Source of the DNA: Strigamia acuminata
Lineage: Eukaryota
Direction of reading: 5' to 3'
Assembly: GCA_949358305.1 (NCBI GenBank)
Contig: OX442314.1
Coordinates: forward strand, 16,616,001 to 16,680,000
Length of the DNA stretch: 64,000 bases
The position numbers and the translations under genes were made by a program. The notes under the pieces are model-generated. The model saw only the letters and a list, made by a program, of their open reading frames with translations, ran no database searches and was not told the DNA's origin. Below, piece by piece: positions 1 to 64,000 of the stretch (its first letter is position 1; each line of letters begins with the position of its first letter).

Positions 1-2
1 GC

Positions 3-1046
3 GTGTTACACAAATGTTTCGTGTGCAAGCGAGTGCAAGGACGTTTCGTGCGCCAGACAGAATCATCGTTGCCACCAGATCGTGTCACTCAAGCTGAGCC
101 ATTTCAAGTCGTTGGAGTCGACTTCGCGGGCCCATTGTACCAACGTAGTGGAGAAAAATGCTACATCGTCGTGTTCACGTGTGCGGTTGTTCGAGCCGTG
201 CACTTGGAATTAGTTTCAAGCATGAATACGGAGCGATTCATTCAGGCATTGAAACGATTTTTTGCGCGCAGAGGAGTCCCAAGCACGATCTACTCCGACA
301 ATGCGCTGACGTTCAAGCGAACAGAGAAAGAACTTTGTGTTTTGTTGAATGCAGTGAGAGGTGAACAGATACAAGGATTTCTGACCGAACGAGGCGTGAA
401 ATGGCAGTATATAGTCGAACGTGCACCGTGGTGGGGTGGCTTTTGGGAGCGAATGGTGAAGTCAACTAAGTCCAGCTTGAAAAAAGTCTTGGGAAAGTCA
501 TCCCTAGATTTTGAAGAATTGACAACCATTCTCTCGGAAGTCGAGTCGTGCATAAATTCGCGACCACTCTCCTACGTATACACTGAAGACGAAGACAGTC
601 ACCCACTCACTCCAGCTCATTTTCTGGTCGGAAAACGAAGCTGTACTTTGCCAGACCCCAGCCAAAAAACGATTCAACAGTTGCCATCGACATCAGTCAC
701 GATTTTGAAGCGTTGGAAACTCCGTCAACTGAAGTTAGGACATTGGTGGACGCGATGGCAAAAGGAATATCTCACCGAGCTGAGAGTTCACCGTAAAAAT
801 GATAAGAATTCACGAGAAGTTAAACAAGGAGATGTAGTTCTCGTAGAAGAGTTAAACCAGCCCAGGATGACCTGGAAAATAGGAAGAGTCGTTGAGATAT
901 TCCGTGGACGAGACGGTCGTGTTCGCGCATGTGAGATAAAGTTACCAGTCGGAAAGAACTTGCGTCGACCAGTACAGCGATTGTGCGTTCTGGAAACTCA
1001 CGACATGGAAGAGTTGAGTGGTGATACCACTCCGGCCCCAGTGTGA
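3..1046 (+). mobile_element. BEL/Pao LTR retrotransposon pol, C-terminal part (end of integrase zinc finger, DDE core, DUF5641-like tail); truncated by window start
   Basis: Uninterrupted 347-aa frame with CxxC, VGVDFAGP (D), YSDNA (D), APWWGGFWERMV (E), INSRPL, LTPAHFL, WQKEYL and GRDGRVR motifs typical of BEL/Pao integrases. Confidence 0.95.
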
Positions 1047-1325
1047 AAACTGGCGTTGTTAGAAGTAGCAAGGTCGCACGAGTTCGAGGGAAAGAGCACG
1101 GCGCAGCACAGAGAAGCCAACCTGCAGGAGGTGTTTTTGAGTGATATTGGATGACGCGTGACCGGAAGTGCTGTAAAAGTGTCATAAATTATCTTGTTTC
1201 ACCCTTTGTTCCCCTGAATTTGTACTTGTGACCCCCAGAAATTACAATAAACTTGTTCTTAACCCAAAAAAGACATGCTTTATTTCGAGAATTCATAAAA
1301 GTTAGAAAAGTAGTAAATTTACACA
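1042..1325 (+). repeat. Putative 3' LTR of the BEL/Pao element (about 284 bp)
   Basis: Begins TGTGAAAA, overlapping the pol stop; ends TTTACACA (inverted termini TGTG...CACA); internal AATAAA near 1246. The matching 5' LTR is outside the window. Confidence 0.6.
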
Positions 1326-4300
1326 GTTTTAGTCAAAATTAGTTACAAATCGACTTTGCGAATCTTCAAAGGTGGCATCACAATGGATTGCTAAGAATGG
1401 CATCTCAATCAAGCCGAATTTAATTCAATTAAACATATCGTGCAACAAATAAAAATAAAATTACTTTTTGTAATTAATTTTAAATTAAATTCAAACTTGT
1501 TACGTTGCAATTTGCAATGTAGATAAAATCATTCGTTTTCCTTTCGTATTCGTACAGCAATAAAATAAACTATTAAAAAAAAAAAGCGGTGCAAAATGAC
1601 GATTTTGTAAGTCTCGCTTTACTTAAGCTCAATCTCACTCTCTTTAAAATGTTGATAGTGCGGGCGAGAATACTTATCGACCACATTCGTGGCAAGCTCT
1701 CTTGCAGGATCATTTTCGGAATCATTTAAGGATAATATTACGTTTTCAAGTGCACGGCCAAGCAAAATTATATTCATAAACACTCGCATTTGTGATCAGC
1801 TTTGGCAAATGAATATACTGTGCGAAGGTGCGGCTGAAAATTTAACAGTTTTCATTATACCCACTGCAAATGAAACTGCATTACACATCGCGATTAATGC
1901 ACGAGTCTCTGCCTTAGTAATTTGTGGGGAGCAGAGCTAAGGTCGTGCTAGGGGTCTTTTTTCGCGGCCTTTCAGGTCGCAATAACTTTCGTAAGGTCAA
2001 AAACTACAGGATTCAAGCGCAATCTAGAATGATGTTGATGCGGGAGCACAAAACTTTGTTGGAAATAAAAATTTCGAATCATAAATTCACAATCTCAAAC
2101 TTCTTGCATTAAACTTAAACTTTCTCATTTATCTTTCAACTGCTTCCGCTCTACTGGGGCACATCTAATTATATTAAAGAAGTGCTCGTTAATTATATAA
2201 TTGGCAAAGTGACCTCAAGTTTGTGCACATTTCGTGCTTCTCTGAATATTCACATTGCGATTCTAATTTTATAATATTCCAATTGCTATCAGGAGCCAAC
2301 ATTCATTCTTTTCTTCTCTTTACACTTCACCGTCCATGTACATAAACTTAATCAAATCCCGAGCGCTTTTTATCTCAAGTTGATTCCAACCAACCCAGCA
2401 GAGAATCATGTATCGTCAGACCAATTACCGAGTCAATTGCTCGTCCAAATCCTTGCAACGCATAGTTCTCTGCAAGTACAGGTATCCGACAAGATTTTCT
2501 GGCCTTAAAGGCGTAATTACAGGGATGTAATTCACATTTTCTCAGCTACACGATATCGAATAAGCAGCTAGTGTGTGTGTTGCTACTTGGGCCTCGAACA
2601 CTGCATTAAATCAAGCAGGACTGCTAGCTTATTATTGCACGTATTTTATTTAATTAAAGCACGTGAGATGTGTATTCTTATGGAATAAAACATGGATAAT
2701 AAGGATGTTCTCTCTTCCAATTACACACACAGTCAATCATTTTCAAGCTGGAGATGCTCCAGCAGCGCTACATGGCATTTCAATAAAGTGTCTTGAGATA
2801 CTTGCAATGAATTATTTCACGTTGAAAAAAGTCACTTAAAGGGTTCGGGTGAAAGAAAGAAATATGGTATGGTCGTTTTATAAACATGAGTTATAAATGT
2901 TTTATTGAATAAGGAATTTTAATCTATGCATTTTACTCGAGTAAACGGGACGGTATTGCGTAATTTATAAAACATGAAGTTGTGTTGATGTAAATTATTG
3001 CAGGCGACAATATTTGTGACACAGAAAAAGGGAAATCGAAATGTCCCTTTTCCATTTTGAAGTTTGATTAATGCATCACAATTTCAGGTAAGCTGTGTTT
3101 GTGAATTTATGTCGCTTTTGATAAAGTATACGCTAAAAATTGAATTTTTTTTCCAAATGATTTTTCTTTCGCTTCAGTTTTGTGACTTAAAGAAATGAAA
3201 TTCGGAACATATTTGTTGCCAGCTATGTCATTGGCAAAGTTGGCATTTTATTTGCCAAATCTTAAATTCATTTTGCATAGCAGTCATTTCGGAAAATTGA
3301 AAGTCGAAATATATGTGACAAAAAAAAAAAAACGGGAAATATTATATAAAAATTGTATGACCACACAATCTCCGCTCTCTTTTTTCCAAAAATTCGTTCA
3401 TAAATCAGCATCTATTACGTTCCTGATTAGTTTCTTACTGGGAATACCGTACACATGCGTTTGGTCAGAGGATAAAAAAAGGAGGAATAAATTGTAAAAC
3501 TTTTTTGTACTCAATGACAAGTCAAACGTATACGGTATGTAAAATAAAAAACAAATAAAAAAGAATGATTAATGTCCACAATAAAACAAGTTTTTTTTCT
3601 CTTTGAAAATATGTTAAACCAGAAAAATCGTCCATTTATGGATATTCAAACTGGATATCAGTGAGCCTATTGAGCAGAAAAAAGCATTCCTAGCTCAGCA
3701 AACAAATAAATCGTAATGGAGGATGGCTTATCTGGAAAACAACCTCAAGCCATCCCTAAAAAAGGGCCACAGATAAGCTCGAAAATTTATAGTTTTAAGT
3801 ATAAGCAATGTCAAACATCTTTTTCCGAGAAATCTAAAACAACATTTTTTTTTAGTTGGCCTGCTTTTATTGTTTTCAACTTTGAAATCCAAAGAGCAAT
3901 TTAACGTTTTTTAAGCTCTGTAAGCACGTTTTTGTTTCTTTGTGTTCTCTTTATTCTCGAGTTAATTGTGAAGGAATAATAAGCAGACTTGCAATGACTA
4001 TACTTGTAAGTATAATAGCTATTCTTGACTAACTTCATTTTACCCAATTAACCAGGTGAAAGAAACATAAAACATGAGTCTATATCCTCAGAGCAACTTA
4101 GGTGAGAGTCATTTGGGATAGGACACTTCTTCAAGCAGTCTTCTCAGCACATTACAAGAAATAGAAAGGCTGATGCAGCACAAGAACTTCCTCCTTTAAG
4201 TAGTAAAAGTAGTTTGACTGTATTGTGTACAACATGCACGGACCATTGGCTTAATTTCGTCTGTAGAGTTTTTTTTTTGTGAAAGCATGGCATAAATTCC

Positions 4301-6869
4301 ACTTGGGTGGATGAGATTTGATTTTCTCCTTCTGCTCTTAATAATTTTCAAATTGAACATTGTTTTGAGAACATTTCTGGAGGGGACTTTTAATTTTGCA
4401 CCTGTTCCATTTTTCAGTGGAAATGATGGAAGAAAAAAAATTTTACACTTTTAATTCAGGCAGATTTTTTTCATTTCTAATTCAGGAAACGTTGCACATC
4501 CAGGCTTAGCCAATCTAGGATGCTGGCACCAGCTTAAAGGAAATTGCTTCTGTTTGAGCAAAAGAAAGGCGATGACATGCAATTAGCCTGCTGTACTCTA
4601 TTCCCATTGCTTTTAGTGTAGTACAAAAAAAAAGTCATTCCAACAAAATAGCCTCATGAAATAGACTGCAAGGTTGCAAATTGTTCTTTTTCCATTGCAT
4701 GATTTGTATGTTTCGGAGGTAGCAGTTAATGGCTTTTCTAATTTACAAGGTTTAATATAAGAAAAATTCACGTTTTTAATTATAATTTCATTTTCATTTC
4801 GTCTTTTTTTTTGTGCTCATTTTTGTTTCAATTTCAGAGATAATTTTAATTACTGAAGTGATAAAAAAAAATTAAACAAATACTGGTAGAAATTTTTAAT
4901 TTATCTCTTTTATGTTTCTTGAAAATGTGTGCTGTTTAACTATTGTAATGTAATCAGGCAAACTTTGCAGAACTGCCTCTTAATTATAACAAATTTTAGA
5001 GTAAACGAAGTACGGAGTATTGGAGTGAAATTGATTTTGCTAACAAACCATACAATTTCCACTAAATAGACTGATTTAAAGAGCATATGGTGCAACTGCA
5101 ACTACAATTAACAGCATTCCTGAAGAAAAAAGAAATAGAACATTAATTGAGCCGTTATTTAACTCAACTACTGACCTTAAAGTCAAAATATCCTAATAAT
5201 AATCTACGTACTCTAACTAAACCAGATATAAAAACTAGAAAGACCAGTAGGAAAGAAATGAACACTAAAATTGATCCAATTACCGAACTAAGCCTTTGTA
5301 AAGAGTAAAACATACACTAACCAATTTCTGCGTCTATAAAAGAGGATAAAAAAAGATTTTTCTATTACATTACCACCACACTTCCGGATTTTGGAAATAA
5401 AAATAAAGGCAATAATAAGCGCCAAAAGCCCACATTTGCAATTTATCTTATCAGATACTAAGCTAACATCTTTTTCCAGATAAGTGAGAAAATTGTATTT
5501 ATTTATCTGGAAAACCTCGTGTTAGCACGGCGTTAGTTGTTTGGTAAATTTGTACATTAATTACCCGTAATGCAGTTCGCTTATTGGTAAAAAAAAATTA
5601 CTGTTGATATATTAGAACTCCTAAATAAACCAAATTAAAAAATAGGTTACTTCTAACATCAACAAGGAGTGTTATTAAACCCAAGAATGCGTCATATTTG
5701 TTTATACTGAATTCTATTTGTGTGTCACTTTACCTACTAGTACATATGGCACTTTTACGCATACTCAAGTGTTTACATTGCAAATGGAAATGTGCAGAAT
5801 GCCCAAAATTTACCTCGTATTTACGGAATTAGTTTTTCGAAAAAGCATGTTTTTTTGCGCTTAACTGGAATGTTTACTTGATAAATTTTCCAGAAAAATA
5901 AAATTTGGGTTTTTAGTTTTTTGGAACCATGTAGACTTAGTAAATGATTGGATAATACGCAATAATGAATTGAAATCTTTCTCACACGTGTAATCCATCT
6001 TTGCCAAAGTTTGTAATTGATTCTCACGGGAAATAGAAGTGCGATATTTTTTTTTTATTATTTTATTACCAAAATTTCTTTTCTTTACATTTGATAAAAG
6101 ACTGCTATCACAAGTTGACGTTTGACAAATTCAAACTTTTCGATACGCTGTTACAGTTACATATTGCTGTAATGTCTTGGACCAATTTATCTCGAGAAAC
6201 AAGAAATACATCCTCATTGAATTTCTTTTTATTTTTGTTATATGTTAGTAGAAAATGGAAAGCTATTTACTTTCTCGTGAACCCTTAGTCTAGTCTATTA
6301 AATGACATTCCGAATGAGATGGTACCCCAAGAACCCTCTTAATCCTTACTTAATTGACAAAGTTTTATTACAAAAGCGGGCAAAATTTCTTTTGTAATTG
6401 TGATCACATTTTAACAAAATGACTCGAGTGTCATTGGTATTTGGAGAGAGTAACAAATCTTGTAGTCTCTCCCGACCAATGAGATTTTATTCAAACTATC
6501 AATGACACTGAAACACTTTGGCTCCATCTTAAGAGATAAATTGTACGAGAAAAATAAAGATGTGTGGTTTTTGACCTCCATTTTAATACGATTTGTAGGA
6601 ACACACTATTGAATTCTCTGAAGATTTGGGAAATATCGAATGCAACACCAAAGAAAGATTGTAAATAAAATATAGAAAATACAAATTTAATATTTGCTGC
6701 TGGCGGTCTCTGGTGGATGCATGCCGAAAGGTCAAACAAATTTTCAAAAAAATGTTTTAAGCTGAAGTGTTTGTTTCTAACTAGTGGAGACACAGCAAAC
6801 AAAAACACGAATTTCGAGTGTGTAAACAACATGAATTTTTTAAATTTAATACTTGAAAATAAACAAAGT

Positions 6870-6992
6870 TAGATTAAACAGCATTTTAAATAACTGCTTG
6901 TCGATCTAACTACAACAATGGCAGCCGATTTAGTCTGTTTTCAGTCGCAGTGGGCATGCGCACGATAAAACATGACTTTATGAACGCGCCTT
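6870..6992. repeat. Dispersed repeat of about 125 bp, copy 1 (probable transposon end)
   Basis: Core AATGGCAGCCGATTTAGTCTGTTTTCAGTCGCAGTGGGCATGCGCACGA is nearly identical to 12742-12790; flanks also align and end ATGAACGCGCCTT. Confidence 0.75.
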
Positions 6993-9900
6993 GTTGTTTC
7001 ATACGAAGCTGCATTCGAAAACTCAATTAGACTTAGACTCAACAACATTTTTGAAAAGGCTGTTTAAGTGCTCGTTTTCCTCCAAACTCGGAATGTAAAT
7101 TTTGTATTTATTTTAACTGGTCAGCTTAATTGTCCTTGTCTCAATCCAATTGTCTGCTTTCAGTCTTGAAGCGTATGCGCACAACTTTAAACTCCAAAAC
7201 AATTTAAACTGAAATTGTAAACATGCTTTTCTGCACGTTTGAATATTTTTCAATTTACAACTTTAGTTGTTCTTAAATGTATTTAGCCTGGTTTAAAGAA
7301 GATAAACAAGACTGAAGGACTGTTCAAATGCAGCTATGCTTTTTTGGACAGGGTTTTTTTCTCTCTTTATTTTATCTAAGCCGTTCCGTTTATCAAATCA
7401 GGTTCTTGCGCAGAAGGTCTGTTTACTGAAATGCATTTGACATCATCTCGTTGACTCTTGAATCCGGAAAACCATGACCGCATATTCTCTGGTTTGCTGT
7501 GCTCTTCTCTTGAGTTTTAGCCCTTTCCCCACTGCATTATTTTATCGATCGGATTAGGTTGAATTACAAGTTATAAAGTTTTCATGGCATAGGTCTGGTT
7601 TGAGGTAAATGTCAAGGAAGAAAATAAAATTCGAAAGATGGTATCATAACAGGGTTCGTCTGATAAATTTTACTGCATGAATTCGGAACGAAGGAGATAT
7701 AGTAATTGATTCGAATTTTTGATAGGGGGTCACAAAGAAAAAAATGTTATTAATAAAAGCGTGATAAATAACCGTACTATAAAATGCCATTAGCAGCAAC
7801 TTTGTATGTTATGCGGGAAGGTCGCAGTAGCAAAGACTAAAAAATTCCATTTTTTGTCTGCAGGCAATATTTTGAGTTGATGTGCTATGAAATGGAGTCT
7901 TCCTTCTCTATCTCCTTCAGATAAAACTTATCCCCTCAAGGCAGTACGTACTTGGTAAGTGTCTTGCAGCATTTAAATGCTCGTGGAATAGATTTTTTCT
8001 TTTTCTTTTTTGCTTTTTAGAAAGATATTTACAAGAATTTTAGATCAACTCTTATCTGCCCACGCCTCGATCAATCGCATTTCATTCTCATACACATGTC
8101 ACACAAAACACCAGTCTCAATGTCCTTACAGTAGCAACAAAAAAAAAATAAAAATAAAAAAGAAAGAAAAGAAGATTTTTTATTTTTTAAATTTATTTTA
8201 TTTTTATTTTTTATTTTTCTAAATCATTGCTTTTTAAAAGTATTGATTAGAAATTTCTTAGTCAACAACGGATTTTTTTTGTGCTTCTTTTTTTCGTGGG
8301 ATTTGATCCAGAGAAAACAAGCAATCACGGACTAACCTGGAAGCAGTGTGCTGGATTGTGATGTCTCACTCTGTGGGATGAATGGCCCTTGTGTGTGCCG
8401 TCACCCATCCAGAGCTGGTATAGATCTAGTAGAAGAAAAAAAAAGTTCTAGATGTGATCGTTCTTTCAAGTTATTGGCTTATTACTTAAAGCGAACACAA
8501 TCAAATGCAATTGCATTGGTTTGCAAACGTACAATATTCCGTAATTTTGTGATATACATTTTTTTTAATATTGGGAGTTTTTTGTTTTTTTATTATTTAT
8601 TTTATTATTAAATTTAACTCGGTAGTGCTGGTTGTGTTTACATGCCTCATGTTTGTGGATTTCGGGTGTGTGTTGTTTACTTTGCTTCCACAACAGCAGA
8701 CACGAAGTAATGTGTGGACGTGATATATTTTCTGGCATCGTGCGACCTAAGGCTGATTTATTCGTAAGTTGTTAGGTATACATAGAAAAAAATTAATGGA
8801 TTATGTTTAATCTCAGCAAGAGAGCGAGAGAGCGTTTAGGTTGAGTTTGAATAAGGGAAATCTTAACCTTTGCCAAGTTTGGATTTCTTTGTTAGGGAAA
8901 GTTGTGGAAAATGTTTGTTCCACAGACACAATGAAAATCCATCTTTGATGATTGATTTCCTCTTCAACCTTTTCATGGAAATATCCACTTTACAATACAT
9001 GTAACTTCCGATTTGACAGGTAATAGGCATTTGATTCGAAGGAAATACGTGACAATAATGTAACCAAAGCGTCATATTTCATATATCCTGTCTGAGTTGC
9101 GCGTTCTTTTCACTATTCTTGTTTACAAAATACGGGTGGTTTAGGAAAACACAATTTTAATGACAATTTATAGCCGGGACAGTAAATTTCACGTTCTTTT
9201 ATGAGATGCAACACTTTGAACACTCAATTACTGATTCAAACAAGCTCTTATGAGCAAGAAAAAAGAAAAAGAGCCAAAAGCAGAGGAGAATTTAAGAAAG
9301 AAGAAACCTAATTTCAATTTGAATTGTCTTTTCAAATGAGTATGCTTTGCTCTTAATGTCGTCTCCCATAATTAACCCATTAATCTTTCTTTGAATACTG
9401 ATTTATTATATTTAATCTTGTATAATTTACTACACTCATTAAAACATTCTTCTTGCCACTGCATCTACACTTGCTTTTACACATTTTATTGCTGGTCGCG
9501 AGTTTTACATTAAGAATGTAAAACAAAATTAAAATGGGCGACAGAAAAATCTGTAACAAATGAAACATCGCTTAGCTATAACACTCGTTTGGTATTCAAC
9601 AAGATCCCGTCTAATTAGAAGGCAGCTGGCTGCACTGGCCAAGGAACTAGGCTTACAAACAAACAGCTTCCTAATGACAGGTTAGCTGCTGTTTACAGTT
9701 GCGCATCTAAACACTTGTAAGTAAGAATTAAAATAGCTGCAGAAAGTAATTAACGCTGCAAATCGTGGTAGGTTTTATTAACACGTGATGCATTCGGAAA
9801 TAAGTTAAAGCATATCTAGAACGCATTAGACACGGATTTTGTTTTTCACATGTTTTTTGCTTCGGTGTTGAATGTGTGCAGCATGCTGAGTGCAATGCGA

Positions 9901-12699
9901 TGCGCAATATTTAAAATGGTGCAATATAAAATTTATAAAAGGTTTCCCGAAAATGCAAAATATCATTGCGAGTCAGTAACGTACGTGCGTGTTAGAAAAC
10001 AACGAAAGATTGATTTATTACAGATCAAACAAGATGGTGAAAAATTTACGGGAGCCAATCCGTAAACCCTTACAGTAACGGTAGGGAAGTGGACTGAAGG
10101 CAGGGGTCAACGTCCGGTGCCCGAGAGTCATAATCATTAATATTTTGACATTTTGTTTATCTTTTTTCGACAGTATTGTTTGGATTAAACCTTGTTTATT
10201 ATTCATGGACACAAACAAAAGGATTTTAAACACATGTCGACCTTGGCACTTTTCAGCTCGTAAAATTAAAAACACGACAACAAAGATCGATCTATACTCG
10301 AAGGCTTAATGTTGGTGGCGAAAGAAGAAATTCGCTTTTGTTATTTTATCAAAAATTAAGGAATAAAATGTGGCCGTTATAGTTTGCTCACACAAATCCC
10401 TCGTGAAACTATTGACAAATTATTGATCACGGATTCCAAACGTCAACAGAACTAATCTTCGGTTTTGATCTAGTCAATACATTTTCTTTTTTTCATTTTT
10501 TCCAATTAAATTTATTGTCCAAACGTCATAGACTTTAATATTTCGTTTTGTTTTCTAAGCTTACATGCTCTCACATGACTGCTAGGATGAAGTAATTGTA
10601 TTTTTGATAGGATTTCTGCTTCCAGAGTGAGACGGTTCTAAATAAATGTGTTATTTTACTATCATCCATCTGCCTAGAGCTAAGCTTTCTTGATTTGAAG
10701 GGGAAATTACTCGGATGACAGCACGTATTAGCAATGATATATTAAGCTACAGGAAATAGTGCATTTCATAACGCATTTTTATTATGGAAATACAAGTTAA
10801 TTCAGTTTTTCAATAAATTTACTCTAGTTTTGCATTCACGTTGACGTCTCTCGCTCTATTCCGGGTCGGTTCGTTTCGCCGACTTCATTTCAAACTGTCC
10901 CTGGATCGTTTATTCATATTTACTATGGGAAGGAACTATTCACACATTATATATAAAGTGTGACACATTCGGGTAAATTTATTTCCGTTTTGAACGGCAT
11001 AATTCTCGGCCTCCCCCTTTTCCATGCAATTTTCTTCGTACTTTGGTGATGCACATGATTATGCACATTTTGCTTGTACGACAGAAATTCATATTGACGT
11101 ACGAAAATGGAAAAAAATTAAAGGAGTTTCAGTTTTCTGTTCATTTTCCTCTAACTTTAACGGCACAAATTTTCAATCGACCACGATGCAACACTTCTTA
11201 GGCATAAAGTGTTGTGAAAGCTGTCGAATTTTTTTTCTTACCAAATTACCAAGTTAACTTTAATATAAAAATCGTTGAGGTTTGGGTGCAAAGCTTTAAC
11301 TATTGATTCTAGCTTCCTGGTTTCCCTCGTGGAGAATTCAGTGATGAAATGGCTGCTTTTATGCTTAAATGAGACCAGATAACCTTAGGGAAAATTGTGA
11401 ATTCCTCCCACAGTTCTCTCCTGTCAATCACTGAATGCTTGTGTGCAGACACATATTGATCGATTCAAAAGAAACATCTGCATATGTAACCAGATTTTTT
11501 TTTCTCTCTCTGCTTTAAAAGCCCCACTTCATTTCCATTTTTTCACCATAAAAATTGCTTTAGGAAATAAGGTGGTAATTAAACTCAGGTTTCCTATCCC
11601 CGTCCCATAGTGTTGGTAACAACAAGAAATAAGACAAAAATTGGATTAACAACACGTCTTAGCAAAAGCACTTGGAATCAACTTCTTTTCTTTATTTTAT
11701 TTTTTTTTTAAAAAAAAATATTTTTTCTACTAAACTTAATTTATGGAAAGCATCGTACAAATTTATTTTTTAATCAAATTATTAAGAAAATCTATTTGCC
11801 TAACATTTATAAAACTTGATTTACAAAGTTAGATTTATTATTCAACCAACAGCTTTAAAAAAAAAAAACTTTTCTTGTTATTTACTTTTTTATATTTTGT
11901 ATTATGGGCCTGATATTATATTCACTAATCCGTCCATAAAATATTAAGTCTTCAATCTATCATCAGTCTTAAAACGTTGACAAGATTGATTTAAAAAAGA
12001 GGGGGGGTGAGGGGGAGGGTCTGCGTTTGAGTAGATTGAAGATTATATTTGCAGTTGCAGCTAGCAAAGCTTGACTCTTAGGAAATGTAAAGGAGATGCA
12101 TTTTTATAACACTTTAAGCTACTATTGAAGAAAATGGAAAATACCTATTTACTTTCGGCCTTTTATGATCCTCTGCGAAATGAGATTTTTAAAAACAAAA
12201 AAAAAATTTATAGTTATGTGACACAAACAAGTCATCAATTTAAACTAATCATGTAATGGTTATTAGACTGTAATGTATACATAGGAACTCTATTTAGATA
12301 ATATTCACTGATAATAATTGAAGCCATACAATTGCATTAAGCGAGTGAGAATATTGAATTAACGGTGGAAAATGATACTGTGATACCAAAGTAGAATGCA
12401 ATTTCCACCCCTCACCACTTAACGGGTTTTCATCTGTTCTTTGCTTGCTCAAAGCACCATACCATTCCTAGTTCACCGTCTTAAAATGATTTTACTGGAA
12501 ATGAAATTCAAGTACGGAAAGTGCTCATCATTTGGTGCACTTCTTTTCACAACCCATTAATGGCGATAGCCCCAATTCAACAAACAAAATGTATTTTTCT
12601 AACAACAATTATATATAATTATAAACACTTATTGTCGGGTTAAAATAGAAAATAGTTTAATGAGATGTTGACCGACCACCAGGATTCATAAAGTAATTT

Positions 12700-12840
12700 G
12701 GACTAAACGGCATTTTTAATCTTCTCGATCTAAATTCCAAAAATGGCGGCCGATTTAGTTTGTTTTCAGTCACAGTGGGCATGCGCACGACATTTAAACA
12801 ACAAAACATGTTTAACTGCACGTTAAATGAACACGCCTTT
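12700..12840. repeat. Dispersed repeat, copy 2
   Basis: AATGGCGGCCGATTTAGTTTGTTTTCAGTCACAGTGGGCATGCGCACGA ... ATGAACACGCCTT, same orientation as copy 1. Confidence 0.75.
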
Positions 12841-15078
12841 AGTAATTTTGGTGAGAACAGATTTGCAAATTACACAATTGTAATTCTTTAGTTACTACCA
12901 ATCTGTATGCTGCCATAGATCTTTGGAGGTTGAGTAAAGATCACTCAATCCTGAGCAGATGGTGCAATCTGTAGCAACTAATTCCTCATTAAATTAACAT
13001 GGAAACCGACAAACGCCTGTGGCATTTTAATAAAGTGCAATCACAGTTGTTTAAATTCTCTGCTTGATCACAGTTAAAAAAAAATAAAAAAAAAAAAAAT
13101 AAATAAGAGAGACATTTTGTTACTTAAGGAAAACACAGAAAAAATTTTTGTAAAAAAATCAGGCACCTGTAAGTGCGGAATTGCCAGTGCTTAAACAATT
13201 GTTTATTCTTAAAATTGTTGTTTACTAATTACAAAAAAACAAAATAAAATAAAAATACGACGTTTTCCCTGCATTTGCAAAGCTTACTACGTTATTATAT
13301 TATTATATTTTGATTACTAATAATTATTTAACTACCGGTATTGTTTAAATGATGGAATATTCGGCCCGTGTACATTTTTCATTTTTCCTGCTTTAAATCA
13401 ATATTTCAGAATTTTGAATAATGATCGGTTTGAAAGTGGTAGCAGCGAATTATCATCGGTGCATTAAGTTTCTATGACACAATCTACAACACCGCAAGGA
13501 TGTTCACCCTGCACCTTATTGACAATTTATACAACAAACATCTGTCAATAATGAAGATGTAAGGCTACCTTAATCGCCTCAACACTGATACATCATTTAA
13601 CATCACAGCGCCACCAACTCCCAACTATCTTATCATGGTAATCAGACACATTGTCAATTAAGCGCCCTACACCGTGCACAACCTGTACTTTCATTGCGTA
13701 TATTCTCGCCCCATTCTTCATTTTCACACCGATAACTGGATTTACCCTCACAGAAATGTTTGCCCGAAACTCTAGCTCTACCGCGACGCACAATGTTTGA
13801 GTGTACAAACCTAAGATTTCAATTTTCAATCCCACTGCTGGACAAGGACAAACACGTAAAGCTCGGAGTAGGTTATTGAATTACTGTTGATCTGTAGCGG
13901 TGTTTCTTTGATGTTCTAATGCAAATAGGGCAATGAGGACACTGCAATCAATGCGAAAGGAAACATAATGAAAAAGCTGTTATTTATTCATTTGCATTTT
14001 TCCAGGTGACGCAAGAGCAAATCAAACGATAAAATGTTTAATAGTCATTTGAAAAAGGCTTAACAATTTGAGTTATTTTCACTTTTTTAGATAATCTTAA
14101 AATAAAGATGAAAAGGAGGATGGCGAGAGTAGTTTTTGAAGTCAAATATGAATTCTTCTTTAAGGCAAATGTTTCAGAAATGTATTTCGATTTGATTTGA
14201 ATCGACCTGTTGGGGGAATAGGAAGAAACGTTTGAAGCTTTTCAATATTACTTTTTTAGGTTTTCAATCAGAAGATTTCTGTTGAGTCTCATAATGCTTT
14301 ACTTTGATTATTATTTTTTGTTGTAGCATTAAACTAATTTGCTTAACTATTATCGCATTTTTGTATTTTAATTTCGAAAAAGAGAGAGAAAAAAAATTGG
14401 AATAATGAGAGCTAGATGTTTGTTTACTATGTTGTGTTGTTTGCCTAAGCTTTTACCAGTACATCAAAATTAATTGGAATTAATGAGTATAAACACGGAA
14501 AGCAAATACAGAATAAAGGGTCATTTAAACCAAATCGCACATATCACTTTAAACTTTATGACAGTCGTAAAAGAAAGTGAATTTATTGCAACTTACATAT
14601 TTTGGGTATTATACTTAAGGAAAGAACAAAAAAAATTCAATTATAGCAGTTTCTATTCAGCCTTGTATACCTGTCACATATGCTTTCCTAATAACCATAA
14701 TAATCACCTTAATTTAATTAACTTTGCATGCATTAGCAACTCATGATATACTTTGCCAACAATCTCCACCATTGCTGAATGCTAATTTGTTTATTATGTC
14801 ATGTGCGAATGAGCAATCCATAGTTTGGGCCTGCCAAGATTTCAATTTTAAGCAACATTTTGCATAATTACACGGAATGATTGGTAAAAAGTAAAAACTC
14901 GAGCCGAAATGACTTGTAGATTGACAGCAAAGCATCGACACTGTTTATTAGTCAAGTTTAAACTAACGGCATTTGAAGAGGGATGATTTATACGATGCGG
15001 CTGCCAACTTATCGTAAATTTATTTAATATTTAACAATATGTGCCATAAATATGATGTAAGACACACGCTTCACTCAC

Positions 15079-15277
15079 CTTTAATACAATGCAAGCAGCG
15101 TCGTTAACGACTGGTGACTGTGAGCGTTGATCGGTCACCAGAAATTTGCTGTATCCACACACACACACACTTGAGAGGGATGTTTATGATACAGTGGCAC
15201 CTTTTGCGTGTTTGATGTTCCCAAGCCAGCATTCGGCACCAAGGATGGGTGCCCAAGCTCTTGTGTGTGCCTTTATA
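15079..15277 (-). promoter_or_regulatory. Candidate TATA promoter and non-coding first exon of an unidentified minus-strand gene
   Basis: TATAAA at 15277-15272 (minus) in a GC-richer island, followed about 200 nt later by a consensus donor AAG|GTGAGT (15078-15073). Confidence 0.35.
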
Positions 15278-18200
15278 TCAATTTATCCTGTGAGCTGCGG
15301 TCGATGGCACTGGGCCGAATCTACAGCGAGGAAAAGGGGAGGCCGTTCAGGGCCAAGCACATGCTCTTCACAGGATGAGGAGCATTGAGTCTGAAATATT
15401 GATTTGTCCAGTGTGTAGTTGCTTTAAATAATTTGTAATAGCTCCTGCTGAGCATGTATGAAAACATTGGCACTGTTTTGCTAAATGCACGGATGAATAC
15501 AAACATGAACATGGGCAAAATGGAGGAAGTAAATCGGTGTTTGAATCATTAAACCAATTGCTTGCTTGTGTTTTATGGCTGTTTGCACATTGGAATGCCA
15601 GTTATAAAAATTAATAAGGTTAGGTTTGTGTGAATCAAGTTGCTAGTGCAAACAATAGCGTTTACACGGCTGGACTTGGTCGCTATACTTGTGGCGACAC
15701 CTAAAGACAAATTTCTACACAATCAGTCACTCAATTATTTATGCCGTTTCCGGTTGGTTGCCAAGAATTTAATTAAAATTTGTTCGTTTGTAGAAAATGG
15801 CAAACATTCCGATATTTTTTTTTCTGCAAACAAAACTTCTCTAATTCAAACAGAATGTTGCTGGAAGAAAGAGAAAAAATAATTATTAAGGAATCTAAAT
15901 TAATTAGAATGCTAAAAAAAAGTTTGTTTTTCGGTTTTTTTTTTTTAAAAATATAAAACAGTAAAAATGATGCAGGCTAGACTTTTAATTTCGACCTCAA
16001 CTTAAATTCATATTTGTAACATTAAATTTCAATTTGTAACGCATTGAAAAACAAAAGCAAACTGCAAAAATATGTCGACTTACACCACGTTGTTGAAAGT
16101 GCGTTTTGATCTTTTGCACCTCTGAATTACAAAACAGTTTGCAATTATAGCATTACGCCTAATCTGTATTTTTCCAGCATAGAAAAATATTGATTCCAAA
16201 CTTGGACATTTTTAATGCATTACAATTACATTAAGAGCTTATATGAAAGTTTTAGTTACATGCGACTACCGTATCGATTTTGCGACAGTGAGCGCGACAT
16301 CCGAGTAACAAAGAAACATTAAATAAATTCTGAAAATAATAACTTATTCTAAAATGTAATATTACAAAAGAAGCTTGCAAACTGCAAGCGCGTTTTTGTG
16401 AGCGGTATTAAAATGTAAAGTGCATTAATATGCAACAAATAAATATTACAGTTTAATCCTTTCAAGCAGTAAACGCAACATCGATCCAACTAATACGATT
16501 AAACGTATTGTATGTTCATACTTAATACCACTACAGTATATTGGATTGAAATATCCACATATGAATGTTCGATTAAGTTAGCCAATATTTACATTTTAAA
16601 TTTACTATCTATTGTTAATGAGGTCTCTAATGGAGTTTTAAAAAGCACGGTATTAGCTGAGTTTGGATTCGAATGATTTAATCTATTAATTACCCATATC
16701 ACTGTTTTGGTTCGCATCTTAAAAAAATTCTATCGATTTTTGACAAATTAAGTTCTTCCACTTTCTTGCGAAATTACAAGTAATTATCATCAACCACCAC
16801 ATCCAATCGGCACTCTTCGACTGGCATTTAAAAAAAAATTATCTTCTAGTGGCTGCTTTTCACACCCGCTAGTTTCTTCGAAGCGGCAGCAAAAAAATGC
16901 CTCAATTTTGGACACGTTTCTAAATTGAATCAGTTGTGCTTCTGAGTGATAAATGTTGCCGCTCAAAATCTTGCGAGCTACAAAATACACTTGGATCGTT
17001 CTAATAATATGTTATTAACTTTAAATTTAATTTGCGAAAGTAAATTTTCTTTTTTCAGATTACATATTGTGTGTGCAATGCTAAATTAGAAATGAATTGT
17101 TGGCGTAACATTCTGTCACTGACATGTGGGTGTATACATCAGTTTACTGTCACGATGAACTGGAATTTGCAAAAGTGAATACGGTATATTTCAAATAAAT
17201 GATGCGAGACATCCCTTCTCGTGTCAATCACAGCCTGGCACAGCCATCACATTTGTCGAGTGTCTTGGCATGTTATTAAAATGTTTAAATTGCAACACAA
17301 AATTGAGAACTTGAAAATGTTTCTTTTTTTTTTCCTTCTTTTTTTTTTTTTCTTTCTTTTTTTTTCTTTAAAGATTTAGAGGAAATTGAAGAGAATTTGA
17401 TATCTCTCTGGTATAAAACTCGGCGTATCTTCGCTATAGGATGGAATGTTATACGCTTTGCTATATTGGATATAGGCATTGCAAAACCAAAACAAAATGT
17501 GTTTGTAATGCAGGTTATTATTTGTTGTTGTACCGAAAAATTCTTTGGGAATAAAAGTTGTGATAAACTTGAAAACTAGAAAAAGTTATAATAAAATTGA
17601 AGCGTTGAGAGCGCACTATTGCCCTTTAGGGCTTTGTAAAATAAAACCCGGAAACCATTTTGCTCGTGTTGAACCTTACTTTTGCAGTGCTGGATGACTT
17701 TTCCACTCGGATGAGCATTATTTTACAGTTGTCTGATAGCGTTCTAACGTAATTCTCAATATAGTGATAAGCAGACTACTCTTGATGTGTGCGCCACTCA
17801 TATTAATCTGTCTTAAGGCTCTTCTTAATTTTCTATTTATGAAACGCAAATTTCAGTCGAAAAGGCGTACTAACATAAATAAAAAATGAAATGAGATGTA
17901 CAGGCAAGTTCTAAACAAAAACGAATCTTGTAACTTGAGGACACAGGCCCAGTTTATTTACTTAGTAGACTTTGATCCAATGTTTCGTGTTCGCATTTGC
18001 TTCATCGAGGCAAGATTCAAATGTGAAATTGATTAAAGAAATCCAATCCGAAAAAAACATTGCTCAAACGTACAGAAAATATCGTGTTTCTCAATTTAGC
18101 GGTGAGTCTCATTTCAATTTTTCTTCCTTTTCTTTCATTTTGTCGCAATTCTTTTAACTACATGCAGAAAACAAGCATTTGGATATTTTTAAATCTCTTA

Positions 18201-21200
18201 ATTAACCGCACACACATACCCGTATTGCAGTTATGATAATACCCTAGAATGCGAGTGAAACAAAATGTGAAAAGATTAATAAGCCGAGTTTCTTGTTTTA
18301 CACAATTTTTTTAGTAATAACAAAGTGAAATAGTTTAGTGGCCATAATGAATGCAATCCCCAAAGTGTAGTTGTCTGGAGCAAATGTCATTATCCACTGA
18401 CTCATGGCCTGGGTGTTTCTTAATAGAAGAATGAAGGTAATTAAAAAAGATTAGTTCCTGAACAAAACCCCGTGGAGACGCGCAGCAATGAGATGTTTTT
18501 ACTATTCCGTCCTTATGTTTGCAATGGTGCGGCAACTTCACTGGTTCATTTATTCGCAAGCCTCCGACTTAACGATTTTCTTTCTTCAGGTTTTTCTCTC
18601 TTATTGCAACTCCAGAAAGTAATTTTGACTGGATTATTTTTAGCTTCAGCTTAAAATCCTACGTTTTATGCATACCGTATAAAAAATGTTGAAATTTGTC
18701 CCAAATAACTTTTGGATTAACGACTATATTAAGAAGAAAAAAAATGTGGACTGCTCAGTGCAAAGCAAAGCTGAATTTTATACAATTTTCTAGATTAAAA
18801 AGGAGGGATGGGGGCGAAAGTGCGGTGGTGAAACACTTTTCGGTTCGGTTGAGACTTGAGAGTAAAAATTTAATTTTTCCATTTCTACTTTTCTTGCTCT
18901 TCAAAGCAGTTCAATCTTTTTAATTTTAATGTTTAATTCTCAAGATTAGAAATATTTTTTTTTTGTAATTACAAGCTCGAGATATTATTATTCTGTCAGC
19001 TTTTTTTTAAACAATTTGAAAACGATCATTCTATTAAGTTCCAACGGGAAATTATTTTGTTCTTTTTCTCTATTTTTTTGAAAAAAAAAACTATGTTATG
19101 AACCGCAACCTCAGGGCAGCAGAGCAGACGGTAATGAAATATCCTGTTTTATTTATTTTCTTTTGCCTTCGTAATATGAAAATTGAATGAATTTGATTTA
19201 TTTTTATTTCGTATTAAAAAAATCCGATTGTAGGCCTACTTAAGATTAATGTTGAATCAAAATCGTAAACCGCAAGGATTGTTCAAATCCATCATATTGT
19301 AAGTTGGATGATTGTTTGCCCTCTTGATTTTTTTAAAATGAAAACAAGATTGTTTTAATTTTTCCTTTGCCACTTTTACAACTGTTGGAGCGAAAGGTAT
19401 GATTAACGACTTGCCACGTCTAAAGAAAAAAATTGTAACTATGTTAATGGGATATTGTAAATCTACCGTAAAGTTCGTTTTACAACTTTTATAGAACTAT
19501 AAAAATGTTAGCTGAAGCAAATTTCAGCTACCTAATGGCGCCGACTCGCTTCATATATCATAAGTTTGTGCTTTGGTTTCATTTAATTAACAGCAAGAAC
19601 ATATAATGCCCTAAATCAGAGTTATGAATTGGAATTTCGCATATGTAAACGTTAAACATTTCCATCATCACGTTAAATAGCTGATAATAATATATCACCC
19701 GCCAAGGTATATTTTAAAATGTAAAGTTTTAATAATGAAATTGTTTGAATTCAGGGTTCCGGATCATTATTTGCTCAAAGATTCCATTTTATATATATGA
19801 CTGGGAATTTTGAACTGAATAAAAGACAAAGTAGGAGGAAGGAACATGGGATAAGGACTGAATTCTATATACGCAATTCGCGCAAATAAGTGTGAGAAGA
19901 CTCTGGTGTGCGGTTTGGCCGCTTTCCAATTCACTTTTGGTCACTTCTCACAGCCATACATGAATTCAAACAACAATACAACGTGAGGAATAGAAAGTTT
20001 TTACTTCTTTAACTGCTTTCACTTGTGACGAAGGAAAAATAATTAAAGAAATATTTTTTTCATAAGCCATTTAATAGTATTTATTTTATTATTTTTTTAA
20101 ATCAAATAATTGTTTCATCAAGCAGACGGATTAATCGTTTTTGCATTAATAGTTGCATAATTAATTTGTTAATTGTGCAATCATTTTTCGACATTTAAAA
20201 TATTTAACTTTTTAATCACCAACCGACTGTGCACGAAAGAGGATTAAAAACAAAGACATCTGTAATGTGTCTAGAATTGAAGTTGTGTGTCGCTTCTGAA
20301 TGAAATGATATAAATGTTATAAAAATTGGTCAGTAGGCCTACAGTATTTCAATTTTTTGACAAACCTGCAATTGATTACCAATTTTTTCTACTTCTACGG
20401 CACGATTGTAATTTGTTGATGTCACTACTGTGACATTGTCACAGTAGTGTATTAATCCATCTGGAAATTTTGTTGAAACTCGTACACTTCTAGCAAAAAA
20501 AATAAATAATTCATTTGCTTGTGTAATGCAGGGCAAAGCTCAGGGGAGAAAATGATAAAGTAAATTATTTTTTTAAGTGCACTTTATGTTTATTTAAATA
20601 AATAAATTTATTTTTGGGTTAAATCTCTATTTGAATTTAACAAAACACAAGAAGTTTTTTTTAAAATCATATTTATTCAATCATAAAGCGGCATTGCATT
20701 TAGTTTATCAGAGCAAAGCAATCTTCTTACTAGCTGAAATTCTTGAAATTCTATTTGGATAACCTCTCAGCAGAATATAATGGAATTCTGAAGATATGGG
20801 CCATTTTCCCGGCGTGCTGCAAATGAAACATGAAAGAAAGAAGAAAAAAATCAATGCACGAAATCAGATGAGTATATTTTTCCACAATAGTTATTTTACA
20901 TTTCTAAGACTAAATTCGAGTTAAACAAAACTCTCCAACAGTGTGGATAATAAGCAATTTAATATTCAGTTTACACTTTTATGTGTTTTATGAGTGAGAA
21001 AAGGTGTGCGTAAGCTTTACAAAAATATAAAAGTACTTAACTGTTCTAACCTTTAAAAACACTTAAATTTTATATTACCATTTTCTTGACCTACGTATGG
21101 ACATTTTTTAACCTTACGTGTGAGAAGCACTTGCAACTCCACTTTGTCTAATTAGAAGAAATGGTTTTGCATGGAGGAATGGCTACATTGTTTTCATGGT

Positions 21201-21765
21201 CCGCTACCGTTTTGGCATGCAAAATTAAATGGGCGACAAGGACTGTGAGTCTTATTCCACTTTATGTAAATTGTACGCTATGCTTTTTTCTTTTATATTT
21301 CTTTTAATACTTTTTTCCTACTAAAATAAATAGGCTAGTGCACGACGAATGCCCTAGACAACATAAAAAAAATATTAAAACTAAAATGAAGTCAAAGCAT
21401 TATACAACCGCAGTGAATTAAAGCTGGTCCGTTTGGGAGGAACGATAAACACGAATCTCAACATTTATTTTTATACATTTTTGTATAACATGGAAAAGAA
21501 AACAGAAGTTGTTTAATCGTTATTGCCGCCGTGTATTAAATTTTGTGCTCCATAAACATTATTTCAATTTTGTCACATTAGACAATGAGTGTCAGTTAAT
21601 GTCAACCATCTATAAGTTATAACTGACAGGGTTATTGCTAGTGGATGTGCATCTTCCTTCCTATTCAATTGATTTTCCAGCATCAATCCGTTGTAAAATT
21701 GTAAATTGAATTGTGTTGCATATAAACCCATTTGAAACGTTAGTAATGGGAAAGGAAAGTCATTT

Positions 21766-21808
21766 ATTCATTTCATTTCATTTCATCTCATTTCATTTCA
21801 TTTCATAT
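21766..21808. repeat. (TTTCA)n pentanucleotide microsatellite
   Basis: About 8 near-perfect TTTCA units seen directly. Confidence 0.9.
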
Positions 21809-23703
21809 TATTTTTGCACATATTTGTAAGCGTTCGATTGTAGCGTTTAGTTGAAGTCTTCATTTGTCGCCCGTTCGAGTGACAAACTTTATGCAATAAC
21901 TTTGAAGGGATGAAACAGTTTCACAGGCAATATCCAAATCGATTTTTGTCAGGCAATATATCTAGGTCTGTTTTGTATTCTGCTGCTGCTAGTGCTTTGC
22001 GTGGAGCCATGCACGCAATCTGTGTGTTTGGGAATAGAAGTATAGAAGAATTTCCCTCATGGTTTAAGGGTCAAACGATTGAGGGCACCCTTGAAAAGTG
22101 GCAAAAAAATATTTAGGAATGGAGTAAATCTTTGAGAAATCCCTGCTGGCAGTTCTGAAGTGAAGTGTCACATATAATGAGCTTCAAATTGACATAAAAA
22201 GTAATGGTTTTTTTTCTTCTTAACTTTTAGCATTTTATTTTTCATACGTCATATGAAAAGAACGCTTTTAAATTTTAGCTCGAAAACCTGATAAGCAAGG
22301 AGAATAAAAAAAGCACAACATTAATGAATGCCGCAGGATGAAACATTATCGCAAATCTGTGCACATTAATTCTAATCTCGGTCACCAATAACTTGTCGTT
22401 TGGCTTTTGTCACACCGTTGCAATATATACTGTATATATATATATATATATACACACCCTATGAAAAATAAATTATTTATATGCACTCAGTTGAAATATG
22501 TCTTTATTTGCTCGGGGTTTTGTGGCAATAAAGCATCGCCCATCTGTCGCATGCGTAGTAAATAACACTAACACATGGTATTGCTCATATTTCCAAAACT
22601 GTAAATACGTTATAAACATAGTAAATTGTAATTACTCAGCAGGAGGGTTAAACGTTAATAAATGTAATCGTAATATATAAATTCAGCGTAATGGCACATT
22701 TATAATTTTCGACTCAATTATTAGTCGTATCAGTTAAGCATAAATTTTAAGTGGTTTCGTGAGAAATTCGACTAACATTTCGGTTCCTGGGATGTGTTGC
22801 ACTTTGATCCCGATGTTCGTAATTTTGTCAGGTGTGAATTTACACCTGCGCCATGGTGTTCAAATATATAACTAACTTAGTCCTTTTGGGAACCGTCCGT
22901 TTCCACTTTCTACAGTCTTTAATAAAATGTAGTCTCCTGTTGAAATGTTTAGTACGCGTTTTCTGCAGTCTCGACAATGCGACAATGCGACCAAACTTTG
23001 TTTCTTGCACTTCCAGTTGATCAGCGAGCTTCTGTCCATAATCACGTATATTACTCGCGATTTGATGAAATAACTGTTTATGTTAACTGTTTATGTATAT
23101 GTTGTTCATCACGAATGCGCACAGGTTTGTTTGACACTCGGATTTGGTTTCTTCGCTCGTTTCCCGTTTTTCTTGTTTTTCCTCTCCTGTTTCGACTTGG
23201 GGCAGTCTGCTGCTTTGTGTCCCGATCCTTCGCAGTTGAAGCAAAACGTTGCACTTCGACACTCGTTTGCCATGTTTCCATGTTTCTTTCAAAATCAACC
23301 GTTTTTTTGATTCCGCGAGGTGGTTCAGCTTCTACGATCGCTGGTTTCCACAGTTCTCTTCCTTCTAGTATCGAAATTATTTTGGTTGACTATAACATGT
23401 AATTGTTGTCGTCTAATAAAACGATGTGGTGGTGAATCTTGTTAGTGGTCGCCATCTTTAAAAGCGTGGGCGTTAGTTTCGAGGTAGATTTGTCGCTAAT
23501 CGCCTTGTTTCGAAATTTCCGCGATCTGCTTCTGACTTGTCTTCTGCGTCTTAATTGCGATTTAGTCCAACGTTCGTAATTGCAACTGGATCCAACACAG
23601 CCTCTGCTTCGATATGTTGGGAAATAAATGTGACACGATACGATCAGGGTTGTTGCAATGTTACTAGTGACTTTATTAAAATTAAAAGAAAAAAGATTAA
23701 ATA

Positions 23704-23909
23704 CCATATTTTATAGATTAAGAGTCGCCCTCGAATTGTAGCCGCCCTCGAATAGTAGCCGCGGCTGAAATACCAAGAATACCGTATCGTACGTTCAGAC
23801 TTTGTTTGTTACATTAAACAAGTGTAACAAACGAAAAACCAAAATTGTAATTGCTGACAAAAATGGAAGTTTTGAATAAGAGCCGCGGTTCTTAATCGAT
23901 AAAATACGG
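23704..23909. mobile_element. Tc1/mariner(pogo)-type MITE, 206 bp, inside the Copia LTR
   Basis: Imperfect TIRs CCATATTTTATAGATTAAGAGTCGC and (reverse complement) CCGTATTTTATCGATTAAGAACCGC; TA on both sides; internal TAGCCGC/CTCGAAT repeats. Confidence 0.8.
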
Positions 23910-23990
23910 TACTACAAGATTATTACACTTATCGCTGATTGGATCCCCTGATCCCGCACGATCTCGTACTGCACGTTTGTTCAATGTGGA

Positions 23991-24493
23991 CAAGGCCGTC
24001 TTAACACTTTCCGGTGCCCTGGGCTTAAAAAAATCAGGCGCCCCTTGCCCCTTGTCGTAATTAAAAAACATCATTTTTACATTTACAATTTTACAGACCG
24101 TTCCTAGGGTATATTTGTAGGGCACTCGTGTTTTTTAGGCATGCTGGCACCCCTCCCACCCCCCTCCTAAAGAAGTACCAGTAAGCATTTTTGTAAAAAA
24201 TAAATTTAAACCACAAAATGCATTTTTGGACCTAAAAATGCATCTTTAAGGGAAAAAATGCCACTTGGGGTGGCGCTCCCTGCCCTGTGGCGCCCGTGTG
24301 TTTTACACACTATCAACAATGTATAGGAACAGGCCTACAAGTTCAGCTTATATTTGCACACTCTTGAAGACTCTTTGTACCGGTAGGAGGCGTCTGGCAC
24401 CCATCTCTGCCCAGCACTTCTCTCTGCCCAGCGCCCCTCTGCCTGGCACCCCTGGGCTGCATCCCAGTTAGCCCAATGGTAAAGGTGGGCCTG
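23991..24493. mobile_element. hAT-like non-autonomous element (about 503 bp) inside the Copia LTR
   Basis: Ends CAAGGCCGTCTTAAC and (reverse complement) CAGGCCCACCTTTACC; repeated subterminal GGCGCCC/GGCACCC motifs; degenerate 8-bp target duplication AATGTGGA / AACGTGAA. Confidence 0.65.
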
Positions 24494-27400
24494 AACGTGA
24501 AGCTTTTCTGCAGTGCTCGGTGAGACCATCCGTATTCTCCTAACAGGAACATCATCTTTCTTAATAAGCAATTAAGTTTTTTTTTTGCCCATAAATTGCC
24601 TACAGACAGAAAAATGTGACAGTTATGAGGCATAATAACTCAATTACTGTGGGTAGTAAATTACAGTGCGCTCATTTTGACAGCAAATTTACCACGTCAA
24701 CGAATTTCTCTATCATGAAATTAATATGCGAAAGCATATTAGTCACATGCGACCACATTAGGCCTATACGTGATTATGTGAGATTTGGTCTTGCGGTTTT
24801 CTCCACCAGACAGAATTTGCCAGGACTTAAGACGTAGACGTTTGAAATCTCAACTCAAAATCTTTTCCTGCTTTTTAAAAGAAAATATTTTTTCCTCTTT
24901 TTTTTTTTGATTTTCTAAAAGTTTCAAAACGGTGAATTCCTATTTTTTTAAGAAACTCAACTCTCAAACTACGACATACGTTGGTTTTGCCTCTATTTTT
25001 CTTCTTTCACTTGACTTATTTTTGTTTGAAACTAAATGATGTCACTTTGAGAACAGAACAAGTTGAACAAACTTCTTCTTACACAAAGCTCTGGCGTTTT
25101 GGTTGAGAAGCGCTGAAAAGACCACGCAATCCTCATGGGCAGGATTTCCCCTTTTTTGTGTGGTCAACCAGGAAAATACGCCTTCCACCTCAATCCACTT
25201 GACTTCCAATAGCTGTCATGAGAGTACTCACAAATGAAGAGAGACAGAGGAGGGAAGGAGGGCGATAGACCATAAAGGAATACAAAAGTTGTAGCTAGGT
25301 CATTCTGGCTATAGTTACTTTCGCAAAGGCCAAGAAGTAAATTTACAATCTATGGGGGCAATAATCCTTAAATTTTTGCAAGTTTTATGAAACTTTTTAT
25401 TGTTATTGGAGTTTAACATTTTATACATAACCATACGTCAACAGATTTTGTTTTTCTTAGTTTTCTTTTTATTTTCGCCATAAAAAAAAACTTTTTGCTC
25501 ATTCCAGTAACCATTTAAAGTCACAGAGGTAGCTTTATAACTAACACGAGTTTGCAATTAAGTTTATGAGTTGCAACGTCTATTGTGATTTACTCCGCAT
25601 GATGTCTGTAAATGGAGTGTTCATGTACCATGTTGATTAAATATTCACTTCCAATAAAATGTAGGCTCGATTCATTCGAAATTTTTAAATTTTGCATCAA
25701 ACTGCACAAAAAAAATGTCTTGATGATGAAAAAAAAAATCAATATTTAAATTAGAATAACTGAAGCTGAACCGTTGCATTCATTAAATTAATTAAGTACT
25801 ATCTAGGGTGATAGCTATTTAATGCCACTGGAAATTAATTAATTAATTAAGAAGAATTTCTTGGATAAAATTATGTAACATAACGAGTATAAAAATAAAT
25901 ATTAGACATGTTTTTGTTTTGCTAAAATTGAGACGGCAAACTAAACACATCCAACGGATTAATCTACATGCTCAAACAGCAATCATGCAACCAAAGAAGC
26001 TTCGGATTTCAGAATTATCTGATGAAAAAAAAATTTAAATTGCATATTAATAATTAAAATTGTATTCCCTCGTGACTGTACCAAATCAACCTTTGTCTTA
26101 ATGACGACAGTTTGGATGTGGAAACTCATTTGATTAATGATTAGTAAATATCAGACATAAAACTTATTTTTTTTGAATTATTGGAAATGTGTTGTGTAAT
26201 AAAGTTTGTACAGTATGAAGTTTTTTTTATCAACACCCACTGAGCACTTAACGATTTTAATTGCATTGGATCAGCTTTTCCCCATCTCTCAGCGCCCAAG
26301 TAGGTTGACGCTTAACATCTGGGACCTAGCAAATATTTGCAATGAGTCGACTTGAGACAGAAAAAGATTATCGACTAGAAACCAGCATCTCTTACTGTTT
26401 CTCAATAAAAAGTTTTGTGGCCAGTATTGATTGCACCTCTGTGTTTTATAGCTAGCCATTGTCCACTCATTGCCACAGCTTGAAAAGTACTATCCATATA
26501 AGGACCGAACCATAAAATAAATCGAAAAAAAGTTGTGCAAATTTCGTTCCATAACTCTTCTCCCTACAGTAGTAAAAAACAAAAAAAAAATAAGAGGTAA
26601 GAACTCATAATGTGCTCCTAAGTGCAAAAGGTGAATGGTTCAATGGATACAACAAACAGATGTACGCAATTTCTAGAAAAATTTAGTTTCGGTCATTTAT
26701 TATGTACAAAGCTTGTTTGTATACGAGTTAAGACTCTTATGATTGAAATTGGGCAAGATGCAAACATGTCAATGTATTGAAATTTTGCATTACGCAGGAG
26801 AATTATTTGGAATGAAATAAATGTATAAATTCTCTCTTTTTTTTACCGCCTAGCTTTGAAGTCTGTTTCTATCGATTTGGAATAAATCCTTTGGTATAAT
26901 ATAAGCAGTAGAAATAGGATCATACACATTTGCGGTTATTTTGTATTCTTGTAAAGGACAGTTTAGTTGACCCAAATGCAGCAATCATCATTATTTTATT
27001 TACCAATACAATTTTAATTAGTGTTGTTAGACACGAAGGCGAATTGAGCTGTCGGTTTCATTTCATCAATTGGAGTTTTATCAAAAAGCTTTTAAAAAGT
27101 ATCCGTAAGTATTGGTAGGTTGGACTTAACTCTGTGTGGTCGTAAGTGCAATCCAATGTTTACGGGGGGAGGCTGGACTTAATCTTTATAATCCTATCTT
27201 TGAAGGTACACGTTGGAGGTCCAGCTTCTTTGTTTGCAATAGGTTTGTGAGTGAAACTGGGCCCTTGGGCCGACAAGTAGTGAGGAAAATCCCACTTTCA
27301 AATTGGGGATGAAGTGAGATAGAAAACAAAAGACATTCTTGATTTATAATGTTGTTGTTTGTTCAATTCATTGCCCTGTAAGAGCATTCCATTTGATGCA

Positions 27401-28378
27401 ATGGTAGCAATCAAGATTTTTCCAATATTTGAAATGGCTTATCGTGGGAAGCTCTTGCGATGTTAAGAATGCACGTTATTCTCGAAGACTAAAGCTTTAG
27501 TGTTTGTAAACTATGGTAAAAATGCGGATTCGTTTTGAAAAAAAATCTAAAAAATTGCAGTTGTGGGTTTTTGTTTAATAATATTGATTGAATTTGATTG
27601 AATTACATGGCAAAATCTGTTCGCATTTCACTTACCGCTGCGCCTTCACATCTGTACATTTGTTTCATAACTTGAAAACATTCTTTAAACACAGATTGAG
27701 GCAATATTGTACAAGGTAGTGATTTGTCAAATGAAATTGAATTATAGCGTGACTACACTTAACCTTTACTAATGGAAGAAATTGATTTCTGAGCTAAACA
27801 CCGTCGATAGATGGCACGATAGAGCAGTAAGCGTTTCAGCAAGTCCTTGACTTGAGCAAAGTGTTTGTGTATATCGTGATTGTGGTAACTAACTCGACAT
27901 TTACGTACAAAAGCTTGGACATAAACACGTAAACGACGGTTCTAATCAACTTTTTACTGCTTTAATCTCCATAATTAATAATTATAAAGATTAAACCAAA
28001 TAATTACAACTTATTATAGGTTTTAAATTTTGCAATTGATTTACTAAACGTTTCTGCATGATTTCTAGCCGAGTTATAGAAAAACTTCAACTACCTATTT
28101 ATGTAGATGCAATGTGCATATATTTTTTTATTGCTTCTGCGTAGTTGGTCGTAGAGTTGATAAACTTTTGTTTAGTTTGGACGAGACACTTATCACATGC
28201 AGCAAAAAGCCAGTCTACACTTGAAGCAAAAAAAGCACTTCCAGACTGAGAGATACTGCCTGCTTCATCCATCTTGCAGGAGATCATCCAATGTGCCGGA
28301 ACTGCTGCACGTACACTGAGGACTCCGGTTGTAGTGTATGATCTCTCCAAACAAAAGCCAAGTGCTGAGATAGTAAAA

Positions 28379-28410
<32 letters not shown>

Positions 28411-31319
28411 ACGCCCAGAATTGTCATAGCGTTCTTCTCAAAGCTTAGATAACAAGTCGCATCAAAGTAATGACTTAGAGTTGCTGATTTATCAGCACAG
28501 TAAGGAAACCAAACTCGTACTTAAAAGAAAATGATATTGGGCGAATTATACCGTGAGTTAAAGGGAGAAAAAGAGAATTGCGATAGGTAGGAAACGGCGA
28601 AGGCGAAGGCGAAGAGGGGGCAACAATCTTAGCGTTAATTTCGTTTAAAGCAGTCACGGTTAAAAAACAAATCCATTAACCTAATGTTAATAAATTAATT
28701 AAAAATCAGTTCCCACATGAAAATTACAATTGCCACCGTATTCCTGTGTGCCACGCACAACCGGCTCGTTCCCTTTAGATCCAAACCCGCTGCTTTTAAT
28801 GGCAACAGTATCGTCTTATACTCATCTTATCCTGCAGTTCCTTAGCCAAAATGCCTCTCTTGTTGATCATTGCTTTTCCCCTGGTAACGTTTCCATAGTA
28901 ACCGAAGTGCAGCAACCCATTATAGTTCTTTATTATCTCGACACGAAAACGAGAGCAGACGCACATATATTAACTTTTTAAAGTTTGTACATGGACGAGA
29001 CAAACTGAATTTATGAGTGATTCCAGATTTACTGTCTGAAAACAGACATTAAGCCTTAGTGTCAGCTCTTTAGGAAATGAAACTCAAAACTTGTTTTCCA
29101 TAACCGAATTGTGTTTTCACTCTGCGTTTTTAAATTTTCTGCTAATGGAACTGCTATTATGTCTAAGAAATGTAATATACCAAGTGACTGCAATTGAATT
29201 TAAAATAATGTTTTTAATGCTCGCTATTTTTTTTTTTCTTTCAAACTTTGCGAAACTTGCAGGCTTTCTTTCTTTGCTATTCCGGACGAGTTCAACGAAA
29301 AACATTTCGAGAAATTCTAGGAGATAAAATCAATCTTTGTTCAGTACATACAGTATCAGGGCAACTAGAAAGGTTTCTGGTTCACATTTCTCGAAATCGT
29401 GCATTTTTTTTGAATTTTGATATACGTTGCGAAATAAAAGCTTTTTAAAAGTTAAATAAACAGGAATTCGTACATAATATATCACTTTTTTATTTGCTAC
29501 TAAAATCCTGTCAGTTTAACGTATGCAGTTTGTACTTTTCGCTCTTGGTGTTGCTGTCCATCGAACTAGAGTGCGTCTGCGACATTTAAAAAGCCCAGTC
29601 GTTAAAAATTATTGGTTACATTCTTTGTGCGACAAGTCAATTGTCTTATTACACTAAAACGTTTCTGATGTATGCAAAGGAGCTGCATAAAATATCTTTA
29701 TCTATTGTTACATTTTTTTCTCTTCTTTGATGCGATACATTTGTAAAAAAGTCGAGTAATGCAAACTTGTCTCAGTTTCAACCCGAATTCTCAACGAATG
29801 ATTACTTTCGTTTATGTCTATGGGGATGGGCTTCTCGCTTCGCATCTCGAAAACAATAAAATTTGTTTTTAAAACTTTAAACTGTCAGCTTTACTACTTG
29901 CAGTGACTTAATCAATTTTTTAAGCTGCAACTTATGCACATATCGATTCATTTCGAATGTCAATATTTGTCTATGGTGGTTTTCAAGCTTAGAGCTGAAA
30001 TGTTTTTGGCAAATAAATGCAAATGCTCCCAAATGACCGGAAAATGCACACACGTATAAGACTGTGCCTTATATATTATTTTAAGTCAACTTGTTTTTCT
30101 TCTTGATGATAACTTTGGTCATATACTCATAGGGACTACAAGTTATGCATCCTCAGGGATTAGTAAACATCGAATATTTCTTGTACAACAACTACATTTG
30201 TGTTTTTGTTTACGCAGTGCTTCAAACTTTTTGCAATGTTCTGATCGTTACAATTTACCATCATTCAAACGGGAAAAACTTTTCAAGTGTGCGTTTTGTG
30301 TGCAAATACAATTGGATTTATTTTGTTTTCCCCCTAGTTTGATTGATCGTATCTATCAAAACAAGAATAAATGTATTGCAAGAAAGTATTGACTAGACAA
30401 GCGATGTGCACTCGTTTTAAATGACTTTTTGAATGCGCCTGTAACTGTATTGAATTGATGAAATATTAAAAACGGACAGCTTCTTATTTGTAGCTAAGCT
30501 TATTAGTAAATGTCTTTAATTATCTTGACTGAGAGTTATAAAGTTAATGTTCACTTTCTTGCAGAAGCTAATGATACATTGTATCATAACATGACCCCCA
30601 AGAGAAATCATTCAATGCGACAAGATTAAAAGGATGGGTCTTGTGGGTCCACGATCCGCTCCAGGTTTAAAATATCGCCTTCCGATAAAACGTTTTGCCT
30701 ATGAGTTGGCTGAGCTGAGGTAAGATCATTACAGACAGTGCCATGTCAGCCTCTTGAGGATGGGTTCCATTAATGATGGGGCCATCAGATCTGATGCAAA
30801 TAGGAAAGATATTAAAAGTTGGTGAGCAGGTTTTTGGAATTTTAAATGTTGGGCCACATTCCCTGTGACATTATACCCGGACCCAAGTTATAAAACAAGC
30901 ACATTTGTGTGAAACTGATCACTATAACACGTGTTTAATTAGCCATTAACCTAATTTGAAGCAGCTGCTCCAAAAGGATAGAAGCTTATTGGGTGTGGTT
31001 AGAAAATATTCATTAAAGTTTTGTGGTTGCTCACTGCAAATCCTCTCAAGATTAAAAATATTAACTGCTGCGGTCTGTCATCAACACTTTTATTTTTAGT
31101 ATCGTTTTACTACAACAGCAGCTTTTATTTTCGGATAAAAACTACCACTTTGTTCTCATTTTTCACTTTGTTTGGTTTAAAGAGAACACTCGGGTTCACA
31201 CCAAAACAAAGTTGCCAAATCGCTGTACAGTGCATGAAATGGATCAACTTATGTTTTCTCATTTTAATTATCCTTTTCAAGAATTAAATGTAACAATATA
31301 TTTAATTTTAAATTAGTTA

Positions 31320-31450
31320 TGAAATTAAATTCAAAACTTGGTGGACGATTTAGTTTGTTTCAATTGCAGTGGGCAATCGGCAAGCGCACAAAATAAAATT
31401 GTACTCCGTACATGTTTAACTAACTTACATACCGTATTACAAATGCGCCT
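31320..31450. repeat. Dispersed repeat, copy 3 (more diverged)
   Basis: CGATTTAGTTTGTTTCAATTGCAGTGGGCA...GCGCACA...TGCGCCT aligns with the copies at 6.9 and 12.7 kb. Confidence 0.6.
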
Positions 31451-34000
31451 AGTGTAAAGTGTTACTTCGCCACTTCACAACTTTACAAAAGCAAACAATC
31501 TTTTTATAGGGTATTTAGATATTTTTTTTTGCTCATTTATATCGTTCAAGAAGTTCCTCATGGTTCGAATTGGATTATGCAAATTAAGTGCATACAATAT
31601 ACTATTTTACGGTTTCCGTGTTTAGCAAACCTCATCAGTACCGTAATTATTTGTTTACTTATGACGAATAAGTGTTTTATTAAGGATGTCTGCAGTTTTG
31701 CGTGAGTTAGTTTTCCATTTCATAATTTTAGTTTTTGTCCAATTAAATTTACTGCAATTAAAACACAAGAAACGAGGACATGCCACCGATATATTCATTT
31801 TGGTACCGCCATGCACCACTAGATGCCGCTCGATCAGTGGCGTAGCAAAGGGAGCTCTTTTTTCAAAAGTGGCGCCTAGTTCACTTGGGCCACCATAGTC
31901 TAGTTTAAGAAGAAAACAATTGTGCTAATCATCGACACAGTTTCCTAAGTCGGAAAAATAACTTTAATTTAAACAGCTTTCTTTTGTGTGTCTGCATAAT
32001 TGAAACAAAACTCAATATCGTATTTTGGATTGGACATGCAAATGAATCTACGTCTCATTTCCTACTTTGCATGAAATGTTTATCCGCTCGGTATTGCTCA
32101 TTAAATTTCTCGGCTCGGAGGCGGAAACATGCCTGATGCATTGAGGTAAGTTTGGCTTTTTTGCCACTTTTAAGTCACTTTAATTTTAGCTCATGTGCTT
32201 TTTTATTTTATAGTTGTAGTATATTTTTTAGCGTTTTATTTTTGGTCCTTTGTTTCATAGAAGTTTAATTTAATTTTTGTTTTACCTGAGAATTATGTCA
32301 CGTTTAGTTTTAAATTATTATTTCACCCTTCCGTCATCTACACAGGCAGTTTTATTTAGTTGTCTTGTTAGATGTTTAGTTTAAAACATTTTAACTTTAG
32401 TTTATACATTGTTTTGAATTATTAATTTTGAAATCCGTTCCTTCTAGTTTCAACTCATCATGGATTCAACGGACGGAAGACTCCAAGAACAACATAAATG
32501 GACTCCAGTGTCGCTGTTTATTTTTAAATATTTTAAAAGGTTTCATTAGTTTGTGTAATTGAAATTTTTGTTTTTCATTTTATATTTGTATTGTTCCGGT
32601 ACCAGAAATAGTACCTATTAAAAGTACCTTGTACAGTAAATGGCGTTACTTTTTGGCGACCTACATAGGTAAATTCTTTAACAAAATAAAACTATAAAGT
32701 GTAAGCCGGATACTGTCGAAAAGAATGATTAAAGACATGCACAGAAATCATGGGCGACAATACGAGCCTCTTGAACTAGGTTTTAACTACCGTAATTACA
32801 TTTGCGTCATTCTGTCTACATGTTTTGTTTTTTTTATACAAATTACGCTTTATTGTGTATTTATTATACAAAATATCACCAAATAATCGGGGGTAAGGCA
32901 GCAATAGCATTTCAGTATATTTTCAGAGTGAAATATTATTCTATTCCCATTGGATCAAAATAGTAAATATTAGATATGACAATTCCCATTCTACTTTGCA
33001 AGCATTAGGTCGCGGCTGCAAAGCTGGAAAATAAACAAGCTAGGCCCAACCAACTAACGTTTCTAATCTGCAGTGTTTTAGTTGCAAGGCTCTTTTTATA
33101 ATATAAATTTCACTTAAAATAGATAAAAACCACCTATAGGATTATTACAATAATTTCTAGCGGCTCACTTTTTTCCCTCATTCAACGAAATTTAAAAGGT
33201 TTTTTCCCTCAGCACATTAATTATTTAAGCATACTACGAGTATTACCATAATCAGAAGTTAATGAATTCTCCGTGCAAATGAGTAGTTCATTTATTTTTG
33301 CCATAATTAAGAGTTAAGGCCCGTGAGGAGCACGTTGCAGTATTTTTTATTTTGTTTTATATTATGTTTTGCTTTTGTTTGGGTTTTAGTATTAATTCAT
33401 ACGTATTTAATCATTAACCATGCAAACATGGCCTTGCATGTTTTCCTAGAAGTTTAACTTTAATGAGACTGCCGTTTTGAATTATTTATTTTATTGTTAT
33501 ATACGGGTAGTACCGTACCTGGTATGTACTGTACATTTCCATCTACTAATTATAGATTTTTTTAAAGAAATATTTCTATCAGGCATGGGTGATGTGGTTC
33601 AGTACCCAACTTTAGGGCCCTCGTGTTATAAACTGAATACTAGAGATACCTTGAAATGTGCCAAGACTTAAAGTGCACCGAGGCGCGAGCTCATATCCAT
33701 CTGCACCTGTGCGGATAGCGCTTGAACAAGTGGGTGTGTCAAGAACACATGCTCTTAAATACGCACTGAGCACAGACAGTGACAGTGTGTAGTCTTTCAA
33801 GTGTAGTTAGTAAGTACTTTCTCCCTTTTCTGATAACACTCACGTGAAATCCTGACAATGAGAAGAGCAGAAGGTAAAAATCCCAAAAAGCCTCATTTGC
33901 ATATCCGACCAAATTTCGAGAAGTACAAGAGCATAAAAAATGTTTGTGGACCCAAGGGTCCATTAATAAATTACTTCAACAGCAACCTAATTAAACTCAC

Positions 34001-34202
34001 AGACGGAGCCGACGGAAAGAGGACCGAACGGGGTCATCCGGGTCCTGGCCATGTTTGCTTCGTGCTTTTATTCCATACTTCCGGAAGAAGTTTGCAAAAT
34101 GACTGCTCTGCCCGGCTCCTGCTGCTTTTTTCACTTTGTCTGGGGAATTTTCTTGCCTCTGGCCTGTCAGAACGGCAGGTGGCCCGGTCAGTTCAGTTTA
34201 TA
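34001..34202 (-). promoter_or_regulatory. Candidate promoter and first exon of an unidentified minus-strand gene, possibly encoding MARTRMTPFGPLSVGSV
   Basis: GC-rich island; TATAAA at 34202-34197; CAAACATG start context (ATG at 34052); 52 nt open frame ending at donor GTGAGT (34000-33995). Confidence 0.4.
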
Positions 34203-34781
34203 TCCATGTCGGTGTTTACTATGAATTCTAATGAAATAAGAAGAAACTGAAGCCCAGAAACTACTCTTTTCTATACGGTAACGTCCGTAAACGGAAAGTC
34301 CAAACCTTTTTTGCACACAAATTTTCGAGTTCCTTAAAAAAATGCGCGCAAGATAATTCGAACGGGATTTTCTAAATATTCCGGTGCATTCTCATTCTCG
34401 TCATAAATCGTGAAAATTACTTATTTTGAAGTACAAATTCTTATTGTAGTTCCGGATCCGAATTCTAACTGTCCTAGGCAGTTCTCACTAGGTGGCAGCA
34501 TCAACCAGAAAACATTCTACGTATAGTCGTTTTTTTCCTGGGAGCAGAAACTTACAAGGAAACACCGGTGAATACTGTACTCAACTGTAATCAAAGTAAA
34601 TTGTAAATAAAAATCTGCTTAAATTGTACTTTCTATTTATTAATTCTATAAGTGTTATACACATTTAGTTTTACAAAAGATGAAAACATTGAACAGATGG
34701 TCAAATTTTTCAATGCATTTCATTAACATTTTCTGGTTTTAGTATTAACAACGAAAAAAAGTAAGACTTTCCCGGGACGAG

Positions 34782-37700
34782 TTACTCGCCATCTTTGTAC
34801 AGGGCTTCGATGTAACTTTCGTATTTTTTTGAAACTATCGGCCTTTTTAATTTTAAAGTGGGACCTAAATAAAAGATAATATCAGAAAAAAAAAGTCAAT
34901 CAACATTAATTTTTGTCTTACCAATCTCATCCCCCGGTAAAGAAAAGTCTTTAGGAAGTATCACAAATTTTTGTATTTTTTGTGCATTGGAAATAGCAAA
35001 ACTATTATTATACATATCAATTCCTTCTTGAAGTCCTTTTAATACGTTTTTATCAGGTCCAGCCTTTATAATCTCGGTCACTGTGGTTGCATTAACGCCA
35101 CGCTGCTTACACCACTTCAATGCTGCCGGTGCTAACACATCGGTTGGTATTAAAGTATCAAGATTCATTTCAGTCTATTAAAAATAAATTATTATAATTC
35201 AAACAAAACTAAATAGAGTTAAATTTAAAACACCTTTAAAGTAATCAACAAAGCAAGGTACTTTCGTTTATCTCCTAGAAGCATACAATTACTGATTACT
35301 GGAATCATGTTCTTCAGGGTATCTTCGATAGGAACAGGTGCAACATTTTCACCACCAGAGGTTATTAGAATTTCTGAACGTATTACACTAATTAATGTAC
35401 AGTCTAATTTTGTAAAGTTGCAATGTTTTACCTTTAATTCTGCCAGTTATAAACAAAAACCTGTCTGTATCTATAGTTCCTATATCTCCAGTGTGAAACC
35501 ATCCCTCTTTGGTAACTACTTCTTTGGTTCCGGCTTCCATGTTCAAATAACCCATAAAAATTGATCGGCCTCGCAGTAGGATCTGAATTTAATACAGCAA
35601 AATTTATAGAAATAGATGGATACATTTGAAATTACTTCTCCATTTCCAGTGTCATCAGGATTATCAATTTTTCCTTCAATCATAGCCGATATTTTTCCAA
35701 CACTTCCTATTCGATAATCTAATCCCGTGTTAGCAGTAATTGGACCTAAAAATAGTTCCATGAAAATAAAATTATTATTATTTCATTAAATCTTTTCAAT
35801 AGTTACCAGAAGTTTCACTCAATCCGTAACCTTCATTTAGAACCATATCTAAACTCAAAAAATACTTGAGCACATCAATCGCTAAGGGAGCACCTCCACT
35901 TAGCATACACTTGGTCCTATGAAATCCCAAGCGCTTCTTCAATTTGGAAAACACCACTTTACTTGCAATCTTATAAGAGAACGACTTTTTACCATTTCCT
36001 CTAGAAAATAAGTTGTATTAGTCGTGTTATTTATTTTTATTTTATCATCTTACTCATTTTTTTGTAAATGATATGTCAGTGCTTGTTTTTGTGCCCAAGC
36101 TAAAAGATTTTTCTTTCTTTGAGGCATAGAATCTTCAGCTTCCTGGATTTTCTCAGTAATTTTCTCCCACACTCGTGGAACACCCAAAATCACAGTTGGT
36201 TTGATATCGCACAACAAATCAACCAGTTTGCCTTTGAGCGCATCTGGTGTTGCAAAGTGAACTGTTCCCGCTAATATCACAGGAGCGTAAAGATCCGTCA
36301 CCTGTCAAGTTACAAGAATAAAATAGGTTTATACAAATAAATATTTTTATTAAAAATTCTATTACCAAAGCAGCGATATGACTTAGAGGTAAATAAGAAC
36401 AAAAAACTTCTTTTCCCATAGTCATTGGCCATAGTTTAGTTATAAGGTTGAACACCATATATTGAAGCTGTTGGAATTGAATAAACGGTAAAGGAACATG
36501 TATTAAATGTGAATTATATCAAATATATTTACATTGTCGTGATTTAACATGACTCCTTTTGGATTCCCAGTTGTTCCAGACTGCAAAAGAACAAAAGAAA
36601 TAATTAATTATAATTTTTATACTCTATTTTTTTGTTTACAGTATAAATAATAACACAGCATTGATTTATAGTTAAACTCTTGACTCGCGCATCAAGATAT
36701 TTGTCATCCAACGATTTCCCGATCGCCATTAAATCGTCCCACTTAAAGAAAAATATTTCAAATAGTTACAATTTTTGCGATTATATTTAAAGGTTTTCTT
36801 ACACTGTACACATCCGGATGCTGCGGGCTGCCAGAATATTGTATAATTGCCTTCAAATTAGGGAGTTTTGAACGATTAATCAAAATCTTTTTTAGTTGAG
36901 TTTCATTCTCCACAACTACTATATTAGCTTTAGAATCTTGTAGAATGTGGAGGCATGCTTCGGCGGAATTTGTGGTATAAATGCCAGCACTTACACCCCT
37001 AGAAGTAAAATTTAATTAGCTCTAGTCAATCGAATTCGCAAATTAATAATTTTTATTTACCCTGCAAATATTGCTGCTAAATGACTTAAGAACCATTCAG
37101 ATGAATTAAATCCTAAGATACCAACACCGTGAAGCGGAAGGAGTCCAAGCTAAAAGCGACCAAAGAAAAGGTTACATTTTCTACATAAAATATTCACTCT
37201 TTTTCGCGCATACTTTAATGAATCCTTTAGCCGCTGTGCAAACATCGTTCCAATAATCAGTGTACGTCCATTTAACCCATTTTCCATTCCTTAACGCAGC
37301 CAGTCCAACATGTTTTGGATACTTGTCCACAGTTGATTTTAGACAAGTGTACACCGATTGTTCTTTCATATGACTTCCACTTTCCGACAAATCGATTCTT
37401 GTACAACCTGTAATGTCTGAAGTTGTGATTGCTTTTGTTGGGGCAACGTAATCTGGCCCTATTAAAGAACATTTTAAAAATTTCAATATTAATCAAAAGT
37501 CAAATAAATTACGGGAATTTTTTTTCAGGGTTTTTACAATCAATATTCTAATCAGTTTTCATTGAACTCAAATTACGAGCTTAACTCGTAAAGATAATGA
37601 TGCTTTTATCTGATTTTATGGAATTTCAGTGAGTAACTTCTGTTCAAACATTTACACAACTTTTAAAAAGGCCCGTTTGTTAATTGGATGAAAATGGCCA

Positions 37701-37848
37701 ACTTCAAAGCAATATTTTAAATTTTTGGTGTCATTAAATTACCGTATTGGTGCTTTGGAGCAAAGAAATCCTTGAAAGGCATATTTATGACTTCCTCAAT
37801 ATGTGCAGACCGTTTTCGAAATGAATTCAAAGCTACTGTCGTCGTCAT
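34782..37848 (-). CDS. ACSBG: Long/very-long-chain fatty acid-CoA ligase, bubblegum (ACSBG) family
   Basis: 14 phase-consistent GT-AG exons: 37848-37743, 37458-37214, 37149-37061, 36998-36803, 36741-36640, 36580-36533, 36467-36366, 36301-36054, 36000-35807, 35745-35636, 35582-35432, 35373-35234, 35174-34922, 34864-34782. Motifs YTSGTTGNPKG (AMP-binding), YLPLSHIAA, GYGLSETSGP, ITSGGENVAP, GPTLKLKR. Probable non-coding upstream exon ending near 37974. Confidence 0.93.
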
Positions 37849-38074
37849 TTTGTCTTTTCTGCAGCAACCTTAAACAAATTCGGAATTACCGGTACTTATT
37901 AAAACTGTTCGAAACATACAACGTTTGCATATGCAGAAATTTTTCACTCAAGTAAAGAATAAATGAAACTCACTGTAGTAGCTCAGTACGAGGAGCTCAG
38001 CGTGCGTACTCTTCCGTTCTTCTTACAAATGACTCAAATGAAACTCAAGAACAGATTTTTATCATTTAGCGCAG

Positions 38075-38084
38075 ATCACGTGAT
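38075..38084. promoter_or_regulatory. Palindromic E-box ATCACGTGAT upstream of the probable ACSBG first exon
   Basis: Perfect 10-bp palindrome of the class bound by SREBP/MiT/USF bHLH-zip factors; function inferred. Confidence 0.35.
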
Positions 38085-38672
38085 ATTATTTTAACAAATA
38101 GAAACCTGTTTGTTATGTTATTTACATTTAGAGTGAATTTCTTCGTTAGTTCCAGTTAATGGGACACCTATTTAATTTATAATTATTATTACTCATTTCG
38201 TTCTTCAATTATCAATTATCAAATTTTCGTTTAATGTGTTTGTAAACAATATGCTAATTATGCTTATTACGTTCTGAGAAATGGAAAAAATGTGAATGTT
38301 GACAGAATGAATCATTAACAGCCATTTCCGATAATATTACAATTTTAAAATTATTAACCGATAAGAAAATACAATCTCATGGCGAAACATGTTCCGGGTA
38401 TTGTTGATAGTAAAGAGAAAATATTTTTTCTTAAAAATTTTGAAGTAAAGTGCGAAAAATAACAATTAATTACATTGGCAGTAGTTTGAATTTGTATAGG
38501 CACATTTTTGTGCCTCCGTTGTATCGGCAGCCATTCCCAATTCAGTAATAATAATTTATTTTATTTCATTGTTTATTACTCATCATTATTGATTACTTGC
38601 AGCAAAATAACAAGATAAAATTACGAAACATTGTTTACAGTCAGTACTATTTAATAAAGAAAGAAAAGGTCA

Positions 38673-38750
38673 TGCATTTCCCACAGGAATCGAATACAGA
38701 CCACCTGCGAGGCCAGAAAGCTGAGAATTCTACCACCAAACCACTAGTGC
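38673..38750 (-). pseudogene. Degenerate tRNA-Gly-like sequence (pseudogene or tRNA-derived SINE head)
   Basis: Minus strand GCACTAGTGGTTTGGTGGTAGAATTCTC...GTATTCGATTCCTGTGGGAAATGCA resembles metazoan tRNA-Gly (GCATTGGTGGTTCAGTGGTAGAATTCTC...GGTTCGATTCCCGGCCAATGCA); anticodon arm and stems disrupted; T-run just downstream. Confidence 0.7.
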
Positions 38751-39083
38751 GGATAATGTGTGGCGAGGGAATGATTGACACATCTTTAATGCTTAGCGTT
38801 AGAGTTCTACCAGACCCCTGGACCCCTTTCCAAATTCAAATACCACATCTATCGGTGCAATCAAAATCTTTTCTTCCTGCTTGTTACGTTTATTTGGATT
38901 AAGCAAATGTTTTACAACGAGGGAATAGTAAAATAAACTATTGGCAAACTATTTCTAAACCTGCAAAATGTTTTCAATAGTAGGGATAATGAAGTATTGA
39001 TTAAAGAACAGACCTCGCATGTAAATACTCTCAACATTCTTATTTTGATCTCATTCCTGAAGTGATTGCACAGCAGCCACACG

Positions 39084-40395
39084 ATGTTGTACCTGATTCC
39101 TCTCTTGGCGCTTTTGGGAGTGTCTTCAGCCCTTTACACGCCTCAAGTATATTTTAAATTACCACTTCTGGTTGAATAATAACTAATAATTTTTCTAATT
39201 TCAGGGTTGGTCGAAGACATTTGAAATTGCATTATTTACTGTATTTAAAAGTATTTATTACAGAGTTTAACTCGCATGTAAACGAGCGCATCATTGGGGG
39301 CAAGGAAGTTCGTAAAAACAGCTATCCGTTCATGGTGAGTTGCTAAATAACCGCATTTTAATCGTTGCTATTTAAAGTTCTTGCAAATAGGTTCGTATTG
39401 AATCGTTCAAGGCCGATGGTGTTAGATCTCTTTGCGGAGCGACTCTTTTACACGAAGACTTTGTCGTAACGGCTGCCCATTGCGTACATAACAGCCAGTA
39501 TTCATAAATTTATTTAAAATATATCAATTTAAATAAATTTATTTATTACACTGATAAATCTTAATTCCGACAGATCGCCCATAACGTCACTCAAACTGCA
39601 TTTTGGCGACCATCAATTGAGGCATGAAGATGACACTCAAACAACAATGGACATTCCATTGGCTAATGTAGAAGCACTTTACAAGCACTTTATTTCAGAT
39701 TTTCTCGATTAATTGTACAAATTGATTATGTAGATCCACCATCACTCCAGTTTTAGCAGATTAACTAAAAAAAACGACATAGCTATCATAAAATTGCCAC
39801 AGAAGGCTCCAATTTCAAAACATGTAAGCCCTATTTGCGTTGCAAGTGCGTCAACTGTGTCCGGACATAAAATTGGAACTGCAATGGGCTGGGGAATTAC
39901 CAAAAATATTCAAGATGGTACGATTTTACGCCAGTATTCGCAAGTTAGAACGCGCGAATTTTTTACTAGGGTCATCGTCGAGACATATCCTCAAAGATTT
40001 TTGAATAATTTGCAGGTGGCGTTGCCAGTGAGGTTTTGAAAGAAGTGAATCTTCCTATTTTGCCACATGCCGACTGCCGATTGATGAACCTATTCAAACC
40101 CGATACAATGATTTGCGCTGGAAATACAAAAGGAATCTTTACTTCATTTTGCATAGTATGTTAATGCGTCCTCCCTACTTGTCTGCTCAAAATTAATTTT
40201 ATTAATTTTTTTGTGCAGGGTGATTCTGGTGGACCATTCGTTGTGAAAGATGGAAAATTTTCACTTGTTGGAATTACATCGTTCGTCTCTGGAAAGGGAT
40301 GTGTTGCTGATGGATACGGCGTGGTGTTTGTGCGTGTCTCAAGCTACATTCCATGGCTGCAAGATACAATGGGATCTGCTCTTTGCATTGATTAA
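39084..40395 (+). CDS. Secreted S1A serine protease, paralog 1 (about 278 aa, chymotrypsin/elastase-like)
   Basis: Exons 39084-39146, 39205 (1 nt), 39264-39334, 39391-39497, 39574-39667, 39734-39917, 40016-40155, 40219-40395. Signal peptide, NER|IIGG activation site, TAAHC, NDIA, GDSGG; no stops. Confidence 0.93.
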
Positions 40396-40696
40396 TATAA
40401 AATCTGTAACTGACAAGTAGTAAAAGAATTATGTAAAATTCATTTTAGCTGCAAAAATAAAAACGTTAACAGTTTATCAGTAGTCTGTTGCTTGATTAAT
40501 TGTGACCCAAAGTCAAAACCATATTTTCTTTTTGGATTTACTTACAAATGAAGTCATTAATGAACATCATTACAGACAGTTTAATTAAAAAATCGTCTTT
40601 TTCATGAATTATCTGGTGTAACAAAAATTAAATCAGGCATTGCTGCTAACATGCATTTTTAAGGTTCTGTTAGCTATAATGTATTGTATGTATGTA

Positions 40697-40979
40697 CACC
40701 CGTGGAAAATAAAAACTTTCCTTATATTCAGCTGTTTTAAGTTTACTCTTGACCAGGTCTCATGTTTGACCCTAACAATAGTATTAAAAATTAGACCGGG
40801 CAGACTGGGCAAATCATGATGTCAATGGTTCTTTACGCCACCTTGTGGTCAAAGTTAAAACAGCTGTATTGCAGAAAAGTTTTTTTTTCCGTGGGTGTAC
40901 ATCCGTAGACAAAAAACTTCCCTTGTGTGCAGCAATTTTACAGTATACAAGGGAAATGTTTTTTTTTTGTCCACAGGTG
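40697..40979. mobile_element. Two adjacent related TA-flanked MITEs (40697-40897 and 40900-40979)
   Basis: First has long TIRs CACCCGTGGAAAATAAAAACTTTCC...CAGCTGTTTTAA mirrored at its right end; second is CATCCGTAGACAAAAAACTTCCCTTG mirrored by (reverse complement) CACCTGTGGACAAAAAAAAAACATTTCCCTTG; they share one TA. Confidence 0.7.
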
Positions 40980-41281
40980 TACAAACAGCTTGGCTTCTCT
41001 GACTGACATCAACAGCATCGCTCCTAGATAAATACTGTAATCCTGAATAGAGAGCAACTATGTGTACATCACACAATACTCTGTATAGTAGTAATAAAAT
41101 AAACAGAAATTAGCGAACTATTGTGAAACTTGCAAAATTTAAAAAACTAGCAAATTTTCAATAGCAAGGATAATTCTATTGATTGATTGATTGAACAACA
41201 CACATCCTCAGACGTATAAATACTCGAGATATTCTTAATCCTACCTCACATTTGAAGAAATTACACTACAGTAACTTCACC

Positions 41282-42578
41282 ATGTTGCACCTGATTCCTC
41301 TCTTTGCTCTCTTGGCAGCGTCGTCAGCCATGTTCACTCCCGAGGTATATGTTTTTAAAACATGACTTCTTTTCATTTAATAATAACTTTTACTTTTTCT
41401 CATTTCAGGGTTGGTTCAAAACTTTTAAATTGCAATTAAACTAATTTAAAAAAAAATTGTTTAAAAAATATTTATTGCAGACTTTTTGGATTTTGACTCA
41501 ACAGTAGATGAACGCATCATCGGTGGCGGTGAAGCTCGTAAAAACAGCTATCCATTTATGGTAAGTTGCTAAATCATTGCATTCAATCGTTGTAAATGTT
41601 GTTTTTGCAAACAGGTTCGTGTTGAAGCAAAAACCGCTGACGGATCAGGATTTCTTTGCGGAGCAAGTCTCTTGCACGAAAACTACGTTGTAACCGCAGC
41701 ACATTGCGTTTATAGCAGCGAGTAAATACATTTATTTTAAATATAAAAATGTATTATATTTATTAATGAATAATGTGCACTTATAAATGTCCATCGTAGA
41801 TCACGCATAACGTCCATCAGACTGCATTTTGGTGACCACAACATGTGGCAACACGATAATACCCAATCGTCAATGGACATTCCAATGGCTAATGTAAAAC
41901 ATATTTTTATTTTTATTTCTCATTTTCATAAATGTGTTACATAGGCCGAACGTCACGCCCAATACAACGAAAGAACTATCGAAAACGACATTGCCCTCAT
42001 CAGATTGCCTCGAAAGGCCCCAATTTCAGGTCATGTTAGCCCTATTTGCGTTGGCAGTGCGTCGACCGTTGCCAAACAAAATATTGGAAGGGCATTGGGA
42101 TGGGGACTAACCAGCAATCCTCAACAAGGTATAAGTTTATACCCAGTGCACTGTTGCAACAATTGCTAATGTATAACTTTAACTTACCGTGCAGGTGGAC
42201 AGGTTAGCGAAGTTTTGAAACAAGTCGATCTTCCGATTTTGCCAAATGCCGAATGCCGTTTGTTTGGAACATTCAATCCAAACACAATGATTTGTGGTGG
42301 AAATACAAGAGGGATCTCAGCTGCCGTTTGCTCAGTATATTAATTAAACTCAAGACCATCTGTCCTAAAAATACATTTGTGTAATTTTTTTAATGTAGGG
42401 AGATTCTGGTGGACCATTCGTGGTGGTAGACAATGGAAGATATGTTCATACTGGAATTTCTTCGTACGTTTCTGGATATGGTTGTGTAGCTGTTGGATAC
42501 GGTGTTGTGTTTGTACGTGTCTCAAATTACATTCCATGGCTGCAAGCCAGAATGGGATCGGCTCTTTGCGTTGTCTAA
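41282..42578 (+). CDS. Secreted S1A serine protease, paralog 2
   Basis: Same 8-exon structure (exon 1 41282-41344, 1-nt exon 41409, exon 3 from 41481); DER|IIGG, TAAHC, NDIA, GDSGG; TATAAA near 41215. Confidence 0.93.
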
Positions 42579-42828
42579 TATGAAATCTGTAAACAACAAT
42601 TGAATAAAAATTTCTTACTAGAGTTAAAACACTAAAAGTTATCTGTCAAATTCATTTTAACTGCAAATATTAAAACTTTTGATTGTTTATTTGCAAAACT
42701 TTAAACTGTTTTGCTTGTTTACCTTATGACTTAAATAAAAATAAGGTCAAAAATATTTCTTTTTTAAATACGGTAAAAACTTACAAACTAAGCGCCTAAA
42801 TGATAATACCGTAATTATTTTTCCTGTA

Positions 42829-43413
42829 TACCCATGAACATAAAAAAAAACTTCCCTGTAGTACAGCTGGTAAGAAGTTCAGAACTTCATGTGAATGCAG
42901 GGATTAATACGTAAAATTACGATGCAAGGGTCTACAACCTACCCTAAATAGCAGAATTCGCTAACAAATTATTGGTTGAAATTTCAACCAACAATTTGAA
43001 ATTTCACACTGGATCGGTGAAGTTAAAAGGGGCGCCATCTGGGTTCGACTCCTGGCTTAGGACTCCTCGGAGTGCGAGCAGATTCGTTTTTATTTAAACA
43101 AATAATTTGATAGTCAATTGTGGTACTTGGGGCTGCGGGTAGGTGCAGGTTCTAGGCCTATTGAATCTTAATTACTGGTTGTACGTTTGTCCACAAAGAG
43201 GCATAAAAATTTTGAGGTGTAATGACATAAGCATTTTCCCGATCTATGAACTATATAGTCTGTGTTCTGTGGTAAAGGCAACACAGTTGACACACTTTCC
43301 AGACTCAAGAGACCAAGCCAAGACTGATGTCATTGAATCTCAATGGATTTTAAGCCACCTGGTAGATAAACTTGAAACAGCTAAACTAAAAGGAAGTTTT
43401 TTGTCTACAGGCG
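42829..43413. mobile_element. Longer copy of the TA-flanked MITE family seen at 40.7 kb
   Basis: Ends TACCCATGAACATAAAAAAAAACTTCCCTGTAGTACAGCTG and (reverse complement) CGCCTGTAGACAAAAAACTTCCTTTTAGTTTAGCTG; right subterminal region resembles 40800-40865. Confidence 0.55.
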
Positions 43414-43619
43414 TACACGTGAACAAACAAGATAACAGTATGAAAATTTAACTTGAATGTCCAGCTAACAAGCGCTAAGAAATAAAACATCTGCCAAATT
43501 GCTGTCTTTGCAAAATTCACTTTCAATTTTCTACTCACGTCAAATATAAAATTCATATAAATATCTGACGAAACAAGAATTCATCCTCAGTCGAGTTGAA
43601 CCTTCCTGGACATCGTACC

Positions 43620-44901
43620 ATGTTTCAAATTATTCCTCTTTTCGGCCTCTTGGCCCTGTCTTCAGCTATGCTGTTACCCGAAGTACCATTTTTACAGTTT
43701 CTTGTAATATTGACATTTAATATAAATTTTCTTTTCCAATTTAGGGTATAGACCCAGTATTCATCGAATGGTATTGAATAAAAATGTTAGATTTTATAAA
43801 TTTCCTTTTATAGATTTTCAGTACTCGGGAAACACTGCTGATGAGCGCATTATTGGTGGAAAAGAGGCTCGCAAAAATAGTCATCCATTTGTGGTAAGTA
43901 TGTAGAATTTTAGATTTTGAAGTAAACTAAATTGGCGATTGTTTCTCAAGGTTCGAATTGAAGCCACAAATGTCGATGGAGCTGGATTCTTGTGTGGAGC
44001 GACACTGCTAAGTGAAAACTATGTAGTAACCGCTGCACATTGTGTACACGACAGCTAGTAATTTCCCAACACTTTTTATTATGTTTTTAATGTTAAATTA
44101 ATTTTTTTTTCATAGTACACCAATTAAAAAAATGACTCTTCATTTTGGTGACCATCACCAATATTATAAAGAAGATACACAAACAACGATGAACGTCCCC
44201 ATGGCAAATGTAAAAATCGTGTTTTATCTGTCTTTAATTTTCTTAAATATTGTTTGAATTTGATTTTAGATTGTTTACCATTCTAAATACGATGAAAGAT
44301 ACATCATAAATGACATTGCCCTTATTCGCCTGCCCAGCAAAGCACCAATTTCAGCTCACGTGAAACCATTGTGCATAACCTCGACTGCTACCACAGCTAA
44401 ACATACCGATGCAACAGCCATCGGCTGGGGATTAACCAGAGACGAAAATGAAGGTAAAACGATTTAAACGTAAACGAGCAAATGTAATTATTACAAAACA
44501 TGTACAGGTGGATCCGTTAGTGAGGTGCTGAAAGATATCACTCTTCCAATCCTTCCGAATGCTGAATGTCGTTTGTACGGTGTCTTCAATCCAACCACTA
44601 TGATGTGCGCAGGCAACACTTTGGGACTTCGAGCAGCAATTTGTTCCGTAAGTCTAACAATCCATCCAATTTGCTTTTTTTTTCTAGTATGCTGTTATAA
44701 TTTTATTTGTAGGGTGATTCTGGTGGACCATTGGTTGTAAAGACTGGTACAGCAGGTACACAATATTCCCTCGCCGGTCTCACTTCCTTCAGTTCTGCAA
44801 AAGGATGTGTTGCTGTTGGGTATGGTGCAGTGTTCACTCGATTGTCCGGTTTCATCCCTTGGTTGCAGGGTTATATGAAATCTGAACTGTGCATAGTTTA
44901 A
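43620..44901 (+). CDS. Secreted S1A serine protease, paralog 3
   Basis: Exon 1 43620-43682, 1-nt exon 43745, exon 3 from 43814; intact triad motifs; TATAAA near 43556 and Inr-like TCAGTC near 43587. Confidence 0.93.
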
Positions 44902-45330
44902 GACGTAATGAGAAATAAAAATAAAGCATGATGTGATTCATTGGCTGTGAATTGTCTACCTGAATTTTGTGATTATTTACACTACAGTTCATGAAAAAAA
45001 AAACAATATAAAGCAGCATGGGCAAACACAAATATAAATAAAAAACAAGTTTTTCGTGCGGAAATTTTCGTTCTTTGTGTGGAGTGATGTTTTAATTGGT
45101 ACCAGCAATTCAGGATGGGGGAATGTGGAATTGTGTGTGCTAAGACTTAGTTTCTTTTGCAATTTCAATGACAGTTAATTAATTAATCCTACAACTTAAG
45201 TTGGAAAATCAGTCTATAAAAGACCACCACAAGACAAGTTCCTTGGTCATTCTCCACTCTTGTTCATCATGGTGATGCTTAAGGCTGTTAGTACTATTCC
45301 AATTCCGTTCCAACTCTGTTCCAACGTATT

Positions 45331-45466
45331 CAGGGCCGCATTAAGAGCTAAACCATAATGATATTTTAGTGCCTCCAAATATGGAAAATGAAAAATTTCT
45401 ATGTTGCCCCATTCCCTTGATGCCCTACGCACATCCTTATTTTTCTTTTTGGTTAATCCAGCCCTG
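45331..45466. mobile_element. Small hAT-like MITE, duplicated at 48420-48555
   Basis: TIRs CAGGGCCGCATTAA and (reverse complement) CAGGGCTGGATTAA; no clear target duplication. Confidence 0.5.
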
Positions 45467-46515
45467 GCATAACCTGAATAGGTTTATAAGGCCATAAACC
45501 ATACAACCGTCTCTCTCTGTGATTTTGTTTACACGTGTCGTGCAGGCGGTACTAACTGGACGACCTTAATATAAGTCCAGATGGCGTCTATCCACTCCCA
45601 CACAACAACTCATTCTCAAGTGTGTGATTCAATAATCGTTTGAATTTATTATTACAAATGCAGATAAATTAGCGTAGAGTAAGTTAAAAGGGGTTATGAT
45701 ATTACAATTTGCATTCTTTTCTGTCAATAAGTAAGTTTTAAAACTTGTATGAAAAAATCAAATAAATTTTATGAATTTTGAAGATTACGAGATAAAAGCG
45801 AAACCAACTCGAGAAAGACGAGACATCTTGAACATAGATGTTTGATATGAGACTCTACAGTAAATATTGAGTCTTTGGTCACACAGCAAAACCCAAAACA
45901 TTGCAGTGTCACTTATGTATAATCATTCATTTACCTGAAATTTGTTATAAATGGCCATTATGTTTGCAACGAGAACAAACAGGTCATAATTAAACCAAAA
46001 AGGACAAAATTTCAAATTGAAATATAATTGTAATAATTAATGTACAGAATTTACTAGTATTAATTAAAATTAATTTTGAAGGAGCGTATACTGTGTAACA
46101 GGATCAGCTTGAGGTGCTGAAGATACTTTCAAAATGAGAAATACGTCACTGCTTTATCCATTTCCGAAATTGTATAAATTGTCCCAGGACATTCCAACAC
46201 AAAATGTTTCGCCCAAATTGCATGACCAAAATGACCATAAAAATTGTATAGCCGAGCCGACATAAAATGAAAATGATTTCATTAGGCTCGCTTCGCTGCG
46301 CTGCTTTCGGCAACAACAAATAGACAACACAATGTGAAAATTTAACTTGAATGACCAACTAACAAGTCTTATTAATAAAAACAGCTGTCACACTGCTGCC
46401 TCCGCGAAAGTAATTCTCTTTCAAGTTTCTAAGCAAATTAAACAAAATCTATATAAATTCGTTGCAAACTAAAATTTCATCTTTAGTCGAATCGACCTTT
46501 CCTGGACTTCACATC

Positions 46516-47982
46516 ATGTTTCAAATTATTCCTCTCTTCAGCCTCTTGGCCCTGTCTTCAGCTATGCTGTTACCCGAAGTACCATTTTTACAGTTTCTTG
46601 TAATATTGACATTTAATATAAATTTTCTTTTCCAATTTAGGGTATAGGCCCAGTATTCATCAAATGGTATTGAATAAAAATGTTAGATTTTATAAATTTC
46701 CTCTTATAGATTTTCAGTACTCGGGAAACACTGCTGATGAGCGCATTATTGGTGGAAAAGAGGCTCGCAAAAATAGTCATCCATTTGTGGTAAGTATGTA
46801 GAATTTTAGATTTTGAAGTAAACTAAATTGGCGATTGTTTCTCAAGGTTCGAATTGAAGCCACAAACGTTGACGGAGCTGGATTCTTGTGTGGAGCGACA
46901 CTGCTAAGTGAAAACTATGTAGTAACCGCTGCACATTGTGTACACGACAGCTAGTAATTTTCCAACACTTTTTATTATGTTTTTAATATTAAATTAAATT
47001 TTTTTTTATAGTACACCAGTTAAAAAAATTACTCTTCATTTTGGTGACCATCACTATTTTTATAAAGACGATACACAAACAACAATGAACGTCCCCATGG
47101 CAAATGTAAAAATCGTCTTTTTTCTGTCTTTAATTTTCTTAAATATTGTTTGAATTTGATTTTAGATTGTTTACCATTCTAAATACGATGAAAGATACAT
47201 CACAAATGACATTGCCCTTATTCGCCTTCCCAGCAAAGCACCAATTTCAGCTCACGTAAAACCATTGTGCATAACCTCTACTGCTACCACAGCTAAACAT
47301 ACGGACGCAACAGCCATCGGTTGGGGATTAACCAGAGACGAACATGAAGGTAAAACGATTTAAACGTAAACAAACAAATTAACCGTTTTGGTGCAATTAT
47401 TCCTTTGTTGCACCAAAATGCGCTCATTGCGCATATCTGCAGTGCAGATCCAAAGTGTTCTGGGCTCAAATTTGGAGTTTTGGCACACTCTTGAATTCAC
47501 AACCAAACATACAACACATCTTGTCGTTGTTTTTATTATTATTACTATTATTATAATTATTATTATTACAAAACATTTACAACTCTAGGTGGAACCATTA
47601 GTGAGGTGCTGAAAGATATCACTCTTCCAATCCTTCCAAATGCTGAATGTCGTTTGTACGGTGTTTTCAATCCAACCACTATGATGTGCGCAGGCAACAC
47701 TTTGGGACTTCGAGCAGCAATTTGTTCCGTAAGTCTAACAATACATCCAATTTGCTTTTTTTTTCTAGTATGCTGTTATAATTTTATTTGTAGGGTGATT
47801 CTGGTGGACCATTGGTTGTAAAGACTGGTACAGCAGGTACACAATATTCCCTCGCCGGTCTCACTTCCTTCAGTTCTGCAAAAGGATGTGTTGCTGTTGG
47901 ATATGGTGCAGTGTTCACTCGATTGGCCGGTTTCATCCCTTGGTTGCAGGGTTATATGAAATCTGAACTGTGCATAGTTTAA
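46516..47982 (+). CDS. Secreted S1A serine protease, paralog 4 (near-identical to paralog 3, chimeric 5' end)
   Basis: Exon 1 46516-46578, 1-nt exon 46641, exon 3 from 46710; introns and exons almost identical to paralog 3 except an insertion in intron 6. Confidence 0.93.
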
Positions 47983-48646
47983 GACGAAATGAGTAATAAA
48001 AATAAAGCATTGGCTGTGAATTATCTGCCTGAATTTTGTGATTATTTACACTACAGTTCATGAAAAAAAAAACAATATAAAGCAGCATGGGCAAACACAA
48101 ATATAAATAAACAACAAGTTTTTCGTGAGGAAATTTTCGTTCTTTGTGTGGAGTGATGTTTTAATTGGTACCAGCAATTCAGGATGGGTGAATGTGGAAT
48201 TGCGTGTGCTAAGACTTAGTTTCTTTTGCAATTTCAATGACAGTTAATTAATTAATCCTACAACTTAAGTTGGACAATCAGTCTATAAAAGACCACCACA
48301 AGCCAAGTTCCTTGGTCATTCTCCACTCTTGTTCATCATGGTGATGCTTAAGGCTGTTAGTACTGTCAGTACTGTTCCAATTCCGTTCCAACTCTGTTCC
48401 AACTCTGTTTCAACGTATTCAGGGCCGCATTAAGAGCTAAACCATAATGATATTTTAGTGCCTCCAAATATGGAAAATGAAAAATCTCTATGTTGCCCCA
48501 TTCCCTTGATGCCCTAAGCACATGCTTATTTTCCTTTTTGGTTAATCCAGCTCTGGCATAAACTGAATAAGTTTATAAGGCCATAAACCATACAACCGTC
48601 TCTCTCTGATTTTCTTTACACGTGTCGTGCAGGCGGTACTAACTGG

Positions 48647-48779
48647 TGTCGCGTCAAGCTATTGCAGAGCACCGCAAACAGTAGCTTGTCGCGTTTAGCT
48701 ATTCCTAACAATGTTACGCCCATTGCTAGGCGCGAATCGCAATGTCGCGCCTAGCTATGTCGCGCCCTGTACGCATCAC
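48647..48779. mobile_element. Short insertion with TGTCGCG repeats, flanked by a direct repeat
   Basis: Absent from the paralogous site at about 45552-45559; CTAACTGG duplicated at 48639-48646 and 48780-48787; four TGTCGCG(..AGCTA) units. Confidence 0.7.
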
Positions 48780-48789
48780 CTAACTGGAC

Positions 48790-49235
48790 CGGTTATAGTC
48801 ATTTTAGCAACGCTCATTTTAGCGATTTTTACAAAAAAGTCCCGTTTTAGCGATCACGTTTTAGCGACAATAAGGTAATTTTCCAGTAGTGATCGACACG
48901 TTTTAGCAAGCGCCACATTTTAGCGATCGCTACGTTTTAGCGACGTGACACGATTTACCGCGACAAGCCGGCTCAAAAAAGTGGTTTGCATAAAAAAACC
49001 AGTAAGGTTAGGTTCGTGGGGGGTCAAGAGGGGGCTCAGCCCCCCTTGTTAGCCCTTCTCAGGAATTAAACCTAAACTATATGGTTAGGTTAATATTAGT
49101 GCCATTTTAGCAACCATCACTTTAGCGAACATGTCATTTTAGCGATTTTTGTGTCGCTAAAATGACATGTTCGCTAAAATGGTGTGTTGCTAAAATGAAA
49201 TCGCTAAAATAAAATCGCTAAAATGAAGTACATCC
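48790..49235. mobile_element. Non-autonomous DNA transposon with inverted arrays of TTTTAGCGA subterminal repeats
   Basis: Many TTTTAGC(G/A)A units on the left and TCGCTAAAAT units on the right; central GGGGGCTCAGCCCCC hairpin with GGTTAGGTT motifs; absent from the paralogous spacer. Confidence 0.75.
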
Positions 49236-50069
49236 ATTTGTATTCTTTTCTGTCAATAAGTAAGTTTTAAAACCCAAAAACAATTTCACTTAACTTGTAT
49301 TAAAAAAATCAAATGAATTTTATGAATTTTGAGGATTACGAGATAAAAACGAAACCAACTCGAGAAAGACGAGACATCTTGAACATAGATGTTTGATATG
49401 AGACACTAGAGTAAATATTGAGTCTTTGGTCACACAGCTAAACCCAAAACATTGCAGTGTCACTCATGTATAATCATTCATTTACCTGAAGTTTGTTATA
49501 AATGGCCATTATGTTTGCAACGAGAACAAACAGGTCATAATTAAACCGAAAAAGAAAAAATTTCAAATTGAAATAATTATTATAATTAATGTACAGAATT
49601 TACTACAGGTAGTATTAATTAAAATTAATTTTGAAGGAGCATATACTGTATAACAGGATCAGCTTGAGGTGCTGAAGATACTTTCAAAATGAGAAACTAC
49701 GTCACTGCTTTATCCATCTCCGAAATTGTATAAATTGTCCCAGGACATTCCAACACAAAATGTTTCGCCCAAATTGCATGACCAAAATGACCATAAAAAT
49801 TGTATAGCCGAGCCGACATAAAATGAAAATGATTTCATTAGGCTCGCTTCGCTGCGCTGCTTTCGGCAACAACAAATAGACAACACAATGTGAAAATTTA
49901 ACTTGAATGACCAACTAACAAGTCTTATTAATAAAAACAGCTGTCACACTGCTGCCTCCGCGAAAGTAATTCTCTTTCAAGTTCTTTCAAATTAAACAAA
50001 ATCTATATAAACATGTTGCAAACTAAAAATTCATCTTTAGTCGAATCGACCTTTCCTGGACCTCACATC

Positions 50070-51372
50070 ATGTTTCAAATTATTCCTCTCTTCAGCCTCT
50101 TGGCTCTGTCTGCAGCTATGCTGACACCAGAAGTATTTGCAACTAATTTTAATATTCAGTGTGTAATATATAACATAAAATTTATTTTTTAATATAGGGT
50201 AGGTCCAAAATTCATCGCTTATGAGATGTAATTGGATACGTATATTGAATAATTTTTTGTAGATTTTGAGGGCTGGGAAAGCACTATTGACGAGCGCATT
50301 ATTGGTGGAAACGAAGCGCGCAAAAACAGTTACCCTTTTATAGTAAGTATACGAACAAGGACAAGGACTATTTTCGATTTTGGATAAAACTAAAGTAAAC
50401 TAATATTTTTTCGTTTAAAGGTTCGAATTGAAGCCGTTGATGCTAGCGGAGCTGGATACTTGTGCGGAGGAACTCTTCTCAGTGACGAATATGTAGTAAC
50501 CGCAGCACATTGTGTCCAAAGTAGCGAGTAAGTCTACATTTAGATATTTTGTTGTAAATTTTGATTGTTATACTTAAAAAAAAATATTGTAATAGATCAC
50601 CAATTCGTTCTATTACACTTCATTTCGGTGACCATTATCTTAGTCGTCAAGATAATACACAAACAACGATGACTATCCCCATGGCAAATGTAAAGATTTT
50701 CTTTTCAACTTTTTTCCGGTTGTTGAAAATAAAATCGCATTTAATTTTAGATTGCTGTCCATCCTCTGTACAGTGAGAGACAAATTACAAACGACATTGC
50801 CCTTATTTACCTTCCGCGCAAAGCACCCATTTCAGCTCACGTCAAAACTCTGTGCGTGACCTCTGCCGATACCGCATACGAACATAAAAAGGGAACCGCC
50901 CTCGGTTGGGGATTAACCAAAAACGATCATGAAGGTAAAAGAAAGTTAAGCATCAACGAACATATTATAAAATGTGATTCACTTATAGGTGGAGATGTAA
51001 GTGAAGTGCTCAAAGAAGTTAGTCTTCCAATTCTTCAAGCCAGGGATTGTTATTTGTTTGGTACTTTCAATCCAAAATCTCAGATTTGTGCAGGCAACAC
51101 GAGAGGACTCCCAGCAGCAATTTGCTCCGTAATGACCTCAAATTTTGCTATACTTTTTAGTACAGACCTAATCTAAATGTTGATTTGTTTAGGGTGATTC
51201 TGGTGGACCATTTGTTGTGAACACTGGTAAAGAATATGCCCTCACAGGCCTCTCTTCGTACGGTTCGGCAAAAGGATGTGTTTCTGTTGGATATGGTGTA
51301 GTGTTCACTCGATTGTCCGCCTTCATTCCCTGGATTCAAAGATATGTGGGAACTGGTCTGTGTATTGTATAA
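50070..51372 (+). CDS. Secreted S1A serine protease, paralog 5
   Basis: Exon 1 50070-50132, 1-nt exon 50198, exon 3 from 50263; DER|IIGG, TAAHC, NDIA, GDSGG; TATATAAA at 50004-50011. Confidence 0.93.
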
Positions 51373-52606
51373 GATGAATAAAGCTTGATGTGATTTATTG
51401 ATTGACAAACAATGAAATGTAATTGTTATGGCAGCAATTATTCGACTGTTGCTAAAACAGTGAGAACCATCACGTTAATAATACGTTAATAATAGTCGTA
51501 ATCTTGAAACATGCAGATTATTCTTTAGATTTGTTTATACATAACAACAGATACATATACAAATGAAGACAATTACCTAAACTAAAGTTATTACAGTACC
51601 TGACAGCAGTCGAAGAAATTCTTGTGAGCATAAATAAAATTTTCAGTTATAGATAGATAGGTTAAAATAAAACATGGATTACGAGTAGGTTGGAGCCACC
51701 TCTTTAATGCGAGCGCCTAAAAGAAAGTTACACAATTTTTCATTTTTATTTAAAAAAAAAATAAAAAAAGTGTTTTCTTTTTGTTTCTTCTAAAATATGT
51801 TCAATGAATGAAATAAAATGAGTGGTATCAACATCAATAATAATTCCACTGACATTATTTCAAATTCCTTATTTTTCAAACAAAAGAAACGACTACACGT
51901 ATACGACTACATTTCAAAAGTTTAGCAAGTTGGCTAAAAACAGTCACGATAAGTTCAAAGATAAAAAATCGTAGCTACAACTGCTATCCTACGAGGACAC
52001 CCCTTTTTGGCGAAATTGTAAATCAGCGCCAGCAACGGAAATAGCGACTGGTGCAACTCTATTTGTTAGCAAACCTTAACCTACCACAAGCTCACAAGCA
52101 AATCTCACAATGCCACGATTGGAAACATTTCCCGTTAAGAGATGGCGCTTAAACAAACCAGGGAATCAACAACGTAACCCAATGGGCACAGACGCAATAA
52201 TAAGTAATATAAACTAATATTAATTGAAATTAATTTTGATGAAACATGTACAACAGGATGAGCTTGAGGCACATGCAGAAGGGCACCATAGATACTTTTA
52301 AAATGAGAAACAGTACCGTACTGCTTTACCAATCTCCCAAACACAACCGTTTTGCTCAACCTGCGATCAAAATAACCATAAAAATGATTTCGTTAGATTC
52401 ACTTCGCGCTGTGTGCCAAATACAAATAAACAACACAATATGAAAATTTAACTTGAATGACTAACTAACAAGCCTTATTAATAAAAACATCTGTCGTATT
52501 GCTGCCTCCGCGAAAGTATCTTCGCAAATTGATTCAAATCTATACAAGTATGTTACAAACTAAAAATTCATCTTTAGTCGAATCGACCTTTCCTGGACTT
52601 CACACC

Positions 52607-54290
52607 ATGTTTCAAATTATTCCTCTCCTCAGCCTCTTGGCTCTGTCTTCAGCTATGCTGACACCAGAAGTACTCGCAATTAATTTCAATCTTCAGTGTT
52701 TAACATATAAACATCTATATATTTTAATGTAGGGTAGGTTCAAAATTTCATTGCTTCTGGGATCTAAATGAATGCGATAAACACCTGTATCTTCACCTAA
52801 CTAAGAACGATGTCTCCAAAGTATTTGAGACTCTACTCCCTCTTACTCCGTTTAGTGAACAAATTATGGGCCCCTTACCTCCGACCGGTCTTTCACCATC
52901 TCAAATGACCCCTCTGGTATCACCTACCCTTTATCAGAAGAATAAGATCTGTGGTCATCTGCTCCAGTAGTCTCAATGGTCTGTCGGTCTTTGGAAGGAA
53001 TTTCCCCCGGAGATCCTTGAGACAATCTTCTCGTGCTCAGCCCACCAACTGCAGATTACAGAAACGAATGTACAAATATATCTTAAAGAATCAACTTCAT
53101 TAACAATAACACAGTATATTGTATATACTGTTAAATAGATAAATAAATGATTTTTATAGACTTTGAGGGCTGGGAAAGCACTATTGACGAGCGCATTATT
53201 GGTGGAACAGAAGCCCGCAAAAATAGTTACCCTTTTATAGTAAGTATACGAAAAAGGACGAGGACTATTTTCGAATTTGGATAAAACTACGGAAACTGAT
53301 GGTTTTTCGTTTACAGGTTCGAATTGAAGCCACTAATATGGGCGGAAGTGAATTATTGTGCGGAGGAACTCTTATCAATGACTTTTATGTAGTAACCGCA
53401 GCACATTGTGTCGAATATACCGAGTAAGTCTATAATTACATATTTTGTTGCAAATTTTAATTAATTTGATTTTTGTCTTCTATTGAAAAAAAAAATATTA
53501 CAATAGCAATCCAGTTCGTTCTATTACACTTCATTTCGGTGACCATTATCTTAATCGTCCAGACGATACACAAACAACGATGAGCATCCCCATGAAAAAT
53601 GTAAAGATTTTTTTTTGCCTTTCTACAGGTTGTTAAAAATGAAATTGCGTTTAATTTTAGATCGAGGTGCATCCTTTATATAATGAAAGACGCCTAACAA
53701 ATGACATTGCCCTTATTCGCCTTCCCAGCAAAGCACCGATTTCAGCTCACGTCAAACCAATATGCGTAACCTCCGCTACAACCGCAGCTAAACATGAAAA
53801 GGCAACAGCCATCGGTTGGGGATTAACCAAAAACGGTCAAGAAGGTAAAAAAAATTAACCGTAAACAAACAGAGAGCGTATTACAAAATATGAATCACTT
53901 AAAGGTGGAGACGTTAGTGAAGTGCTCAAAGAAGTTAGTCTTCCAATCCTTCCAAATGATGAATGTCGTTTGTTCTTTTTTTTCAATCCAAATATAATGA
54001 TTTGTGCCGGGAACACAAAAGGGCTGCCAGCAGCAATTTGCTCCGTAATAACCTCGGAATTTGTTATACTTTTTTGTATTGACCTGATCTAATAGTTGAT
54101 TTGTGTATAGGGTGATTCTGGTGGACCATTTGTTTTGCACACTGGTTCAGAATATGCCCTCACAGGCCTCTCTTCGTTCGGTTCTAAAAACGGATGTGTT
54201 TTTGTTGGTTACGGCGTAGTGTTCACTCGATTGTCCGCCTTCATTCCCTGGATGCAAAAGCATATGGGAACTGGTCTGTGTATTGTATAA
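52607..54290 (+). CDS. Secreted S1A serine protease, paralog 6
   Basis: Exon 1 52607-52669, 1-nt exon 52733, enlarged intron 52734-53159, exon 3 from 53160; intact triad motifs. Confidence 0.92.
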
Positions 54291-54850
54291 GATGAATAAT
54301 AAAAGCCTCGTGTAATTAATTGTTATGTCATCAATTATTCGACTGTTGCTAAAACAGTGAGTACCATTTCAGAGCAAAGAATTATTTATGCTCCAGTTTA
54401 ACATGCGTTAATAATAACCGAAGATTTGTTGCTACATTAACACAGAAACATAATACAAGCAAACCTCACAATACCACTATGGGAAACATTTCCCATCAAG
54501 AGATGGCACTTAAACAACCCCGGGAATCAAGAATGTAGCAACAAAATAATCCAATGCACACAGACACATTTCTTACTTCTCTCACCACAGACCAACACTG
54601 ATAACAAACACACCAACAAACAACAACTCCTCCTAGTGCCACTCCTGCCAGGCATTTCAAAATGTGACAAGAAACGTTACGGAAGTAGTTTTGTTGAATT
54701 CACAAATTCACAAATGATCTGTGGTTGTATTAAAGCGCCGCATATAGGTTATTAGAGTAACTATTGACAACATGTGCAAGAACATCTGCGATTGACAATA
54801 CATTCGGAACAAAAAGATTAAATTGTATTACCATAAACTAAAAGCGACTA

Positions 54851-55036
54851 CAGTGTAGGCTGCGTAGTCCGGACATAGGACGGGACCCAGAAACTTGTCC
54901 GGTCTATGGAATGTCCGGATGGGAGAGGAGATTTAATGTTGCTGGGTATTGGGCGGGACCAAATCAGGCCCTCCAAACTGTCCGGACCACACAGCTGTCC
55001 GGACGGTGCTATGTCCGGGCTACGCAGCCTACACTG
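54851..55036. mobile_element. Young Tc1/mariner-type MITE, 186 bp
   Basis: 28-bp TIRs CAGTGTAGGCTGCGTAG(T/C)CCGGACATAG with one mismatch; TA on both sides; internal TGTCCGG repeats. Confidence 0.9.
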
Positions 55037-55099
55037 TATTTATTCCAGATAAAGCTGCAATGTATTTCAATTGAATCATCATTTCATTCCCAATAAACT

Positions 55100-56428
55100 A
55101 ATTGCAACGAGTACGAAGCCGCGTCCTGCGAAACAGGAAGTGTGTAACACTTGAAATTTTCGAGAAACGGTAGCGCCACCTGGTGGCGGTTTGTATTTGA
55201 AAATTTGAAATTGTTCGTTCCCGATACGATGAATGCTCTTTTCTATGTCGAAATGAGCTCGGAAAATTATGAAACCAAGCTCAAACGATTGCAAATTGAA
55301 TTTTGCATCCGCCTGTATCTTTTATTTTTTAATTTGGTCAAGGAAAACTACCGATTCGGACGTTTTTAGCGGGTGAACGAATGGAGAAAATTGCGAATTG
55401 TTCGTCGCGATACTTTTTTGTTTTTTTCTACGTCGTAATGAGGTCGGAAAATAATGAAACCAAGCTCATTTTGAAGAGGAGACAATTCTGCACAACCCTG
55501 TATTTTTTATTTTTTGATTCGGGTAAAATAAAGTAGCGATTCTGGCGATTGTAGCGGGGATCGAATGGAGAAATTTGAAAATGTTTGTCCCGATGTGTTT
55601 TTTTAGGATAATTCTGAAACCAGGCTCATTGGAAAGATAATCAAAATCTGCACAAGTCTGTATTTTTTTAAAATTCGAATCGGTAGAGAAAAAGTACAGA
55701 TTCGGGCGATCTTAGCGGGCGACCGAATGAGGAATTTGGTTCAAAATTTGGATTCGACCATGAAAAACCTAAAATTTGAAAAAAGAACCGATTGGAATGT
55801 TTAAATAAAGTTTCCAGTGTGGAAAATTCCGCTGAAAACAATGGTGTCAAAAACATTTTGATTGGAATTATGGTTGGGCTTTTAATTTGCAAAAATCAAT
55901 CTTTTATGTACTACAGTTTTGAACAAATTGTAGCCACGGTCGTGGGAAATATTAAATATTTGAAAAATCTGAGTTGATTTTCAGATTCCCAGAGTGTGTT
56001 TATGCTTTCTATCCAAACTGTCGTTACACTTATTCAAAATGGCAGGTCATTGCAGGTCTTTGCGAATGTTGGCGGGTCTTTGAGGGTGTTTGCGGGTGCC
56101 TGCGGGTGTTTGCGAGTTTTGGCAGGTCTTTGCGGGTCTTTGCGGGGTGATGGCGGGTGTTTGCGCAATGATGGCGGGATGATGGCGGGTGTTTGCGGGG
56201 ATGTTGGTGGATGATGGCTGCATTGGCGTTTGGTTTTGTTGGGTTTGATTTTGGTTTGGTTTGGTTTGGTTTGGGTTAAAGTTTTGTTGGATTTTGGTTT
56301 AAGTTTTCCATTATTTTGCAAAATTGTATTTTTATTTTATTTTTATTTTGCTGTATACAGTATATATTGTTTGATTTATGGCAAAAATTGATCTATGGTT
56401 TGCGGGTGAACGGCGGGTGAACAGCTAG
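55100..56428 (+). mobile_element. Non-autonomous Helitron-like element with internal tandem repeats
   Basis: 3' end GCGGGTGAACGGCGGGTGAACAGCTAG|T; three diverged units of about 160-185 bp (55210-55735), a TTGCGGGT(G/C)T minisatellite (56040-56210) and (TTTGG)n. 5' boundary uncertain. Confidence 0.55.
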
Positions 56429-57099
56429 TGATGTTTACTAATTTAAAATATTTCGAAACAAAACTTGACACCCTTTTCATTTTTGAAACCTTAATTTTAG
56501 CAACACGGCACAATTGGAATGGAAAAAAGGTTTATCAAATATAATATTCAACCTATAATTGAGAGGTTTCACTTCTTTCATCTGGTCTAAAGCACACACT
56601 TTTTTTAAAAAATAAAATGTCTGGTTGGACTTTACATAAGGTAACAAGCTCTTTTATAAGGATCACGTAGGTCATCAATAAGTTATTTCCAACAAGAACA
56701 TTTAAATGGTCATAATATAGTACCATACTGAAAAAGGTGAAATTTAAAATTTAAATATAATTATAATATATAATATAATCTAATATTAATTAAAATTAAT
56801 TTTGATGAAACATATACAACAGGAGAAACTTGAGGCGATCAAAATAACCATAAAAATGATTTCATTAGACTCACATCGGTGCGCTGTGCGCGCCAGCTAC
56901 AAACAAACAACACAATATGAAAATTTTTCTTGAATGACCTACTAACAAGTCTTATTAATAAAAACATCTGTCATACTGCCGCCTCCGCAAAAGTAATTCT
57001 CTTTCAAGTTTCTAAGCAAATTAAACAAAATCTATATAAATTCGTTGCAAACTAAAAAATTCATCTTGAGACCAGTCGACCTTCTTTGGACCTCACACC

Positions 57100-58419
57100 A
57101 TGTTTCAAATTATTCCTCTTTTCAGCCTCTTGGCGCTCACTTCGGCTATGCTGACACCCGAAGTACTCGCAATTAATTTCAATACTCAGTGTATAACATA
57201 TAATATAATATATATTTTTTAATATAGGGTATGTCCAAAATTCATCTCTTCTGGAATCTAATTGGATACGTATAATGAATAATTTCTTGTAGATTTTGAG
57301 GGTTTGGAAAACACAGTTGACGAGCGCATTATTGGTGGAAACGAAGCCCGCAAAAACAGTCACCCTTTTATAGTTAGTATACGACCAAGGACGAGGACTA
57401 TTTTCAAATTTGAATAAAACTACGGAAACTGATGGTTTTTCGAATACAGGTTCGAATTGAAGCCTATAGAATGGACGGATCTGATTTATTGTGCGGAGGA
57501 ACACTTATCAATGAGTTTTTTGTAGTAACCGCAGCACATTGTGTCACAATGTCCGAGTAAGTCTATATTTGCATAATATGTTGCAAATTTTGATTAATTT
57601 GGTTTCTTTCTGTATTTAAAAAAAATTATTACAATAGTAATCCGATCCGTACTTTTTCAATTCATTTCGGTGACCATTATCTTTTTCATCCAGATGATAC
57701 ACAAACAACGATGAGCATCCCCTTGAGAAATGTAAAGATTATCGTTTTACCATTCTTCAGGTTGTCGAAAATGAAATTGCATTTAATTTTAGATTGTGGC
57801 GCATCCTTCATATGATGAGTTACGCCTAACAAATGACATTGCCCTTATTCGCCTTCCCAGCAGAGCACCGATTTCAGCTCACGTCAAAACGTTATGCGTA
57901 ACCTCTGCTGCAACCGCAGCCAAACATCAAAAGGCAACAGCCATCGGCTGGGGATTAACCAAAAACGGCCACGAAGGTAAAAAAATTAAGCGTAAACAAA
58001 CAGTTAGCGTATTAAAAAATATGAATCACTTAAAGGTGGATCCGTTAGTCAAGTGCTCAAAGAAGTTAGTCTCCCAATCCTTCCACATGATCAATGCCGT
58101 TCGTTCTATTCTTTCAATCCTAATATAATGATTTGTGCCGGGAACACGAGAGGGCAGCAAGCATCAATTTGCTCCGTAATGACCTCGAAATTTGATTTAC
58201 TTTTTGGTATTGACCTAATCTAAACGTTGATTTGTTTAGGGTGATTCTGGTGGACCATTTGTTGTTAATACTGGTAATCAATATGCCCTCACAGGCCTCT
58301 CTTCGTTCGGTTCGACAACCGGATGTGTTACTGTTGGTTACGCTGTAGTGTTCGTTCGATTGTCCGCCTTCATTCCCTGGATACAATACTATGTGGGAGC
58401 TGGTCTGTGTATTGTATAA
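57100..58419 (+). CDS. Secreted S1A serine protease, paralog 7
   Basis: Exon 1 57100-57162, 1-nt exon 57228, exon 3 from 57293; all exons translate in phase with intact H/D/S motifs; TATATAAA at 57033-57040. Confidence 0.93.
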
Positions 58420-59768
58420 GATGAATAATAAAAGCCTCGTGTGATTAATTGTTATGTCATCAATTATTCGACTGTTGCTAAAACAATGAGTACCATTTCA
58501 GAGAAAATAATTCTTTACGCTCCGGTTCAAGATGCGTTAATAATAACCGTAATCTCGAAACAGTCAGATTATATTAAACAATCTAGTCTTTAGATTTGTT
58601 GCTACATTAATACAGAAACATAATACAAACGATGACAGTTAGCTTAACCTAAGTTATTACCTAAATGTAGTCAAATAAATTCTTGTGAAAAGAAGTACAT
58701 TTGTCGAGTTAGGGATGGGTGACAAGCCTGGAAATACTGTAAGCGAATGAGTCTTAACTTTCAAGAGATTAGCATTAGTAGTCAGTACATTACCATTAGT
58801 GTAAATTAATCCAGTCCGTATTGTATAGAACGAAAGCTATTCTTGATGTTACATGTTCACTGACACTGACATGACCCTTTCTTTGAAACATTTCTTTTTT
58901 TCTTCTTTATCAAATAAGGCCTGAGTTTTAAAATAATACAGGATGGAGCGACCTCTTTTATGCGAGCGCTTAAATAAAGTATTAAGTCACAAACCTTTTC
59001 ATTTTTATTTGAAAATAAAAAATCAGTCTTTTTTTCTAAATTAAATTAGTGGTCTTCATTGTAGTAGTAATTCTACTAAAATTATCTAAAACTGGTTCAT
59101 AAGATTCCTTATTTTTTCAACAAAAGAATCGCCTATAAACATACGACGCTTTAGTAGTGAGGCCATTTTTATAGAGCGTACCTCAATATAGAAGTCAATT
59201 CACGAGTCAATTTCAATTTTAAAAATACCTTTTGTTTATTTCATATTTTCAAACTAACTTCAAGTATAATTTTATTTCAAATTGTGAAAATGGCGACTTA
59301 TTAAATCGTAGCCGCGATCAATAAAATGTGTTTGATCAGTTTCAAGGTCAATAGGAATTATGCCACCAAAATACTTGCGGCTAAATGTTCAATCAGATAA
59401 TTTCTATTTGCCACCTTTTGATGGATTTAGATTTAATTACAGTGTAGATTTAATTACAAATCAAACCCAGGACTAATTTTCATGCAAATTTAAATTTATA
59501 AAAGCACTTCTTCCCATAACGCAAGCAAACAAAGCCAACGAATCAATATCTAAAACACGAACAAACAAGTTTTATAAACTTTTAATAGCATGAGCAAAAT
59601 AAAAATTACAATAACAGTAATTAATGAAGTACAGTACACTCGAGTGAGATGATCAAATGATGTATAAATGTATATACGAAAATAAACGATATATTGACTT
59701 TGCTTTTTTTTCTTCTAATTACAACTCTAAAATATTTACAATTCTACATTAAAAAACCAAAACACACG

Positions 59769-60469
59769 CTATTTTTTCCCTCTTTTCGAAGACTTCAACT
59801 TTCTCGGTTTGGCCGCACTCTTCTTAAGTACAGATCTCTTGGGGCTTTTTGGTTTCTTTGCCTTGGCAGCAACAGTTTTCTTTTTTGCCACAACTTTTTT
59901 CGGAGATTTTGCAATCGTAGACTTCTTTGCAATCGGTGACTTTGCTTTCTTTCTCTTCCCAATTTTCTTCTTGGGCGTTTCAACTCTTTCGATGATCTTC
60001 ACTTTCTCAGCTGGAGGAGGAGCGCTGGTTTTAAGAGACGACTTTCTTGGTATGCGCATAACAGGCCCTTCCTTGTCGGATATACGGAAAGATCCCGATG
60101 CACCTTGACCTTTGGCGTGTTTTAAAACTCCAGTGGACAGACCCCTTTTCAGAGCAATCTTTAAATGCGTATTCACTAGTTTTGTGTCTTTGCTGACTTC
60201 ATAATTCTCCATGATGTATTTCAAAATTGCTTGACGAGACAAACCATTTCGATCTTTTTTAAACAAAGAAAAGAAATAAAATTTAGAAAATTAAAAAAAT
60301 AATAATAATAATTTTTTATTTTAAATTTACCTTTAATTTCATTAATGGCGGAAATTGACATCTCCATGTAGTTGGGATGATTTGGAGTGTTTTTCTTTTT
60401 TTTCGGTTTGGCTGTCTTCGGTCGCCCTCTCGTCGCCACAGCTGGAGTTGCAGTTGCCGTATCAGACAT
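59769..60469 (-). CDS. Linker histone H1 variant (H1.0/H5/H1-delta-like), intron-containing
   Basis: Exons 60469-60331 and 60253-59769 (77-nt phase-1 intron). Winged-helix globular domain HPNYMEM...SRQAILKYI...KGQGASGSFRI; Lys-rich tail with SPKK, TPKK and SPKR. Confidence 0.92.
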
Positions 60470-60573
60470 GATGCGAGATGTTGATGCTGGATAACTTGTA
60501 GTCACGACACAAGAGCAAGATGTTTCAGTTCTGAAGCAAATTACTTAGTGCGAGTGGCGGCGCTCGCTCTCCC

Positions 60574-60668
60574 ATTTATGTGGAAGGCGCCGACCTGACA
60601 GAGAACTAAAACAATTCAAACCCAGTTGAAGTACAAAACGAGTCGGCTCTGACTCGTGTGTGTTTCTT
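60574..60668 (-). promoter_or_regulatory. H1 promoter: AC-box (AAGAAACACA) and TATA-like CATAAAT
   Basis: AAGAAACACA at 60668-60659, about 80 nt upstream of CATAAAT (60580-60574), with GC-rich motifs nearby. Confidence 0.55.
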
Positions 60669-62079
60669 CCATGGAAGAAGAACCTGCTGCACGCGTTAGT
60701 AAGTGCATCTGCACTGTATTTTATGAGGATATATTTAAAAGAGATAATCGGCTTCAATAATCTGTAATTATTTCGTTGTAAATCGGGTCATTCGGAGCGT
60801 GGTTAGGTTAAAATGGCTTATCCGCGCACGTGTAAAAGCATAATTTGTACACAACTTTGCTGCTATTTGCACGAATAATACATGCAAACATTAACAAATG
60901 GTCGGGAATAAATCTCGCACGTTTCGTGAGTTTATAAAACAGAAATCTTGCCTAATCAGTTCATTGCATCATATAGAAACAGCTGTGTACGTTGAAGCAA
61001 CAAACACAAGCCACTCATCCGCAGCCATATTGACTGTTGTTTTTCCCATGCTTTATTAAGGTACTGAAAATGTACATTTTTTGCATGCAAATCAAGTTGA
61101 TTCGTGACAATATTTGATTAAAAACAGTTTTATGAAGTGAATGGTAGTTTTCAGAACATTTTTAAGCAATGTCTGTTTGGACTTTACGTAACAACTTTTC
61201 TTGTAGGGTCACTTAGGTCATCAAAATGACCTGGTTGTATAGTGATTTTTTATTTTTGAAAACAATTTTCTCTCATCTTGATTCAACATTTGCACAACAA
61301 ATTACAATTAAAAATTTTTCAACTGCATGTTTCTTAACATTTAAAAATGTACAATTTAACATTTCATTTATTCAATATGACGTGATATCTGTTTATAATA
61401 CGTACAGAAACCATTGACTTACATCAAATTGTTTCATTTTTCGTCTGTGTTGTAAAATCTCAGCAATAAAAAAACTAAGTTTAATTTTTCAAAAAAATAT
61501 TTATTTTATAAAAATAATTAACACAATCCCCGCCCCTCCCTCCTCCCCGTGTGTGCTAAATTAAACCCTCATATTACACGCTAAATGTTGTGAAATACAT
61601 TAATCACTAAAAATAGTTTGTCCAGGCGCTGTTTTATAGTAAACATACATTTCTAATTTAATTAAAGAATGTGTTACAAGCTACCGTCTATAATTCAGAT
61701 CTTTTTAATGCACTTACCACATTTTGCACACACGTGATGTAAAAATAACAAAGTATTGCACTATACCGATTCAGCAAATTAAATACTTAAATACTTAATA
61801 TCGTTTAATCATAATCATATTCATGCTAAACCGTGCGGTTTTCACAAATTTACGTAAAATAAAATAAATTTATAACCTCCCAACGACAACATATTAGTTG
61901 GAAAATGTTGTCATTTGTTCGGATGGCATTTTGTGAAGTATGCAAGTATTCGAGTGACCCTAAACCCATGTGAACTCGCAAGATTGTAAAATCAACACCC
62001 GAATTAACAATTTAAATCGACCCGAATCCATTATATACTGAGAAAACAATTGACAAAAATCATCATAAATTTTTCCCGG

Positions 62080-63256
62080 CTAAATCATTTGCAATTGAAG
62101 GTATTTTTTCATGGCTTCGCTGCTGTATCGAGGATCAGGAGTGAGACTCGACTCAAACCTCTTGGTCGGCGTGGCTCCCCACACACACAATGCTTTACGA
62201 TTGATCAACGCATACCTAAAAGATAAATAACCTATAGTATACAACTTTATTTAACTCAATTGTGCGTACAAACAACTTACTTTGAGTTTGTCAGGTTTAG
62301 AAGAAAATTCCAATAACTGTGTGAAAGACCATCAGGTTGGAATAAACTCTGAGAAAGTGAAAACAATGTTTAAAATTACTAGGCTCTGACGTCTTAAAAG
62401 CTAAGATTACCACATGGAACATGCTCGCGGTTAACGCTGCATATAGAATATCCAGAGAATAAGGTATGACTGGTATGTGACCATTTTTTATCCCAATTGA
62501 GCACAGGAGCTATTAACAATCAATTAATTATTCAAAACTGTTTGGCTTAATAAAATTACTAACTTCGATCATCTTCCAGAAGCTGTACGATGCTAATGCA
62601 GGCGATGGAAACAGTAACATTGACCAACCAGCTACAAATCCAGATAGAAGACCATTAATGGGTTCATCTGTATTTCTAATCCATCTAAGCAGGCAATTTA
62701 AAGACTGCAAATATTTGTTATTTTGACAACCAAAACTTCTAGTGCCAAGTCTACCCTTCGCAACTTAACTTACCCTACAGAAGAGAGTAAAACTTCCCAA
62801 AAATAATCCAAATTTCACATTTTGGCTAGACAGAAGATATAAAACTAACACTTGTGGGTACTTTATTGTTAGTTTAAATGATGATATTGCTTTTAATAGG
62901 ACTTTACCAATGTATCCGACGAAAAATGGGCGTAAAAATCCCTAGAAATATATAGAGAAATGTAGAATTTTGCACTGGTAATCTACAGTCGTATAATAAC
63001 AAACCGTGATGCAATAGTGCACGCATCCTTTTTCATGAACACAACATTTGTGTTTAGGCCCAAACTGAATTGAATCTATAAGATAATTTATATAAAATAA
63101 AGTAAAATGAAAAACGTTAAATTAAACAAGTTACCTAATATTTTTTTGTACGTGTTAAGTACTGAAGGTTTGTTCAGTTGATTTTCATGATTTTTCTTAG
63201 CATCATTTGGATAATTTTTACTCGGTGATCCACCTTCGCCCGGTCCAACGAGAAAC
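62080..63256 (-). CDS. TMEM135: Transmembrane protein 135-like, 3' exons (5' exons unresolved)
   Basis: Successive exons translate to FLVGPGE..., FGPKHKCCVHEKGCVHY, FGLFLGSF, CLLRWIRNTD...SGFVAGWSM, ILYAALTASMFH, SYWNFLLNLT, YALINRK...; stop at 62082-62080. Confidence 0.85.
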
Positions 63257-64000
63257 CTGAAAAAAAGCGAAAATGTTATATATACCACAAAATTCATACA
63301 TTTCGATATTTCCCACGAAACAATAAGAAACTTATCAGATTTGGCTTTATATTCAAATTAAAAATTAAATTCAGTATTGCAACAACAAATAAATGGAATT
63401 ACTTCCCCATCATTGTGTGTCAAAAAATGTTTGCAGGAAATTTTAAAACGAAATACAGTACTGCTGTACTTGAATTCACCTCTCACGAATAGGATGGAAA
63501 CAACCAAAATAAATATGTTTTATTTTTTATTTATTTATTTACAAAATAATTTCGCATTTGGAGCCCACTTGCCCTTTACCTACCGTAACTACACTAAATT
63601 ACCAAAAAAATTACCGAAATAATCGTTCAAAATATTGTTAGTATAAAAAATAGTAGTTAATTTTACTTATGGTATGTACTGATATCATTGTTATTGTGGC
63701 GCTGTGTATTGTTGCGTATGACAACAGCTGTTCGCCTTTGTATTGTACCAGAGATGGAGTAGATACTAAACTTGTATATTCCTTTAATCCTAATCTCATA
63801 TCTCTTACTCCTGATACAACAAATATTTCAAAAATAAATTAAATTTTAGAAAATAATATGATAAGTGTTGGGAATGATCAAATTATTCAAAATTTTAAAA
63901 AGCACAGTCTGCTAAAATATACAAAACTGGTAAAAATAATTCCAGTCAGCTGGAGGAGATAACTGTGCTGTCTGATGTTATGTAACAAAATTAAAAATAA

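What the first reader, a model, noticed from the sequence alone, without database searches (positions are those of the whole stretch)
39147..57292. Conserved single-nucleotide exon (AG|G|GT) in all seven protease paralogs
Seen: in every copy the 63-nt signal-peptide exon ends in phase 0, but the homologous acceptor of the propeptide/IIGG exon is in phase 1, so direct joining frameshifts. Inside each otherwise divergent AT-rich interval is an invariant YAG-G-GT after a T-rich tract: G at 39205 (TTCAG G GTTGGT), 41409 (TTCAG G GTTGGT), 43745 and 46641 (TTTAG G GTATAG), 50198 (TATAG G GTAGGT), 52733 (TGTAG G GTAGGT), 57228 (TATAG G GTATGT). It splits the interval into introns of 58/58, 64/71, 62/68, 62/68, 65/64, 63/426 and 65/64 nt, the usual size here. 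Including the G restores frame and always gives an acidic codon (GAG/GAC/GAT) before a conserved Phe. Established: 1-nt exons are documented but very rare (e.g. Arabidopsis APC11) and are routinely missed by aligners and gene finders. Inference: a 1-nt coding microexon kept through repeated duplication. Caveat: paralogs 1, 3 and 4 have a nearby in-frame alternative AG and 5-7 a weak in-frame GAG.
Basis: partly seen in the sequence, partly recalled or inferred. Interest (0 to 1): 0.93.

Follow-up and report, generated by a model that had tools for sequence, protein, structure and literature searches.

The report
One-base exon in centipede proteases
In seven neighbouring protease genes of an animal that is likely a centipede, a lone G sits between two ordinary-sized introns and is likely spliced in as a one-base exon that keeps the protein in frame, an arrangement described so far in plants and fungi.

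Summary
Seven intact S1 protease paralogs, all under purifying selection, have a 63-nt phase-0 signal-peptide exon and a phase-1 propeptide exon. Between them lies YAG-G-GT, splitting the gap into two normal-sized introns. AGGGT is the only G-containing 5-mer shared by all seven gaps, although synonymous sites are near saturation. Paralog 2 has no single-intron in-frame alternative. The nearest named proteins are from the centipede Strigamia maritima, with matching gene order. Full-length homologues from short metagenome contigs, one seen as a polyadenylated mRNA, carry Asp at residue 22 in 6 of 7, as the model predicts. Missing: RNA from this species. A junction G in mRNA cannot tell the middle G from the G of a flanking GT or AG; intermediates or a minigene are needed. 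Six paralogs have weaker in-frame alternatives, and 1 of 35 ordinary introns holds the motif by chance. Best reading, about 90%: a constitutive 1-nt exon spliced in two steps. The kind is known from plants and fungi, and this scan noted fungal cases on other DNA. My paper searches found no animal nuclear case.

The parts
39084..40395 (+). Paralog 1, S1 protease gene, 8 exons counting the G; exon 1 39084-39146, propeptide exon from 39264
   Evidence: orthologous to S. maritima unit 1
39205..39205 (+). Candidate 1-nt exon G of paralog 1 (introns 39147-39204, 39206-39263); first base of a Glu codon
41282..42578 (+). Paralog 2, S1 protease gene; exon 1 41282-41344, propeptide exon from 41481
   Evidence: closest to the transcript-like homologues, 73-76%
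41409..41409 (+). Candidate 1-nt exon G of paralog 2 (introns 41345-41408, 41410-41480); the cleanest case, no single-intron in-frame alternative
43620..44901 (+). Paralog 3, S1 protease gene; exon 1 43620-43682, propeptide exon from 43814
43745..43745 (+). Candidate 1-nt exon G of paralog 3 (introns 43683-43744, 43746-43813)
46516..47982 (+). Paralog 4, recent duplicate of paralog 3 (dS 0.07); exon 1 46516-46578, propeptide exon from 46710
46641..46641 (+). Candidate 1-nt exon G of paralog 4 (introns 46579-46640, 46642-46709)
50070..51372 (+). Paralog 5, S1 protease gene; exon 1 50070-50132, propeptide exon from 50263
50198..50198 (+). Candidate 1-nt exon G of paralog 5 (introns 50133-50197, 50199-50262)
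52607..54290 (+). Paralog 6, S1 protease gene; exon 1 52607-52669, propeptide exon from 53160
52733..52733 (+). Candidate 1-nt exon G of paralog 6 (introns 52670-52732 and 52734-53159, the second enlarged to 426 nt)
57100..58419 (+). Paralog 7, S1 protease gene; exon 1 57100-57162, propeptide exon from 57293
57228..57228 (+). Candidate 1-nt exon G of paralog 7 (introns 57163-57227, 57229-57292)

Best explanation
Each of the seven protease genes has a single G between an AG and a GT that is likely a constitutive one-base coding exon, predicted to be joined in two successive splicing steps and to supply the first base of the Asp or Glu codon at residue 22 of the zymogen. Shown by sequence: two complete GT-AG introns of about 60 nt flank the G, and the frame is open only with one extra base at the homologous splice sites. 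Inferred: introns here are recognised across the intron; two spliceosomes cannot sit one base apart, so one intron goes first and the G becomes the edge of a normal-sized exon for the second step. I lean about 60:40 to intron 2 first, because its donor is the stronger (-1 G in 7 of 7 and +5 G in 5 of 7, against 1 of 7 and 0 of 7 for intron 1) and so should win the downstream acceptor and prevent skipping. Skipping would give a stop after 26-67 codons. Inferred origin: intron 2 is the old phase-1 intron that commonly follows signal-peptide exons, and intron 1 was gained one base upstream. The arrangement predates the duplications, which themselves predate the split from S. maritima.
For: (1) Frame: open with G in 7 of 7, broken without in 7 of 7; the other 35 introns are all GT-AG and in frame. 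(2) Paralog 2 has 0 single-intron in-frame GT/GC-AG joins between ATG and IIGG. (3) The genes are alive: dN/dS 0.16-0.80 in 21 of 21 pairs, catalytic motifs intact in 7 of 7. (4) Sizes: the undivided gap is 117-136 nt (490 in paralog 6), while 33 of 35 ordinary introns are 51-83 nt and 12 of 13 steps in the neighbouring ligase gene are 53-65 nt. (5) Conservation: AGGGT is the only 5-mer with G or C shared by all seven gaps, and no such 5-mer is shared in the five ordinary intron sets. dS between paralogs 1-2 and 3-7 is 1.4-2.1; only 14 of 60 fourfold sites are invariant, 1 of them a G. (6) Of 10 close database proteins, 7 have a complete N-terminus and 6 of these have Asp at residue 22; three read PE-D-FL like paralog 2. 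L001 is a polyadenylated, intron-free mRNA with 63 nt, then G, then AC. (7) The S. maritima model T1ITR3 lacks the signal exon in 4 of 4 units and enters the propeptide at D-F in 2 of 4. (8) Short-read contigs match 39000-43346 and 43645-44064 with no difference or gap.
Against: No RNA of this species was available, so inclusion here is inferred. The transcript-like homologues come from unknown species whose gene structure I could not see; a plain phase-1 intron would give the same mRNA. None falls in the clade of paralogs 3-7. Six of seven paralogs have 10-22 single-intron in-frame alternatives; for paralog 7 the alternative donor 28 nt downstream scores better (4.0) than the exon-1 donor (-0.7). 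On a matrix from the 35 ordinary introns, the exon-1 donors of paralogs 3, 4, 6 and 7 fall below the ordinary minimum (1.6). The donor after G in paralogs 1-2 scores only 1.8, and the acceptor before G in paralog 2 scores 3.7, just under the minimum of 4.0. One of 35 ordinary introns holds a chance TAGGGT. MAFFT did not align the motif across the two deep groups, so my alignment-based invariance test did not recover it. P0009 has Asn, not Asp, at the apparent junction. The DNA runs may be the source of the assembly and so are not independent.
Confidence: 0.9

Rival explanations
1. One long intron with a non-canonical end: the extra G is the G of the GT donor (intron starts TA) or of the AG acceptor (intron ends YA), and the middle AGGGT is something else.
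For: It gives the same mRNA and protein, so the homologue evidence cannot exclude it.
Against: All 35 other introns are GT-AG. It leaves unexplained a conserved acceptor-G-donor at the point that yields two normal-sized introns.
Confidence: 0.04
2. No microexon: each paralog uses its own in-frame alternative site (a GAG or CAG acceptor further downstream in paralogs 1 and 3-7, or a donor 28 nt into intron 1 in paralogs 5-7), and paralog 2 is dead or does something else.
For: Such joins exist in 6 of 7 paralogs, 10-22 each; the +28 donor pairs with the strong main acceptor in paralogs 5-7. No transcript of the paralog 3-7 clade was found.
Against: No alternative is shared by all seven, and paralog 2 has none yet is under purifying selection. 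0 of 35 ordinary acceptors are GAG. The 28-nt extension differs mostly by amino-acid-changing substitutions among paralogs 5-7 (read). The three closest homologues keep D-F and 33 residues before IIGG.
Confidence: 0.04
3. The frame break is an assembly error, a shared pseudogene lesion, or is repaired after splicing by base insertion or ribosomal frameshifting.
For: None direct. RNA was not seen.
Against: The same offset occurs in seven copies with dS up to 2; short-read contigs match paralogs 1-3 at these sites; dN/dS is below 1 in 21 of 21 pairs; a homologous mRNA is in frame as a plain ORF. I know of no G-insertion editing in animal nuclear mRNA (recalled).
Confidence: 0.02

Closest known systems
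One-nucleotide exon of Fusarium CYP621A P450 genes (PMC12940212; parts 1-2 of 3 of the text read)
   Same: Identical AGGGT, a gap about twice the usual intron size, a phase mismatch cured by one G, missed by gene models.
   Different: Fungal; orthologs of one gene; lies in a length-constrained motif; SRA reads support it. Here it is an animal, a tandem family of seven paralogs, and a propeptide whose length varies among homologues (30-34 residues before IIGG from the Met).
1-nt exons of plant APC11 and VPS55 (PMC4674806, parts 1-2 of 3 read; PMC8831610, passages)
   Same: One base near the N-terminus, needed for frame; its omission truncates annotated N-termini; stepwise removal of the two introns is proposed.
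   Different: The APC11 base is A and was proven by mutation in a minigene; it lies 333 nt into a 422-nt gap. No such proof here.
Coprinopsis cinerea microexons (PMC12230235, passages)
   Same: 13 exons of 1 nt in 13 genes, so such exons are not unique in fungi.
   Different: Fungal, found by long reads; no animal case.
Animal microexons, 3 nt and up (PMC7392893, passages; PMC8831610, passages)
   Same: Very short internal exons in animal nuclear genes.
   Different: Those listed are 3-9 nt, usually multiples of three and often alternatively spliced under neural factors. This one is 1 nt, frame-setting and apparently obligatory. The only animal 1-nt exon in my searches is mitochondrial (placozoan cox1, PMC5436844, search listing and start of abstract only).
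Strigamia maritima gene model T1ITR3 (UniRef)
   Same: Four orthologous protease units, 74-79% identical to their best matches here, numbered next to the ortholog of the neighbouring acyl-CoA ligase (T1ITR4).
   Different: The model fuses four genes into 1036 aa and drops every signal-peptide exon; likely an annotation failure at this junction.

Membership tests
Spliceosomal single-nucleotide exon (APC11, VPS55, CYP621A type) | One base with AG directly before and GT directly after | tested here: met
   YAG-G-GT in 7 of 7
Spliceosomal single-nucleotide exon (APC11, VPS55, CYP621A type) | Both flanking introns complete and of spliceable size | tested here: met
   58-71 nt (one 426), GT-AG, against 51-98 nt (one 239) for 35 ordinary introns; some site scores are at or below the ordinary minimum
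Spliceosomal single-nucleotide exon (APC11, VPS55, CYP621A type) | The base is needed for the reading frame | tested here: met
   At the homologous sites in 7 of 7; strictly, with no single-intron alternative, in paralog 2 only
Spliceosomal single-nucleotide exon (APC11, VPS55, CYP621A type) | The base is present in the mature mRNA of the gene | tested here: inconclusive
   Seen only in homologues from other, unnamed species; no RNA holder listed for this DNA
Spliceosomal single-nucleotide exon (APC11, VPS55, CYP621A type) | The mRNA base comes from that genomic position (mutation or intermediates) | not testable with these tools
   Needs raw RNA reads or a minigene
SRRM3/4-type neural microexon | Length usually a multiple of three, frame kept when skipped | tested here: not met
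   1 nt; skipping gives a stop after 26-67 codons in 7 of 7
Recursive (zero-length ratchet) splice site | AG followed directly by GT inside a long intron, nothing retained (definition partly recalled) | tested here: not met
   One base lies between AG and GT, the gap is short, and retaining nothing breaks the frame. It may still work like a two-step recursive event.
Spliceosomal twin intron (stwintron; recalled, no paper read) | Inner intron interrupts the donor or acceptor dinucleotide of an outer intron | tested here: not met
   By inspection: removing either intron leaves the G between intact sites; no split GT or AG is rebuilt
Peptidase S1 (trypsin fold) zymogen | IIGG start, His-Asp-Ser motifs, PF00089 | tested here: met
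   Motifs in 7 of 7 models; PF00089 on homologues P0003 and P0004; best solved relative is elastase-like CELA1. No Asp at the position that defines trypsin (numbering recalled), so likely elastase- or chymotrypsin-like.

The most novel reading that the evidence does not exclude
This is the first one-base spliceosomal exon in an animal nuclear gene: obligatory, frame-setting, made by an intron landing one base from an older one, and carried through at least six duplications and into other soil centipedes. It would show that animal spliceosomes need no minimum exon length where introns are short, and that such exons are hidden in animal annotations.
Probability: 0.6. Interest if true: 0.75.

Novelty: new member of a known kind. 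Interest (0 to 1): 0.62.

Why it matters
It would move the lower limit for animal nuclear exons from 3 nt (the smallest in the papers I read) to 1 nt. Seven paralogs with different donor and acceptor strengths, and one with an enlarged second intron, form a natural series for testing the order of intron removal around an exon too small for exon definition. It also explains a concrete annotation failure: the S. maritima model that fuses four genes and loses their signal peptides. A genome-wide AG-N-GT scan in short-intron animals becomes an obvious test.

Tried and rejected
No whole genome is held for this window, so no genome-wide count was possible. Run search: no RNA holder listed; two runs that behave as DNA. 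The laid stretch ended after paralog 5, so paralogs 6 and 7 have no read check, and the listed pieces do not show the G sites of paralogs 4 and 5. The metagenome scan gave 4 loci from 223 pattern matches; only L001 is a close relative, and no genomic or intron-retaining contig of the family appeared. The representative search (1485 hits, best 150 listed) was led by long multi-domain proteins; of the close family I recognised only P0008 and did not inspect the rest. A MAFFT invariant-column test failed to align the motif across the deep groups (paralog 6 left out for its insert); I replaced it with a k-mer test and a G-anchored view on all seven. Origin by tandem duplication of one intron: no consistent similarity between introns 1 and 2 (2, 12 and 8 of 300 shuffles reached the score in paralogs 3, 4 and 6; 217, 241, 204 and 42 in the others). 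Retention of intron 2 is out of frame in the six short cases. The minus-strand TAGGGTAAGT at 62774 reads as an ordinary donor after an exon that ends in AGG (by eye). P0007's odd N-terminus looks like a contig frameshift after the junction and was not counted. Paper searches for animal cases. PMC7821500 had no match to my terms, the PMC9341508 hit was unrelated, and the passages of bioRxiv 2024.04.21.590414 held no natural 1-nt exon. A search on Strigamia venom proteases listed one review that I did not read, so I make no claim on tissue or venom role.
Full report
What is there. The region 39084-58419 holds seven tandem S1 protease genes on the plus strand. Built from coordinates, each has eight exons if the single G is counted; all seven are open for 278-285 codons, and the 35 introns after the junction are GT-AG and in frame. 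His, Asp and Ser motifs are intact in 7 of 7, and dN/dS is below 1 in 21 of 21 pairs. These are working zymogen genes: signal peptide, short propeptide, then R-IIGG.

Organism. Two protein searches with window exons each returned one hit, both from the centipede Strigamia maritima and with consecutive accession numbers: an acyl-CoA ligase (80%) and a four-unit protease model. The window has the ligase gene next to the protease cluster. In a tree of mature domains, paralog 1 pairs with unit 1 (100/100), paralog 2 with unit 2 (89/89) and paralogs 3-4 with unit 3 (97/98). So the window likely comes from a related centipede, and the deep duplications are older than the species split. The species is not identified.

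The observation. Exon 1 is 63 nt and ends in phase 0; the homologous acceptor of the propeptide exon is in phase 1; direct joining stops after 26-67 codons in 7 of 7. YAG-G-GT lies at the stated positions and splits the gap into the stated sizes. The undivided gap is 117-136 nt (490 in paralog 6), about twice the local norm: 33 of 35 ordinary introns are 51-83 nt, and 12 of 13 steps in the ligase gene are 53-65 nt.

More than chance. A suitably placed YAG-G-GT arose in 0.5-2.8% of 5000 shuffles for six gaps and 11.8% for the long one. Because the copies share ancestry, retention is the better test. Synonymous distance between paralogs 1-2 and 3-7 is 1.4-2.1, and only 14 of 60 fourfold sites are invariant across all seven, 1 of them a G. 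Yet AGGGT is in all seven gaps and is the only shared 5-mer with G or C; the five ordinary intron sets share none. Against this: 1 of 35 ordinary introns holds a chance TAGGGT, YAGGGT occurs 36 times on the two strands of the window, and MAFFT did not line the motif up across the deep groups.

Other ways to keep the frame. I listed every single-intron join from a GT or GC donor to an AG between the ATG and IIGG. Paralog 2 has none. The others have 12, 22, 22, 16, 13 and 10; none is shared by all, and most use off-consensus sites (0 of 35 ordinary acceptors are GAG). The exon-1 donors of paralogs 3, 4, 6 and 7 are weaker than any ordinary donor on this small in-sample matrix.

Evidence from relatives. 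A search with the S. maritima model found close proteins on contigs of 910-1214 nt. Of 10, seven have a complete N-terminus; six have Asp at residue 22 (two of the six are near-identical), and three read PE-D-FL with 33 residues before IIGG, as predicted for paralog 2. The seventh, P0009, has Asn there. One was seen as DNA: L001 is intron-free, has a poly(A) tail, and reads 63 nt, G, AC. The others are taken as transcripts from their contig sizes. Their species and gene structures are unknown, and none groups with paralogs 3-7, so they fix the protein junction, not the mechanism. The S. maritima model lacks the signal exon in 4 of 4 units and enters at D-F in 2 of 4, which is what a gene finder would do at this junction (inference).

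Read data. No RNA holder was listed. Contigs of two DNA-like runs match 39000-43346 and 43645-44064 without difference, which argues against an indel error in paralogs 1-3, though the runs may be the source of the assembly.

Mechanism. Most likely (0.9) the G is a constitutive exon. Stepwise removal under intron definition is the model proposed for APC11 (PMC4674806, Discussion) and fits introns this short. Either order includes the G. The donor of intron 2 is the stronger, which would help it win the downstream acceptor; I lean to intron 2 first, untested. G suits both roles, as the base after an acceptor and before a donor (argued in PMC12940212). An mRNA junction cannot prove the source of the G, since exon 1 is followed by G and exon 3 preceded by G; that leaves a non-canonical single intron as a small rival. 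On origin, phase-1 introns are in excess after signal peptides, serine proteases included (PMC7259759, passages), so intron 2 is likely old and intron 1 gained one base upstream; this is inference. The rescue by a cryptic AGGGT proposed for Fusarium fits less well, as propeptide length varies here.

Comparison and novelty. One-base spliceosomal exons are known in Arabidopsis APC11, plant VPS55, Fusarium CYP621A and 13 Coprinopsis genes. Six searches of the held library found no animal nuclear case; the animal examples listed in PMC7392893 start at 3 nt. The library lacks most subscription papers, and I saw no supplementary microexon tables, which may hold unremarked 1-nt entries. Earlier notes of this scan record two fungal 1-nt and one diatom 2-nt case on other DNA, nothing on this genome, and no matching animal case. 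Verdict: a real feature, a new member of a known kind, likely the first from an animal nuclear gene. Interest 0.62.

Noticed in passing
window 39918-40015 (G at 39970): Paralog 1 intron 6 is 98 nt against 54-66 in five other copies and holds an internal TAGGGT; using it would break the frame. Treated as a chance control.
   Followed up: partly
window 52734-53159: Paralog 6 intron 2 carries about 360 extra, less AT-rich bases; the one-base exon is kept beside a 426-nt intron. Source of the insert not sought.
   Followed up: no
window 47350-47588: Paralog 4 intron 6 grew from 54 to 239 nt since its recent split from paralog 3; contig depth is high there, so likely a repeat.
   Followed up: no
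window 34785-37848, minus strand: Long-chain acyl-CoA ligase gene with about 13 short introns, next to the protease cluster as in the S. maritima numbering.
   Followed up: partly
P0002 (S. maritima T1ITR3): The public model fuses four protease genes into one 1036-aa protein with no signal peptides; likely a mis-annotation caused by this junction.
   Followed up: partly
P0009: A more distant homologue has Asn at the apparent junction; if its gene has the same structure, the one-base exon would be an A.
   Followed up: no
window 43240-43663 and 48752-49599: Very high-copy repeats between the protease genes (summed contig depth 10,000-148,000 against about 100-270 for unique DNA).
   Followed up: no
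window 44900-46500 and 47980-50060: Intergenic DNA was duplicated along with paralogs 3-5, by eye.
   Followed up: no
window 59769-60544, minus strand: Linker histone H1 gene (PF00538) that appears to be split by an intron.
   Followed up: partly
window 62400-63100, minus strand: Exons of a hydrophobic protein with no Pfam hit for the exon tested; it resembles TMEM135 (recalled, untested).
   Followed up: partly
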